A stretch of 63,283 nt of DNA, the filler included, from Anaerolineae bacterium (GTDB lineage: Bacteria; Chloroflexota; Anaerolineae; Epilineales; Epilineaceae): NCBI GenBank assembly GCA_029262755.1. It is 4 parts of 4 records of this genome, joined end to end, with 100 filler letters (N's around TTAATTAATTAA, not from the genome) between each part and the next. Parts side by side here need not be neighbours in the genome. Positions count along the whole stretch, not along the records: positions 40,638 to 58,099 come from JAJCYU010000304.1; 3 more parts are not named here. One strand, written 5' to 3'. The notes under the pieces were generated by a model, which saw nothing but the letters and a program-made list of their open reading frames with translations, made no database searches and was not told the origin of the DNA. Positions within the stretch are counted from its first letter, which is position 1, and each line of letters begins with the position of its first letter. This document shows positions 1 to 63,283 of this stretch, in pieces. The position numbers were made by a program, and so were the translations under genes.

Positions 1-91
1 CGCCGAAGCCCGCCTCGGCCAGCGCGGCCTCGAGGGGCGCGCGGCGGGCGGCATCGTCGGAGACGAGCAGAATGTTCCGTCGGGTGATCAT
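1..91 (-). CDS. Partial gene (N-terminus only), receiver-domain-like protein
   Basis: ATG at 91 reads MITRRNILLVSDDAARRAPLEAALAEAGFG, resembling the receiver beta1-alpha1 pattern (ILLVxDD...LxxxG). Runs off the window edge. TATCCT lies 7 nt upstream. Confidence 0.55.
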   Translation of the reverse strand, partial: MITRRNILLVSDDAARRAPLEAALAEAGFG

Positions 92-122
92 GGCGCCAAG
101 GATAACACGCGCGCGGCGCGCG

Positions 123-863
123 TCACTCGCGCGTCTGGAATCGGTAGCCTACGCCGCGTTCGGTCTTGACGTAGAACGGGCGTCGCGGGTTCGGCTCGAT
201 CTTGCGTCGTAGATGGTGCAAGTGGACCCGCAACGTGGCTTCCGCATCGTTGTACGACTCGCCCCACACCTCGCGCAGCAGCTCGCTGCTTGGCACCGGT
301 TGGTTCGGGTGCTGCACGAGATAGCGCAGCAGGCCGAACTCGATGGGCGTCAACGCCACCTCTTCACCGGCGACGCTCACCTCGCGTGTGGCGAGGTCCA
401 CGGTCAGGTGGTCGTCGCTGTAGCGGACGGGGCGTTCCAGGAAAGGGCGCCGATCGGCGCGTTTGAGCACGGCTTGCACCCGTGCTCGCAGCTCGTCGAT
501 GTCCCACGGCTTGGCGACGTAGTCGTCGGCGCCGATGCCCAGTCCCTTGACGCGCGCCTCGAGCTGCGCGACGGCCGTGACCATGATGATGGGCGTGTCC
601 CACACCTCGCGGATGCGCTGGCAGGTCAGCCAGCCGTCCATCAGCGGCATCTCAATGTCGAGCACGATCAGGTCGGGGCGCATCTCGTGCGCAATCCGGA
701 GCGCGGCGAGACCGTCGCCGGCCTCGATGATCTCATGCCCATCCGGCGCCAGAGCCATACGCATGAGCGCACGCGCCTCGGGGTCGTCGTCGACGATGAG
801 GATGCGCCGGCGGCCACCGGTCAGCGACTCGATCTGTGGAGTTGTCGTCGTTGTGTCGATCAT
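123..863 (-). CDS. OmpR/PhoB-family DNA-binding response regulator
   Basis: Receiver motifs ILIVDDD, PDLIVLDIEMP and GADDYVAKPW; winged-helix motifs LTPIEFGLL, LRVHLHHLRRKIE and TERGVGYRF. Confidence 0.95.
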   Translation of the reverse strand: MIDTTTTTPQIESLTGGRRRILIVDDDPEARALMRMALAPDGHEIIEAGDGLAALRIAHEMRPDLIVLDIEMPLMDGWLTCQRIREVWDTPIIMVTAVAQLEARVKGLGIGADDYVAKPWDIDELRARVQAVLKRADRRPFLERPVRYSDDHLTVDLATREVSVAGEEVALTPIEFGLLRYLVQHPNQPVPSSELLREVWGESYNDAEATLRVHLHHLRRKIEPNPRRPFYVKTERGVGYRFQTRE

Positions 864-888
864 GGCTGCGGGCGTCCCGTCCGTTGGT

Positions 889-2061
889 TCAATCGCTGCG
901 TGCGGATTCCGTTCGCGCGGTATCGGCCGTCGATTCCGCCACCGCGGCGGGCAGGGTCAAGGCCATGCACGTGCCGGAGCGCGAGGTGCGGGCGATCCAG
1001 AGGCGACCGCCGTGAGCGCGCGCGATGTTGCGCGCGAGGTAGAGACCGAGCCCGTAGCCGCTCTTGTCGCCGGCATTGCGCCCGCGACCGAAGGGGGCGA
1101 AGACGCGGTCCACGTCTTCGGGCCGGATGCCGAGGCCATCGTCGCATACGTCCAAGCGTACGCCACCGCCACCCTCGACGGGCCCGAGCGTCGCCGTGAT
1201 CGTGCCGCCGACGGCGTACTTCGCGGCGTTATCGATCAGGTGCTCTACGACGCGCGCGATCTGCGAGGCATCCCCGCGCGCCGGCGTCAAGCCGGGCTGC
1301 GCGACGAGCTTGAAGCGCGTGCCGCTCTCTTCCTTCGTGGCGGCCAGCTCGTAGGGCGCGATCGTTTCGCGCAGGAGCGCCACCATATCCAACGACTCCA
1401 AGCGGATCAGCCAACCACCACTGGCGGCGACCGCATCCAGGAGCGCTTCCAGCCGGCCGAGCAGCCGGCCGCTCTGGCTTTCGATGATCTTGAGCGCTTG
1501 ACGCACGCTGTCCAGATCGCCGGCATCCAGATTACGCTGCGCGAGTTGCGCGCCGACGCGTACGTTGGACAGCGGGGACCGGAGGTCGTGGCCGAGCAGC
1601 GCGAGGAACTCGTCGCGCGCGGCGGCATCCATGCGGCCGGCGTCGGCGGTGTCGAGGCCGAGACGGGCCACGGCGGCGGCCACTTCCAGCAAGGCGACCT
1701 CGTCGGAGCTGAAGGCCCCCTCACGGGTCACCGCAAGTGCGGCACGGGTGCCGGCTTCGTCGGTCACGGGCAGCGGTAGGATCAGCCACCCATCCACGTG
1801 CGCTACGTCGCCTTCGCGTTGCACAGCAGCGATAGCCGCGGCGCCCGGCGATGCGACCGCGACGCCGGGTCGGCGATGCACGGCGGCGAGCGCGGGGCCA
1901 TCGGCATCCACCCATAGCTCGCAGGAGCTCGCGCCGACCAGATCCAGCGTCTCGCGGGCCACGAAGGGCAGAAAGGCGGTGCGATCGGTTGCACCGGCCG
2001 CTGCGCGAACCAAGTCGAGCAGTGGCGCCAGGCGGGTTGTCGTCGTCTCTTGCACGTTCAC
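889..2061 (-). CDS. Cytoplasmic sensor histidine kinase (GAF-like, HisKA, HATPase_c)
   Basis: H-box GHDLRSPL, N-box HLIDNAAKY, G1 DDGLGI, F-box VFAPF, G2 GYGLGLYLA. No clear TM segment. The GTG at 2061 was chosen because GAGAGGGA lies upstream; the ORF is open to 2136. Confidence 0.9.
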   Translation of the reverse strand: MNVQETTTTRLAPLLDLVRAAAGATDRTAFLPFVARETLDLVGASSCELWVDADGPALAAVHRRPGVAVASPGAAAIAAVQREGDVAHVDGWLILPLPVTDEAGTRAALAVTREGAFSSDEVALLEVAAAVARLGLDTADAGRMDAAARDEFLALLGHDLRSPLSNVRVGAQLAQRNLDAGDLDSVRQALKIIESQSGRLLGRLEALLDAVAASGGWLIRLESLDMVALLRETIAPYELAATKEESGTRFKLVAQPGLTPARGDASQIARVVEHLIDNAAKYAVGGTITATLGPVEGGGGVRLDVCDDGLGIRPEDVDRVFAPFGRGRNAGDKSGYGLGLYLARNIARAHGGRLWIARTSRSGTCMALTLPAAVAESTADTARTESARSD

Positions 2062-2283
2062 GGGAGTCCCTCTCAGCACGTCCAAAGCGGGCCCGTCGCG
2101 GCGGGGGCTACCTGCGGTGCGGGCGTCACACCCCACTTAAGGGCGAGTTAACCTAACAGGATGATAACCGGCTTTAAGGACCCTTGCAAGCTCACCGGAC
2201 GGCGGCGCACGGGCATGGCCGCGGATTGCCGCGGATCACCGCGGGGCAACGTCCGACCGAGCCGGTGGTATACTCCCGTGCCC

Positions 2284-3408
2284 ATGAGCCAGACCCTGTT
2301 TCCCTTCACGGCCATCGTCGGCCAGGACGACCTCAAGCGCGCGTTGATCCTCAACGCCGTGAGGCCGGACATCGGCGGCGTCCTGATCCGCGGTGAGCGC
2401 GGCACGGCCAAGAGCACCGCCGTGCGCGGGCTCGCCGTGCTCCTGCCGCAGATCGACGTCGTCCACGGCTGCCGCTTCGCCTGTTCGCCCGATTCGCCGA
2501 GCCTATGCTCGGATTGCGAAGATCGGCTGACCGCCGGCGGTCCGCTGCCCTCCGAGCAGCGTTCTACTCCCTTCATCGACCTGCCGGTCAGCGCGACGGA
2601 GGACCGGGTCGTCGGTACGCTCGACATCGAGCGCATCCTGCGTTCCGGCGAGCGTCATTTCGAGCCGGGTGTGCTGGCCTCCGCGAACCGCGGGATCCTC
2701 TATATCGACGAGGTCAACCTGCTCGACGACCATGTGGTCGACGTGCTGCTTGACGCCGCGGCGATGGGCGTCAACATCGTCGAGCGCGAAGGCGTGTCCT
2801 TCTCGCATCCGGCGCGCTTTGTCCTCGTGGGAACCATGAATCCCGAAGAGGGCGAGCTCCGCCCGCAGCTCACGGATCGCTTCGGCCTATCGGTCGAGGT
2901 CCGCTCGGTGCCGGAGCTCCATGCGCGCACCGAGATCCTGCGCCGCCGCCTCGCCTTCGACAACGAGCCGCCCGCTTTTACGGAAGAATACGAAGCCGAG
3001 GAAGCGGCGCTGCGCGAGCGTATCCGCAACGCGCAAGAGCACCTGCCCCGCGTGCTGATCACGGATCGACACCTGCGCGTCACCGCGGAATTGGTCACCG
3101 CCGCGATGGTCGATGGCCATCGCGCGGAGCTTGCAATCCTCAAGACCGCGCAGGCCAACGCCGCCTTCGAAGCGCGCGACGTGGTCACGATCGGCGATCT
3201 AGCGCTCGCATCGCGCCTGGCACTGCCGCACCGCCGGCGTCGCGGCCCGCTCGAGGGCAATGCCTCCGACATGACGGCAGTGCAGGACGTGCTCGACCGC
3301 GCGTCCGACGAAGAAGCCGAGCTCGCCTCCGATGAAGACGGCGTCGCGGGCGACGAGAAAGGAGGCGAGTCAGCTTCCAGCGCTGACTCGCCCAAAAGAG
3401 GACGGTGA
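2284..3408 (+). CDS. Mg/Co-chelatase ChlI/BchI-like AAA+ ATPase (5' part of a frameshifted chlD-like gene)
   Basis: FPFTAIVGQ start, Walker A GERGTAKST, ATEDRVVGTLD, Walker B ILYIDEVNLL, GTMNPEEGELRPQLTDRFGL and VDGHRA; ends in an acidic linker. Confidence 0.93.
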   Translation: MSQTLFPFTAIVGQDDLKRALILNAVRPDIGGVLIRGERGTAKSTAVRGLAVLLPQIDVVHGCRFACSPDSPSLCSDCEDRLTAGGPLPSEQRSTPFIDLPVSATEDRVVGTLDIERILRSGERHFEPGVLASANRGILYIDEVNLLDDHVVDVLLDAAAMGVNIVEREGVSFSHPARFVLVGTMNPEEGELRPQLTDRFGLSVEVRSVPELHARTEILRRRLAFDNEPPAFTEEYEAEEAALRERIRNAQEHLPRVLITDRHLRVTAELVTAAMVDGHRAELAILKTAQANAAFEARDVVTIGDLALASRLALPHRRRRGPLEGNASDMTAVQDVLDRASDEEAELASDEDGVAGDEKGGESASSADSPKRGR

Positions 3409-4345
3409 GCCCGGCGAAACGGGTGCGGAAGCCGAGCCTTCGGAAGGCGGCGACGCCGCCCCACAAGCCGGCGAGACCCAAGCCGACGGCGGCGAGAGCG
3501 GTCGCCCGGTAGCAACACGCGAAGCGGAGCTCACCGAACGCTTCGAGACCAGCCTCGACCGGCTCGCACGCCGCTCCGCAGGCCGGCGCAGCATGTCCAA
3601 GACGGATACGCGCCGCGGCCGCTACGTTCGGGCCCGCCCGGCAGAGGGCCGCTACGACGATATCGCCTTCGACGCCACGCTGCGCTCCGCCGCGATTCGT
3701 CAGGCGCCTCTGTCCAAGGACGTGCCCTTCGGCATCGAGCTGCGCGACATTCAGCGCAAGGAACGGGAGCGCAAGTCCGGCAACCTGATCTTGTTCATGG
3801 TCGATGCGAGTTGGAGCATGGCTACGGCGGAGCGTTTGCAGGCGGCCAAGGGCGCGGTGCTCTCCCTGTTGATCGATGCATACCAGCGACGCGACAAGGT
3901 GGGGCTGGCGGTCTTCCGCCGGCGGGGAACCGAGGTCGTGCTGCCCTTCACCAACAGCGTCACGCGCGCCGAGCAGCTCTTGCACGACATCGCCGTGGGC
4001 GGCAAGACCCCGCTCTCGGACGCGCTGCATACCGCGGACGTTCTCTTCGAAACCGCGCTACGGCGTGATCCGACCGCCTTGCCCATGCTCGTCCTGCTCA
4101 CGGACGGCGCGGGCAACATCTCCTTGACGGGCAAGGCCCCCGCCGACGAGATGCGCGAGCTCTCGGCCGGTCTCGTGCGGCGGAAGGTGCGCTCCATCGT
4201 CGTGGACATGTACAGCCGCTCCCGTTTCTATCCGACGTCGCCGGCCGCGGAGCTGGCGGAGGCACTCGGGGGCGAGCTATACACGATGGCAGAGCTCAAG
4301 GCCGAGGGCGTCGTGGAGCGCGTTCGCGCCGAGCTGGATCGCTAG
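3392..4345 (+). CDS. ChlD/BchD-like C-terminal acidic linker plus vWA domain, in the +1 frame relative to the ATPase
   Basis: RGRYVRA, DIAFDATLRSAA, MIDAS VDASWSM, DAYQRRDKVGL, GGKTPLS and LLTDG are hallmarks of the ChlD C-terminal half. No convincing independent start was found (the ORF is open from 3332). Confidence 0.88.
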   Translation, partial: PKEDGEPGETGAEAEPSEGGDAAPQAGETQADGGESGRPVATREAELTERFETSLDRLARRSAGRRSMSKTDTRRGRYVRARPAEGRYDDIAFDATLRSAAIRQAPLSKDVPFGIELRDIQRKERERKSGNLILFMVDASWSMATAERLQAAKGAVLSLLIDAYQRRDKVGLAVFRRRGTEVVLPFTNSVTRAEQLLHDIAVGGKTPLSDALHTADVLFETALRRDPTALPMLVLLTDGAGNISLTGKAPADEMRELSAGLVRRKVRSIVVDMYSRSRFYPTSPAAELAEALGGELYTMAELKAEGVVERVRAELDR

Positions 4346-4432
4346 GCAGCTCCTGCCGATGTGGCCATCTCGCATCGCGACGCGTGAAAGGATTCGCCGC
4401 AAGGCGCATCACCCCCCGTGGGAGGAGGGTCG

Positions 4433-5122
4433 GTGGCTCGGATAGACGCGCAGCAATCACGGGCGCTGTACGAATCCTGCCGCGGTCCTTCGCGGCGCGC
4501 GCGCGCCGATGCCTACGCCCAGCTTGGGCGCCTCCTCCACGACATCGCCTGGCGGCGCGTGGCGGGAGATCCGCGTCTGCATCACTTGGCCGAGGAAAGC
4601 ATGCAGGAAGCGCTGGAGGCGATCTGGCGCGCGTTGGAGGCCGATCGCGGTCCCGACGCGCCCGAACGGTTCGTGGCCTGGTCGGCCATGATCGTCGTCA
4701 ACAAGCTGCGCGAAGCCATTCGGCGCCTGGAGCCCAAGGGCGCCGCCGGCCGGACGCGGCGCGTGGCACTCAGCCGCCAACGCAGCCTGGAGGCGCCACC
4801 GCGCCCGGGCGAGCTGCCGCTTGCCGACCGTCTCCAGGACGCGGAAGGCCGCGACGCGGAGGATGAACTGGAGACGAAGGAAAGCTACGCGCGCATCCGG
4901 GACACGATCGGTGACATCGCAGGTCTCGACGCGGTGAGCGAAGCCTCGCGCACCGTGCTGCTGCGCGGCTTCCTAGAGGATTGGGACGACGCCGCCTTGG
5001 CCGATCACCTGGGTACGACGCGCGCGAACGTCCACGTGATCCGCTCGCGTGACCTGGCCAAGCTGCGCGCCCATCCGGAGTTCATGACCCGCCTACGCGC
5101 CCTGTACGAGGGCGATCGATGA
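4433..5122 (+). CDS. ECF-type RNA polymerase sigma-70 factor
   Basis: Region 2 AEESMQEALEAIW...FVAWSAMIVVNKLREAIRR; region 4 LADHLGTTRANVHVIRSRDLAKLR. GGAGGAGG SD precedes the GTG at 4433. Confidence 0.85.
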   Translation: MARIDAQQSRALYESCRGPSRRARADAYAQLGRLLHDIAWRRVAGDPRLHHLAEESMQEALEAIWRALEADRGPDAPERFVAWSAMIVVNKLREAIRRLEPKGAAGRTRRVALSRQRSLEAPPRPGELPLADRLQDAEGRDAEDELETKESYARIRDTIGDIAGLDAVSEASRTVLLRGFLEDWDDAALADHLGTTRANVHVIRSRDLAKLRAHPEFMTRLRALYEGDR

Positions 5123-6786
5123 GCCAGTCAGTCGCGAACCCGTCCCCCGCCTGCGACCGCGCCCACGCTGCGTTCGTCGAGGCCGCACTCGAAGGACGTT
5201 CGCTAGCCCGCGAAGACAGCGCTCACCTCGCCGCCTGCCCCGTGTGCCGCGACCGCCTCGACCACCTCGCGGTCGCCACGCTCTCCGGCTTCTCCGACGA
5301 ACTCTCCTGCGCGGAGTGCCGCGCGCAGCTGGCGACCGACGACCGCGGCGCGCCGCCCAACGAGCTCGTCGCGCTACACGTAGCGACATGCCCGGAATGC
5401 GACGCGACGGCGCGAACCTTGGCCGATGCGCGGGCCGCCATGGCCGACGGCAGCCTCGAAGCCGCGCCCCACACGCCGAACATCGACCTTTCGTTCCTCG
5501 ACTCACCTGGTGCGCTGAGTGAGGCCCAAGAAACAGGCCCGACCATGACTGGTGCGCCGTCCCCGCGCCGAGGACGGTCCACGCTGATCGCGGTCCTGCT
5601 GCTGCTCGGACTCGTGCTGCTCGCCGTACGCGTGGCCGGCGGCGGCGGCGAGGGCGCAGACGGTACGACCGCCGGTGGCAGGATACGCGGCGCGATCGCG
5701 GCCTGGTTCGGCGCCGCGCCGAGCGAGGACGGCGCACCGTTCGACGGCGATCGCGACGGGCGGAGCCGCGGGGACGACGGGGTTGGCGACGATGGCAGCA
5801 GCAGAAGCGGCAGCGATGGCGACAGCGACGTGGATCGCGCCGGCGAAGGGACGTCGGTCGATCTCGCGTCCGGCAAACCGTCGCTGGACGATCCTTCGAC
5901 CGCCACCGCTTTGGCTCTGCGCGACCGCAGCGGCGCAACGGCCGTTGTGCGGCGGACCCCCGTCCGTCCGGCTCTCGCGCCGCCGGCCGTCGCCGCGACG
6001 GCCACGGCCGGCAGGCGCGCGTTGGAGCGCCTGATCGCGAGCGCCACCGCGCGATCCGCGACCGCGACCGCCGCGGCGCGGCCCACGCGCGAGCTGCGTG
6101 CGACGGCGACTGCAACGGCTACGGCAACACCGACGCCCACGGCCACGCCCACGGCCGCGGACCCGACCGAGACGCGGCCGCCGGACTCCGGGCCGGAGCT
6201 GCTGGTGGTTTGCCGCCCGGAGCGAGGCGGTCCGATCGACTTCGTGTTCGCCAACCGTTGTCCGAGCTTCCCGGCCCGATCGCAATACGATCGCTGGCGC
6301 ATCGACGTGCAGCGCGAGGGCCGGTGGCAGTTCTCTACCTGCGGGCTGACCGACCTGGACACCATCCTCGCGTTGTACCGGGAAGGGGACTTTGACCCGG
6401 CCGCACCCTGCGCCCGCATCCTCGCCTACAGCGACGACGGCTGCGGGGGGGAGGGGGTGCAGAGCGTCATCGACACGAGCCTCAAGCCGGGCGTGTACGA
6501 GCTAATCGTCGCGGAGAAGACGGGCGACGTGACGGCGCCCTACGCGCTCAGCATCGCCGCTTCCCGCTCGGGCCAACAGTGCCCGACCCGCGTGGAGCCG
6601 CCACCGACGGTGGAGGCCGTTCCGAGCGCAACGAACGCGCCGAGCGGGTCCGGCACGCCGACGAGCGTTGGATCGCCGAGCGGAACCGAGACGCCGAGCG
6701 CGCCGATCGGATCGGACCTGCCGGGTGCTGCAACTACGCCTGGAACGACGAGTTCGCCAGAGCCTACACGTCCGCCGGTCGGGTAG
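5119..6786 (+). CDS. Putative membrane anti-sigma factor: two ZAS zinc fingers, TM helix, Ala/Thr/Pro linker, extracellular Cys-containing PPC-like domain
   Basis: ATGA overlap with the sigma gene; HLAACPVC and HVATCPEC (HxxxCxxC); hydrophobic LIAVLLLLGLVLLAV; FSTCGLTDLDTILALY...SDDGCG...LKPGVYELIV. Confidence 0.75.
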   Translation: MSQSVANPSPACDRAHAAFVEAALEGRSLAREDSAHLAACPVCRDRLDHLAVATLSGFSDELSCAECRAQLATDDRGAPPNELVALHVATCPECDATARTLADARAAMADGSLEAAPHTPNIDLSFLDSPGALSEAQETGPTMTGAPSPRRGRSTLIAVLLLLGLVLLAVRVAGGGGEGADGTTAGGRIRGAIAAWFGAAPSEDGAPFDGDRDGRSRGDDGVGDDGSSRSGSDGDSDVDRAGEGTSVDLASGKPSLDDPSTATALALRDRSGATAVVRRTPVRPALAPPAVAATATAGRRALERLIASATARSATATAAARPTRELRATATATATATPTPTATPTAADPTETRPPDSGPELLVVCRPERGGPIDFVFANRCPSFPARSQYDRWRIDVQREGRWQFSTCGLTDLDTILALYREGDFDPAAPCARILAYSDDGCGGEGVQSVIDTSLKPGVYELIVAEKTGDVTAPYALSIAASRSGQQCPTRVEPPPTVEAVPSATNAPSGSGTPTSVGSPSGTETPSAPIGSDLPGAATTPGTTSSPEPTRPPVG

Positions 6787-6873
6787 GTCGCGTCACGAGG
6801 CTCGCACGGATCTGGTGGGTCGATCAGCCGGGCCGCACAGTCGAGTTGGGCGCATCACGCCGACTCCTCGCCC

Positions 6874-8214
6874 CTACTTCCACCACACCTGGATCGCTGC
6901 GATCTCGCTGTGGAAATCGTGGCCGGAGGCCTTGATTTCCACGCGCTTCAACGCCACGGCGCGCCGTGGGGTCGGTAGATGGGCGAAGGCCAGCGCGTTG
7001 GAGCCCTCAAGGAGGTTGCCGCTGTCGAACTCGGTCCAGACTCCGGTTTCGACATAGCGCGAGCGAACGGGGTCGACGCGCGCGCCGGAAAACTCTTCGG
7101 CCTCGGGGTCGGGCGCGAGCGTATAGAAGCCCATCCGCCACGCGAACTCGTCGCCGTCATCGTCCACGGCGACGAGCGTGAGCAAGAGCGGGTACTCTTC
7201 CGCGCGGTCGCCGCCACCGGGTAGGGATTGGGCGTTGACACGGAGGGTGGCGGTCAGGGCCAGGTACGTCGCGTCGGCGAGCGATACGTTGCCAAGATCG
7301 TGGCGCAGCACGAGGTCGGCAGGGCTCTTGCGCGAATCCTCCCGGCGCAATGACAAAAGCGCGGCGCCGTCTTCGCCGTAGACCCACGCCGATTCGGGCG
7401 GGCTCTGGAATGCAACGGGCGCGGGAATATGCTCCCATCCGCGTCGCCCAGCCTCTTCCTGGAAGCCGGCGGCAGCGATCAAGCCCTCTGGATCGGCTTG
7501 GGCCGGAGCGGGAATGCCGTCCCGTCCGATGACCGTGCGCTCTCCGACACCCAGCACGATGAAGCGGCCGTCGCGGCCGTCCTCGGAGCCCAGCATGATC
7601 CCATTGCCGCGCACGGTCAGCGTGCCCGCACCGGCTTCGTGATAGACGCGGAGCTCGCCGTCGGCCATCTCCAAACGGGCATGCGTATCGGGTGCGACCA
7701 GGATGCGGGCGTCCGCCGTCTCGATCCAGAACTCGCGCGGCCCCTGCGAGCCGTCGTCGTAGCGCGTGCCGACGCGCAGCACCGCGAGCGCGTCGGCCGG
7801 GGTTCGCTCGTCCCGCTCGAGGACCAACGTGACGACGTTCGGTGACTCACCGATCGGAAAGCGCGGCCGGCGCATCGTATCGAGCCGCAAGCGCCCGTGG
7901 CCTTCGAGCGTGACCTGCGAGCCGTCGAAGAAGCGGACCATGGCTTTGGACGCGCCGGCGCCGAGCGGCTGAATCTCCGCCCCTTCTTCGGCCCGAACGG
8001 TCTCGCCGGCACCCCTTCGTTGACACGCCGGTGTGCACAGCTCGACATCGCCCTCTGGGACGAAGACGTTGGCCTCCAGCGCGCGTGTCGCATCGCGCAC
8101 GTAGGCGCGTGCGCCGCGCGGCACGCCGAAAGCCAGGGCGATAAAGACCGCGAAGGCCGCCAACAGGACGCCCCATACCACCCACAGGATGTTGCGCGCG
8201 ATGGGCGATGTCAT
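6874..8214 (-). CDS. Membrane-anchored FecR-like domain protein
   Basis: N-terminal TM (ILWVVWGVLLAAFAVFIALAFGV). FecR-like strands AMVRFFDGSQVTLEGHGRLRL and FWIETADARILV are followed by a C-terminal beta-rich domain. Confidence 0.6.
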   Translation of the reverse strand: MTSPIARNILWVVWGVLLAAFAVFIALAFGVPRGARAYVRDATRALEANVFVPEGDVELCTPACQRRGAGETVRAEEGAEIQPLGAGASKAMVRFFDGSQVTLEGHGRLRLDTMRRPRFPIGESPNVVTLVLERDERTPADALAVLRVGTRYDDGSQGPREFWIETADARILVAPDTHARLEMADGELRVYHEAGAGTLTVRGNGIMLGSEDGRDGRFIVLGVGERTVIGRDGIPAPAQADPEGLIAAAGFQEEAGRRGWEHIPAPVAFQSPPESAWVYGEDGAALLSLRREDSRKSPADLVLRHDLGNVSLADATYLALTATLRVNAQSLPGGGDRAEEYPLLLTLVAVDDDGDEFAWRMGFYTLAPDPEAEEFSGARVDPVRSRYVETGVWTEFDSGNLLEGSNALAFAHLPTPRRAVALKRVEIKASGHDFHSEIAAIQVWWK

Positions 8215-8222
8215 CGGTGCTA

Positions 8223-8909
8223 CTAGTCGCGCCGGCCGCTGATGAGGCTCACGTAGTAGAGCAAGGTCAACACAGAACTCGCAGCCGCCGCGACATAGGT
8301 TAGCGCCGCTGCGTCAAGGACACTATCGACGCCCTTGTACTCTGCTTCGGTCACGAGGCCGGTGTCGCGCAGGTACTTCTTGGCACGCCGGCTCGCGTCG
8401 AACTCAACGGGCAAGGTCACGAGGGTGAAGGCCACCGCGGCGCCGAAGAGCGCGATGCCGACCCAGGCGAGGTAGTCCTGCTGCAGCATGATTCCGCCGA
8501 AGACCACCCAGATCCCAAGGTTGGAACCAATGTTTGCGGCGGGCACAAGGGCGGCGCGCGCCTTGAGCATCACGTTGCCGACCTTGTCCTGCTCAGCGTG
8601 ACCAAGCTCATGCGCGACGATGGCCATGCCGGCTACTGAGGGCTGGCTGACCGTCGAATCGGAGAGGTGGATGGACTTGTCGCGCGGATCGTAGTAGTCG
8701 GTCAGCTGGCCGGGGACGCGATCGATCTCGACGTTCTCGAGACCGACGTGGCGCATGATCACCTGCGCCGTCTCGACGCTGTTGAGCCCGCGCCCGTTTG
8801 GCACGGCGGCCCACTTGTTGAAGGCCGACTTCACGCGCCATTGCGCGAACATCGTAAGTGCCATCGTGGGCACCAAGACATAGAGGATGTAGCTCATATC
8901 AGCGAACAC
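8223..8909 (-). CDS. YugP-family membrane zinc metallopeptidase
   Basis: GQLTDYYDPRDK, AHELGHAEQ (HExxH), VTLPVEFDASRRA and AAALTYVAA. Confidence 0.92.
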   Translation of the reverse strand: MFADMSYILYVLVPTMALTMFAQWRVKSAFNKWAAVPNGRGLNSVETAQVIMRHVGLENVEIDRVPGQLTDYYDPRDKSIHLSDSTVSQPSVAGMAIVAHELGHAEQDKVGNVMLKARAALVPAANIGSNLGIWVVFGGIMLQQDYLAWVGIALFGAAVAFTLVTLPVEFDASRRAKKYLRDTGLVTEAEYKGVDSVLDAAALTYVAAAASSVLTLLYYVSLISGRRD

Positions 8910-9341
8910 GGTGTATTGCTCCTATACGGGTAGACCGCTTGGCGACCGGCCCGGTGCGTGGGCCTCATTTCGTTCCGTGAGCCCCTTCAATCCGTGTAAA
9001 TCATAGCAGCGCCGGCGATTGACCTTCGCCCAATTCTGCCAATACGGACGCCAACCTGACGAGTATCCCAGTTTCGGTGATCCCTGTCTCGGCCGAGGCA
9101 CTTCGGACGTTGTGGTCGTCACACCGTGCGCCGGTGTCGCGCGGCCGGTCTCGAGGCGAAGCCTTGTGGGGACGAGGGGTCATGGGCCTCGAGCCGGCCG
9201 CGCTAGGTGTGCGGGCGAATTGTGTTGGGCAACTGTGGCGTGGCAAAGGGCTTGGGCGGATCGACCGGTGTTGGTTGGTCTGGGCGGGGCCGGCGGATGT
9301 ACCGTGTCCGACTTCATTGTGCGAACAGGGGGAGGATCAGC

Positions 9342-12287
9342 ATGGGGCGGTTGGGTACGTTGCTGCGCACTGTAGGTAGCAGGATTCGTTCGACGATCAC
9401 GGCCGAGGCGTTGCCGGCCGATTCGCGTGCGGAGCCATCCGCTTTGCGGGGGGCCCTCGCGGTCCGCATGTCGCTCGGCCTGTTGGTCGTCGTCGGCGTG
9501 CTCTGGGCAGCCACACGGCCCGACGCTCCGGGCGAGCCTAGCGCGGAGTCCGTAGGCGCGGCGCCATCGGCGCAGGACGAGCTGCCGAAGGCCTGCATGG
9601 ATCCCAACCCCTACTTCGCCACGGCCTGCTACGTGCGCGGCGAGACCTTCGACCACGAGCCGGCCATCGTTGCGTTCCACGACGACCCCGACGAACGGAA
9701 CCACTTCCCTTTGGCCACGATCGGCGAGGTGGGCGCGGTGTGGGGCATGGCCTACGACCCCGTGCGCGATGTGCTCTACGCCGCGGCCTTCCACAAGCGC
9801 AACAGCAAGTTCGGCCCGCTCGGTCCGGGCGGCATCTATGCCGTAGACGTCAACGGGGGCGGGGTGACCGAGCTGCTCACGGTGCCCAATGCAGGCAACG
9901 ACCGCCACGACCCCGAGAACGACTACCAGCCGGATGACCGGGGTCGCGGCTACACCACCGAGACCAGTCTGGGGGACATCGACATCACGGAGGACGGCTC
10001 GGAACTGTTCGTCGTGAACCTCAACGACAAGCGCGTGTACCGCTTCTCGTTGCCGGACGGCCAGTTGATCGGCAGCTTCGAACACGGCGCGAAGGACAAA
10101 TTCTGGCAGCGCGACGCCCGCCCATTCGGCCTCATGGTGCGCGACGGCTGGGTGTATCACGGTGTGGTCAACAGTGCGCGCCGCGGGCAGAATCTAACCA
10201 ACCTGTGGGCCTATGTATACGCCTCCAAGCCGACCGGCAGCGGCATGCGCGAAGTGGCGAGCACCTGGCTCGGCCATCCGCGCCAGGGCAACCATCGCGA
10301 CTGGCAGCCCTGGCCGGAGGACGACGACCAATGGTGGCGCCAATCGCAGTACCCGCACCCGATCCTGACCGATATCGAGCTCACGGACTCCGGCGACATG
10401 ATCCTGGGCATCCGCGACCGCTTCATCGACACGGGCCCGTCCTTGAGCGACGTCTTCCGCCGCGCTGCGGGCGATATCATCCTGGCGCGCAAGGTCGGTG
10501 AGCGGGAATGGGAAGTCGAGGACCTCGCGACCGAAGAGCACTACGACCAGGACACCACCGTGATCCCGGGCCGCAACAACGACTGGAGCGAGCTAGGGGT
10601 CGGCGGCCTGGCCCGCGTGCGCGCGCTTGACGTCGTGGTCAGCAGCGCGGTCAGCCCTTTCCGGGGCTATTCGGACGGCGCCGTGTGGTTCGACAATGCG
10701 GATGGCTCGGACGTCGGCCGCGAGGAGCTACTCTACAACCGCCTCCAACACGAGGGCCCGCAGGGCAAGGCCCAGGGCCTCGGCGACGTCGAGCTGATCT
10801 GCTACACCCCGCCCGAGCCGTCCCCGACCCCGACCGACCTGCCTACCCCGACGCCGACTGCGACCCCCACGGCCAGCAATACACCGCGCGCGTCGGCGAC
10901 GCCCTCGGTTACGCCCACGCCGCGCATGTACGAGATCTACCTGCCCTACGGCGAGGACGAGTGCATCCCGGAGAAGCGCTTCGTCGATGTCGTGCTCGTG
11001 CTGGACCGCTCCACCTCGATGCTGCGCTCCGTAGAGCCGGGCGGCGTCCAGAAGAACGAGGCCGCCATCGCGGCTGCGCGCACCTTCATCGACACGCTCG
11101 CCCTCGAGCCCGATTCGAACGACCCGTACTTACGCCACGACCAGGTCAGCATCGTCGGCTTCAACGACAACGCGTGGATCGAGATCCCGCTCACCAACGA
11201 CCGCGCCGCGGCCGAGAACGCACTTGAGACGATCCGCACGAAGACCCAAGAGGGTACGCGCCTGGACCTGGCCATCCTCGAAGGCCGCAAGCCGCTCGAC
11301 GGCCCCGAGCGCGAGCTGGCCAACGACGCCATCGTCGTGCTGCTCACCGACGGCCTGCCCAACCGCGTGCCCTTCGGTGCAGAATCCACGCAGCCCGCGT
11401 GCACGAGCCAAGAGTGCACCGTGCAGGCCGCGGCCGATGCCGTGAAGGACAAGGGCACAAACTTGTACGCGATCGCGCTCGGCCGCCCGAACGACATCCA
11501 TCCGCTGCTGATGCTGCAGGTGGCCTCGCAGCGCCACCAGTACTACTACGCGCCGCGTCCCGAGGACCTGGCCGGCATCTACCAGATCATCCTCGACACC
11601 TTCACCTTCTGCGGCCGCAAGAACGTGCCGCCGCCCACGCCATGTGTGCCGCAGTATCAGCACGCGGACCTCATCCTGGTGCTAGACACCTCGACGTCCA
11701 TGCAGCGCACCACCCGCGCCGGCCGCACCAAGCTCGCCGCCGCGCTGGAGGCCGCGGGCACCTTCGCCGATTCCTTGTCGCTCGAACGCGACGGCTACGG
11801 TCGTCAAGACCGTCTGGCCATCGTGGGCTTCAACAACACGGCCTGGACCGAGCTGACGCTCAGCGACGACCGCGCACGCATCGACCAGGCGCTCGCGGCC
11901 CTCCCGGCCAAGAGCGCGGAAGGCACGCGCCTGGACCTGGCCTTGCAGCAAGGCATCGCCGCCTGGAACGATTCCTGGCGCTTGCCCGCCAACCGCCCGG
12001 TGCTCGTGCTCCTGACCGACGGCCTGCCCAACCGCGTGCCCTTCGGCCCCGGCTCGACGAGCCCCGCCTGCCCGGACCAAGAGTGCACGGTCCTTGCCGC
12101 GGCAACCGCGGCCAAACGCGCCGGTGCGCGCGTGTTCACGATCGGCCTAGGCCTGCCCGACGACGTCCTGCGCCGGCTGCTCGAGGAGTCCGCGAGCAGC
12201 CCGCGCGACTACGCCTTCGCGCCCGACGCGGAGGACCTCGCGGCGATCTATCGACAGATCGCGGGGCGGGTGCGGGCGTGTCCGTAG
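9342..12287 (+). CDS. Exported protein: N-terminal anchor, beta-propeller-like region, Pro/Thr linker, internal IYLP motif, two vWA domains
   Basis: GGAGG SD before ATG 9342; hydrophobic segment MSLGLLVVVGVLWAA; MIDAS motifs VLDRSTSM and VLDTSTSM, each with EGTRLD and LLTDGLPN. Confidence 0.88.
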   Translation: MGRLGTLLRTVGSRIRSTITAEALPADSRAEPSALRGALAVRMSLGLLVVVGVLWAATRPDAPGEPSAESVGAAPSAQDELPKACMDPNPYFATACYVRGETFDHEPAIVAFHDDPDERNHFPLATIGEVGAVWGMAYDPVRDVLYAAAFHKRNSKFGPLGPGGIYAVDVNGGGVTELLTVPNAGNDRHDPENDYQPDDRGRGYTTETSLGDIDITEDGSELFVVNLNDKRVYRFSLPDGQLIGSFEHGAKDKFWQRDARPFGLMVRDGWVYHGVVNSARRGQNLTNLWAYVYASKPTGSGMREVASTWLGHPRQGNHRDWQPWPEDDDQWWRQSQYPHPILTDIELTDSGDMILGIRDRFIDTGPSLSDVFRRAAGDIILARKVGEREWEVEDLATEEHYDQDTTVIPGRNNDWSELGVGGLARVRALDVVVSSAVSPFRGYSDGAVWFDNADGSDVGREELLYNRLQHEGPQGKAQGLGDVELICYTPPEPSPTPTDLPTPTPTATPTASNTPRASATPSVTPTPRMYEIYLPYGEDECIPEKRFVDVVLVLDRSTSMLRSVEPGGVQKNEAAIAAARTFIDTLALEPDSNDPYLRHDQVSIVGFNDNAWIEIPLTNDRAAAENALETIRTKTQEGTRLDLAILEGRKPLDGPERELANDAIVVLLTDGLPNRVPFGAESTQPACTSQECTVQAAADAVKDKGTNLYAIALGRPNDIHPLLMLQVASQRHQYYYAPRPEDLAGIYQIILDTFTFCGRKNVPPPTPCVPQYQHADLILVLDTSTSMQRTTRAGRTKLAAALEAAGTFADSLSLERDGYGRQDRLAIVGFNNTAWTELTLSDDRARIDQALAALPAKSAEGTRLDLALQQGIAAWNDSWRLPANRPVLVLLTDGLPNRVPFGPGSTSPACPDQECTVLAAATAAKRAGARVFTIGLGLPDDVLRRLLEESASSPRDYAFAPDAEDLAAIYRQIAGRVRACP

Positions 12288-12515
12288 GGGCGAGACGCAT
12301 AGGACGCTACAGGGCCTGGAGCTTCGGCCTTGAGTCGCCAGCCCTATCGTCCCGGCTCGCGGCTTGTTCTAAGTCCATGTAGGACACCGTGCCCGTACTA
12401 GCGGGCTCTGGTGGATGCGTTCTTCCGCGTGATCGGGGGAACCTGGCATCCGTCCCGAGGTGTCTGAATTGTGAGCGGGGCCTGCCCGCCCGCGCTTTCG
12501 GGGGATGGAGGGGAC

Positions 12516-13046
12516 GTGAACGTCAATCGAATGAGGCCTCGTGCCGTGACCGCGACGCAGCGTGGCTCTAACCACTCCCTGCCACGCGCCCTGTTCTTTA
12601 TCGGCCTGGCCGTGCTGGCTGCCTATCTAGCGGGCCGCATCGTGACGCCCGCTCCCGTGGCCGGCCAGGCGCCGCCGCGGGAGGTGCTTGCGCAGACCTG
12701 CCGCACGGACAATCCCTACTTCGTCTCGCCGTGCTATGCGCGTGGCACGGAATGGGACGAGCCGGCGCTCGTGGCGTATCGCAACACCCCGGACAACACG
12801 GACCATCACGTGCTCGCGCGGCATCGCGACATCGGTTCGACCTATGGCGTCGCGGTGGACCCCGACGCGGCCTCGCTCTATGTCGCCGCCTACCACAAGC
12901 GCGGAACGCCCTTTGGGCCGATGGGCATCGGCGGCATCTACCGTCTGGACCTCGCCAGCGGCGTCGTCGAGCAATGGCTCACCGTGCCGGACGTAGGCAC
13001 CGATCGGCATGAGCGCCAGGGCAGCTACTTCCCGGACACCCGGGCA
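12516..13046 (+). CDS. Third paralogue of the propeller(-vWA) family, truncated by the contig end
   Basis: NPYFVSPCYARG, EPALVAY, AAYHKRGTPFGPMGIGGIY and TVPDVGTDRH align with the 9342 and 19295 proteins. Confidence 0.85.
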
Positions 13047-13146
13047 NNNNNNNNNNNNNNNNNNNNNNNNNNNNNNNNNNNNNNNNNNNNTTAATTAATT
13101 AANNNNNNNNNNNNNNNNNNNNNNNNNNNNNNNNNNNNNNNNNNNN
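13047..13146. other. Artificial contig linker
   Basis: 44 N + TTAATTAATTAA (stops in all six frames) + 44 N. Confidence 0.99.
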
Positions 13147-13218
13147 CGTCGTGCTCGACGAGAGTGTGACGACGAATAGGATCGCCATCAACGGGGCAAA
13201 CAAGTGGCGCAGTCGCAT
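13147..13218 (-). CDS. N-terminal signal peptide of an exported protein, truncated by the contig end
   Basis: GAGGAG SD followed by MRLRHLFAPLMAILFVVTLSSSTT. Confidence 0.55.
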
Positions 13219-13357
13219 GGCGCGTCTCCTCGGGGCAGGGGCCGCGGCCATGGTAAGCCCGGCGCGAATCCCGCGCAATGCGACGAATCTCGAGGCGATC
13301 ACACGCGGGTTGGTGCGAGTGGGCGAATGGGTGCGGATCGGTAGTGCGGCGAAAGCG

Positions 13358-14860
13358 CTAGCGCATCCGCCAGAGGCTGTCGACGCGGGGGAGGTTGATG
13401 CGCAGCGGGATCACCCCCGGCCAAACGAAGGTCGCGCCTTCGGCGCGCACCGTCAACGTGAAGGGATCGCCCGGCGCCACGTCGGCCGCGGCGCGCAGCA
13501 GCAGAGGATGCATGCCGCTGCCCGCGCGCGTGATCTCGCTACTGCTGGCCTGGGAGCCGTCCGCGAAGAGCGCCGCACCCTGCAACGTGGCCGATACGAC
13601 CGTGCCCGCCGTCATATTGCCGTAGCGCAGCTCGATCACCGTGGTGCCCAGCTGCTTGAGCATGAGGGTCGGCCAAGGGGGCTCACCGGGCGCGAGCCAT
13701 GGGCCGCTCGGTGTGGGCGTCGCGGTCGGCGTCGGGGTGGAGGTCGGCGTGGGCGACGGCGTAATCGTGGGCGATGGCGTGTTTGTGGGCGTCGGCGTGG
13801 CGGTCGGGAGCGCATCGGGGTCGTGGCGGTAGAGGACGTAGCCGTCGTTGCCGACGGTCCAAACGTGCATCGGACCGGAGACGGCGATGTCGTGCAGCTC
13901 GATGCGCGTCAGCTCCTCGGCCTCGCGCACCCAGGTACGTCCGCCGTCCTTCGTGTGCAGCCGCGTGCCCTCGTCGCCGATGCCGAAACCGGTGAGCAAG
14001 TCGGTGAAGAACAAGCGCTCCGTGGTCTTGCCGGCGCGAAACTGCTCCGTCCACGTGTCGCCGCCGTCGGTCGTGTTGCGAATGTCGGCTCCGCTGATCC
14101 AGCCGTGCAGTGGATCGACGAAGAACAACCCGTAAAAGCGGCGGTTGGAGCCCGAGACGAGCTCGTCCCAGGTCTCGCCGCCGTCGGTCGTACGGAGCAG
14201 CACTTCGTCGCCGCCATGGCCCCAGCCTTGGAGCTCGTCGAGGAAGAACACGACCGAGAGGCCGTCGTTCTCGGGAACCGCGAGGCGCCGCCAGGTGGCG
14301 CCGCCGTCGTCGGTGCGCAGGATGTAGGGTTCGCGCGCCACGGTGACGAACCCGGTGCGGATGTTGAGGAACTGCACGCGGCGCATCTTGTTGCTCTCGC
14401 CGGTCGGTTGCTGTCGCCAGCTGTTGCCGCCGTCATCGGTGCGCAGGACGAGGCCCTTCTGCCCAACAGCCCAACCCGTGTCGCGGCTGATGAAATCCAC
14501 ATCCTCTAGTCGTCGATCGCGTTCCAAGGCCAGGGGAAAGGGCAGCAGCTGCCAGCTCCGGCCACCGTCACGGGTGCGGATCATGACCTCTTTCTCGTCA
14601 AACTCACCCTCACCACCTACCGCCCACCCGTGGGAAGGATCGACGAAGTCCACGCCGCGCAAGGTGCGTTCGGTCGGCGTCTCCTGGATCACCCACGTGC
14701 CCGCCTGCGTGCCGTCGATGTGCGCACGCTGCGCGGAGAGCGCAACGGAAGGCGCGCCCCGTGCTCGCTCGCCGGAGGATGGGGTGATCACGGTCAACGC
14801 GAGCCCCATCGCTACCAGGGACAGGACGAGGGCAATATGGCGAGGACGCAGGCTATACAT
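13358..14860 (-). CDS. Exported YCF48-like/BNR (Asp-box) beta-propeller protein with PT linker and LP-type tail
   Basis: Signal peptide; repeated F-x(4,5)-GWAVG...RTxDGGxSW blades; PTATPTPT linker; ends RINLPRVDSLWRMR. Confidence 0.88.
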   Translation of the reverse strand: MYSLRPRHIALVLSLVAMGLALTVITPSSGERARGAPSVALSAQRAHIDGTQAGTWVIQETPTERTLRGVDFVDPSHGWAVGGEGEFDEKEVMIRTRDGGRSWQLLPFPLALERDRRLEDVDFISRDTGWAVGQKGLVLRTDDGGNSWRQQPTGESNKMRRVQFLNIRTGFVTVAREPYILRTDDGGATWRRLAVPENDGLSVVFFLDELQGWGHGGDEVLLRTTDGGETWDELVSGSNRRFYGLFFVDPLHGWISGADIRNTTDGGDTWTEQFRAGKTTERLFFTDLLTGFGIGDEGTRLHTKDGGRTWVREAEELTRIELHDIAVSGPMHVWTVGNDGYVLYRHDPDALPTATPTPTNTPSPTITPSPTPTSTPTPTATPTPSGPWLAPGEPPWPTLMLKQLGTTVIELRYGNMTAGTVVSATLQGAALFADGSQASSSEITRAGSGMHPLLLRAAADVAPGDPFTLTVRAEGATFVWPGVIPLRINLPRVDSLWRMR

Positions 14861-15175
14861 CGGGCAGGCTCCTGGCGGCCGGCGGTTCGCTGCCCGTGCG
14901 CCGGGCGGTCGGAATCGACCACGGAGCACGGGCCGCATGCTGCGCGGCACGGATGGTTCGGCATCGTCGGCGAGGCGGGGCGGGCGCGGCAGGCTAGCAC
15001 GCGGCGCGATCGACGGTCAAAGGATCGCACGAGCTACCTGTACCTTCGACCAGGTTTCCTCGGCCCAAAAGGAGGGGCGCGAGCGGAACCCAGGGGCGAG
15101 GCGCGCAGGGCTTGGTTCCCGTAGCCTGGACGTGGGTCGACGCTTCCCGCGGCCCACCCGAAAGGAACCAAAGCC

Positions 15176-16027
15176 ATGAAGCACATGCGATCCCACACCA
15201 CGACCGCGCCCACCGCGTTGATCACCGGCGCCTCCCACGGCTTGGGCCGCGTCCTGGCCATCGCCCTTGCCGATCAAGGCTGGCGGTTGCTCATCGACGC
15301 GCGCGGCGAATCCGAGCTCGCCGCTGTCGCGGAGGAACTCTCGTCACGCACCACCGTGCACGCCGTAGCCGGCGACGTGAACGATCCGGAGCACCGCGCC
15401 GAGCTCGCCGCCGCAGCCGAGGCACTCGGCGGCCTCGATGCGGTGGTCAACAACGCCGGCGCGCTCGGTCCATCGCCCTTGCCCGCAATGCTCGACCTCG
15501 CGCCGCAGGACTTCACGCACCTTCTCAACACGAACGTTGTCGCACCGCTCGCCGTGCTGCAGGCGTTGGCGCCGCATATGCACGACGGAGCCCGCGTACT
15601 CAACCTGATCAGCGACGCGGCGTCCCCGGTGTGGCCGGGCTGGGAAGGCTGGGGCGGCTACGGTGCGAGCAAGGCCGCGCTCGAGCGCTGGACCGCCGTA
15701 CTGGCAGCGGAACGACCCGATTGGCGTGTCTACGCGGTCGATCCGGGCGATATGCGCACGCCTATGCACCAGGCCGCCTTCCCCGGAGAGGACATCTCCG
15801 ATCGCCCGATGCCCGAGGCCAGCCTGCCCGGCCTGCTGCGTCTGCTGGCCGGCATGCTGCCGAGCGGCCGCTACGAAGCACGTGTGCTCGCGGCGTGGCC
15901 GGAGGCCGAGCGCTCCTCGGTCGGCTATGCCGACGGGAGTGATCCTTCGGACGCAGATGATCGTACGGACGGGAACGACCCCGTAGCCGAGCCGGCCGAC
16001 GAGGCCGCGATGGCGGTGCACGCATGA
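15176..16027 (+). CDS. Short-chain dehydrogenase/reductase (SDR)
   Basis: TGASHGLG, VVNNAG, catalytic YGASK and VDPGDMRT. Confidence 0.93.
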   Translation: MKHMRSHTTTAPTALITGASHGLGRVLAIALADQGWRLLIDARGESELAAVAEELSSRTTVHAVAGDVNDPEHRAELAAAAEALGGLDAVVNNAGALGPSPLPAMLDLAPQDFTHLLNTNVVAPLAVLQALAPHMHDGARVLNLISDAASPVWPGWEGWGGYGASKAALERWTAVLAAERPDWRVYAVDPGDMRTPMHQAAFPGEDISDRPMPEASLPGLLRLLAGMLPSGRYEARVLAAWPEAERSSVGYADGSDPSDADDRTDGNDPVAEPADEAAMAVHA

Positions 16028-17736
16028 TGGCCCCGACCACGGTCCGCCCGGCCCGCGTGACCACGCCCGCCCGTCCCGACGTTCGGACCGGCCGGCGGAC
16101 GCGACCGCGGACGCGACCGGGTGCGTCGCCGACCGAGGCCCCGTACCCGTACCCGCAGCTGCTGCCGACCTCGAAACCGTCCCCGACGCCAGGTTCCGAT
16201 CCCGACCATGTTCACCAACCGACTCCCGACCCGAGCCTAGATCCAACACCGAACTCCGCACCCGCCGTCAACCCCAACCCCAACCCCAACCCCGATTCCA
16301 ACCCGAACCCCAAGCCGATTCCCATCCCGATCCCGCCGCCGCCCGTCCTCGCCTCCGCTCTCGCGTTCGAGCTTCCGGACGAGCTCGAGGCCAAAGAGCC
16401 ACCCGAAGTGCGCGGATCCGGGCGTGACGACGTGCGGTTGTTGGTCAGCGAGGCGGCGGCCGGCACGCATCGTCACGTCGCGTTTCGCGACCTGCCCTCC
16501 GTGCTCCGCGCCGGGGATCTCGTGGTCGTCAACGCGAGCGCGACGCTGCCCGCCGCGCTGGACGCCCAATTCGAAGGTCGAGCGCCATCGTCAGCGGCCG
16601 GCGCGCGCGACGGAGCCGGCGTGCGCGTTCACCTCTCCACCCGCCTCGCGCCGGGGACGTGGATCGTCGAGCTGCGCAAGCGCGCGGACGGCGGTGGCGG
16701 GCCGGTGCTCGATGCGAAACCCGGTGATCGGCTGCACCTGCGCGGCGGCGGTCGGCTCCGCCTTCAGCGTGCGTGGGACGGACGACCGCCGGGTCCATGC
16801 CGCCGTGCATACGCGCGGGGCGAAACCGGCTCGAGGTCACGGCCGCCGTCGATCCGTACGCGGAACGACGACGCGCACGCCGCCGCGATCGCGGGCGAGA
16901 CTGCGTCCGCCGGCGTCCGCCTCTGGCGCGCCCGCGTGGAGCTGCCGCTACCATTCGCAACCTACCTGGCGCGGCATGGTGCCGCGATCCGCTACGACTA
17001 TGTCACCCGTCCGTGGCCGCTGGCCGCCTACCAGACCGTGTTCGCCGCGGAACCGGGCAGCGCAGAGATGCCCTCGGCGGGCCGGCCCTTCACGCAGCGG
17101 ATCGTCGAGGAGCTCGAAGCCAAGGGGGTGAGCGTTGCGACCATCGTGCTCCACACCGGCGTTGCGAGCCTCGAGGCCGGCGAAGCACCCTACGCGGAAC
17201 GCTTCACCGTCTCAGCGGAGACGGCCCGCGCCGTCAACGCGACGCGCGCGGCGGGCGGGCGCGTGATCGCGGTCGGCACGACGGTCGTGCGCGCGCTGGA
17301 GAGCGCGGCATCGAGCGAGCAAGGCGAGCGCGAACGCTCGGGCTCAGCTACGGCGGCTATATCGGCTTCCGCGTCGACATTGGGCGCGACATTGGGCGCG
17401 GCGCTGGATTCGCTACCGGTTTCGCTGCCGGATTCGCCGGCTGCGACAGGACCCGCACCGACGACCGCAGCGCCGACCGCACCGCCGACCGCACCGCCGA
17501 CCGCGCCCGAACGAGCGGTCGCTGCCTCCGGCTGGACGGAGCGCCTCGTTCACCCGGACGCGAAGCCGCGTCTGGTCGACGGTCTGCTTACCGGACTCCA
17601 CGAGCCACGGGCCACCCACCTGGCGATGCTCGAGGCCTTCGCCGGCCGTGACCGTCTCGTCGAGGCCTATCGCGCGGCGCTGGCCGAACGCTATCTCTGG
17701 CACGAGTTCGGCGACCTGCACCTGGTGCTGCCGTGA
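16024..17736 (+). CDS. QueA-family (SAM:tRNA ribosyltransferase-isomerase-like) protein with low-complexity insertions
   Basis: FELPDELEA, RDDVRLLV, GDLVVVNASATLPA, YQTVFAAEPGSAEMPSAGRPFT, VIAVGTTVVRALES, GLLTGLHEP and YLWHEFGDLHL. It resembles the SDR-linked QueA-like clade, so canonical queA function is not assumed. Confidence 0.85.
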   Translation: MMAPTTVRPARVTTPARPDVRTGRRTRPRTRPGASPTEAPYPYPQLLPTSKPSPTPGSDPDHVHQPTPDPSLDPTPNSAPAVNPNPNPNPDSNPNPKPIPIPIPPPPVLASALAFELPDELEAKEPPEVRGSGRDDVRLLVSEAAAGTHRHVAFRDLPSVLRAGDLVVVNASATLPAALDAQFEGRAPSSAAGARDGAGVRVHLSTRLAPGTWIVELRKRADGGGGPVLDAKPGDRLHLRGGGRLRLQRAWDGRPPGPCRRAYARGETGSRSRPPSIRTRNDDAHAAAIAGETASAGVRLWRARVELPLPFATYLARHGAAIRYDYVTRPWPLAAYQTVFAAEPGSAEMPSAGRPFTQRIVEELEAKGVSVATIVLHTGVASLEAGEAPYAERFTVSAETARAVNATRAAGGRVIAVGTTVVRALESAASSEQGERERSGSATAAISASASTLGATLGAALDSLPVSLPDSPAATGPAPTTAAPTAPPTAPPTAPERAVAASGWTERLVHPDAKPRLVDGLLTGLHEPRATHLAMLEAFAGRDRLVEAYRAALAERYLWHEFGDLHLVLP

Positions 17737-18890
17737 GCGCCGCTACCCCGGCGCAGGTCGTGATCGCGACGACCAAGGGCGTCGTGGTCGCGGCTGTGGA
17801 GGCCGTGGTGGCCGACAGAGGTACGGGTGACAGAGGTGCGACTGACAGAGGAAAGCCGGACAGTGGTACTCCGGACAGTGATGCTCTCGACAGCGGCAAG
17901 CCACTCAGCAGTACGCTTGAGGGCGACAGCGGCCCGGCCCACGCCACCGCCCTTCGCGTCACGGCGCACGGCCTGCGCGAACGCCGCGTGACCGCCGTGA
18001 TCGCGCGCGAGGGCGTGATCCTGGCCGGCACGACGGAGGGTGTCTATCGCTCGGATGATGCGGGCGCGACATGGCGGCCGTCCTCTACCGGGATCGAGCC
18101 CGGTCTACGGCACATACGCGCCTTGGCCTTTCACCCGGAGGTCTCTGATCTGGAGATGGCCGGCAGCGAACCCGCGGCCATCCTGCGCTCGCAGGACGGG
18201 GCCGCGACCTGGTCCGCACGCCCGGAGGTCGCGCAGCTGCGCGCCGACCACGGCTGGTGGCTGCCCTACTCGCCGCGCGACGGCTGCGTGCGCGCCTTCG
18301 CAGCCCGCGGCACATCGATGTGGGCGGCGGTCGAGGTCGGCGGGCTGCTCCGCTCGTTGGATCACGGGCAGTCGTGGCGGCTGATCGCCGGCGGCGACGG
18401 CGCTCCGGCGACGGCCGAAGGACGGTCGCTGCACGCCGACGTGCACGCGGTCTTCGCCCCGTCGGATCGACCCGGCCTGCTGTGGGCGCCGACCGGAGGT
18501 GGGCTCCATCGCTCCGAGGACGACGGCGAAACCTGGCGGCGCGTCCACCCGCGCTACACTCGAGCAGCGTGGGTGGATCCCGCGAATCCGGAGCACCTGC
18601 TCCTCTCGCACGCCGCTGGATCGAACGGCCGCGACGGCGCGCTCGAGGAGACCTTCGACGGGGGCGCAACGTGGAAGGCGTCGAGCGGAAGCCGCGAGAC
18701 GACCTGGGGCGCACGGCTGGCGGAACGCTTCGCGCTGCTGCCCACGGCCGAGAGCGGGAGCCTCTCCTTGCTCGCCGTGCGATCCGACGGAGCGTTGATG
18801 GCCGGGCGCCGCGGACCGGAAGGCGACTGGAGCTGGGCGCGCGTGCTGCGCGAAGCCGGCTACGTGACGGACGTCTTTCGGGCGGAATGA
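17733..18890 (+). CDS. BNR/Asp-box beta-propeller protein with no signal peptide
   Basis: Asp-box repeats RSDDAGATW, RSQDGAATW, RSLDHGQSW, RSEDDGETW and TFDGGATW; GTGA overlap with the upstream gene. Confidence 0.8.
   Translation: MSAATPAQVVIATTKGVVVAAVEAVVADRGTGDRGATDRGKPDSGTPDSDALDSGKPLSSTLEGDSGPAHATALRVTAHGLRERRVTAVIAREGVILAGTTEGVYRSDDAGATWRPSSTGIEPGLRHIRALAFHPEVSDLEMAGSEPAAILRSQDGAATWSARPEVAQLRADHGWWLPYSPRDGCVRAFAARGTSMWAAVEVGGLLRSLDHGQSWRLIAGGDGAPATAEGRSLHADVHAVFAPSDRPGLLWAPTGGGLHRSEDDGETWRRVHPRYTRAAWVDPANPEHLLLSHAAGSNGRDGALEETFDGGATWKASSGSRETTWGARLAERFALLPTAESGSLSLLAVRSDGALMAGRRGPEGDWSWARVLREAGYVTDVFRAE
17814..17918 (+). repeat. Degenerate in-frame 15-bp tandem repeat (about 7 copies, D-[RS]-G-x-x)
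   Basis: gacagaggtacgggt gacagaggtgcgact gacagaggaaagccg gacagtggtactccg gacagtgatgctctc gacagcggcaagcca ctcagcagtacgctt. Confidence 0.8.
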
Positions 18891-19010
18891 GCGCAGGTCG
18901 GGTGCGCGGAGCATTGTAACCCGCGCGCGCTGCATGCTCGAGAAGCACCGATCAATCGCCCGGACGGGCGCGCAAACAAAGACGGCGAGCGGCGAACGAA
19001 GATAATCTTC

Positions 19011-19101
19011 GCCGGTCGCCGGTCGCCGGTCGCCGGTCGCCGGTCGCCGGTCGCCGGTCGCCGGTCGCCGGTCGCCGGTCGCCGGTCGCCGGTCGCCGGT
19101 C
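19011..19101. repeat. Perfect intergenic heptamer microsatellite (GCCGGTC)x13
   Basis: 13 consecutive identical 7-mers counted directly. Confidence 0.97.
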
Positions 19102-19294
19102 GGTCCACGGTACTCGCGGATGTTGCGCGATCGGGCGATGCGCGCATGGCATGCGTGACGACGACCCAAGGACCGTCCGATGTCGGTGCGCCGGTCGCCC
19201 ACCCTTCGCGGTCGGAGGTCACGGAACCCGGTGCTCGCTCGTCGGTGTCCATACAGACGCGTCGGCGCGCCGGCCGGCGTGGAGGAGGAAATCC

Positions 19295-22264
19295 GTGCGC
19301 CAGTCTACCAGGAACGAGGGCGGGTCCACCCGCGCCTCGTCGAACGACCGACGTTCCTACGCGCGGGGCACAGGCTCGCCCGTCGCGCGCCGAGATGGCC
19401 ACGCACTTCGAGAGCGGATGCGCGGCGCGGTAGGCGTCGTGGTCCTCGCGATGGCCGTCGTTGCCGTGCTCGGCTTCGCGCCCATGTTCTCGCTACCGGT
19501 TCAGCGGCCGGCCGCGGCCGCGCCGGCCGATGCGCGGCCCGGACCGATTCCGGACGATTGCCTGGGCGCCAACCCCTGGTTGGCCACCACCTGCTTCGTG
19601 CGCGGGAACACGTGGGAGCGGGAGCCGGCGATCATAGCGTTCCGCGACACGGCCAAGGATCCGCCCAACTCCGCGGACGTCGTCGAGCTGGCCACGATAC
19701 GTGAGGTCGGAAACACCTACGGGCTGGCCTACGATCACGTCCGGCGGGTGCTCTACGCGGGCGCCTTCCACAAGCGCAACACCAAGCACGGCCCGCTCGG
19801 TCCGGGTGGCGTTTACACGGTGCCCGTCGACGGCAGCGGCGGCGAGCGCTTCTTCAAGGTACCGGGCGCCGGACGCGACCAGCACGATCGTGACAACAAC
19901 TACCAGCCCGATGAAAAGGGCCGCGGCTGGGCGGGCAAGACGAGCCTCGGGGATCTCGATCTCGACACGGCCGCCGAGACGCTCTTCGTGATGAACCTCG
20001 AAGATCGCCGCATCCATCCCTACGCGCTACCCGCCGGCACGCCGCTCGGCCCCTTCGATCATGGCGCCGCGGGAGAGTCCTGGGCGGAAGACGCGCGTCC
20101 CTTCGGCTTGAAGTTCCACGAGGGCTGGCTGTACCACGGCGTTGTGCATTCCGCGTTCAAGACCCGGTCTCCGAAGGACCTCGCCGCCTACGTCTATGCC
20201 TCCAAGGCGGACGGCAGCGCGATGCAACGCGTGGCCGAGGTCGCGTTGGGCTACGACCGCGGCAAGCATCCGAGCTGGAATCCGTGGCCGCGCAACGACG
20301 ACAAGGGCCGCGAAACCAAGGAGCACCCGCAGCCGCTGCTGACCGATATCGAGTTCGATCATCAGGGCAACATGATCCTAGGGCTGCGCGACCGGTGGAT
20401 CGACACGGGTCCTTCGCTGACCGAGTTCTACCGCGTCGCGTCCGGCGACGTCCTGCGCCTCACGCCCGTGGGCGCGCGTGGCTGGTCGCGCGCCGTCGAT
20501 GCGCCGGAGCATTACGCGTTGGACAATCTTTCGCCTACCCACGATGAGATCGCCTTGGGCGGGCTGGCGCAGCTGTTCGACGTCGATACGGTCGTCACGA
20601 CCGTGATCGACCCCTTCCGCGCCCATCCGGGCGGCTCGAACATCGGCGCCGTCTCCTCCGGCGCGGCGTGGTACGACAACCCGAGCGGCGACGACTTGGG
20701 CCGCGAGGAGCTGGTCTACAACGCGCGCAATCACAACGGCCCGCAGGGCAAGGCCATGGGCTTGGGCGATATCGAGCAGGCCTGCTTCCTGCCGGTCACC
20801 CCCACCCCGACCGGCACCGCGACCGCCGGCCCGACGCCCACCCCGTCGGCCACGGCGCCGGCCACGCACACGCCGAGCGCCACGCCGACCGAGAGGCCCA
20901 CGCCGACGCCCAGCGTGACGCCCACGCCGCGCAGCTTCCGGATCTGGCTGCCGTATGGTGAGAACGAGTGCGTGCCCGAAAAGCGCTTCGTCGACGTCGT
21001 GTTGGTCCTGGATCGCTCCACCTCGATGCTCCGGCCTGTCGAGGAAGGCGGCGTGCCGAAGAACGAAGCGGCCATTGCCGCGGCGGCGCGCTTCGTCGAC
21101 CTTCTTGCGTTGGAGCCGGACCCCAACGATTCGCTCGGCCGGCACGATCAGGTTGCCATCGTCGGCTTCAACGACTCGGCCTGGACCGAGCAAGAGCTCA
21201 GCGGCGACCGGCAAAGCGTGCACGCTGCGCTCAGCCGCATCGCCGGCAAGACGCAAGAGGGAACGCGGCTCGATCTGGCCATGGCCCAAGGACGCAAACC
21301 GCTGGACGGCGCCGGGCGGCGCAACGGCAACCAGGCCGTCGTCATCGTGCTGACGGACGGTCTGCCCAACCGCGTGCCCTTCGACCCGGCCACCGGTGGA
21401 AGCCAAGAACGCACCGTGCTCGACGCCGCGGAAGACCTGAAGGCTTCCGGCGCCGATCTGTACACGATCGGGTTAGGCAAGCCGACGGACATCCATCCCT
21501 TGTTGCTGATCCAAGCGGCGAGCTCCTTCGCGCATTATTCCTATGCGCCGCGCCCCGAGTCTCTGGCGTCCATCTACCGTGTCATTGCCGATAGTTTCAC
21601 GTTCTGCGGTCGCGAAAACAAGCCTCCGTCCACCCCATGCGTGCCGCAATCACGCCACGCGGACGTCGTGCTCGTGCTGGATACGTCAACGTCCATGCTG
21701 CGCACGACCCGCACAGGTCGCACGAAGCTGGAGGCAGCGATCGACGCGGCGCGCGAGTTGGTCGGCGCGCTCGACCTCGAACGCGACGGGTGGGGCAGAC
21801 AGGACCAGCTCGGCATCGCGGGCTTCAACGACACGGCGTGGACGCAGATCGGCTTGAGCGATGATCGTGCGGCCATCGAAGCGGCGCTCGATGCCCTCGT
21901 CGATCGGGTCGCGGAGGGCACACGGCTGGATCTAGGCTTCGACCAGGGTCGGATCGTGCAGCAAACCGGACCGCGGCTGCCCGCCAACGCACCCGTGGTC
22001 GTGCTGCTTACGGACGGCCTGCCCAACCGGGTGCCCTTCCCCGCGGGTGGTAGCCAGGAAGAGACGGTGCTCGAGGCGGCGAGCCGACTCAAAGCGGCAG
22101 GCGGGCGGGTCTTTACAATTGGCCTCGGTCTGCAAGACGAGGTCTTCGACCGCTTGTTGCGCGATGCCGCGAGCGATCCGCGTGACTACTTCTTCGCGCC
22201 GGACGGCGAGGATTTGGCGGACATCTATCGCGAGATCGCCGGGAGGGTGCGCGTCTGTCCGTAG
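19295..22264 (+). CDS. Exported propeller-vWA-vWA protein, paralogue of 9342-12287
   Basis: GGAGGAGG SD before the in-frame GTG 19295; TM segment; same architecture including RIWLPYGENECVPEKRFVDVVLVLDRSTSM and VLDTSTSM; ends VRVCP. Confidence 0.88.
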   Translation: MRQSTRNEGGSTRASSNDRRSYARGTGSPVARRDGHALRERMRGAVGVVVLAMAVVAVLGFAPMFSLPVQRPAAAAPADARPGPIPDDCLGANPWLATTCFVRGNTWEREPAIIAFRDTAKDPPNSADVVELATIREVGNTYGLAYDHVRRVLYAGAFHKRNTKHGPLGPGGVYTVPVDGSGGERFFKVPGAGRDQHDRDNNYQPDEKGRGWAGKTSLGDLDLDTAAETLFVMNLEDRRIHPYALPAGTPLGPFDHGAAGESWAEDARPFGLKFHEGWLYHGVVHSAFKTRSPKDLAAYVYASKADGSAMQRVAEVALGYDRGKHPSWNPWPRNDDKGRETKEHPQPLLTDIEFDHQGNMILGLRDRWIDTGPSLTEFYRVASGDVLRLTPVGARGWSRAVDAPEHYALDNLSPTHDEIALGGLAQLFDVDTVVTTVIDPFRAHPGGSNIGAVSSGAAWYDNPSGDDLGREELVYNARNHNGPQGKAMGLGDIEQACFLPVTPTPTGTATAGPTPTPSATAPATHTPSATPTERPTPTPSVTPTPRSFRIWLPYGENECVPEKRFVDVVLVLDRSTSMLRPVEEGGVPKNEAAIAAAARFVDLLALEPDPNDSLGRHDQVAIVGFNDSAWTEQELSGDRQSVHAALSRIAGKTQEGTRLDLAMAQGRKPLDGAGRRNGNQAVVIVLTDGLPNRVPFDPATGGSQERTVLDAAEDLKASGADLYTIGLGKPTDIHPLLLIQAASSFAHYSYAPRPESLASIYRVIADSFTFCGRENKPPSTPCVPQSRHADVVLVLDTSTSMLRTTRTGRTKLEAAIDAARELVGALDLERDGWGRQDQLGIAGFNDTAWTQIGLSDDRAAIEAALDALVDRVAEGTRLDLGFDQGRIVQQTGPRLPANAPVVVLLTDGLPNRVPFPAGGSQEETVLEAASRLKAAGGRVFTIGLGLQDEVFDRLLRDAASDPRDYFFAPDGEDLADIYREIAGRVRVCP

Positions 22265-22292
22265 CCTGCGTCGATTCGCTATCATCGGGCCC

Positions 22293-24080
22293 ATGAACGA
22301 ACAGAGCGAAGACGCGCAAATCCCGTCCCTGACCAACAAGGATGTCGCCGACGTGCTCCGGCGCATAGGCGACCTGCTGCAGATCAAGGGCGAGGTCATC
22401 TACAAGATCCTGGCCTATCGCAAGGCCGCGGACGGGCTGATGGCCCTGGCCCGCGACGTGAACGCGATCCACTCCGAGGGCGGCCTGGAGAGTATCCCGG
22501 GCGTCGGCAAGGCGATCGCGGCCAAGATCGACGAGCTGCTCACCCGCGGCGAGATGGACTTCTACACGAAGCTCGTCGCGGAGGTGCCCGAGACCTTGGC
22601 CGAGCTGATGGCGGTGCCGGACCTTGGGCCGAAGAAGATCAAGCTCTTCTGGCAGGAGGCCGGCGTCACGACCTTGGCTGGACTCGAGGCCGCCGTGACG
22701 GAAGGCAAGCTGCGCGAGTTGCCCGGGATGGGCCCCAAGTCCGAGGCGAAGTTGCTCGACGGGCTGGCATCGCTCGCGCGGCGCAGCGGCCGGATGCGTC
22801 TGGGCGATGCGACGCCGCTTGCGCGCGAGCTGCTCGAGACCCTGGGCGCGGTCGAGGGTGTGGAGCGCATCGAGGTCGCCGGCAGCTTGCGCCGGATGGC
22901 CGAGACCGTGGGCGATCTCGACCTGCTCGCCGCGGCCGAGGATTCAGCCGCCGCGCTCGCGGCCTTCGTCGCGCTGCCGCGCGTGGCCCGCGTGCTTGGG
23001 CACGGGGACACGAAGGCTTCGGTCGAGTTCGTCGACGGCACGCGTGCACAGCTATGGGTGCACCCGCCGGCACGTTTCGGCACGGCGCTCCAATACGCCA
23101 CCGGCTCGAAGGACCACAACGTCCGCTTGCGCGAGATCGCCCTCGCGAAGGGGCTCTCGCTGTCGGAGCACGCGCTGACGCCGGTCGGTCACGACAAGGG
23201 TGATGGCACGGACGGCGGTGCGGAGATCCTATGCGCGTCCGAGGACGAGGTATACGCCGCCCTCGGGTTGCCCTTCGTGCCGCCGGAGTTACGCGAGGAT
23301 CGCGGCGAGGTGGCGGCGGCCAAGGCGGACGCGCTTCCGAAGCGGCTCGAGGTCGCGCACATCCGGGCGCAGCTGCACAACCACTCGACCTGGAGCGACG
23401 GCAGGTCCACGATCCTCGAGATGGCCGAGGCGGCCATCGAGCGCGGCTTCGCGATCCTGGCTATCACCGATCACAGTGGCGGGCTGGGCATCGTGCAGGG
23501 CCTCGACGCGGAGGGCGTCATCGCCCAACGCGTGGAGATCGCCGCGGCACGCGAGGCGGTCGGCAATCGAATCGTCCTGCTGCACGGCATCGAGGTCGAC
23601 ATTCTCGCCGATGGCAGCCTCGACATGCCCGACGAGATTCTGGCCGAGCTGGACGTGGTCGTCGCATCGCCCCACGTCGCGCTGCGCCAGCCGCGCGCGC
23701 AGATCACCGAACGGCTGCTGCGCGCGATCCGGCATCCGCACGTCGATATCATCGGCCACCCGACGGGCCGTCTGTTGGGCAAGCGCGAACCGGCCGATCT
23801 GGACATGGACGCGGTCCTGGCCGCGGCGGCCGAAACCGGTACGGCGCTCGAGATCAACGCCAACCCGCACCGCCTCGATCTGGCCGATGTCTACGCGCGC
23901 CGGGCCATCGAGATGGGCATCGCGATCTCGATCAACACCGACGCCCACGCGCCCGAGCACTTCGACTTTCTCGAATACGGTGTGGCCACGGCGCGCCGCG
24001 GCTGGGTGGAGCCGGAAAGCGTGATCAACACGTGGGCGTCGGAGCGCCTGCTCGCGTGGTTGGGGCGCGAGAAGAGCTAG
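22293..24080 (+). CDS. polX: DNA polymerase X / PHP 3'-5' exonuclease
   Basis: AYRKAA, HhH IPGVGKAIAAKI, AGSLRR, VGDLDLL, ATGSKDHN and PPELREDRGE; PHP motifs LHNHSTWSDG, ITDHS, GIEVDI, GHPTGR, EINA and NTDAH. Confidence 0.95.
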   Translation: MNEQSEDAQIPSLTNKDVADVLRRIGDLLQIKGEVIYKILAYRKAADGLMALARDVNAIHSEGGLESIPGVGKAIAAKIDELLTRGEMDFYTKLVAEVPETLAELMAVPDLGPKKIKLFWQEAGVTTLAGLEAAVTEGKLRELPGMGPKSEAKLLDGLASLARRSGRMRLGDATPLARELLETLGAVEGVERIEVAGSLRRMAETVGDLDLLAAAEDSAAALAAFVALPRVARVLGHGDTKASVEFVDGTRAQLWVHPPARFGTALQYATGSKDHNVRLREIALAKGLSLSEHALTPVGHDKGDGTDGGAEILCASEDEVYAALGLPFVPPELREDRGEVAAAKADALPKRLEVAHIRAQLHNHSTWSDGRSTILEMAEAAIERGFAILAITDHSGGLGIVQGLDAEGVIAQRVEIAAAREAVGNRIVLLHGIEVDILADGSLDMPDEILAELDVVVASPHVALRQPRAQITERLLRAIRHPHVDIIGHPTGRLLGKREPADLDMDAVLAAAAETGTALEINANPHRLDLADVYARRAIEMGIAISINTDAHAPEHFDFLEYGVATARRGWVEPESVINTWASERLLAWLGREKS

Positions 24081-24122
24081 AGGATATTCAGTAGCGCTGC
24101 GAACGAGCGCACCGGTTCTCCC

Positions 24123-24215
24123 GAACCGGGTAGCGAGAACCGGGTAGCGAGTATCGAATATCGGCGGCCCACAGCCCACCGCCCACCGCCGACTGCCGTC
24201 GGCCGACCGTCGCGA
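24123..24215. repeat. Degenerate heptamer-phased intergenic repeat
   Basis: gaaccgg gtagcga gaaccgg gtagcga gtatcga atatcgg cggccca cagccca ccgccca ccgccga ctgccgt cggccga. Confidence 0.65.
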
Positions 24216-24635
24216 CTCGCCCCCGGGGACGCACCGCGACCCCGCGCAACAAGCCTGTTAATGGACTCGCCGCGACCCCGTCGAAACTCGCGGGGCCGTC
24301 GTGCTGTATCACATTCGAAGGCCGCGCGGCGGTTTTCAGCCGATCGACACTGCTTCCAGCCGATCGACACTGCGCAACCCGTTTCGCACCGGAGCGTAGG
24401 GCGGCCCTGGAACGTCGGCTACGCGCGTCGGTCAGGAACTTCGGACGCGATCGCCGGTCATCAACGCGAATCCTGCCATCGTGATCACACGATGACCCTG
24501 CGGACCATGTCCATCGAATCGCCGCGCATCGCGAGGCCCGCGGTGCACCGGCTCGCCCCGCCCGTCCCCGCGGGCGCTCTCCCCACCGGTCGGCGCAAGG
24601 CCCTGCGTCGACCCTGCCCCAGAGGTAGGTGCCCC

Positions 24636-27600
24636 ATGCGACGTGCTGCCCCACGACTCTTGCTGCCGCTACTACTGCTCGCCGTACCGCTGCTTGCCGG
24701 CTCGCTTCGCTCGGCCGGCCGCTCCGTGCTCTCCGCGACGGATTTCGATGCTCGCGCTGTACAAGGTCCGCTCGCAGCTGAGCGCGTCCACGCCCAGGGC
24801 GGGGATCCCGCGCAGCAGGAACCGATTCTCTACGCCAATCTATTCAGTCCGGGATTTCTCTATCGGACCGTCTCCTATGCGCCGGTGACCGTCGAGATGA
24901 CCGACGACGCCGGTTACCGGGCCGAGGGCGGCGGGTTCGCGGGCGAGGATGGCTGGGCTGAGGTCGGCTTCATTGAACCCGATGCGCTCCTCTTGCCCGG
25001 CCGCACCCTGACCCTGACGCGCCCGGGCGCCGAGCCCCTCGTGGTACGGCTACCCGATCTAGCGGCGGCGGTCGACGTGGACGCAGACCGCGTCTTCGGA
25101 CGCGCGCCCGCCGACGAGACCGTCCAGCTGGAGATCGATTCCGGCGAGGGCGGCGCGGCCATCGAGCGCATGGCTACGGCCGATGCGAGCGGCGATTGGT
25201 CCCTCGACCTGGCCGGTGACACCGACCTGGTTGCCGGCGCCGCCCGAGGATCCGTGAGCTTGGCGGCCGGCCAGGGCGTCTTCGTGCAGGTGGCCTTCCA
25301 TGACCTCGTCGGTGACGTGACGCTCGGCGGTGACGCCGTACGCGGGCGAGCCACGCAGGGTGGCATGGTGGAGGCCACGATCACCCGGATGGCGGGCGGC
25401 GAGCAGACGCTCGGCCCCGCGCCGGTTGTCGGCGGCGGATCCTTCGTGCTGGCCGGCGCGCAGGCGCCGCTTGCGGCCGGCGATCGCGTCCGGCTGCGGT
25501 TGCTCGCGCAGCCCGTTGCGGCCGCCTCGGAGCGCGTCGTCGAAGGCACGCTCGCACCGCTGACGATCCTGCTCGATCCGTCGGCCGATCAGCTCGGCGG
25601 ATCGGCACCCGTGAGCACTACGGTTTCGGTCATGGCGGATTCTTTAGCCGGCGACGCTGCCTCCTTCCAAGCCCAGTCCGATGACACGGGTGCCTGGTTG
25701 GTCGATGCAGGTGCGGTGGACCTCGGCCCGGGTTGGCGAGCACGTGCGAGCGTCGCGGTAGCGCCCGGCCTCCGTGTCGGGACGCTCGCGGTGGTCGAGC
25801 AGCTGCGTCTCGGCGTCGGTATTCCGCTCGCGGTTGGGCGGGCGATGCCCGGTCAGCCGGTCACGGTCACGCTCCGTGCGGCCGACGGTACGCCGAAGCG
25901 CGTGGCCGAGGCCGTGGCGGATGACGAGGGTAGCTATCAGATCGGCTTCGACAATCCCTTCTCTCCCTCACCCGTTGCGCCGCAGCCCGGCGAGCGGGTC
26001 GAGATCGCGTTCGTGGCCGGCGATCCCGTCGTCCTGAACGTCCCGGCGCTGACCGCAATCGCGGACGAGGCGGCCGATGCCGTCGGCGGTCAGAGCGATC
26101 CGGGCGCCGACATCCGCGTCCGCGTCGACGGGGCGCCGGCTTCGTCCGCGGGTGAAGTAACCGCCGGACCGGACGGCCGGTACAGCGCCGCCCTCACCGA
26201 CTTCGATCTCGAAGCGCCCGCGACGGGCGTGGTCGAGATCGATCACCCCAGCGGCAACGTCTTCTTCACGACCTGGGCCGCCGTCCGGCTGACCTCTTCG
26301 ATCGGCAACACCTTCCAATCCCCCTTCGTCACCGGCACCGGCGCGCCCATGCGGCGCGTGCATGTCGCGCTCCTCGATCCGGACGGCAGCGTGGTCGCCG
26401 AAGCGGAGGGGCCGGTCTTCGGGGGGCAGATCGTCTTCCCCGGATTCAGCGGTTCGGGCTCGTTGTTCTTCCTCCAGCCGCAGGACATCACCGGCGCCAA
26501 CGTCAACATGCAGACGGGGGACATGCTCCGTGTCACCGTCGGCGATGCGGTGATCGAACGTACGGTTCCGCCTCTCGACGCGGTGGTGCTCGTGCAGCGC
26601 GACACGATCGCGGGCCAGACGGCGCCCGACGCGACGGTGACCATCCTCGTGTCCCAGACGCCACCGAGCGTCGACGCCCAGGTGGAGGTCACGGCGGATG
26701 CCTCCGGCAACTGGACCCATACCTTCGGCGATGAGCTCGACCTGCTCTTCGGCGACCTCATCCAGCTCTCGGCCGACACGGAAGGCCATGACTGGCTGCA
26801 GTTCATGATCGCACCCGGCTTGTTGGTCGACATCGACCAGTCGGTGATGCTCGGCTCGCTGTCCCCCAATGTCAGCGCCCAGGTGGCGGTGGCTCGGGAC
26901 GGCAGCACCCTCTTCCAGCAGCTGACCGAGTCGGACGCGGACGGCGCGCTCTTCGTGGGCTTCTTCGATGACGACGGCGACCGGATCCAGCTGCGCGAAG
27001 GCGACTCGATCACGGTCCTGCCCCTTTCAGGCAGCGCATCCAGCCCCTTGCGGCTGACGATTCCGAAGCTCGACCTGACGTGGGACCTCGACTCGGACGT
27101 GGTCGGTGGTTCCGCCTCGGCCGGCGGCTCATTGATCCTGCTTGCGACCAACGCCTATGCCCGCGCCGGGACGCTCGGCATCAGCCAGGCCTGGCCGCCT
27201 ATCGGAGCGGACGATGCATTCCGCGCCGACTTCGTGCCGGCGCCCGACGTGCGACCGGGAACGCGGCTCATTGCCGTCTACCGGCCCGAGTCGGGCAACT
27301 ACGTCGTGCATCAACGCACGGTGCCGATTCTCAACGCCGAGATCGCCGGCCCCAACGTCTGCGGCTTCGGCGCGCCGAATGAGGCCGTCACGGGCCTGCT
27401 CGCCAACGATGACGAGGACCGCGCTACCTTCGCGGACGTGGCGCGCTTCGACGGCTACCTCGACGCTTCGTGGGCCGATGGGGATCAGGCGCCCCTCGCA
27501 TCGCGCATAGCCGATCGCGCGACCGTGCGCCTCGTGCCGGAAGAGGATCCCGTGCGCATGAGCCTGCCGCCCGTGACGCTCGCCGTCGATTGGCAGAACG

Positions 27601-28724
27601 GCCAGGTCAGCGGCACGGGCCCGCCGAACACCGACCTATACCTTGGGGCGGCACAGCCCTGCGCCCAGCAGCAGACGCCGGGCATCCTTCAGATCAACGT
27701 CTCCTTCCCCTTCACGACGCGCACGGACGACGACGGCAACTTCCAAAGCGGTCTGCCCGGCGCCGCCTTCGGCTCCGGCCTGGAGGTCGCGGTGTTCGAC
27801 GAGGCCGATCACCGAGCCTTCCGACAGGTGATTCAGCCGCGTGTGGGGATCTTCCTCGGTGAGAACCGTGTCGACGGTCGCGCAGGTCCCTTGGTCGATG
27901 TCACCCTCACCTTGTTGGGTGAGAGCTCTCAGGAACGCGGTCGCACGGCCGTCGTCGCCGATGTCAACGGCGCTTTCCAGGGGCGTCTGGTCGATGGAGC
28001 GAGCGAGCCGGTGCTCATCGCGCCCGGGGAGACGATCCGACTTGAGGTCAACGGCGATTCCGAGGACATCCCCCTCGAGAACGTCGACTTCGACTGGTCG
28101 CCGGGCGCTGCGGTGATCGACGGCACGGCGCCGGCTGGACGGTCCTTCGTGCTGGCTCTGCGAATGGACACGGGCGCGATGATCACCATCAACCGCCAGG
28201 CCGATCAAACCGGCCGCTTCTCCTTCGGCGAGAACGACGTGCCGCCGCGCGCACCATGGTCGATGGACGATGTCGTGGGCGTGCGCATGATTCTGCCCGT
28301 CGAGGGCGGCCATCAAATCAACCGCCAAACCGCCAACTTCAACGGCGGCGCGCCGGTGCGCGATAGCCGCACGGTGTTCCTGCCGTGGGCGAACAACTCG
28401 GCCGGCTCGGCCGCCCAGACGGCGGACCGGTCGCCGGCGCCGGGGTGGGCGTCCGTCACGGAAGCCCGTGCGCTGAACGCGGACGATGCATTTGGGATCG
28501 GAGGACACTCGGCCCGACCCGAAGTGCTTCGCTGGGCGGACGTCTTGGGTCCGCTACGGAGCGCAGATGGCGCGGGCGTGCCTGTCGATCCGTCGACGGA
28601 GAACGTGCTCGGCGCTCGATCCAATCCGTTGTTCGTCGCACCGCGCCACGCCATCACTCCGACCGTCCTCGAGCCGGAGACGGACAACGCGACACCGTGG
28701 TGGTTCGCGCCGATCGTGCGCTGA
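24636..28724 (+). CDS. Large exported protein with repeated Ig-like/carboxypeptidase-regulatory-like beta modules
   Basis: Signal peptide MRRAAPRLLLPLLLLAVPLLAG; recurring D-x-V-x-G-x-A...AD-xx-G-x-[WYF] units; TVFLPWAN motif about 110 aa before the stop. Confidence 0.78.
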   Translation: MRRAAPRLLLPLLLLAVPLLAGSLRSAGRSVLSATDFDARAVQGPLAAERVHAQGGDPAQQEPILYANLFSPGFLYRTVSYAPVTVEMTDDAGYRAEGGGFAGEDGWAEVGFIEPDALLLPGRTLTLTRPGAEPLVVRLPDLAAAVDVDADRVFGRAPADETVQLEIDSGEGGAAIERMATADASGDWSLDLAGDTDLVAGAARGSVSLAAGQGVFVQVAFHDLVGDVTLGGDAVRGRATQGGMVEATITRMAGGEQTLGPAPVVGGGSFVLAGAQAPLAAGDRVRLRLLAQPVAAASERVVEGTLAPLTILLDPSADQLGGSAPVSTTVSVMADSLAGDAASFQAQSDDTGAWLVDAGAVDLGPGWRARASVAVAPGLRVGTLAVVEQLRLGVGIPLAVGRAMPGQPVTVTLRAADGTPKRVAEAVADDEGSYQIGFDNPFSPSPVAPQPGERVEIAFVAGDPVVLNVPALTAIADEAADAVGGQSDPGADIRVRVDGAPASSAGEVTAGPDGRYSAALTDFDLEAPATGVVEIDHPSGNVFFTTWAAVRLTSSIGNTFQSPFVTGTGAPMRRVHVALLDPDGSVVAEAEGPVFGGQIVFPGFSGSGSLFFLQPQDITGANVNMQTGDMLRVTVGDAVIERTVPPLDAVVLVQRDTIAGQTAPDATVTILVSQTPPSVDAQVEVTADASGNWTHTFGDELDLLFGDLIQLSADTEGHDWLQFMIAPGLLVDIDQSVMLGSLSPNVSAQVAVARDGSTLFQQLTESDADGALFVGFFDDDGDRIQLREGDSITVLPLSGSASSPLRLTIPKLDLTWDLDSDVVGGSASAGGSLILLATNAYARAGTLGISQAWPPIGADDAFRADFVPAPDVRPGTRLIAVYRPESGNYVVHQRTVPILNAEIAGPNVCGFGAPNEAVTGLLANDDEDRATFADVARFDGYLDASWADGDQAPLASRIADRATVRLVPEEDPVRMSLPPVTLAVDWQNGQVSGTGPPNTDLYLGAAQPCAQQQTPGILQINVSFPFTTRTDDDGNFQSGLPGAAFGSGLEVAVFDEADHRAFRQVIQPRVGIFLGENRVDGRAGPLVDVTLTLLGESSQERGRTAVVADVNGAFQGRLVDGASEPVLIAPGETIRLEVNGDSEDIPLENVDFDWSPGAAVIDGTAPAGRSFVLALRMDTGAMITINRQADQTGRFSFGENDVPPRAPWSMDDVVGVRMILPVEGGHQINRQTANFNGGAPVRDSRTVFLPWANNSAGSAAQTADRSPAPGWASVTEARALNADDAFGIGGHSARPEVLRWADVLGPLRSADGAGVPVDPSTENVLGARSNPLFVAPRHAITPTVLEPETDNATPWWFAPIVR

Positions 28725-28769
28725 CGCGCGCGCGTCACGCGCTGAACGAGCGATCCGCACCGATGTGAG

Positions 28770-28797
28770 GAAGGCCCGGCCGAGCGGCCGGGCCTTC
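28770..28797 (+). terminator. Perfect 12-bp GC-rich hairpin after the large surface-protein gene (possible terminator)
   Basis: GAAGGCCCGGCC-GAGC-GGCCGGGCCTTC; no clear U-tract. Confidence 0.5.
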
Positions 28798-28922
28798 ACG
28801 CGTCCTGTGATAGACTTCGCCGCCCGCGCGCAAGGACATCCGTTGCCGCGCGAGGCGCAGGCCGGCGCCGGCCGCCAGGACGATAAACCCCGGCATCCCC
28901 ACATCCCGGAGAGGGTCGACGA

Positions 28923-29648
28923 ATGTATAGCTTCCTGATCAGCGCCGGTCTCGGCGGCGCGACCTTCGCCGTGGTTTGGCGTGCGTTGGGCTACCACTGG
29001 GGCATTGCCCTTGGCTTGGGGCTCGTCGTAGCGATGGCGGTGTGGCTGGCGATGACCTGGTGGGCCAACAAGCAGTTGGAGAAGCGACTGCCCGCGATCG
29101 AGGCGGCGCTGACCGACCAGAGCGCGGAGCTCGCCGTCGAGCTGCTTGAGGATGCGCGCGGGCTCCAGAAATGGTCCTATCCCGTCGGTCTGGCCATCGA
29201 CGGCCAGCTCGGCGTCATCCATTTCGCCCACAAACAAGACCTCGAAGCCGCCCAACCCTTGCTGGAAAAGGCCTTCGTCAAGAACTGGCAAGCCAAGGCC
29301 ATGCTCGCGGCGCTGCACTACAAGCGCAAGCAGTACGACGAGATGGAGAAGGTCTTCGAAGAGGCGATCAAAGCCAACAAGCAAGTGCCGATGCTCTATG
29401 CCGCCTTCGCGTGGGTGGAGGCGCGACGCCGCCGTCGCGACGAAGCCGTCGCGATTCTCGAACGCGGTCGCAAGGAAATGCCCGACGACGAGGACCTCAA
29501 GCGCGCCATGGGCGAATTGCAGTCGGGCAAGCGCATCAAGATGACCGCTTGGGAGCCCGAGTGGTGGGCGCTCCACTTGCAGCGTCCGCCCGCGCAGATG
29601 GTCGGGGGCGGCCGCAAGGTGCAAGGCCGCTACATCCGCCGGCAATGA
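28923..29648 (+). CDS. Membrane protein with two N-terminal TM helices and TPR-like helical repeats
   Basis: Hydrophobic N-terminus; AQPLLEKA, MEKVFEEAIKAN and AVAILERGRKEMPDD are TPR-like. Confidence 0.7.
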   Translation: MYSFLISAGLGGATFAVVWRALGYHWGIALGLGLVVAMAVWLAMTWWANKQLEKRLPAIEAALTDQSAELAVELLEDARGLQKWSYPVGLAIDGQLGVIHFAHKQDLEAAQPLLEKAFVKNWQAKAMLAALHYKRKQYDEMEKVFEEAIKANKQVPMLYAAFAWVEARRRRRDEAVAILERGRKEMPDDEDLKRAMGELQSGKRIKMTAWEPEWWALHLQRPPAQMVGGGRKVQGRYIRRQ

Positions 29649-29652
29649 GCTG

Positions 29653-30765
29653 ATGCCCCCCGAAACCGAGAGCGCCGCGTTCGGCCGAGCTTTGCTCTTC
29701 TCGCCGTTCACGTTGCGCGGTCGCACCTTCGCCAACCGTGTGGTCATGGCGCCCATGACCCGGCGCAAGGCGGCCGATGACGGCGTGCCCACGCCGGCGA
29801 TGGCCCGCTACTACGCGCGCCGCGCAGCGGGTGGCGTCGGCCTGATCGTCAGCGAAGGCGTGGCCATCGACGAGACGCATGCCTTCGACACCCCGACGGT
29901 GCCACGGATCGTCACGCCCGAGCAGATCGCGGGCTGGCGGCGGATCGTCGAGGCCGTGCACGAGGCCGGCGGCGCATTCGCCCCGCAGCTGTGGCATACC
30001 GGTCGCCTGGCGGCGGACCCGATCGGCCCCGCCGACGAGCCGCCGCGCGAGCACAGGGGCCGGCAGCGCCCGGCTGTGCGCGCAATGACCGAGGCTGACT
30101 TCGCCGACGTGCTCGACGCCTACGTCCACGCGGCCACGGCGAGCGCCGCGATCGGCTGCGACGCCGTCGAGATCCACGGTGCCCATGGCTATCTGCTCGA
30201 CAGCTTCCTCGACCCACGCTTCAACACCCGCGACGACGCGTGGGGCGGCGATGCCATCCGGCGCATGGCCTTCCCGCTGGCCGTGACCCGCGCCGTGCGC
30301 GCAGCCGTCGGGCCGGACCGGCCGTTGATCTATCGTTTCAGCCAATGGCAGGTCGAGGACTACACGGCGCTCAAGTGGCGCTCGCCCGAGGACCTCGCCC
30401 CGTTCGTGGAGGGCCTCCGCGCCGCGGGCGCGGACCTGCTACATGTGAGCACCCGCGACGCGACGGCGCCCGCTTTCCCGGATCACGGGCCGACCACCCT
30501 GGCAGGATGGACGCGCCGCCTCTGCGACCTACCCACGATCGCGGTCGGTGGCATCGGCCTGCGCCGCGACGGCGACGCCGCGGACGCGCCGATCATCGTC
30601 GCCGATCCCGGCCCGGCGCTGGCGCTTCTCGCGAACGAAGAGGCCGACATGCTCGCCGTCGGCCGCATGCTGATCGCCGAGCCGGACTGGGCGCGCCTCG
30701 TACGCGACGGCGCCTGGGACACAGCGCGGGCGTATGACCCGGAGCAGCTCGCGACGCTGGAGTGA
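29653..30765 (+). CDS. NADH:flavin oxidoreductase (old yellow enzyme family)
   Basis: NRVVMAPMTR, YYARRAAGGVGLIVSEG, QLWHTGR, EIHGAHGYLLDSF, RFSQW and AVGRMLIAEPDW. Confidence 0.95.
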   Translation: MPPETESAAFGRALLFSPFTLRGRTFANRVVMAPMTRRKAADDGVPTPAMARYYARRAAGGVGLIVSEGVAIDETHAFDTPTVPRIVTPEQIAGWRRIVEAVHEAGGAFAPQLWHTGRLAADPIGPADEPPREHRGRQRPAVRAMTEADFADVLDAYVHAATASAAIGCDAVEIHGAHGYLLDSFLDPRFNTRDDAWGGDAIRRMAFPLAVTRAVRAAVGPDRPLIYRFSQWQVEDYTALKWRSPEDLAPFVEGLRAAGADLLHVSTRDATAPAFPDHGPTTLAGWTRRLCDLPTIAVGGIGLRRDGDAADAPIIVADPGPALALLANEEADMLAVGRMLIAEPDWARLVRDGAWDTARAYDPEQLATLE

Positions 30766-31046
30766 GGCCGCCTCCGGTTCCAACCGGAACGTGCTGGGAT
30801 GAGGCTGCGCCCTTCGCGCTCGCCCTGCCGGCGTCGGCTCGCTCGCAGCCGCATCATCGTCGAGTCTGCGGACAATAGAGCTCGCGGACCGTAGCGCTTG
30901 GGTTATGCAGTACACTGGTTGGGCCGTCCCCTTGTGCTTGGACGCGACGTCCAACCCGGAGCGGCCCCCGCCCGCGCGGCCTTGCGACGCCGATCGCCGC
31001 GATGGCAGAAATCACGAATGGGCCCCAACACGCGGAGGTGTATGCC

Positions 31047-31688
31047 ATGCGGACCATCCTTAGGACGTGGACGCCTAGGGCTGTGCTTGCCGCGGTTGCT
31101 GCGGTGCTTGTTCTCGTGCTGGTTGGACACGTGCGTTCGGACCGCGCGTCCGCACAGCCGCGCGGAGAGGTCCTGCCGTGGACGGGCGCGTGGTGTGGGA
31201 TGACCCAAGACGGGGGGCGGATCCTATTTTCCGTCACGGACGAAGCCTCGCTGGTGCGTGAACTGCGCATCTTCACCCGCAAGGGCGATCTCGCGGCCGC
31301 CGAGGACGAGCCACGGCCGTCGGCACGGATCGAAGACGATTCCTTCATCTACCGCCGCGACCGCGAAGAGCAGCGATGTCGCACGGTCGGCAGCGGGCCC
31401 GGACCCATCCGAGGTCCGATCTGCAGGCAGGCACCCTGCGATCCGCCGCGCCGTCCGCCCGAGCCCTGCCGCAGCGCGCCCTGCGCCCGGCCCACGCCCG
31501 AGCCTCCGCCGCGCCAGATCTGCGACACGGTGGTGCTGAACGAGATTCTGATCCGCGGCTCGGTCACGGCGGCGGATTCGGTGGTGGGCAACTACAGCTT
31601 CCTGGCCGGTCGCGCGCCGGGCCGCAAGGTAGTCGGGTCCTACGTCGCCTGGCCCGTGGCGCTGGCCCCCTGCCCAGCGCCGCGCTGA
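31047..31688 (+). CDS. Hypothetical exported protein with a Cys/Pro-rich insert
   Basis: GGAGG SD; signal peptide with ASA-Q cleavage-like site; two CRxAPC motifs. Confidence 0.65.
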   Translation: MRTILRTWTPRAVLAAVAAVLVLVLVGHVRSDRASAQPRGEVLPWTGAWCGMTQDGGRILFSVTDEASLVRELRIFTRKGDLAAAEDEPRPSARIEDDSFIYRRDREEQRCRTVGSGPGPIRGPICRQAPCDPPRRPPEPCRSAPCARPTPEPPPRQICDTVVLNEILIRGSVTAADSVVGNYSFLAGRAPGRKVVGSYVAWPVALAPCPAPR

Positions 31689-31969
31689 GCGCGACGCGTC
31701 GAGGGGCGTGTCGAGGGACGTGGGTTGTCGGATACGGTTGGGGCTACCGATCGACGCTCGAAGCATCGGCATGAAAGGGTGAGCGTTCGAAGGAGTCGGG
31801 TAGGCGATCCCCATCCCGATCACGGGTTGCCTCTCGCCCGGGCGGTGGCATCGCATCGCGTGAACGCGGCTTGGACTACAAGAGGCTAGGTTAGGACTAC
31901 GAGCTAGGGGTCGCAGCCGACGGTACGGATGGCGAGAGCCGATCTGCTCGGAGCCCGCCCACCCCAAAG

Positions 31970-33403
31970 CTACGGCGCTGCCGGCTTCTCCAGCCAGGGC
32001 AGCACGATGCGGCTCGTCCAAGGATGCGTCGCGCCCGGCGTGCTTGTCGCAGTGCCCGCGGTTCCGGGGCTGCCGGTCGGTCCGGCCGTAGCGCCGACCG
32101 TCGGCGTCGCGCCCGAGCCTTCCGTCGCCGTCGCCGTCGCCGACGCCGTCGCCGATGCGGATGCGAACGGGGTCGCGGACGCCGTCGGGAAGGCCGTCGC
32201 TGTCGGTGTGCGCGCGATGCGCGCTTCGAATTCGCCGCAGTCTTCGGCGCGACGGCCGGTGCGATGGATGCACACTTCCGGGTTGTCCGCCGACAATGTG
32301 GTGAGCCGGAGCTCGCCCTGATAGAGGTAGACGTCGGGCAGCGGCGCGGGCGAGAACGTGAGGATGCGGCCGCCCGTACCGGCCGCGTCCGTCAGCACGC
32401 GAGCCGCAAAGGTCAGCGACAGATCGTCCATGGGCCTCGTCACATCCTGCTCGAGCACGACCTCGTTCGGGAAGCGAGGCGGTAACACGTGTGCGCTCGG
32501 CTGCGGCGAGCCGGGGACCACAGTGAAGGTTTCGCGTTGGAGGGCGTCACGGTAGGTCCACCACGTGAGTCGCGCGCCGCCCCGGCTGGTGAGGACCCGC
32601 GCGACGACCAGAGCGATGTCCAGCTCCGGACCGGTCAAGATGCGGCAGCTCCCTCCGACAATGCCGATGGCGCACAGCAAGGGCATCGCGGTGGGCGACG
32701 AGGGCGCGAGGACAACCGTTACGTCGGCCGCGCCGCGCAAGGAGGCCATCGTGGACGGGATGGTCGGGAGTCCGGAAGGCGCGCCTGTGGGGATGCCGCC
32801 GCCGTCGAAGATCAACACGACCGGACGCAAGGTGGGGGAAGCGTCGATGATTGCGGTGTAGCTCTGCGCCAGGCTGCGGCGCCACGCGGGATCGTCCGCA
32901 GCGCTGCCTTCCGGTAGGTCGCGCGCAAAGCGGGCCAGCGCGTCGCGCCCTTCCTCGCCGTCGCGCCAGGGCGAGATCGACTCGTCTTCGGCCAAGACGT
33001 CCACGGTCGCCACGGTGGTGCCGTTCTCGAAGGGGAGGGCGCGGGCCAGGTCGGATAGGGCGAAGCGTAGGGCCTGTGCGGTGCGGTCCGGTCGTCCGCC
33101 CGCCACGATCAGCAGCGCAAAGGCGGGCGCCTCGGAGCGGCAGTCGTAGCGTAAGCGAACCGTAACGCTCAGCAACGCGCCGGGCCCGACGATGCGCGGC
33201 TCGACGTGGCGGCTCAGCGCGGCGCCGCAGGGCTCCGCAATAACGCCTTGGCGCACGAAGGCGGCTTCGCCCGGGCGTGACGGGAGCGCTGCCAACGAGC
33301 CAACGACACAGACGACAAGGAGCGCGAAGATCGCGACGATCGAGGTGGTCGTGCGGATGCTTCGAACAGGACCTGAAGGCGTGTCCCCACTTCGTTGCTT
33401 CAT
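31970..33403 (-). CDS. Exported protein with a degenerate vWA-like domain, AT/PT linker and LP-type tail
   Basis: Hydrophobic IVAIFALLVVCVVGSLAAL; Rossmann-like strands without a DxSxS motif; ends SRIVLPWLEKPAAP. Confidence 0.6.
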   Translation of the reverse strand: MKQRSGDTPSGPVRSIRTTTSIVAIFALLVVCVVGSLAALPSRPGEAAFVRQGVIAEPCGAALSRHVEPRIVGPGALLSVTVRLRYDCRSEAPAFALLIVAGGRPDRTAQALRFALSDLARALPFENGTTVATVDVLAEDESISPWRDGEEGRDALARFARDLPEGSAADDPAWRRSLAQSYTAIIDASPTLRPVVLIFDGGGIPTGAPSGLPTIPSTMASLRGAADVTVVLAPSSPTAMPLLCAIGIVGGSCRILTGPELDIALVVARVLTSRGGARLTWWTYRDALQRETFTVVPGSPQPSAHVLPPRFPNEVVLEQDVTRPMDDLSLTFAARVLTDAAGTGGRILTFSPAPLPDVYLYQGELRLTTLSADNPEVCIHRTGRRAEDCGEFEARIARTPTATAFPTASATPFASASATASATATATEGSGATPTVGATAGPTGSPGTAGTATSTPGATHPWTSRIVLPWLEKPAAP

Positions 33404-33531
33404 GGCTCCGATCCCCCGGCCGCGCGGTTTCAAACGCCGCGTCGAATCCGGGCGTTTGTCAATGCGGACCGAACGCCCGCACGCGTGCTTCGGGAACCAA
33501 GTCGCGATCGGGGTCGCGTGGGGGACGCGCC

Positions 33532-35097
33532 CTACGCCGGCTGCTCCGTGGGACGCGGGATGCGGCGCTGGATATCGAGCAGGTCGAGCAACCATGCGCG
33601 CGGGTCGTCCGGCGTCGGCAGCGGGCGCTGGAAGATCGGGGTGAGGAACTCGGTGGCGAGGGCGCCTTCGCTCAGGATCCGGTTGAAGGTCTCCACGGTG
33701 CCGTTCCACTGCAGCACGACGGCGTCGAGGTAGGCGTCCTCACCGGTGACACGCCACATCTCGGCGGCAGAGAGGATCGATTCCATCCAGTGGATCAGGT
33801 CGCCGACCTTGTACTTGTACTCGGCTTCCTTGCGCCAGCCCTTGACCTGCAGCTCTTCGAGCAGCGCCCTGGCTCGTTCCACCATCTCGGCCGCGGGCAA
33901 CGAGATCGGGAGATCGAGCTGGTCGAGATACTCTGCCCAGTCGAAGAAGGGCGGCCGGCGCAGGGCGCGCATGTCCGCGTGAATCTCGTTGCGGACCCGC
34001 TCGACGAAGGCATCGCGATGCAGCGTGTCGAGACGGCCTTCCATGTCACCGGGTGTATCGGCCTCGAGATAGCGCTGCGCGTGCTTGTCGGTCATCAAGG
34101 TGTTGATCGTGTAGTGGCCGTCGAAGACGGGCAGCACGAAGGAGTCGATGGCATTGCGGCCGATGACCGACTCGGCCAAGAAGCCCTTCGAGCCTGCGAC
34201 GAGCAGGTTGTGGCCGAGCAGTTCGTTGACGCGCAGCAACAGCCAGCTCTTCAGCTGCGTCCCGTAGAACTGCAGGAAGGGGCTCTCGGCGCCGAGCGCG
34301 ACGTTGCGGTACAGCTGCCACTCGTAGAACGCGGCGCGAATGACGATCTGATAGACCTGGCGGTGCACGTTGCTGAACTCGATCGGGTGCTGACCGAAGA
34401 TCTGCTTGCTGGACAGATGCTCGATCGCGGCGGGGATGGATTCGCGCATCATGGCGACACCGGTATAGGTGCATTGCGGGCGGCTGATGTTGGCCATGCG
34501 CTGGATGATCTGCAGACCTTGGCCCGGCCGGCCGACCAGCTGACCCGGCCCGTCGATGTCGAAGGTGGTCAGCACCATCCGGTCGAGCACGTGGGTCTCG
34601 AGCCGCTGCCAGTTGCTCGTGCTGCTACGCGGCACGAGGAACAGCGACAGCGAGCGCGGTCCGCTTGTGGTTGGGTCGATCTTCGCCACGACCACATGCA
34701 TATCGGCGTGGAAGGAGTTGTTGATCAGCCACTTTTTGCCCTGGACCTGATACATCCGATCGTCGGGATCGCCGATGGGCGTTGCCTGCGTATAGGCGCT
34801 GAGCAGATCTGAGCCGAGATGCTCTTCCGTCCAGCCGAGGGTAAAGAGCTTGTCCTTGTGCTCCTCGGCCAACGCATGCTCTTCCGCGGCGACGAGCAAG
34901 GAGTACGCGAGCGTCGATGCGCCGAGGGCGATCGACTCGCTGTTGACGTCGCCGCTCAAGCGCGAAAGTGAATGAACCACCCCAAGCAGGCTGAACTCGG
35001 GGTGGATGTGGTCGTAGATCTCTCGTATCTCGCCGCGCATGCGATCGAAATCGACGATCTGACCGAATTGCGGATCCTGGATGTATTTATGGCCCAC
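33532..35097 (-). CDS. Acyl-CoA dehydrogenase family protein (divergent)
   Basis: LGWTEEHLGSDL, YQVQGKKWLINN, LSLFLVP, LVGRPGQGLQI, QIFGQHP, VAGSKGF and PVFDG. Confidence 0.82.
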   Translation of the reverse strand: MGHKYIQDPQFGQIVDFDRMRGEIREIYDHIHPEFSLLGVVHSLSRLSGDVNSESIALGASTLAYSLLVAAEEHALAEEHKDKLFTLGWTEEHLGSDLLSAYTQATPIGDPDDRMYQVQGKKWLINNSFHADMHVVVAKIDPTTSGPRSLSLFLVPRSSTSNWQRLETHVLDRMVLTTFDIDGPGQLVGRPGQGLQIIQRMANISRPQCTYTGVAMMRESIPAAIEHLSSKQIFGQHPIEFSNVHRQVYQIVIRAAFYEWQLYRNVALGAESPFLQFYGTQLKSWLLLRVNELLGHNLLVAGSKGFLAESVIGRNAIDSFVLPVFDGHYTINTLMTDKHAQRYLEADTPGDMEGRLDTLHRDAFVERVRNEIHADMRALRRPPFFDWAEYLDQLDLPISLPAAEMVERARALLEELQVKGWRKEAEYKYKVGDLIHWMESILSAAEMWRVTGEDAYLDAVVLQWNGTVETFNRILSEGALATEFLTPIFQRPLPTPDDPRAWLLDLLDIQRRIPRPTEQPA

Positions 35098-35206
35098 GTT
35101 GGCTCCCTCGTTGGAGGCGGAAGGATACCACGCGCCGCAAGAGGACCCATGCCGATCGCCTACCGGCCTGCGTCGCGTGTTGCTATCGACGGCAGACCCC
35201 GTGAAA

Positions 35207-37012
35207 TCAGCTTTCGCGGCGGACGATTGGTAGGTAGATCATCGGCGCCGAGGGAATGGCCGTTGGTTCCACGCCGGCCGTAGGCGTTGATGCGGCCGTC
35301 GCCGTAGCCGGCGGCGGTGCGGTCGCGGTGGGCGGGACGGGCGTCGGCTCGCGCGTTGCGGTGGCGGTGGGCGTCGCCGTGGGCGGGGGCGCGAAGGGTG
35401 GTCCGATCTTGAGCGCGAAGCCGTCCAAGAGGCCGGCACGCTCCGGCTGCGCGGCGGACACGGAGGGAAAGTCGCTCGAGTCCGTGCGGCCGGTCAGGTA
35501 AATGGAACCCTCTCCGTCGATCGCGACGCCGCGTGGCACGTCGAGGGCACGGGCGGAGACGAGGGTGCTGAAGAGCAGATCGTCCAACGTCGGATTGAAG
35601 ACCGCCACGAAGCCGTCCACCGCACCGCCGCGCCGCAGCGGCAGCGCGTCGACCATCGGCAGGTTCGCGGAGGCCGTACAGCCGGCCACGACCACCCGGC
35701 CCTGCGGATCGACGGCAAGCTGGGTGACGAGATGCTCCTGCAGCACATCCAGACGTTGGATCGGCGACGTGACTACGGGCAGACAGTCGTCTTCGGCGCC
35801 GGTACCGCCGAAGTAGGTTGCGGCCTCCAGCGCCGAACCGTCCGCGCTGATCCGGACCACGAAGACGTCCGAGTCGCCGCGGCGAGAAGGTTGGAAGGGG
35901 TTGATGCGCGGGAAGTTCGGTGAGTCCGTCCGGCCGGCAACATAGGTCACGCCGTCCGCGCCCAGCGCCACCCCCGTTGCGGCATCAAAGGTGCGTCCGC
36001 CCAGATAGCTCGCGTACTCGAAGGACTGCCCGTCGGGTGCGATGCGCGCCACGAAGCCGTCCGCGTCGCCGCCGAAGGTGCGCTGGAAGGGATCGGCGAT
36101 GCGCAGATTGCGCGAGGACGTGGCCCCGACGATCGTCGCCGCTCCGCGCGCGTCCACCGCGATCGCACGGCCCTCGTCGCGGTCGCTGCCGCCCAGGTGC
36201 GTGCTCCACGCGATGGCCGAACCATCCGGCGTGATCTTGGTGATGAAGGCATCGCGAATGCCTCGGTTGAGCGGGTAGATGGCCTTCTCGGCCGGAAAGT
36301 GGGAGCCGGTCCAGCCCGTGAGATACGTCGCGCCCTCCGCGTCCACGGCGATGTCCGTGGGCCGGTCGCGGCCCGTGCCGCCCAGGAAGGTGCTCCACAG
36401 GAGCGAGCCGCCATCCGGTGCGAAGCGGCTGATGAACAGATCGCCCGACCAGACGGAGTCGGCGAGGTTCAGCTTCGGCTGGAGCGCGTCGACCGTGGGA
36501 AAGTTTTCGGAGTTCGTGATGCCTGCCACGGTGACGGAACCGCCGGGACCCAGCGCGATGGCAAGGCCCTCGTCCTCGCGTACGCCGCCGAGGTACGTGG
36601 CCCAGATCAAGCTCGCGCCGTTGGGTGCAATCTTGGCGACGTAGGCATCGCTGAGCAGCCCAGAGTTTCCTAGCTCCATCTGCAATGCACCTGCGGTCGC
36701 GCGATCCGGAGAACTCGTGGAGCCCACCACGTAGGCGTAGCCCTCCGCGTCGACCGCGATGTCCCACAGTTGATCGTCGCGCATGCCGCCCGAAAACGTG
36801 CTGTATGCCATGCTCGCAGCGGGCGCCTGCGGTGGCATGGCGGTGGCCTGCGCCGGTGCGAGCGCCGCGGATGTTCGGGTCAACGCGCGGTGCGATGCGG
36901 GCTGCACGATCGGCGCGGCGGCGGCCGCGGGTACAACCAGTGCCAAGAGCCCGAGGAAGGCGAGCAGGAGGAGAATTTTTCGCCGTGTAGACAAGGGTCG
37001 ACAGAGGGTCAT
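35207..37012 (-). CDS. Exported SBBP (seven-bladed beta-propeller) repeat protein with PT linker and IYLP tail
   Basis: Repeats of the form STxLGG-x-x-x-D...IAVDxxGxxYVxGxTxSxNFP...DAFVxKI; ends MIYLPIVRRES. Confidence 0.9.
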   Translation of the reverse strand: MTLCRPLSTRRKILLLLAFLGLLALVVPAAAAAPIVQPASHRALTRTSAALAPAQATAMPPQAPAASMAYSTFSGGMRDDQLWDIAVDAEGYAYVVGSTSSPDRATAGALQMELGNSGLLSDAYVAKIAPNGASLIWATYLGGVREDEGLAIALGPGGSVTVAGITNSENFPTVDALQPKLNLADSVWSGDLFISRFAPDGGSLLWSTFLGGTGRDRPTDIAVDAEGATYLTGWTGSHFPAEKAIYPLNRGIRDAFITKITPDGSAIAWSTHLGGSDRDEGRAIAVDARGAATIVGATSSRNLRIADPFQRTFGGDADGFVARIAPDGQSFEYASYLGGRTFDAATGVALGADGVTYVAGRTDSPNFPRINPFQPSRRGDSDVFVVRISADGSALEAATYFGGTGAEDDCLPVVTSPIQRLDVLQEHLVTQLAVDPQGRVVVAGCTASANLPMVDALPLRRGGAVDGFVAVFNPTLDDLLFSTLVSARALDVPRGVAIDGEGSIYLTGRTDSSDFPSVSAAQPERAGLLDGFALKIGPPFAPPPTATPTATATREPTPVPPTATAPPPATATAASTPTAGVEPTAIPSAPMIYLPIVRRES

Positions 37013-37300
37013 GCGTGCTCCAACGTTTCAAGGCCGGGCGCCGGACACGCGAAATGACGGTCCGAGACTTCCGGCGGCAAGCTGACGGTAGCAGCGTGCA
37101 CGATCCGCGCCGGTGACAACGGGGTTGATTCGCATGCGCTACGGCGCGCTAGGAAGCACCGCACCCACGTCGTCGCCAACAACAGGAGCGGCGCGCGCAA
37201 CGTTCGTGCCGTCGCTGCAACCATAGGACGGTGTTGGGTGGCCGAATCTTCGGTCCCGCAGCTGTCGCGGCGCGCGTCAGGAGCACCGGCCCCTGACGTG

Positions 37301-38080
37301 CTACCGGTTCTGCTCCCTGCGCACGAAGAGCGCCGTGCCCACCACCATGAACAGCACGAAGAGCACGGCGATCACCGCAAGATCCATGGTGGCCGAGGAG
37401 GCGAGGGCCTCCGCCCGTTCCGATTCGGGACGCCCCGCGTACACCGCGTGGCGCATCAGGTCGACGGGATAGCGCATGGGCGACATGAGCGACATGACGC
37501 GCAGGAAGGAACTCAGATCCTGGATCTGGTTGAACACGCCGGCCAGGAAAAACTGCGGCAGGATCAGGAACGGAAAGACCTGTTGCGCGGTGCGTTGGTT
37601 GCGGATGTTGGCCATCACGATCAGACCGAATGCGCCGCCGAAAAGACAGGCGATGATGGCGGCCGGCACCGCGAGCGCGATCTGCGTGCCCGTCAGGCGC
37701 AAACCGAGCAGCAGCCCGATGAGGACGATCGCCGCTCCCTGGGCCAGCGCGACGAGGGATTCGCCGAGGATCTTTCCGAACACGATCGCGTAGCGGGAAA
37801 TCGGCGCCACGAAGATCGCCTGGCTAAAGTCGTTCTCGCGGTCCTCGATCAACGACACGAGGCCCATCGCGCTCGACTGCCACATTGTCTGCGCTAGGAC
37901 ACCGACGAGGACGAAGGTGCGGAAGTCGAAGGCATCGCCGATCATCGGCGCGAAGGCGCCGCCGAGGATCACGATGAACACGAGCGGGAACACGAGCGTC
38001 GAAGCGATGCGCAGCGGATCGCGCAGGAACTTGAGCAGGTCGCGGGCCGCGATCGCGGCGATGGCATGGAGCTGCCTCAC
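37301..38080 (-). CDS. ABC-2 type transporter permease
   Basis: IAARDLLKFLRD, IEDREND, APISRYAIVFGKILG, FFLAGVF and SPMRYPVD; multiple TM helices. Confidence 0.92.
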   Translation of the reverse strand: MRQLHAIAAIAARDLLKFLRDPLRIASTLVFPLVFIVILGGAFAPMIGDAFDFRTFVLVGVLAQTMWQSSAMGLVSLIEDRENDFSQAIFVAPISRYAIVFGKILGESLVALAQGAAIVLIGLLLGLRLTGTQIALAVPAAIIACLFGGAFGLIVMANIRNQRTAQQVFPFLILPQFFLAGVFNQIQDLSSFLRVMSLMSPMRYPVDLMRHAVYAGRPESERAEALASSATMDLAVIAVLFVLFMVVGTALFVRREQNR

Positions 38081-39153
38081 GCGTCTTCCTCCATCGTGTG
38101 CTCGACGATCTGAAGATAAGCGTCCTCGAGGGTCGGCGTGTGGGTCTGGACGACGGTCAGCGGGGTATCGATGGCCTTGAGCAGCGCATGGATCTCTCGC
38201 CGAGCCACATCCACGCGGAAGCGCGCAGCATCCTCTCCGTCGCGCTCGTCTTGGCTGCGCTCGCGCCAGACCACGTCGCGTGATGCGAGTTCGGCGCGAA
38301 GCGCGTCGCGGTGCTCCGGTGCGCAGTCGAGCAATAGGTAGCGCTCGACGAGATCGCTCTTCACGTCGTCAGGACCACCGATCGAAACGACCCGGCCATT
38401 GCTGAGGATGCAGATCGTATCGGCACGCTCGGCTTCCTCAAGATAATGCGTGGTGAGGAAGAGCGTGGTGCCGGCCTCTTTGCGCACCTGCCGCAGGTAG
38501 GCCCAAAGGCTGCGCCTGCTCTGCGGGTCGAGCCCGGTCGTCGGCTCGTCGAGAAAGAGCACGCGGGGTTTGTGGATCAGGCTGCGGATGATCTCCAGCT
38601 TGCGCTTCATCCCCCCGGAAAAGGTGCGGACCGGCTTGAAGAGATCGTCCTCGATCCCCAGGATGTCGGCCAGCTCGCCGACCTGTGTCCGATAGGCGGC
38701 AGGCATGAGGCGATAGCCCGGCCGGAAGCCGTACAGGCCGTAGAGCACGGCGTGAAGCCGGATGTTTTCTTCGGCAGTGAGGTTCAGGTCGAGGCTCGGC
38801 TGTTGAAAGATGATGCCCGCCTCAGCGCGCACCCGGTCCGCCGCGTCCGCGACATCGTGGCCGCCGATCTCGACACGTCCCGAGGTCGGCCTGAGCGTCG
38901 TGGTCAGGATCGAGATCGTCGTCGTCTTGCCGGCGCCGTTGGGGCCGAGCAGCGCAAACAGCTCGCCCGGTTGGACGGCGAACGAAACGCCGTCCACCGC
39001 GTTGACGGACGCACCGTCGTAGCGCTTGACGAGGTTATCGACCATGACGACGGGCGGATGGACTCCGTCGCGGTCGCTGTCGAGGGCAGCGGTCGAGCCC
39101 ATAGGAGGGTGCACGTCCCCGCGATCCACGTTGTTGCCATCGACTACGTTCAT
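38077..39153 (-). CDS. ABC transporter ATP-binding protein (DrrA-like exporter)
   Basis: Walker A GPNGAGKTT, signature FSGGMKRKL, Walker B LFLDEPTTGLD, TTHYLEEA and PTLEDAYL. Confidence 0.95.
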   Translation of the reverse strand: MNVVDGNNVDRGDVHPPMGSTAALDSDRDGVHPPVVMVDNLVKRYDGASVNAVDGVSFAVQPGELFALLGPNGAGKTTTISILTTTLRPTSGRVEIGGHDVADAADRVRAEAGIIFQQPSLDLNLTAEENIRLHAVLYGLYGFRPGYRLMPAAYRTQVGELADILGIEDDLFKPVRTFSGGMKRKLEIIRSLIHKPRVLFLDEPTTGLDPQSRRSLWAYLRQVRKEAGTTLFLTTHYLEEAERADTICILSNGRVVSIGGPDDVKSDLVERYLLLDCAPEHRDALRAELASRDVVWRERSQDERDGEDAARFRVDVARREIHALLKAIDTPLTVVQTHTPTLEDAYLQIVEHTMEEDA

Positions 39154-39165
39154 CGCCGGCCTCTC

Positions 39166-39891
39166 CTAGAACAGGGCATCGTAGCCCACCGCGAAAATGG
39201 CAGCGTCCACAAGCGCGTGTCCGAGCCATGGTCCCCAGAGCGAGCCGCTACGACGGTACTGCGTCGCCCAAATGACGCCGCCAAGCGCAACGGCCGCCGA
39301 GAACAGCCACGTCCACGGCGAAGCTACGCCGAAGAACACGGCCAGCACCACGACATGGTGCGCGGCGAATGCCAACGACGCCACGATAACCGCGAGCGTC
39401 GTAGAGGTCAGCCGGCGGGCCAACTGCGCGAACACAAACCCGCGCCAATAGGCTTCCTCCAGGAAGGCATGGATCAGGCTGTAGAACACGCCGAGGCCTA
39501 CGAAGGCGGCGGGCGTTCCCACGCCGAAGCTCCGCGCCCTCTCGGCGCCGGCCGCCATGGCCGGCTCCAAGATTCCTGAGGGGATCAGCCAGCCGTACAC
39601 GGCGGCGAGGCCGATTGCGGCGACGAGGCCGCCGACGAGCGCGCCCGCCACGATGTCGCGTAAACGCGGCCATCGACGGCGGGGCAGATTCCCGACAACC
39701 AACACGAACCACAAAAGCGGCAGCCCGAACTGCACGATCTTGCCCGTGCTATACACGGCCTGCTGGCCCGTGCTCGCTGCGTCGGCCAAGGCGACGAAGT
39801 AGAGCCAGGTGAGCAGCGTCGGGAACGCGATTGTGATCGCCAACAGCCACAGCGGCGCGCGCGGAGCGGCATCGGACGATTCGCTCACCAC
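39166..39891 (-). CDS. CPBP-family (CAAX/Abi) intramembrane metalloprotease
   Basis: EEAYWRG, FAAHH and HALVD motifs; many TM helices. Confidence 0.88.
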   Translation of the reverse strand: MVSESSDAAPRAPLWLLAITIAFPTLLTWLYFVALADAASTGQQAVYSTGKIVQFGLPLLWFVLVVGNLPRRRWPRLRDIVAGALVGGLVAAIGLAAVYGWLIPSGILEPAMAAGAERARSFGVGTPAAFVGLGVFYSLIHAFLEEAYWRGFVFAQLARRLTSTTLAVIVASLAFAAHHVVVLAVFFGVASPWTWLFSAAVALGGVIWATQYRRSGSLWGPWLGHALVDAAIFAVGYDALF

Positions 39892-40173
39892 GCGCGTTCG
39901 ACCGTCTCGGGACGGTAGGTGCGAGGTAGGCGCGGGAGCAGGACAGAAGGAGTGGAGTCCATGGGAGACGGTGTCATGGGCACCCGTGTTTGTGCGAAAG
40001 GGCTCGGAGAAGGTTCGGCGGCCAACGATACCCGCCCGCTACAACGAACCCAACGGTCTGGTTGCGAACGCCTTCGCCAGAACACCGCCGCACCAATTCA
40101 TGACCGCACGAATTCGCGACCGCAAGAGCTGCGCGAATGCAGCCGCTCACGGCCTCGTGAGTACACGACCGCG

Positions 40174-40537
40174 CTACGAGCGAGAGCGCACGAAGCCCGT
40201 CTCGCGCACCCGATGCCCGGGGAACACGTCGGCGATGCGTGGATTGTTCAGGCGCCGCGTAACGAGCTCCGCAAGCACGTCGCGGTAGTCGGTGGTGACC
40301 GCGAGGTCGCCCGGCCCGACCAGCGCGTCGTCGTGCAAACCCGGCCATCGGCCGTGTACGCGGCCGCCGGCAATCCCACCGCCCATGAGCAGCAGCGCCC
40401 CGGCGTGTCCGTGGTCGGTCCCCAAGCTGGCGTTCTCGCGCACGCGACGGCCGAACTCGCTCATGACCACAATGGTCAGTCGGTCCATGTGGTTGTGCAG
40501 ATCCGCGTACAACGCAGCGAGCCCGCGGCCGAGATCC
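40174..40537 (-). CDS. DUF1501-family protein, C-terminal fragment truncated by the contig end
   Basis: VVMSEFGRRVRENASLGTDHGHAG...GGRVHGRWPGL...GDLAVTTDYRDV. Confidence 0.85.
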
Positions 40538-40637
40538 NNNNNNNNNNNNNNNNNNNNNNNNNNNNNNNNNNNNNNNNNNNNTTAATTAATTAANNNNNNN
40601 NNNNNNNNNNNNNNNNNNNNNNNNNNNNNNNNNNNNN
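40538..40637. other. Artificial contig linker
   Basis: 44 N + TTAATTAATTAA + 44 N. Confidence 0.99.
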
Positions 40638-40638
40638 C

Positions 40639-43600
40639 GACCGCGGCCTGGACGGCAACCTGGTCGACCGGCTCGAGATCGTCGACAGCGCCTTCGTGGA
40701 CGCCAACACCGGTATTCTGATCGATGGCGGCACGGACCTTACGGTCCGCGACAACACCCTCGCCGACGGCAGCACCGCCCTCGATTTGCGCGGCGTCTTC
40801 CCTGGTACGCTGGCCTTCCCCGGCGGCGTCATGATCGACGGCAACGACTACAGCAACGCCAGCAGCAACGGCATCGAGCTGCGCACCATGAGCGATCTCG
40901 TCATCAGCGAGGGCGCGGCGCTCGGCACGAACGTCAACGTGCTCGACATGAACGGCATGCGCACGCTGACCTCCGTGTCGGGCAACGCTCTCTACCTGCG
41001 CGACGTCACGGACACGGGCGTGTTCACGACGGATCTCGGCTGGGATGGGCCCTTCCCGAATCGCGACGGCCGCGGCGTCTTTGGTGACCTGAGCTACAAC
41101 GAGCGGGTGACGTTGGACGGCATTACCGCCACACGGCGCGTCGAGGCGATTTGGATCGACCAAGGTCGCGACATCACCGTCACGAACAGTGCGTTGCAGG
41201 ACAACGGTACGTCGATCCGAATGAGCAGCGTGATCTCCTCCGGCGCAAGCTGCGCCTTGCCCGGCTGCGTGAACATCTCCAAGGTCGACTACAGCGACAG
41301 CGACACGGGCCTCTACCTGCTCACGATGGCGGACCTCGTCATCAGCCCGGGCACCGAGGCCGGCACGAATATCGACGTGCGCAACGTGGACGGTACGGAG
41401 ACGCTGACGCTTACGAAGGAATATGCGATCCGATTGAACAACGTGGACGACTCGCTGGTGACGGACGTCGATCTCAGCTGGCGCGGCGTCAGCTTCGATC
41501 GCCGCAGCGGCAGCGGACTCTACGTGCAGAGCGGCAGCGACCGGCTGGATGTCGAGGACGTCGTGATCCAAGAGCGAGAGCGCGGCATCTACATAAATAG
41601 CGGCACCGACCTCGAGATCCACGGTGCAGACCTGTTTGGCAGCGGCGATCAGACCAACAGCGGCTGGAACGCGGAGTCGGCGCTGCACCTCGAGAGCATC
41701 GACCCCGGCACCGACGCGCTGCCCGGCGGCGTGGACATCGATGGGCTGCTCTTTGGTGACGCGGAGGCCGGCATCTCCATGCGCTTCATGAACGCGCTGA
41801 CCGTCACCGACGGCAGCGAGCCGACGACAAACCTCGAGGTGCTGGACGGCAGCGGGATGGAATCGGTTGTCTACCCGATCTTCATTCGTGAGGTGGACGA
41901 CTCGCTCTTCGCGGATCTGGACCTCGACTGGACCGCCAGTGGCGTCCGTACCGGTCGCGGCTTCGGCATCGGCCACAGCGCGGATCGTGTCATCTTCCGC
42001 GACGGGACCATCACCAACCGCACCATTGGAATCTATGACAACGGCAACAACAACCAGGACTTCACGGCCACGGACAACGACCTCTCCAACAACGATACGG
42101 CGCTGCAGATCCACGGCCTCCAGCCCGGCTCCGGCGGCCTGACCGGCGGCCTGCTCGTGGAGGGCAACGACTACTCCAACTCCGACACCGCCATCTACAT
42201 GCTCAACGTCACCGGCCCGGTCACGATGTCGACCGGCGCCGTGGCCGGCACGAACTTCACGGTGACCAACGGCGGCGGTATGGAGACCACGACCTCGGCC
42301 CGCGTCTACGCCGTGCGCTGGAACAACGTCGACGACGGTCACATCGAGGGCCTCAACCTCGACTGGGAGGGCAGCAGCACCAGCAGCGCCGACAAGAGCG
42401 GTGATGGTTTCCGCTGCGACACTGGCTGCGACAACCTGAGCACGAAGGACCTCTCAGCGCGCAACCGGAGCATCGGTGTGTACGTGAGCAGCTCCTCCAA
42501 CGTCGAGCACGACGGGCTGGACCTGCGCCACAGCGGCCAGTCGTCGAATGGTGCGCTGTACTGGAATAGCAATTCCGGAACCCGACTGATCACCGACGTG
42601 CACTTCGCCGACTGTCCCTACGGCGCGTGGTTCGAGAACATGACCGGGATCATCGCCTCGGACGGCTCCTATACCGGCACGAACGTCTTCATTGCCGACG
42701 ACAGCGGGCTGTCGAGCATCACGAACATACCCATCCGCCTGCGCAACGTCGACGACTCGGTCTTCGTCGACCTCACGCTGAGCTACACGGGCACGAGCCC
42801 TTCCGGCGGCGGCATCCGCCACGACAGCAACACGTCGACCAACCTGATCATTCGCGACAACGAGATCCACAACCGCAACACACCTCTGTACTTGAGCAGC
42901 GTGCCGGGGGTGCAGGTGCTCAACAACAGCCTGCGCGACGCCAGCGGCGTGCAGATCGAGATCCGCACTTCCGACGACGCGGTGGTTAGCGGCAACGATC
43001 ACACGGGCAGCACGGGCAACGGCATGGGCTTCTACGACCTGGACCGGCTCATGCTCGACGGCGCCACCGGCCTCGACCGGATCACGGGCGACGTGCTCTA
43101 CCTCGACGACGTGCAGGACACGACCATCGACGGGCTGGACGCGCGCTACAGCGGCGCGGGGCGCACGGGGCGCGGCGTGTACTTCGAGGGCGGCAGCTTC
43201 CGCAACCGCAACATCACGATCACGAACTCGATCTTCATCAAGCGCAACCAGGGCATCTTCTGGCGGCGCGGCTACCGTAGCAGCGACGGCCCCGCCAACC
43301 TGACGATCAGCTGCAACCGGGTGCACGACAACAACGTCGGCATCGACATCGGCCTCGCCGGGCAGACGGACACCTCCTACAACCCCTCCGGCGTCGTCGT
43401 CTTCGACAACGTGATCGGGCGTGACATCAGCGGTACGGTGGCCTTCCAGGCCAACAACACATGGGGCATTCGCCGCAACACCGCTAACGTGAACGTGCCT
43501 CCGGTCACCACGTTCCCTGGCGAGCTGGTCTTGGCCGAGAACAACTACTGGGGCGAGCCGGACGGGCCCTCCAACCTGGGTGGCAGCGGCGACGACTACG

Positions 43601-46600
43601 ATGGCAACGTGGACGCCGACCCCTTCCTGACGATCCGCCCAGCCTGCGTCAACGAGGGGCCCGTGGCGCGCGACAACGCCTACAGCGCGCGTAGCTCGCG
43701 CAGCGACCTGCAGGGCCAGCTCATCACCGAGAACACGGGCCAGGGTGTCGACAGCGACCGCGACGCCGAGGACCTCGTCATCACCGAAGTCAACGGCTCG
43801 CCGGCCAACGTCGGCACGCCATTCTCGCTCGGTTCCGGCGCGACCTTGGACGTGGCGTCGAACGGCGTGTTCACCTACAACGCCACCACCTCACCCTCTC
43901 TACTGGCGCTGCCCAGCAACGCCTACTTCACAGAGACGATCACCTACACCCTGGTCGACCCGAACCTCTTCAGCAGCACGGCGGTGGTCACCTACAGCAT
44001 CCAGGGCTCGGAGAAGGATTACGGCGACCTGCCCGACAGCCCCTATCCGACCCTCAGCACGACGATGGGCGCCGTCCACTTGTTGGATGAGGCGACCTTC
44101 CTCGGTCTTTCGGCCGACGACGACCTGGACGGCCAGCCGGACGACAACGCGGGCCTCAACCCGAACGCGGCCGGCGGCGACGACCAGGACGGCAACGACG
44201 ACGAGGACGGCATCGCGATGCTGTCCACCATCCAGGCCGGCAACACGGTCACGGTGGAGGTGACCACCTCGGTGACCGGCTACTTGAGCGCCTGGTTCGA
44301 CTACGATGCGGACGGCTCGCTGGAACCCGCGGAGCGCTCGATCAGCGACACCATGCTCGTCAGCGGCACGAACACGGTGAACTTCACGGCGCCGGGCAGC
44401 GTGGCGCCGGAGCTCTTCGCCCGCTTCCGTTACGCTCGCAACAGCGGCGTGATCACCCAGCCCACGGGCCTGGTGATCGGCGGCGAGGTCGAGGACTACG
44501 TGCTGCAATCGGTCGGCAACCTCGTCTACCGAGACAACGGCGACGGCGGCGGGATCGCCACGAACGGCACACGCGAAGGCGCCGAGCCCGGCGTGCCTGG
44601 CGCTACCGTGGCGCTCTACGCCGGCGGCGACACGCCAGAGGTCGACACGCCGATCGCCACGACGACCACTGACGCTACCGGCGCCTATACCTTCACCGGC
44701 GTCTACAGCGGCAGCTACGTGGTCCAACTGGCCGCGGCGAACTTCGGCAGCGGCGGCGCGTTGGAGGGCCTCGGCTCCTCCACCGGCGCCGGCGATCCAA
44801 ACGCCGACCTGGACGAGGACGACGACGAGAACGGCCTCGACGTGGGCAGCCCGATCTCCGACGGCATTCGCTCGGGCATCGTCAACGTGGTGCCGGGCAA
44901 CCTCCCCACGAGCGAGGACGGAAACGACAACACGAACCTGACGGTGGACTTCGGCCTCGTCGAGTTTGACTTCGGCGACCTGCCCAGCCCGCTCTACGCG
45001 ACGCTGGCGAGCGAGAACGGCGCGCGCCACGTGCTGGACGGTGTGACCTTCCTCGGCGCCGCGGTCGACCGCGACTCCGACGGCCAGCCCTCGGCCGGTG
45101 CCGACGGCGACGATACGGACGCGGGCGGTGACGACGAGGACGGCGTGACCTTCCTGGAGCCGATGCTGCCCGGCAGCTCGGCGGATATCGACGTGGAGGC
45201 CTCGGTCGGCGGCTTCTTGACCGCCTGGGCCGACTGGAACGGCGACGGCTCCTTCGCGGGCACGGGCGAGCAGATTTTCAACGACGAATCCCTGTCGGCC
45301 GGCAGCAACAGCCTGAGCATCGCGGTGCCGGTGGGCTCCATCAGCAGCACGCTCTTCATGCGCTTCCGCTACGTGGCTTCCAGCGGCGTCGTCACCGCGC
45401 CCTTCGGCGTGGTCAGCGGCGGCGAGGTGGAGGACTACGCCCTCGGCGCCATCGGCGACCGCGTCTGGATCGACGACGGCACGGGCGGCGGCACGGCCGG
45501 CGACGGCATGTTGAACGGCGGCGAGAGCGGCGTCTTCGGCCTGGCGGTGGAACTCTACGATGCGGCGGACACGCCCGAGGTGGACGCGCCGCTGATCTCC
45601 ACGAGCACGGACCTGGCCGGCAACTACCGCTTCAGCGGCCTCCCCAATGGCACCTACGTGGTTCACGTGCCCGCCAGCGAGTTCGGCTCCGGCGCGTTGT
45701 TGGAGGCCTACGCCAGCTCGGTCGGCTGGGGCGACCCCAACCTCGATATTGACGAGGACATGGACGAGAACGGCGTGGACATCGGTGATCCGATCACGGA
45801 TGGCGTCAGCTCGGACATCATCGGCCTGGTCCTTGGCGCGATGCCGACCAGCGAGGACGGCGACCCGAATTCCAACCTGACCGTGGACTTCGCCTTCGTG
45901 CCGCAGGTCGATATGCGCTTGACCATCGACTGCGAGGGCGAAGACGGCAACCCGGACCAGGTGCGCGCCGGCGACCGTTGGTTGTGCGAGGTCACGGCGG
46001 AGAATCTGACGATCCATCCGGCGCCCAGCCCCGTGCTGACGCTGACGATCGGCACCGGCATCCTCTACCTCTCCGACACGGACACCTGTGTCTTCTCGGC
46101 CGGCACCGGGCCGGGCGGCAAGGATCAGCTCATCTGCGATCCCTTCGCCAGCCCGCCGCTCGCGACGGCGCTTGCGGGCATGGATCCGGAGATCGCGACG
46201 CTCATCGCGCGGCGGGCCGGCCTGGACGAAGCGATGTCCGCGGCTGGCCTGGACGATGTCGACGAACTGCAACAGGTTGTGAGCAACTTCTTTATCGCAT
46301 TCGCGATCCCCTTCGAGTTCGACGGCGACTTCGCGACGCTGGAGGGTCTGCTCACGAGTCTGGGCCTGGAAATCTTCCCGGCCAGCAACTCCGCGCAGGA
46401 CGTCGACGTGGTCCTGCCGCCGGATCCAACGGCGGTCATCGTCAGTCGCTTCGACGTGGCCGTCGATGGTCAGGACGTGCGCCTGGCATGGGAGACGGCC
46501 AGCGAAGCCAACGTGGCCGGCTTCCAGCTCTACCGCACGGCGGCCTCCGGCGACGATTGGGTATCCGTGGGCGAGGTCGTTGCGGCAGAGGGTGGCGCAT

Positions 46601-46779
46601 CGGACGGCTCGAGCTACGTGATCAAGGACCATCCGGGCGAGGGTGCGTGGCGCTACCGGCTGGAGGTTGTGCTGCTCGACGGAGGGACGCGGGACGGGGG
46701 CATCACCAGCATCAGCGTGGAGGCCGAGCCCGAGCCGGCATTGCCGTGGCGGGCGTGGCTGCCGAGCCTGATGCGCTAA
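40639..46779 (+). CDS. Giant surface protein, 5'-truncated: right-handed beta-helix repeats, Ig/VCBS-like domain, 2x(GEVED + SdrD-B), DUF11-like domain, WETASE domain, LP tail
   Basis: The frame is open from the contig start. Shows Asn/Gly-rich parallel beta-helix repeats and NNYWG; DYGDLP...DDEDG...GEVEDY twice; GNLVYRD/GDRVWID...TDxxGxYxF...NLTVDF; PTAVIVSRF...LAWETASEANVAGFQLYR; ends AWLPSLMR. Confidence 0.9.
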   Translation, partial: DRGLDGNLVDRLEIVDSAFVDANTGILIDGGTDLTVRDNTLADGSTALDLRGVFPGTLAFPGGVMIDGNDYSNASSNGIELRTMSDLVISEGAALGTNVNVLDMNGMRTLTSVSGNALYLRDVTDTGVFTTDLGWDGPFPNRDGRGVFGDLSYNERVTLDGITATRRVEAIWIDQGRDITVTNSALQDNGTSIRMSSVISSGASCALPGCVNISKVDYSDSDTGLYLLTMADLVISPGTEAGTNIDVRNVDGTETLTLTKEYAIRLNNVDDSLVTDVDLSWRGVSFDRRSGSGLYVQSGSDRLDVEDVVIQERERGIYINSGTDLEIHGADLFGSGDQTNSGWNAESALHLESIDPGTDALPGGVDIDGLLFGDAEAGISMRFMNALTVTDGSEPTTNLEVLDGSGMESVVYPIFIREVDDSLFADLDLDWTASGVRTGRGFGIGHSADRVIFRDGTITNRTIGIYDNGNNNQDFTATDNDLSNNDTALQIHGLQPGSGGLTGGLLVEGNDYSNSDTAIYMLNVTGPVTMSTGAVAGTNFTVTNGGGMETTTSARVYAVRWNNVDDGHIEGLNLDWEGSSTSSADKSGDGFRCDTGCDNLSTKDLSARNRSIGVYVSSSSNVEHDGLDLRHSGQSSNGALYWNSNSGTRLITDVHFADCPYGAWFENMTGIIASDGSYTGTNVFIADDSGLSSITNIPIRLRNVDDSVFVDLTLSYTGTSPSGGGIRHDSNTSTNLIIRDNEIHNRNTPLYLSSVPGVQVLNNSLRDASGVQIEIRTSDDAVVSGNDHTGSTGNGMGFYDLDRLMLDGATGLDRITGDVLYLDDVQDTTIDGLDARYSGAGRTGRGVYFEGGSFRNRNITITNSIFIKRNQGIFWRRGYRSSDGPANLTISCNRVHDNNVGIDIGLAGQTDTSYNPSGVVVFDNVIGRDISGTVAFQANNTWGIRRNTANVNVPPVTTFPGELVLAENNYWGEPDGPSNLGGSGDDYDGNVDADPFLTIRPACVNEGPVARDNAYSARSSRSDLQGQLITENTGQGVDSDRDAEDLVITEVNGSPANVGTPFSLGSGATLDVASNGVFTYNATTSPSLLALPSNAYFTETITYTLVDPNLFSSTAVVTYSIQGSEKDYGDLPDSPYPTLSTTMGAVHLLDEATFLGLSADDDLDGQPDDNAGLNPNAAGGDDQDGNDDEDGIAMLSTIQAGNTVTVEVTTSVTGYLSAWFDYDADGSLEPAERSISDTMLVSGTNTVNFTAPGSVAPELFARFRYARNSGVITQPTGLVIGGEVEDYVLQSVGNLVYRDNGDGGGIATNGTREGAEPGVPGATVALYAGGDTPEVDTPIATTTTDATGAYTFTGVYSGSYVVQLAAANFGSGGALEGLGSSTGAGDPNADLDEDDDENGLDVGSPISDGIRSGIVNVVPGNLPTSEDGNDNTNLTVDFGLVEFDFGDLPSPLYATLASENGARHVLDGVTFLGAAVDRDSDGQPSAGADGDDTDAGGDDEDGVTFLEPMLPGSSADIDVEASVGGFLTAWADWNGDGSFAGTGEQIFNDESLSAGSNSLSIAVPVGSISSTLFMRFRYVASSGVVTAPFGVVSGGEVEDYALGAIGDRVWIDDGTGGGTAGDGMLNGGESGVFGLAVELYDAADTPEVDAPLISTSTDLAGNYRFSGLPNGTYVVHVPASEFGSGALLEAYASSVGWGDPNLDIDEDMDENGVDIGDPITDGVSSDIIGLVLGAMPTSEDGDPNSNLTVDFAFVPQVDMRLTIDCEGEDGNPDQVRAGDRWLCEVTAENLTIHPAPSPVLTLTIGTGILYLSDTDTCVFSAGTGPGGKDQLICDPFASPPLATALAGMDPEIATLIARRAGLDEAMSAAGLDDVDELQQVVSNFFIAFAIPFEFDGDFATLEGLLTSLGLEIFPASNSAQDVDVVLPPDPTAVIVSRFDVAVDGQDVRLAWETASEANVAGFQLYRTAASGDDWVSVGEVVAAEGGASDGSSYVIKDHPGEGAWRYRLEVVLLDGGTRDGGITSISVEAEPEPALPWRAWLPSLMR

Positions 46780-46998
46780 CGTCCGGCGTGAAATCGATCG
46801 AAGAATACGGGGCCTGTCGTAGTGTGTCATCCACGGTGGGCCCCGGTCACACCTTCTCCACATCGTCACCGGGTCGTATCCTTGTCCATACCGTGGCGTT
46901 GCCACCGTGAGTAGAATCTAAGAATGATGACCGTGTGGGCCGGGGACGGCGGATGAGCCGTGTCCCGGCAATTATGTTTCGCACGGCACAGGGGGAAG

Positions 46999-49900
46999 AT
47001 GATGAAAGTCACGCGACCGGGCGTCGCGCGGTGGCGATTGGCCACTCGCGCCGGCGGCATTGCGGTGGGAATATTTACGCTCGTGCTCTTCAGCCTGAGC
47101 CTTGGACTGGAGCGCGAGGTCAGGGCGCAGCCCTCCGCGCTGCTCAACGGCAGCAAGACCTTCGCCGGCGGCGCATCCGAGCTGTTGGTGGAGAGCGGCC
47201 TCGAATTCGAGTACGCCATCAACTTCCGCTGCGCCAGCGTCATCAACAATTGTCTCGACGCCGAGATGAGCGACGTCCTGGACGGCAACCTCGAGTTCGT
47301 CTCGGCCTCGGCGCCGCCGGACCTGGTCGACAGCCTGACCCACAATCCGGGCACGAACGAGGTGCTGGTCGACTTCATCGAGCCGCTTCCCGCCGGATCG
47401 ACGGGCCAGATCCGTATCACCGTGCGCTTCCCACCGGGTACCACGCCCGGCATCACGGCCACCAACCGCGTCACCTCGACCACGATGGGGAACCCGCCCG
47501 AGGTCACGGATCCCGTCACGGCGACGGTGGACGGCACCTTCGAGATGTTCGCGAACAAGGCCTTCACCGGCGACGTCGACGACTTCGTGATCGATGAAAA
47601 CGGCGACGGCTTCGTCACCACCTATCAGCTGCAGATCTGCAGCCCCGACTCGATCGGCGGCGTGGAGCTGGACAATCCGCGCATCACGGACACGTTGCCT
47701 GCGGAAGCCACCTTCGTGTCCGCATCGGACGGTGGCGTCTACAACCCGACGTTGCACGAGGTCTCGTGGACGCATGTGAGCGACGGCGGCGGTCTGCCCG
47801 ACTCGATTCCCGTCGGCGGCTGCTTCGAGGTCACGCTCAACGTCGCCTTCGACCCGAACGGGCCCGACGGGATCCCGAGCACCGCGGACGATGCCGACCC
47901 GGGCGATGTGGTGACCAACTCCTTCGACGTCACCGGGGACCCGGCCGACGGCTCGCCGCCGGTCCTCCTCACGGACCCGTTGACGCAGATCCTGGCGCCT
48001 CCCTCCGGCGCGGCCTCGCCGCAGAAGAGCTCCACGAGTCCCTCCACCTATGCGCCGACGGGACTCACCGAGGAGCTTCCGGGCGGCCCCATCACCTACA
48101 CCCTGGAGTACGCCAACGTAGGGACGCTCATCATCACAGACGTCACCGTGGTGGACCTCATCCCTGCCGGCATCCTCCTGCAAGAGATCCTGATCGGCCC
48201 CGCAAGCGACGGCGTGGTCGACGGCTTCTACATGACCAACCTCACCACCACCTGGCAGGCCCTGCCGGGGAATTCCTATGCGGCGCTGACCACCGTGCCC
48301 ACCTCCAGCCTCGGCCTTGCGCCCACCGAGACGGTGACCGCCATCCGCTATGACCTGGGGGACTTTCCCCTCGGCAGCGCGTGGAGCGACGGCGGCTTCA
48401 CCTCCATCGTCTCGCCCAGCATCACGCCGGAGCTGCTGATCGAGAATTGCGTCACCGTCACCGGCACCATCCAGGGCGACACGATGCTGGAGGATCTGGT
48501 CGAGTCGGACTGCGAGACGATCAACGTCATCGACGCGCGCTCGATCCCGGAGATCAGCAAGAGCGCGATCGATGAGAGCGGGGCCAACATCAGCTCGCTC
48601 GAGCCGCTTGACGTCTTCACCTACGTGCTGGACATCGGCAACGACGGCGTGGCGCAGCAGGCCCTCTTCGCGCCCATCACCCTGACCGACCTGGTGCCGT
48701 CCGATCTCATCGTCGTGGTCCCCGGACCGGGCGCCGGCGACGGCACGGGCTGGCAGACGGCCGCGCCGACGGACACGTGGTTCGCCTATTCCGCCAACGA
48801 CGGCGCGCCGATCCCCACCTCCACGCTAATCAGCAGTTTCAGCGGCACGCAGACCCTCGCCGAGTTCGCGTGGCCAGGGGCCGACCTGGCGCCCGGCGCG
48901 CAGCGCGTCATCAGCTTTGCGGTCAAGGTCCGCGTGGGCACGCCGCCTTCTGTGATCAGCAACCAGGGCACCTTCGCCTGGGATCCCGCCACCCTCAACC
49001 CGTTGCAGTTTGATTGCGAGGGGGCGGCCGCCAATGCCTGTGCGGACTCGGTGGACACCCCGGTCGTGATCGCGCCTTCCGCCCGCTCGGAGAAGTTCGT
49101 GCGTGGCGAGACCTCGCTCGACCTCGTGACGACGGACTTCAAGAAATTCGACGAGACGATCGAAGGCGGAGACGTCGATTGGAAGATCGTCATCACCAAC
49201 ACGAGCAACATCACGGCGAGCGAGTTGATCGTCTACGACATCTTCCCCTATGTGTCGGACACGGGCGTGATCGACCCGTCGGCGCGGGGAAGTGAGTGGA
49301 AGCCGATCCTGCATACACCGATCTCGGCGCCGACGGGCATTCCGTTGATCGTCGAGTACAGCCTGAGCACCAATCCCTGTCGTCCCGAAGTAGTGCCCAG
49401 CGGCCCGCCCGGCTGCGTGGACGACTGGACGACGACGTTCCCGTCGACGACCGTGGCGGAAATCAGCGCGGTGCGTCTCCTCTTCTGCAACGACGAGGCC
49501 AAGACGGATTGCCTGGAGCTTGGTCCGGACAGCGAGACCGTGCCGGGCGGCGTCGTGGAATTCGGATGGCATATGGTCGCGCCCAACAGCCTGGTCTCGG
49601 GCACGATCGCGTGGAATAGCTTCGGCTTCGCGATGAATGTGGGCGGCGAACCACTGCTGCCGTCCGAGCCGATTCGCGTTGGGATCCGCGGCGTTTCGCC
49701 CGATCTGCGAACAGGCGCCACGGTCGGCAACTTCGTGTTTTTCGATGTGCAGGGCCAGCAGGACGACGGCATCCAACAGCCCGTAGAACCCGGCGTCAAC
49801 AATGTTCGTGTCGAGCTCTGGGACTTCAATGGCGGCACGCCCGTCCTCGTCGACTACCGCTACACAGGGGACAACTTCGTCGGTGATCCGGGCTACTATC

Positions 49901-52900
49901 TCTTTGAAGATGTTGTGACCGGCACCTATTTCACGCGCTTCTTCCCGCCGGACGGCTACACGGTCAGCCCGCCAAACGAGGGCGGCGATGACGCGCTCGA
50001 CAGCGACGGCGAGGCTTTCGGCACCGATCCGATCTTCGGCGACTACTACGATTCCACGACCTTCTCCGTGGTCTCCGGGACGGACGACCGCACCTGGGAC
50101 TTCGGCATCTGGCTCGACACGGACTATGGCGACGCGCCCTACGACGGTGGTGGCGATCTGTACCCGACCCAGGCCTCCTTGTTGGTTTCGCCTGCACTCG
50201 CCGCGCGCCACGTGATCAGTCCGGGTCTGAGCTTGGGCGGCGTGGTGGATGATGAGACCGACGGCCAGCCACAGGCGAAGGCCTTGGGCGATGACGACGG
50301 TAGCGCCGGCGATGACGAGGACGGGGTGGCCTTCCCGGAATTTATTCAAACGGCCGCTCGACCGGTCGGCATCCTGTCCCCGGGGAGCAACCCGCAGTTG
50401 ACCATCAGCGCCACCGTGCCGCCGGGCGAGGATGCCTTCCTCAACGCCTGGATCGACTGGAACGGCGACGGCGATTGGGACGACGCGGGCGAGCAGATCG
50501 CGACGGACGTCACTGTGGTTAGCGGCACCCAGACGCTGTCGATCTTGGTTCCCGTCGGCGCCGTCACCGGCACGACGCACGCACGCTTCCGCCTGAGCAC
50601 GGAAGAAGGCCTACTACCCACGGGCACGGCCCTGGACGGCGAGGTCGAGGACTATGCGGTCTTTATCCTGGCGCCGCCGGTGAAATCGCTGATCGCCACA
50701 TCGGAGGCGCACACCGACGGCGCCGATCCGGAGCAGCTGGTGGTGGGCGAAATCGCACGCTATCGCGTCGAGATTCCGGTACCCGAAGGAGTCATGCCCG
50801 GCTTCGTCATCACCGAGGTGCTCAGTCCGGGCCTGCAATTCATCGACGATGGCACGGCCACGCTGGCCCTCGTTTCGACGGACGGAATGACCTCTACCGA
50901 CACGGCGCTCGACGCGGCCGCGGTGTCCGGCGACGGGTCGACCCTGGGAACCATCACGCCGACCTTCGTGATACCCGGCGCCAACATCAGCCCCGCCTCC
51001 CCCGGCAGCGGCGACGACCCCGTATTCTCTCTCGGCGACGTGACCAACCCGGACGCGGACGCCGATCTGGAATACGTGGTGCTGGAACACAACGTCATCG
51101 TGGTCAACGAATTGGCGGTGCAGGACGGGCTGCTGCTCACCGACCGCTTCGACGTGCAGTTCGGGACGGCCCTTCGTTCGACCGAGGTCATCACGGTCGA
51201 GGTGGTCGAGCCGGTGCTCACGATCGACAAGTCCCTGGACGTGCCGGCCGTGCTCGGCCCGGGCTCGCCGGTGACCTATACCCTGGTGGTCACGCACGAC
51301 GGGATCACGCGCGCCGACGCCTTCGACGTGGTTATCACCGACCCGATGCCCAGCGAGCTGATCAACGTGACGGTCGTCTCGGTGACCGCGGATATCAGCC
51401 CCATACCGACTTCCTCCGTGACGTCGAATCTCGTGCGCGTGCCCGGTGGAACGGCGGCGTTCGACCTGCCGCAGGGCGCGGCGGTGACCGTCACGATCAC
51501 CGCGGATATCGGGCCCAGTGTGACCGCGGGTACGTTCATCACCAACCCCGCGCTGGTCGGATGGACGACACTGCCGGACGACGGCACCCCCGGCAACCCG
51601 ACGGGCTCGTTGCCGCCCGGCAACTCGGGTGACGCGGATGGGGAGCGCAACGGCGACGGCGGCGTCAACGACCAGTTGCGCAGCGACCTGGCGGACTTCT
51701 TCATCAACGCGGAGTGGGGCGACCTGCCCGACTTCTACCCGACCCTGTTGGCCGACGGCGGAGCGGCGCACCTGATTCCGGTTACCGGAAACGTGCGGCT
51801 GGGCCTGCTGCTGGATGCGGACATCGACGGCCAGCCGAACATCGGCGCGGACGGCGACGACACGGATGGCGATGGCGACGACGAGGACGGCATCGTCTTC
51901 CTCGATCCGCTGCAGCCCGGGCAGCCCTCGCGCGTGCAGGTGACCACCAGTGGCGCAGGCTTCCTGAATGCCTGGTTCGACTTCGACGGCGACGGGATTT
52001 TGGGTGCCGGCGAGCAGGTGGCGCTCGACGCGCCTTTGCCGGCGGGCACCTCCATTATCACCGTCACGCCGCCCTTTGCGCCGATCTCGACCACCGTGTA
52101 CAGCCGCTTCCGGTACACGACCGATCCGGGCGATGCCACGACCCCGGGCGGGAACGCCTTTAGCGGTGAGGTCGAGGACTACGCCCTGATGAGCCTCGGC
52201 GACCTCCTGTGGAACGACAACGGCGTCGGCGGCGGCACGCCGGACGACGGCATCCTCAACGGAGCCGAGCCGCCCCTGCCATTCGTTGAGGTCCAGTTGT
52301 ATCGCGTGGGCGACAGCGTGGGCGTGGACCCGCCACGGGCGGCGACAACCACGGATGCCTCGGGCAACTACATCTTCACCGGGCTCGAGCCGGACGACTA
52401 CATCGTCTATATCCCACCGAGCCAGTTTGCGGTCGGCGCTCCGTTGGAGGGATTCTTCTCCTCCACCGGCGACGGTGACCCGAACCTCGATCTGGACGAG
52501 GGCATGGACGAGAGCGGGCTGGACAGCATCGATCCGGCCACCACCGGAATCGCCTCCGCCCCGGTCACGCTCACGCCGGCCGGTGAGCCGACGGGCGAAG
52601 ACGGCGATTCAAACTCCAACCTCACCGTGGACTTCGGATTCACGCCGGCAACCGACCTCACGATCGACAAGGATTGCGTCTCCGAGAGCGGCGACCCGGA
52701 CTTCGTGAATGCCGGCGAGCGCTGGATCTGCACGGTATCGATCGAGAATCTGGGTCCGAACGACGCGCCGAACATGCGTGTCACCGATACCGTCGGCGCC
52801 GGCCTGCTCTTCAGCAGCGAGACGGACACCTGTGTCTTCTCGGCGGGGACCGGCGTGGATGGACGCGACGAATTGCTCTGCCGCCCGGCGGGCACGGCGC

Positions 52901-53415
52901 CCGACTGGATCCTACCGGTGGGCAGCACCGCGGCCTTCAGCATCGCCTTCGCGGTGCCCTTCGATTACGACGACGACTTCGCAATCAACGACGCGGCCGT
53001 CGATCAGGCCGGCATCGAACTCGATCCGAACAACAACAGCACGCGTCACGCGGACATCGTGCGGCCGTTGGCTCCCACGGGGGTCAGCGTGATCCGCTTT
53101 GAGGCCGCCGCCGACGAAGAAACGGTGACGATCGAGTGGGAGACCGCCAGCGAGCTCGACCAGAGCGGGTTCCGCCTGATGCGGGTCGCCACGGTGGCTG
53201 GGCGATGGGAGGAAGTCGGCGAGCTCGTGCCATCCAGAGGCGGCGCCTCGCGCGGTGCGAGTTACCGTGTGGACGACCGACCTGGTGAAGGCCGCTGGAT
53301 CTATCGCCTCGAGGCCGTTGCCCTTGACGGTGGGGTGCGGGACTTTGGTCCGGTCGAGGTTTCGGTGTCACCGCAGCCGCGTATCTACCTGCCTTATGCG
53401 ATGTTGCGTCGCTAG
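46999..53415 (+). CDS. Giant surface protein: DUF11/pilin-isopeptide-like repeats, SdrD-B, 2x GEVED, WETASE domain, IYLP tail
   Basis: Signal peptide ending VRA-Q; repeated K-S/T...PG..[IV]TY[TV][LI]...N...V.D.[IL]P modules; GEVEDY twice; PTGVSVIRF...IEWETASELDQSGFRLMR; ends RIYLPYAMLRR. Confidence 0.9.
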   Translation: MMKVTRPGVARWRLATRAGGIAVGIFTLVLFSLSLGLEREVRAQPSALLNGSKTFAGGASELLVESGLEFEYAINFRCASVINNCLDAEMSDVLDGNLEFVSASAPPDLVDSLTHNPGTNEVLVDFIEPLPAGSTGQIRITVRFPPGTTPGITATNRVTSTTMGNPPEVTDPVTATVDGTFEMFANKAFTGDVDDFVIDENGDGFVTTYQLQICSPDSIGGVELDNPRITDTLPAEATFVSASDGGVYNPTLHEVSWTHVSDGGGLPDSIPVGGCFEVTLNVAFDPNGPDGIPSTADDADPGDVVTNSFDVTGDPADGSPPVLLTDPLTQILAPPSGAASPQKSSTSPSTYAPTGLTEELPGGPITYTLEYANVGTLIITDVTVVDLIPAGILLQEILIGPASDGVVDGFYMTNLTTTWQALPGNSYAALTTVPTSSLGLAPTETVTAIRYDLGDFPLGSAWSDGGFTSIVSPSITPELLIENCVTVTGTIQGDTMLEDLVESDCETINVIDARSIPEISKSAIDESGANISSLEPLDVFTYVLDIGNDGVAQQALFAPITLTDLVPSDLIVVVPGPGAGDGTGWQTAAPTDTWFAYSANDGAPIPTSTLISSFSGTQTLAEFAWPGADLAPGAQRVISFAVKVRVGTPPSVISNQGTFAWDPATLNPLQFDCEGAAANACADSVDTPVVIAPSARSEKFVRGETSLDLVTTDFKKFDETIEGGDVDWKIVITNTSNITASELIVYDIFPYVSDTGVIDPSARGSEWKPILHTPISAPTGIPLIVEYSLSTNPCRPEVVPSGPPGCVDDWTTTFPSTTVAEISAVRLLFCNDEAKTDCLELGPDSETVPGGVVEFGWHMVAPNSLVSGTIAWNSFGFAMNVGGEPLLPSEPIRVGIRGVSPDLRTGATVGNFVFFDVQGQQDDGIQQPVEPGVNNVRVELWDFNGGTPVLVDYRYTGDNFVGDPGYYLFEDVVTGTYFTRFFPPDGYTVSPPNEGGDDALDSDGEAFGTDPIFGDYYDSTTFSVVSGTDDRTWDFGIWLDTDYGDAPYDGGGDLYPTQASLLVSPALAARHVISPGLSLGGVVDDETDGQPQAKALGDDDGSAGDDEDGVAFPEFIQTAARPVGILSPGSNPQLTISATVPPGEDAFLNAWIDWNGDGDWDDAGEQIATDVTVVSGTQTLSILVPVGAVTGTTHARFRLSTEEGLLPTGTALDGEVEDYAVFILAPPVKSLIATSEAHTDGADPEQLVVGEIARYRVEIPVPEGVMPGFVITEVLSPGLQFIDDGTATLALVSTDGMTSTDTALDAAAVSGDGSTLGTITPTFVIPGANISPASPGSGDDPVFSLGDVTNPDADADLEYVVLEHNVIVVNELAVQDGLLLTDRFDVQFGTALRSTEVITVEVVEPVLTIDKSLDVPAVLGPGSPVTYTLVVTHDGITRADAFDVVITDPMPSELINVTVVSVTADISPIPTSSVTSNLVRVPGGTAAFDLPQGAAVTVTITADIGPSVTAGTFITNPALVGWTTLPDDGTPGNPTGSLPPGNSGDADGERNGDGGVNDQLRSDLADFFINAEWGDLPDFYPTLLADGGAAHLIPVTGNVRLGLLLDADIDGQPNIGADGDDTDGDGDDEDGIVFLDPLQPGQPSRVQVTTSGAGFLNAWFDFDGDGILGAGEQVALDAPLPAGTSIITVTPPFAPISTTVYSRFRYTTDPGDATTPGGNAFSGEVEDYALMSLGDLLWNDNGVGGGTPDDGILNGAEPPLPFVEVQLYRVGDSVGVDPPRAATTTDASGNYIFTGLEPDDYIVYIPPSQFAVGAPLEGFFSSTGDGDPNLDLDEGMDESGLDSIDPATTGIASAPVTLTPAGEPTGEDGDSNSNLTVDFGFTPATDLTIDKDCVSESGDPDFVNAGERWICTVSIENLGPNDAPNMRVTDTVGAGLLFSSETDTCVFSAGTGVDGRDELLCRPAGTAPDWILPVGSTAAFSIAFAVPFDYDDDFAINDAAVDQAGIELDPNNNSTRHADIVRPLAPTGVSVIRFEAAADEETVTIEWETASELDQSGFRLMRVATVAGRWEEVGELVPSRGGASRGASYRVDDRPGEGRWIYRLEAVALDGGVRDFGPVEVSVSPQPRIYLPYAMLRR

Positions 53416-53523
53416 GTCGGCGAGACGATTCGAAAGTGCGACGCGGGTCGTCGGGAAGCCGGCGGCCCGCGGTGTTCGTGACCCAAGGCACTTCCATTGA
53501 CCCCCCATGGGGGAATCCCTAGC

Positions 53524-56500
53524 ATGATCCGCATGAAGATTGGGACACATGGTACAAGCCTTGTTGCGGCCGCCGGCCTGGCGGCCGTGTGGCTTGGCGC
53601 GGTCGTGGCTCCCGGCATGGCGATTTCGACCGTCTCGGCCGACGCCCCGGAGGTCGTGGCCGACGGGGGCGCCACGCCGCTTCAGGGCATGCCCACGCTG
53701 CGGTATGCGGACGACGCGCGTATCGTCGTTCGATGGATGGCGCCCGATTCGGCCAGTCCCAGGGTCGGGCATGGGGCCACCCTGATGGCGCGGCACGGCG
53801 TACTGTTGGCCCTACCGCCGGAGGGCGAGGCGGGGCTGCGCTGGAAATCCCGGGGCGCGCGGACCGTGGCGGGCACCGTGTCGCCGGCGATCGCCGCGGA
53901 ATGGGAGGCTGCGCCGGCGCCGGCCGTTCGGCTTGTCGAGTTGGGCTGGTTTCGTGGCCAACGTCTTGCCCGCATGGAATTCGCCCCGTATCGCGTTGAT
54001 CGGGGGACCGGGTTGGGCACGGTGACCCTCCTTGAGCAGATCGAGGCCACCGTGGATCTGGTGCCCCCTACCGGCGGCGGCCCGAACCATCACGAGGTGG
54101 CCAGCACGGCTACCAGCGTTCGTTCCGCCATCGCACCGGACCCGTTGCTCGATGGCGTGCTGGGGGACCGACCGTTGAATGCGGTGCAGGCCGAAGCGTG
54201 GCGCCTCGCGCGCGGGCCTTCCGCTGTGGCGCTGGATCAAATGGCGGAGGCACCCAGCGCCGCGGGACCGGTGTGGAACCTACATGTGGCCAGGGACGGG
54301 ATGGTGCGCGTGACCGGTGCGGCCCTGGCTGAGGCCGGCGGCGACATCGCGGCCGTCGATCCGCGAGAACTCTGGCTCTATGACGACGGCGAGCCGGTGG
54401 ACGTACTCATGACGGGGGACGGCGACGGGGCCTTCGACGCCAACGACAGCCTGCTGTTCTACGGTCGCGCCACAAATTCACGCTATTCGACGACGCGGGT
54501 CTATCAGCTAGGCCAGGGTGCAGAGCCGGGGCCGCGCATGGCGACGAGGGACGTGAGGCCGGCGGGCAGCGCGGCGCAGACGTGGACGCAGGCCGTCGTC
54601 CGGGTCGAGCAGGACGAGGAGTACATCGCAGAACTGCCGCGCGATTGGGCCATCCGACCGTCGCACGCGTCGACCGTCGATCGCTGGTATGGGCGGCAGC
54701 TCTCGGCGCCGGACTCGACGGCGGTCGTGGTCACGCTGCCGGCGGTGGCGCCGGGCGATTGGACCGGCACGCTGCGTGTGGCGGTGGTCGGCAAGACCCT
54801 GGACTACGGCGTTGATCCCGATCATCACCTGCGGCTGAAGGTCGGCGATGTCGTACTGCGGGACGCCTTCTGGGATGGGCGCGATGCGGTTCAGGAGATC
54901 ACGGCCCCGTTGCCTTCTGCGCTGATCGACGGCGACACGTTGACGTTGACGCTCGAGGCGGGCGGCGAGAGCGCAGCGGTCTTCGATCAGTTCTACATCG
55001 ACTGGCTCGAGGTGGACTACCGCCGGCGGCTCGAGGCGGCCGGCGGGCGGCTGGTGCTGGAAGCCCTGTCCGAGGCGACGGACATCCTGGTGGGCGGTCT
55101 GGAGGATGCCGCCGTGGCCGGCTTCGACATCAGCGATCCCCACCATCCGGTCAAGGCGCAGGGCATGGGGATGAGGAGGGCGGATGGCGCCTTCGAGGCG
55201 CGCTTCCGGTCCGGCGGACAGGTAGCGGCAGGTGCTCCCGGCGAGCGCTACCTTCTGCTTTCGCAGGCTCGGTACGCGGCGCCTGCGCGCATCGAGGCCC
55301 GCCCCGCGACGGACCTGCGTGACACGGAGCGAGGCGCAGATTGGCTAGTGATCAGTCATCCGGATTTCGTCGATGCCGTGCAGCCGCTCGCGACGCACCG
55401 CGCAGCGCTGGGGTATCGGGTCGCCGTCGTCGACCTTGTGGACGTTTACGATGCCTTCGCTGGAGGCAATCCGCGCCCCGAGGCAATCCGCGACTTCCTT
55501 GCCTACGCCTACCAGACGTGGGCGGCGCCGGCGCCGTCGATGGTGCTGCTCGTGGGCGATGGGACAGCCGACCCTCGGCGGCGGACGGAGGGGACCCAGC
55601 CGACCTTCGTGCCCCCCTTCCTGCGCGTGGCCGATCCCTGGTTGGGTGAGATTGCGTCGGACAACGCCTATGTCACGTTGGTGGGCGACGACCTGATGCC
55701 GGACATGGCACTCGGCCGGCTGCCGGCGAACACGCCGGAACAGGCCGCGGACATGGTGGCCAAGATCCTGGGCTATGAGACGGCGCCGCCGCCGGGAGAC
55801 TGGCAGGAGCGCCTGCTCTTCGTGACGGATGAGCCCGATTCGGCCGGCGACTTCTACGCCTTCTCTGACGAGATCGCGGACAACCACGTGCCCGCCGACT
55901 ATCAGGTCGAGAAGATCTATCACATGCTCACCCACCCGGACCGGACGGCGGCCAGGCAGGCGATCATCGACGAGATCAATCGTGGCGTGTTGCTGACCCA
56001 GTACATTGGGCACGGGCGCACACTTAACTGGGCGGTCGAAAATCTCCTGCGACGGGCGGACATGGACGACCTGACCAATGGCGGGCGATTGCCCGTGATG
56101 TTGGACATGACCTGCATGACCGGGCGCTTCGCGGAACTTGAACGAAGCGCCATCGCTGAGGATGCGGTCCGTGCGCCCAATGGCGGGGCCATCGCCGCCT
56201 ACTCGCCGACAGGCTTTGGGGTGGCGACGGGCCACGATCCCATGAACAGGGCCTTTCTCGACGCCCTGTTGGGGGAGGGGATGCGGCCATTGGGCGCCGT
56301 CGTGTTGCGCAGCAAACTGCATCTTCTGGAGGAGACACGTTCGCACCACGATCTCGTCGAGACGTTCTCGCTTTTGGGCGATCCTGGTCTGGAGGTGGTG
56401 CTTCCCTTCGGGCCGCCGACGCCTGTGGAGAGCACGACGCCGCGGGCCGCAACGCCCACGCCGGAGCCTACGGCCGGAACCGCGCCCGCACCCGGCGCGA

Positions 56501-56700
56501 CCCCGACGCCCGGTTCAACCCCCGAGCAGACGCCCACACCGACGACCACGGCCGAGCCGGAGCGCAGCCCGACGGCGCCGCCATCCGAGACGCCGACGTC
56601 GGCGTCGGATACTCCGGTGGCACCCACCGCGACCGGCCGGCCGTTGGCGCCCTCGATATACCTGCCGATGGTGGTGCGGCGGCGGAAAGGTGTTTCGTAG
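53524..56700 (+). CDS. C25-family (gingipain/PorU-like) cysteine peptidase with PT linker and IYLP tail
   Basis: Signal peptide; propeptide-like LGWFRGQRLA; DGMVRVTG...LLFYG...RYSTTRVY; ADWLVISH, VYDAFAGG, AIRDFL, VLLVGDG, SDNAY and PDMALGRLPA. Catalytic His in YIGHG (56011) and Cys in MTCMTG (56113). NGGAIA and LLGDPGL follow; ends SIYLPMVVRRRKGVS. Confidence 0.93.
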   Translation: MIRMKIGTHGTSLVAAAGLAAVWLGAVVAPGMAISTVSADAPEVVADGGATPLQGMPTLRYADDARIVVRWMAPDSASPRVGHGATLMARHGVLLALPPEGEAGLRWKSRGARTVAGTVSPAIAAEWEAAPAPAVRLVELGWFRGQRLARMEFAPYRVDRGTGLGTVTLLEQIEATVDLVPPTGGGPNHHEVASTATSVRSAIAPDPLLDGVLGDRPLNAVQAEAWRLARGPSAVALDQMAEAPSAAGPVWNLHVARDGMVRVTGAALAEAGGDIAAVDPRELWLYDDGEPVDVLMTGDGDGAFDANDSLLFYGRATNSRYSTTRVYQLGQGAEPGPRMATRDVRPAGSAAQTWTQAVVRVEQDEEYIAELPRDWAIRPSHASTVDRWYGRQLSAPDSTAVVVTLPAVAPGDWTGTLRVAVVGKTLDYGVDPDHHLRLKVGDVVLRDAFWDGRDAVQEITAPLPSALIDGDTLTLTLEAGGESAAVFDQFYIDWLEVDYRRRLEAAGGRLVLEALSEATDILVGGLEDAAVAGFDISDPHHPVKAQGMGMRRADGAFEARFRSGGQVAAGAPGERYLLLSQARYAAPARIEARPATDLRDTERGADWLVISHPDFVDAVQPLATHRAALGYRVAVVDLVDVYDAFAGGNPRPEAIRDFLAYAYQTWAAPAPSMVLLVGDGTADPRRRTEGTQPTFVPPFLRVADPWLGEIASDNAYVTLVGDDLMPDMALGRLPANTPEQAADMVAKILGYETAPPPGDWQERLLFVTDEPDSAGDFYAFSDEIADNHVPADYQVEKIYHMLTHPDRTAARQAIIDEINRGVLLTQYIGHGRTLNWAVENLLRRADMDDLTNGGRLPVMLDMTCMTGRFAELERSAIAEDAVRAPNGGAIAAYSPTGFGVATGHDPMNRAFLDALLGEGMRPLGAVVLRSKLHLLEETRSHHDLVETFSLLGDPGLEVVLPFGPPTPVESTTPRAATPTPEPTAGTAPAPGATPTPGSTPEQTPTPTTTAEPERSPTAPPSETPTSASDTPVAPTATGRPLAPSIYLPMVVRRRKGVS

Positions 56701-57086
56701 GGTCCTCCTCGGAGGGCTCGTCCGGAAAATGAGAATTGACTGAGTGCGCCCGTATCTCGGCGCGTTCACTTCTCGTTCTTACTCGAGGGCGTTTCATGCG
56801 CGCTCACGTAGTTTTTCGTCTCTATGAGCGGCCAAGGTTCGGCGGCTCCTGTCAATTTGAATGGTTCTTTGTGTTCGGCTCACAGGCCGATCGCGCCGCT
56901 GAAGGCCAGGCGTGCGCCATGGATCGCGGCCTGTTGCAGTGCTTCGGGGAGACAAGGGGGAAGCCAGGAATGACATTTAACCAGCGACGGCGCCTCTTGG
57001 CGCCGGCCGTCTGATTCTCTGCTCCTCCGACCGATGTGTCGAAGCACTTCACACACCACACCCGTCCGCTGACAGGGGAACACCCG

Positions 57087-58099
57087 ATGTCCATTGCCGC
57101 GAATCGCCTCATCCACCTCACCCGACGCAGCGGTCTTGCCGCGCGTGTCGTCGCCGCGCTGGTTGCGGTCGGCCTGGTCGCGGCCCTGCCCATGGGGGCA
57201 GTGCGTCCCGATGTGCCGCCGGATGACGCGGTGCGTGCCGCCGCGCTTCTGGCGCCGGACAACATCAGCGGAGGGCCGGACGACTTCGGCTACACCTTCC
57301 GGGACATCGAGGTGGATCCGGGCATTGGTGAGGAGTGGCATAACGCATGCGCAACGGGCACGGTGATCAGCGGCACCACGCTCGGCGACGACGGCTCCTT
57401 CACCATCTCGGGCTTCCCCTTCCCCTTCAAGTATTACGGTGTGCAGCGCGAGGGTGCCGACCTGACGGTCAGTGCCAACGGCTTCGCCTCCTTCGCGGCC
57501 GCGGGCGCCGCGAATCCCGACAATGTCGGCATCCCGGACGCGGCGGATCCCAACGACGCGGTCTATCCCTTCTGGGATGACCTGGATCCCACGAACGCCC
57601 TCACGATCACCGGCATCGCGCCCATCTTGTGTCATCAGACCATCGGCACGCCCGGCAACCGCAAGCTGGTCGTGCAGTGGCAGGAGATCCCTTTCTCGCC
57701 GACCCCGGATCACGTCAGCGCTGAGGCGGGCACGGACGAGGACGGTTACGTCACCTTCCAGGCACAGTTCGTCGAGGGCGGCGCGATTCGCTTCGAATAT
57801 CAGCAGCCCCTGGGCTGTACGCTCAGCGATTGTGTGCGCGGTTTCGGCGAGTCGGCCACCGTGGGCATCGAGAGCAGCCTGGCGCTCGGACCGACGGGCC
57901 TGCAGTACTTGCACGACGAGCCGGTGCTGGAGTCGAAGAAGGAGGGGCAGATCATCTCCTCCATCCTCTTCGAGCCGCCACAGCTGGCCATCGACAAGAG
58001 CTGTTTCGCGGCCGAGACCCTGCTGTCCAATCCGGGGCCCGGAACCCACCAGAGCATCGTCCTCGCGGGCCAGCAGTGGGTCTGCGAGATCCGGATCAC
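57087..58099 (+). CDS. Exported protein with a GGPDxFGY-type N-terminal beta domain and the start of a Cys-DUF11 module; truncated
   Basis: Signal-like hydrophobic segment; GGPDDFGYTF, GFPFPFKYYG, VSANGF, YPFWDDLDP and SATVGIE; then LAIDKSC...AGQQWVCEIRI, as in the giant proteins. Confidence 0.8.
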
Positions 58100-58199
58100 N
58101 NNNNNNNNNNNNNNNNNNNNNNNNNNNNNNNNNNNNNNNNNNNTTAATTAATTAANNNNNNNNNNNNNNNNNNNNNNNNNNNNNNNNNNNNNNNNNNNN
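58100..58199. other. Artificial contig linker
   Basis: 44 N + TTAATTAATTAA + 44 N. Confidence 0.99.
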
Positions 58200-58247
58200 C
58201 CCGCCCCGCTTCCGTTTACTGCGGTGTTGCGTTGTCCTACGTGCTAC

Positions 58248-58820
58248 CTAGCGGCCGCCGATGGGGCCGTTCGGGTTCGGTGCCAGCGTGTTCGGCAGGC
58301 ACAGCAGCATCGGGTTGAGCGGCGGCGTCGCCGGGCTCCAGCCCGTCGGGCAGCCACCGGGCGGGATCTCACCGATCGCCCGACCCGGGATCAACGGCAT
58401 GTGGAAGTTGGTCGGCATGCAGCCAAGCACGGGGTTCAGCGGCGAGGTCGCCGGCCGGAAGCCCTCGGGGCAGATGCCGTCCGGACGTCCCGCACGCAGC
58501 TTCGGGCGCTCCGAGGCGACGATGTCGCCGGGCAGGCAGCCCAGTACCGGATTCAGCGGCGGCGTTGCCTGGTTCCAACCCTCGGGGCACTCGCCCTCCG
58601 GCGGCGCCGGCTGGTTGCCCAGATCGATCAAGATCGAATCTGGGAGGCACACCAGAATCGGGTTGAGCGGCGGGGTCACCGGTCGCCAACCGCTGGGGCA
58701 AAGCTCGAGCCCGCCCCCCTTCCGTGCTGCGCTGACATCCGCGAATCCCGCGGCCGCCACAAGGGCGAACATGCTCGATGCAACCAACACCTTCAAGACG
58801 GTCCGTACAGAGAAGCTCAT
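58248..58820 (-). CDS. Small secreted protein with four Cys-bracketed repeats CPxG[WF]xxxT[PS]PLNPxLxC[LM]P
   Basis: Signal peptide MSFSVRTVLKVLVASSMFALVAAAGFADVSA; four aligned repeats read directly. Confidence 0.8.
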   Translation of the reverse strand: MSFSVRTVLKVLVASSMFALVAAAGFADVSAARKGGGLELCPSGWRPVTPPLNPILVCLPDSILIDLGNQPAPPEGECPEGWNQATPPLNPVLGCLPGDIVASERPKLRAGRPDGICPEGFRPATSPLNPVLGCMPTNFHMPLIPGRAIGEIPPGGCPTGWSPATPPLNPMLLCLPNTLAPNPNGPIGGR

Positions 58821-59010
58821 GATCCAAAATCCTTTGGGTAACAAGACCACAATGGTCCGATCGAATGATCATCGAGATCGATGTGCGCCCAGGCCGATGA
58901 CCAAAACCGTAGAGCGGACAGCACGGTCACGACTCTACCGGTTGGGCAGCGGTGCCCGATACGGGCTTGGGCCACAAATGGGCCACTTGTGGGCCAATGT
59001 GATTCGGGAC

Positions 59011-60621
59011 CTACTCGCCCCGCATCAGCGCCGGAAGGTAGATCCGATGGACCTCGTCCTGGGCCTCCGCCGTGGCCGTCGATGTAGAGATCGGCGTTGG
59101 CGTCGCGGTCGCCACAGATGTCGCCACCGCTGTCGACGTCGCCTCCGCTCCGACCGGCCGCTTACCCGCGACGAAGAAGCGGTTGCGCAGCCACACTACG
59201 CCCGGCTCGACGGGATCGTCGATGAACGTGATCTCGCCGAGACCAGGCGCGTTGAAGGTGCCCGGGCCTGCGTTGACCCAGCGCCCGCAGTCTTGGCCAA
59301 GCATCTCGACGCGGTCCTCCTCGCCCTCTCGGATCAAGCGCATTTGCAGATTGCCGCCTCCCGGCCGCGTGATCTCGAAGTTCCATGACACGCCGGAATT
59401 CACGCTGCCCTCGTAGGTGCCGACGAAGTCATTCCATCGCTCGCGGTCGAGGCGACAGGGGGTGGAGCGATCCGGGCCGCGCGGGACGTAGGCACGCAAC
59501 GCGCAGGCGGTTGCGCTCTGAAGCAGGCCACCGCCGTTGGTCGTGGTCGCGACGGCAACACCCGCCTCGGGAATCCACTTCATCGTGGCGGTCCAGCCCC
59601 AGGCGCCGCCGTCGTGGTGGACCATCTCGTTGCCGTCAAAGTACTCCACGAAGGTGCCGAGGCCGTAATACTGGTCTGCGCGCAGGTCGCGGTGCCGCTG
59701 ACGGGTGGTCATCGCCTGTACCGAGTCGGCGGAGAGCAGCGCGCGTCCACCGTCCATCATCAGCGCGGCGAATCGAACGAGGTCGCCCGCGGTCGCGTTG
59801 GCGTAGCCCGTAGGATGGCGCGCCCAGTTGTTCGCTTCGTCGAGCGTGAAGATCTCGAGCATGCCGGAGAAGGGGCTGTTGTAGTGCCCGTAGGCAAAGT
59901 TGCCACGCGCCACGCCCTCGGCCGCATGCATCGTCGTGTTCGTCATGCCGGCCGGCTCAAACACACGGTCGTCCATGTAGTTCGGATAGGTCTCGCCTGT
60001 GATGCGCTCGAGGATCTGCCCGGCATACATGTAGTTGGCGCTGGAGTAGTTCCAGAAGCGCCCGGGCGGCGCGTAGGGCTGCTGCCCGCGCTGCCGGTCC
60101 ACCCAGGCGCGCATGGCGCCCGGCTCCTGTGTGCCCCAGAAGTCCGCCTCGCTCATGGCCGACGTATCGTGCAGGCCACTCGAATGGGTCAAGAGGTGCC
60201 GCGTGGTGATCGCCTCGGCTTGGCCCGGCTCCGCCAACGCGAAGTCGTCGAGGTACGTGGTGATCGGCAGGTCGAGATCGAGTCGTCCCTGCTCCACCAA
60301 CTGCATCAGGGCGAGGGCGGTCAACGTTTTGGTCGTCGAGCCAATCCGAAACATCGTCCCGGTATCCACCAGATCCGGACGGTCGCGGTGCTTCCGGCCG
60401 AAGCCGCGCTCGTAGAGCATCACGCCGCCGCGCATGACGGCGATCTGCGCTCCGACCGTGCCGCGGCTGGCCATCTCGTCCTGCATGCAGGTCGTGATCC
60501 GCGCCGCCGGGTCGGTTTGGGCGCGCACGGCGGGGGCAGCGAGGCTCGCGCCCATGCTCGTGGCGAGCGCGGTGATTACCGAGAGCTGAAGCAGGAATCC
60601 GGCAAGGCGTCCGGAAATCAC
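59011..60621 (-). CDS. Exported serine hydrolase (beta-lactamase class C / peptidase S12-like) with IYLP tail
   Basis: FRIGSTTK (SxxK), LLTHSSGL, WNYSSANY and HDGG; ends RIYLPALMRGE. Confidence 0.92.
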   Translation of the reverse strand: MISGRLAGFLLQLSVITALATSMGASLAAPAVRAQTDPAARITTCMQDEMASRGTVGAQIAVMRGGVMLYERGFGRKHRDRPDLVDTGTMFRIGSTTKTLTALALMQLVEQGRLDLDLPITTYLDDFALAEPGQAEAITTRHLLTHSSGLHDTSAMSEADFWGTQEPGAMRAWVDRQRGQQPYAPPGRFWNYSSANYMYAGQILERITGETYPNYMDDRVFEPAGMTNTTMHAAEGVARGNFAYGHYNSPFSGMLEIFTLDEANNWARHPTGYANATAGDLVRFAALMMDGGRALLSADSVQAMTTRQRHRDLRADQYYGLGTFVEYFDGNEMVHHDGGAWGWTATMKWIPEAGVAVATTTNGGGLLQSATACALRAYVPRGPDRSTPCRLDRERWNDFVGTYEGSVNSGVSWNFEITRPGGGNLQMRLIREGEEDRVEMLGQDCGRWVNAGPGTFNAPGLGEITFIDDPVEPGVVWLRNRFFVAGKRPVGAEATSTAVATSVATATPTPISTSTATAEAQDEVHRIYLPALMRGE

Positions 60622-62423
60622 AGGCGAATCCTTTCACGTCGCAACAGGCCCATGATCAACGAATCCGTCGTTTCGCCCGCCACGGTCCAGCGCTCGCGGA
60701 GCAAGCCTTCACGCTGGAAGCCGAGCCGCTCCAGGGAGCGGAGCGAAGCAATGTTGCGTGGATCGAGATCGGCTTCCAGTCGGCCGAGGTCCATTCCGCC
60801 GGTGTCGAACGCGTAGTCCACGACGGCGGTCAGCGCTTCGTGCATGAGTCCCTTGCCCCAATCGGCGGAGCGTAGCGCGTAACCGATCTCGCCGCGACCG
60901 TTCTGCGCATCCAGGTGAAACAGGCTCACCGTGCCGATGACCGGCGCCTCCAGATGCGCCCGCAGCTCCAGCGCCCACCGCAGGCTCTCGCCCTGCGCGA
61001 AGGCCTCGAGCGCGCCGTGCAGCAACTCGGCGGCTTCGGCCTTCTCCTGCATCGGCGGCCGGCTCCAGTAGCGCATGACCGCGGGGTCGGAGAAGATCGC
61101 GAAGAGGTCGTCGACGTCGGGCTCGGCCAGCGCGCGCAAGGTCAGGCGCTCGGTCGTCAGCGTCGGGAACGTGGAAGGTATGAGCACGTCCGGCCGAGTC
61201 GGCGCATACGGTGCGCGATCCCCTTGCTCGCGACCCTCTTCTTCACGTTCGTCTCGCTCGCGTGCTTCTCGCTCGCGCGCCGGATGCGCGCCGGCCGGGC
61301 GTGCATCGATCGACAGCGGCGACCCTGCCGCGTCCCACACCGCCCCGACCGCGCGAAATTGCCGCGGGTGGCTGAGCACGTCCGTGTTGTCCACGAACTG
61401 ATCGATACCGCCCACGCCCGGCGGCAGGGCCCGCACCGCGGGGTCCGTGATCGCCGCCTCGAGCGCCTCGCCGATCGCCTCGCCGTGGATGACCAGGTAC
61501 GGACGGTCGTGGAAGGGCGAGACCGTCTCTCGTACGGCCGCGCTCAGGCCCAGCCCGTTCTGCCGCCGCGCGAGCTCCTCGAACGCCGCGCACAGGGACC
61601 GCTCCCTGTCCGCGACGGCACGCGCGTCGAGAACGCCCGCGAGATGCCGTTCAAGCGCCGATCCCTGCTCCTGCCGCGAGAAGGCGGTCCCCAGCCACTT
61701 CGTATAGGGCGCGTACTGTTTGGCCTGGAGCAACGCGAGTTGCATGGCCCAGCGCACGAGCCGCGCCGCCACCACACGCGAGCCCAGTTCGTCGCCTGCC
61801 TCCGCGGTCCGACCGACGAAGGGCTCCTCTTGGCCGACGAGGCGCCAGCCCGCGGCCAGCAGATAACGCCACACGTCGTCGGGGTACCAGGCGAGCGTGC
61901 GACGCATCGGCTCCAACGCTCCCAGCCCGTCGTGGAAGACCTCACCGCCGGTCAACGCGCGCAGGCGCTGCTGCGGGAAGCCGAGCCAGTCGCGCACGGT
62001 GAGCGGCCGGCTGAGGTCGACGCCGAGGTGATGCCTCATGGTCGAGGGCACGTGGAGCAACTTGATGTATGGCTTGAGGGGCCCGTCGCCCGGATCGGCC
62101 GCGAGGATGGTGCCGGGCTCGTCCGCAGCCGCCTCGAAGTGCGTGCCGTAGCCGCGAAACGTGCGGGGCAACGCCGCGGACAAGGCGGCCAGGATGGCAT
62201 CGCCGTGGGCCTCGCGATCCGCGGCCCGCAGGTAGAGGTCCACCCGCGGCCCCCAGTTGTGATCGCGGCTACGCGCGGTGTCGAAGCCCTGCACTTCGGA
62301 GCCCGGCCCCAACATCGCCGCCGAATGCGCTAGGTCCGGGAAGCGCCCATCGAGGATCGGGCGCACGGCTTCGCGGTAGTAGGCGCGAGAAAGCTCGATG
62401 CCGGGGATGAATGTGGGGGGCAT
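60618..62423 (-). CDS. DUF4037-domain protein fused to a RimJ/RimL-type GNAT acetyltransferase
   Basis: N-terminal GPGSEVQGFDTARSRDHNWGPR, TGGEVFHDGLG, WYPDDVW and YAPYTKWLG; C-terminal LTTERLTLR, EIGYAL..WGKGLM and NIASLRSLERLGFQREG. Confidence 0.85.
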   Translation of the reverse strand: MPPTFIPGIELSRAYYREAVRPILDGRFPDLAHSAAMLGPGSEVQGFDTARSRDHNWGPRVDLYLRAADREAHGDAILAALSAALPRTFRGYGTHFEAAADEPGTILAADPGDGPLKPYIKLLHVPSTMRHHLGVDLSRPLTVRDWLGFPQQRLRALTGGEVFHDGLGALEPMRRTLAWYPDDVWRYLLAAGWRLVGQEEPFVGRTAEAGDELGSRVVAARLVRWAMQLALLQAKQYAPYTKWLGTAFSRQEQGSALERHLAGVLDARAVADRERSLCAAFEELARRQNGLGLSAAVRETVSPFHDRPYLVIHGEAIGEALEAAITDPAVRALPPGVGGIDQFVDNTDVLSHPRQFRAVGAVWDAAGSPLSIDARPAGAHPAREREARERDEREEEGREQGDRAPYAPTRPDVLIPSTFPTLTTERLTLRALAEPDVDDLFAIFSDPAVMRYWSRPPMQEKAEAAELLHGALEAFAQGESLRWALELRAHLEAPVIGTVSLFHLDAQNGRGEIGYALRSADWGKGLMHEALTAVVDYAFDTGGMDLGRLEADLDPRNIASLRSLERLGFQREGLLRERWTVAGETTDSLIMGLLRRERIRL

Positions 62424-62432
62424 GGGGTGGCG

Positions 62433-62747
62433 CTACGCCACCTGAACGGGTTCGATGCGGTCAAGCTGTTCGCGATGCGCTTGCTCCGCTTCCCAGAGAT
62501 CCACCGCGCGCTGAGCGTTGAGCCAGAACTCAGGCGCATTGCCGAAGAGGCGTGCCAGCCGGAGAGCCATCGTTGGGCTCATCGCTCGCCGCTCGCGCAG
62601 GAGCTCGTGGACGGATTGGCGCGATACACCAAGGGCCGTGGCGAGCGCCGAGACCGTCAGGCCGTAGTCGGGTAGGAAGTCTTCGCGCAGCATTTCGCCC
62701 GGGTGGGTGGGCCGCACCTCGCGCCGACGGTGTCGTTGAATGCTCAT
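62433..62747 (-). CDS. higA: HigA-family antitoxin (XRE HTH)
   Basis: PTHPGEMLREDFL, LATALGVSRQSV and MALRLARLFGNAPEFWLNAQ. Confidence 0.93.
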   Translation of the reverse strand: MSIQRHRRREVRPTHPGEMLREDFLPDYGLTVSALATALGVSRQSVHELLRERRAMSPTMALRLARLFGNAPEFWLNAQRAVDLWEAEQAHREQLDRIEPVQVA

Positions 62748-62762
62748 GGGTTGCCTCGTGCC

Positions 62763-63045
62763 TTAGTGGTAGTCAGTGACCTCGACGTCATGGGCGTCGC
62801 CGTCCTCGAAGCGGAAACAAATGCGCCATTGTGTGTAGATTGCGATGGAGTGCTGCCCTTGGCGGGTCCGCCTTGAGGCCGTGGAGCCTATTGCCGGGAG
62901 GCACACGCAAGTCGTCTAATCGCGTTGCCAGATCGACCTACTCCAGCTTCCGAACCGCACGGCGCAGTATATCCGGCGGAAGTCGCCGCGATCGTCCCGT
63001 CCGAAACAGGCGCTCCGTGTGCTTGTCCGCGAACGAGTGAATCAT
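62763..63045 (-). pseudogene. higB: HigB/RelE-family toxin pseudogene (in-frame TAG plus 1-nt insertion)
   Basis: MIHSFADKHTERLF...AVRKLE*VDLATRLDDLRVPPGNRLHGLKAD; then, after one extra C, RQGQHSIAIYTQWRICFRFEDGDAHDVEVTDYH*. The TAG is at 62938-62940. Confidence 0.9.
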
Positions 63046-63051
63046 GGCTGA

Positions 63052-63080
63052 ATGGTAACGCGTCACGTGACGCGTTACAA
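63052..63080 (-). promoter_or_regulatory. Putative sigma70 promoter of higBA overlapped by a perfect 24-bp palindrome (probable HigA operator)
   Basis: Minus strand TTGTAA-N17-TACCAT-6 nt-ATG; palindrome GTAACGCGTCAC|GTGACGCGTTAC at 63055-63078. Confidence 0.8.
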
Positions 63081-63283
63081 GCGCAAACTCCCCCTTTGAC
63101 CGCCGGCAAACCGTGGCGGATCATGCCAAGCGTGCACACACGCCCAAGGGTCTAAGACAATTCCGAGCAGACCAAGCGGCCGTACAGGGACGAATCGCGC
63201 GCCCTATCATCCCGACATCGCCCGCGACCCCACCCTCCCGGTGATCCCCGCGCGCTACCAGCGCGTCGACGCCGCGCGCGAGC

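Follow-up and report, generated by a model that had tools for sequence, protein, structure and literature searches.

A putative T9SS-independent sorting module in Chloroflexota, formed by a PorU-like C25 peptidase and a C-terminal FN3-like domain

In the Gram-positive sortase/LPXTG system, substrates are cut after a Thr residue in a transpeptidation reaction. In the gingipain RgpB, an IgSF domain follows the catalytic domain and precedes the CTD. The CTD is a folded terminal β-sandwich signal, and the cut falls just before it (PMC11285876 and PMC4804311). The cut sites of PorU are T/E/D/N followed by G/A/S, and PorU releases some cargos (PMC10202324); in Table 2 of PMC4560394, Thr occupies P1 in 9 of the 17 mapped sites of Porphyromonas gingivalis PorU (e.g., EPT/AT and NGT/AV). 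PorU cleavage is described as sequence independent (PMC4804311). In the literature consulted, PorU-type transpeptidation is described for the diderm T9SS only. Searches of full-text literature, from which subscription journals are mostly missing, returned no C25/PorU homologues paired outside T9SS with a domain like the one described below, and passages of PMC3482391 and PMC11674741 contain nothing on such a pairing.

The window analyzed here is a stretch of 63,283 nucleotides, filler included, from an Anaerolineae bacterium (GenBank assembly GCA_029262755.1). It chains several contigs, and one of these, JAJCYU010000304.1 (C304; window positions 40638 to 58099, 17,462 bp), contains four ORFs, each on the + strand: cargo A, cargo B, a C25 peptidase, and gene D. 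Their features are listed below in window coordinates, with a slash marking the putative cut.

40639-46779, + strand: cargo A ORF, truncated 5' by the contig edge, at least 2046 aa long
46423-46725, + strand: WETASE (FN3-like) domain of cargo A, opening with DPT/AV; putative cut, inferred, at 46431/46432
46726-46776, + strand: LP tail of cargo A (..AWLPSLMR), YLP-box-like
46960-53415, + strand: cargo B ORF, 2151 aa, with a signal-peptide-like start
53071-53370, + strand: WETASE domain of cargo B, opening with APT/GV; putative cut, inferred, at 53079/53080
53371-53412, + strand: LP tail of cargo B (..IYLPYAMLRR), at the C-terminal end
53497-56700, + strand: PorU-like C25 cysteine peptidase, 1067 aa
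55345-56394, + strand: Peptidase_C25 domain (PF01364), with His839 at 56011-56013 and Cys873 at 56113-56115
56653-56679, + strand: YLP-box of the C25 (NF050076, 15.2 bits versus a cut-off of 15)
57036-58099, + strand: gene D, which ends at the contig end

The first-pass annotation had described four co-oriented genes for exported proteins. The orientation stands; export is indicated by eye, from hydrophobic N-terminal stretches, for B, the C25, and D only, and the export signal of A is not visible because its 5' end is missing. The intergenic gaps are 180, 81, and 335 bp, with co-transcription only putative. A promoter and terminator scan gave 4 and 9 sites, versus 1.3 and 6.9 in shuffled sequences, and its output was set aside. 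In Pfam searches, cargo A contains β-helix repeats, two GEVED domains, two SdrD_B domains, and a DUF11-like unit, followed by WETASE and the LP tail; cargo B has DUF11 repeats, SdrD_B, and two GEVED domains, again followed by WETASE and an LP tail. The last ~600 aa of A and B are 45% identical. WETASE is their shared C-terminal domain of ~100 aa, 51% identical over its length, which bears out the earlier statement that two proteins of more than 2000 aa end in a common unit. No Pfam family matched gene D, which may be a third cargo: by eye, its final ~30 residues look like the beginning of the DUF11-like unit found ahead of WETASE in both cargos. Compared with contigs of a DNA run that is possibly the source of the assembly, the C304 region shows two single-letter differences and zero indels.

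The C25 consists of a signal-peptide-like start, a degenerate propeptide region, a PorU-type N-terminal moiety, the catalytic domain, a Pro/Thr stalk, and a YLP box. It belongs to peptidase family C25 (PF01364, 2e-92; 310.7 bits versus a cut-off of 23). Its His839 and Cys873 align with the same motifs in PorU (PDB 6za2) and RgpB (1cvr) and are invariant in 73/73 aligned homologues. The His (YIGHG) and Cys (MTC) are 34 residues apart, as reported earlier. The best PDB sequence match is PorU 6za2 (4e-21), with RgpB behind it (2e-13). The NCBIfam PorU model NF033707 aligns over model positions 10 to 735 with 269.9 bits, under its cut-off of 420, and the PorU2 model NF052324 aligns with residues 262 to 968 at 199.5 bits, under its cut-off of 450; together, the two models span residues 262 to 970. 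Conversely, a profile of the C25 family covers two annotated PorUs over a region that starts at residue 14-32 and ends at residue 769-795, with E values of about 1e-78. The catalytic domain begins at residue 617, the gingipain match is limited to residues 719 to 985, and the gingipain layout, in which the propeptide directly precedes the catalytic domain, is not found in this protein. There is no type A CTD: TIGR04183 has no match on C304, and the C terminus is made up of the Pro/Thr stalk and YLP box. The closest named homologues come from Anaerolineae and other Chloroflexota; a genome scan with the C25 alone as query found no relative. Judged by these sequence features, the enzyme is PorU-like but is not PorU.

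WETASE proved to be an abundant domain. The AlphaFold2 model of the cargo B copy (pLDDT 92) has seven strands in an FN3 fold, with the first strand starting at the G directly after the Thr of PT. In structure comparison, it is most similar to FN3 domains (Z about 11, rmsd 2.0 to 2.4 over 91 to 97 residues), and no CTD is among the matches listed. No Pfam or NCBIfam family describes the domain (best E values 5e-4 and 3e-3), it has no sequence relative in PDB (best E value 0.37), and the T9SS type A CTD models (TIGR04183, PF18962) match none of its members (0/38 in Pfam and 0/40 in NCBIfam searches). A single copy used as query retrieved 5849 clusters (50% identity) at E<=0.001, and the ESM Atlas returned three unnamed clusters of candidate relatives at 0.90 to 0.94, from Bacteroidota, Acidobacteriota, and Chloroflexota. 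Among the best 150 of the 5849 clusters, 146 of which were scored, 122 representatives have no more than 45 residues behind WETASE, some of them nearly none; 43 of these 122 have an LP-type tail and 79 another short tail. Among the remaining representatives are C25 fusions and proteins with a membrane-type tail, a Pro/Thr stalk, or a type A CTD. The last arrangement is the one that the first-pass annotation had put forward, and it is real: in plasmid records, the same domain precedes the CTD in Hymenobacter and Flammeovirga, 4 of the 6 plasmid matches being annotated with a type A CTD, and 4 of 20 scanned WETASE proteins have this CTD over the cut-off.

Each of the five WETASE copies in this genome either precedes C25-type sequence or shares its reading frame. 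Two are on C304 and one is directly upstream of a C25 on contig C246; those on contigs C186 and C362 continue in frame into the N-terminal moiety, inside which both contigs end. Such fusions are common. Among 60 C25 homologues of 1869 to 5000 aa, collected with a query that lacked WETASE, 59 retain the His and Cys and 54 have WETASE upstream of the C25, often preceded by the GEVED, SdrD_B, and DUF11 domains that also make up the cargos described above; 37 terminate at the catalytic domain. A model seeded only by the five copies of this genome recovered 52/60 fusions, and a model built from Chloroflexota loci only recovered 53/60. Propeptide_C25 is present in 6/6 giants without WETASE, as opposed to 1/54 with it. 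In genome G241, 16/16 WETASE matches are in the same open reading frame as a C25.

The proposed check of co-occurrence and synteny came out in favor of an association. Across 150 genomes of the phylum (WETASE at E<=1e-12 and C25 at 1e-30; candidates were capped per genome, so that WETASE counts are lower bounds), 20 have both, none WETASE only, 2 a strong C25 only, and 128 neither; the 20 positives are not independent because they are confined to about four families. In 40 closer relatives (WETASE at E<=1e-5; strong C25 at >140 bits, a cut set for this analysis), the corresponding numbers are 22, 3, 3, and 12, and in 101 genomes of a second phylum, that of G190 (WETASE at E<=1e-10, C25 at E<=1e-20), they are 36 with both, 1 with WETASE only, 11 with C25 only, and 53 with neither. 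Inside the genera g8 and g15, the presence and absence of both partners switch together. WETASE is found at 42/76 C25 loci and at 25 of the 33 that are flanked by 4 kb or more on either side. The two are within 8 kb of each other in 10 of the 20 positive phylum genomes, and 41 of the 53 WETASE matches listed in that sample have no C25 within this distance. The domain is enriched about 100-fold near C25 genes (57 in 0.94 Mb versus 53 in ~99 Mb, at different thresholds). Genome G003 (69% complete) has 30 WETASE matches and 1 strong C25. On plasmid pHAU01 of the cultured organism Herpetosiphon aurantiacus DSM 785, a cargo (Haur_5066) is encoded along with an intact enzyme (Haur_5106). There are exceptions: G024 (96% complete, 70 contigs) has 6 WETASE matches and no C25 by family or protein query, and no strong C25 was found in the WETASE-positive G027, G038, and G224. 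Overall, a functional link of some kind between WETASE and C25 is very probable.

The LP tail fares differently. It had been proposed to stand in for the CTD, a view that did not hold up: it is a generic YLP-box-type tail. In this genome, the LP-tail pattern ends 137 ORFs of at least 300 aa, versus 8 at a control position and 5 WETASE domains. G013, in which no WETASE and no PorU-like C25 turned up, has 8 such ORFs in 400 kb versus 1 at the control position (~7 net), and G028 has 1 versus 0 in 400 kb. The tail of the C25 passes both YLP-box cut-offs (NF050076 and NF053834), those of A and B match neither NCBIfam model, and an LP/YLP tail is present in only 2 of the 60 giant C25 homologues. The LP tail was therefore rejected as the signal of the C25. 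Since it is generic and present in a relative without the module, WETASE, not the LP tail, is likely the CTD equivalent.

T9SS genes had earlier been noted as not visible in the window; in the genome, SprA, GldM, GldN, PorV, and BamA were not found either. SprA, GldN, and GldM had no match in searches in which no positive control gave a signal; tblastn found no PorV, and Omp85/BamA was not detected in searches whose control gave a signal in 7/14. For GldK, there were only partial matches far under the cut-off, and these were rejected as PorK. Two CTD-like matches on contig C168 were also rejected as T9SS, as this contig, with 48.7% GC compared to 66.8%, is probably foreign. The absence of T9SS and of an outer membrane is likely rather than proven because the genome is 84% complete. 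It encodes two sortases over the PF04203 cut-off.

A folded terminal β-sandwich with a cut just before it is the CTD mode of sorting; therefore, WETASE is read here as the CTD equivalent and the C25 as its sortase. By analogy to PorU, the two could thus form a two-part surface-protein sorting module that carries out a T9SS-independent sortase step, a reading that we favor only tentatively. The cargos would cross a single membrane, and the PorU-like C25 would recognize the folded C-terminal WETASE, as fusion and co-occurrence suggest. The catalytic Cys might then cut at the domain boundary, between the Thr and the small residue of PT/[AGS]V, a position chosen for its match to PorU sites. An envelope amine would resolve the acyl-enzyme, leaving the adhesin anchored, as in PorU; this acceptor is probably not A-LPS because no outer-membrane marker was found, and neither an acceptor nor a PorZ-like partner was identified. 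WETASE would play the CTD role, and the YLP tail would be a generic tag distinct from it. A single enzyme might serve many unlinked cargos in trans in Chloroflexota, and elsewhere cargo, WETASE, and enzyme would often be one polypeptide that processes itself.

This sortase reading sharply predicts a cut after PT. In Chloroflexota, WETASE opens with P-T-[AGS]-[VAI]: in two Chloroflexota-dominated sets, P, T, and [AGS] occupy these positions in 44, 42, and 42 (51 scored of 53) and in 44, 45, and 45 copies (51 scored of 57). The match to PorU sites is weak evidence because PorU cleavage has been reported to be sequence independent. The fused copies show no clear preference for a small residue after the putative cut, and Pro, which poorly fits the PorU preference, follows it in a Hymenobacter cargo (PLPV), in 8/55 fused copies, and in 32/174 representatives, including the two fused copies of this genome (TNPV). 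Pro and Thr are common at domain boundaries in these proteins. In the Bacteroidota cargos with both domains, PorU would be expected to cut behind WETASE, leaving it on the cargo, because a true CTD follows.

In a different role, WETASE would stay on the cargo for docking or as a stalk and bind the C25 or the envelope noncovalently; any cut would fall behind it and remove the YLP tail, membrane tail, or CTD, a situation like that of the IgSF domain ahead of the CTD in RgpB. The tails behind WETASE are indeed interchangeable (type A CTD, YLP, or a hydrophobic membrane type), Pro follows the putative cut in many copies, and some Chloroflexota C25s (7 of 119) have WETASE right behind the catalytic domain, which is the position of the IgSF domain in RgpB. 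However, many cargos end a few residues past WETASE, with nothing left to cut off, and 46/55 fused and ~85% of Chloroflexota copies retain the Thr ahead of the first strand. This role is considered rather unlikely. The outcome of the reaction could also be other than anchoring: recognition and cut would proceed as in the sortase reading, but hydrolysis would shed or mature the adhesin. PorU itself releases some cargos (PMC10202324), no A-LPS-type acceptor is expected because BamA was not found, and in fusions a cut would merely free the passenger. Still, the cargos are adhesin-like (DUF11, SdrD_B, GEVED) and have no other anchor, and the enzyme retains the whole PorU N-terminal moiety; hydrolysis is considered unlikely.

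It is less probable still that WETASE is an ordinary FN3 module in surface-protein islands, located near a gingipain-like general protease, with gene clustering and shared ancestry accounting for the link. The fold is that of a generic FN3 domain, the domain is as widespread as its 5849 clusters at E<=0.001 indicate, it is absent from the majority of giant proteins in this genome, and there are exceptions such as G024. Against these observations stand its fixed position in 54/60 fusions, the fact that giants nearly always have either WETASE or the propeptide but not both, the concordance of the two partners inside g8 and g15, and the enrichment near C25 genes, about 100-fold at differing thresholds.

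The requested tree of C25 domains with PorU and RgpB was obtained in part. The FastTree tree contains 95 catalytic domains, with every fourth near homologue included and C289 and P0052 dropped for low coverage; it was rooted on two rows with a gingipain-like layout, and it includes no true gingipain. Both PorUs fall among the WETASE-fused C25s with support of 84 to 92 and on long branches, which is a hint only. It is conceivable, if rather doubtful, that WETASE and the PorU-like C25 represent an old, widespread, and self-contained sortase system, working in trans in Chloroflexota and as cis fusions elsewhere, and that T9SS attachment was recruited from it later by adding the CTD behind the older tag. 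Many Bacteroidota cargos, in terms of such a recruitment, still carry WETASE ahead of the CTD. If true, a standalone PorU-type step would be an additional route of covalent protein display and a possible origin for the T9SS attachment step, and it would suggest what an abundant unnamed domain (5849 clusters) and many giants annotated as "C25 family" do. The module itself is real, the literature searches returned no description of it, and it is read here as a variant of PorU/CTD sorting whose mechanism is putative.

Several known systems resemble this module in part. The YLP-box putative sorting motif (NF050076, NF053834) is shared by the C25 tail, which is over both cut-offs, whereas A and B have tails that give no match and the motif occurs genome-wide, independently of WETASE and C25. 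Gram-positive sortases (PF04203) would have in common with the module the proposed cut after Thr and transpeptidation, but they belong to another enzyme family, and neither A nor B has an LPXTG motif, a membrane segment, or a basic tail of that type. The gingipains RgpB and Kgp (PDB 1cvr, 4rbm) share the catalytic domain and dyad (2e-13), as well as a propeptide that is present in most standalone homologues of the window C25; in contrast, ~370 additional residues separate the propeptide from the catalytic domain in this C25, as in PorU. PorU2 (NF052324, "putative T9SS sortase PorU2") is likewise a PorU-related C25 of putative function, but it is defined for the T9SS context, and the window enzyme reaches 199.5 of the 450 bits required. 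PorU itself (NF033707, 270 of 420 bits) differs in that the window enzyme has no CTD and none of SprA, GldM, GldN, PorV, and BamA was found in the genome, that profiles do not identify the FN3-like tag as a CTD, and that the C25 is often fused to its cargo. Common to both are the C25 His/Cys dyad, the PorU-type N-terminal moiety, candidate substrates that end in a seven-stranded β-sandwich after a Thr/small-residue motif, and C25-family members that bear their own copy of the tag.

WETASE, the FN3-fold domain that lies just ahead of the LP tail in the cargos of the C304 locus, is also found in other positions. In many C25 peptidases of Chloroflexota, it directly follows the catalytic domain (GDPAL..PTAV), and several loci encode two C25 paralogues in tandem (loci for either trait: L097, L098, L099, L104, L106, L115, L117, L120, L121, L125, and L138). 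In a small protein class, WETASE is N-terminal, located immediately behind a signal-like stretch and ahead of a long Pro/Thr stalk (locus L016, 6094-7215; loci L080 and L116; representative proteins P0268, P0294, P0311, and P0318). These proteins are often encoded next to C25 genes and are candidates for an anchored partner, acceptor, or inhibitor. Some representatives carry a TWGxIK tail or a Cys-Gly-plus-membrane tail after WETASE (P0233, P0182, P0235, P0309, P0313, P0317, and P0327); thus, the domain is combined with many terminal tags. None of these tails was matched by an NCBIfam sorting model.

Genome G024 (96% complete) encodes six WETASE cargos (contigs C16, C18, and C26; locus L010) and no detectable PorU-like C25 peptidase. 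Its genus mates, G022 and G034, encode the C25 enzyme directly downstream of a WETASE cargo.

The source genome, G000, encodes a further C25-like domain:

C289 4768-9555 (locus L009), minus strand: PQQ/FN3-type protein with a C25-like domain, 1596 aa

Inspection by eye shows that its catalytic His and Cys are substituted (NLAGPG and VANSG). A similar partial C25 match, within a frame of 1700 to 2500 aa, is found in 14 of the 16 same-family genomes, including the WETASE-free ones. Judging from sequence, this protein is predicted to be a conserved pseudo-peptidase.

Giant DUF11 proteins of G000 encoded on contigs C209, C108, C44, C384, and C205 (up to 11,555 aa) lack WETASE and share a distinct C-terminal domain, NLVGLG.VAVER.G..PGDESKAFE. 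The window contains another gene, unrelated to the C304 locus:

Window 59014-60621 (contig C310), minus strand: beta-lactamase-family serine hydrolase with a Pro/Thr stalk and an LP tail

Several G000 contigs have a GC content of 35 to 39%, versus 66.8% for the genome, and C168 (48.7% GC) encodes two proteins with tails resembling the C-terminal domain of T9SS cargos. The GC-deviant contigs (C168, C25, C423, C286, and others) are possibly of foreign origin.

WETASE is also present on the Herpetosiphon plasmid pHAU01:

L140 9913-14937: neighborhood of the WETASE cargo Haur_5066

Downstream of this cargo gene, the plasmid encodes a Pro/Thr stalk protein, which has a membrane tail and an FPVTA motif, and a sortase.
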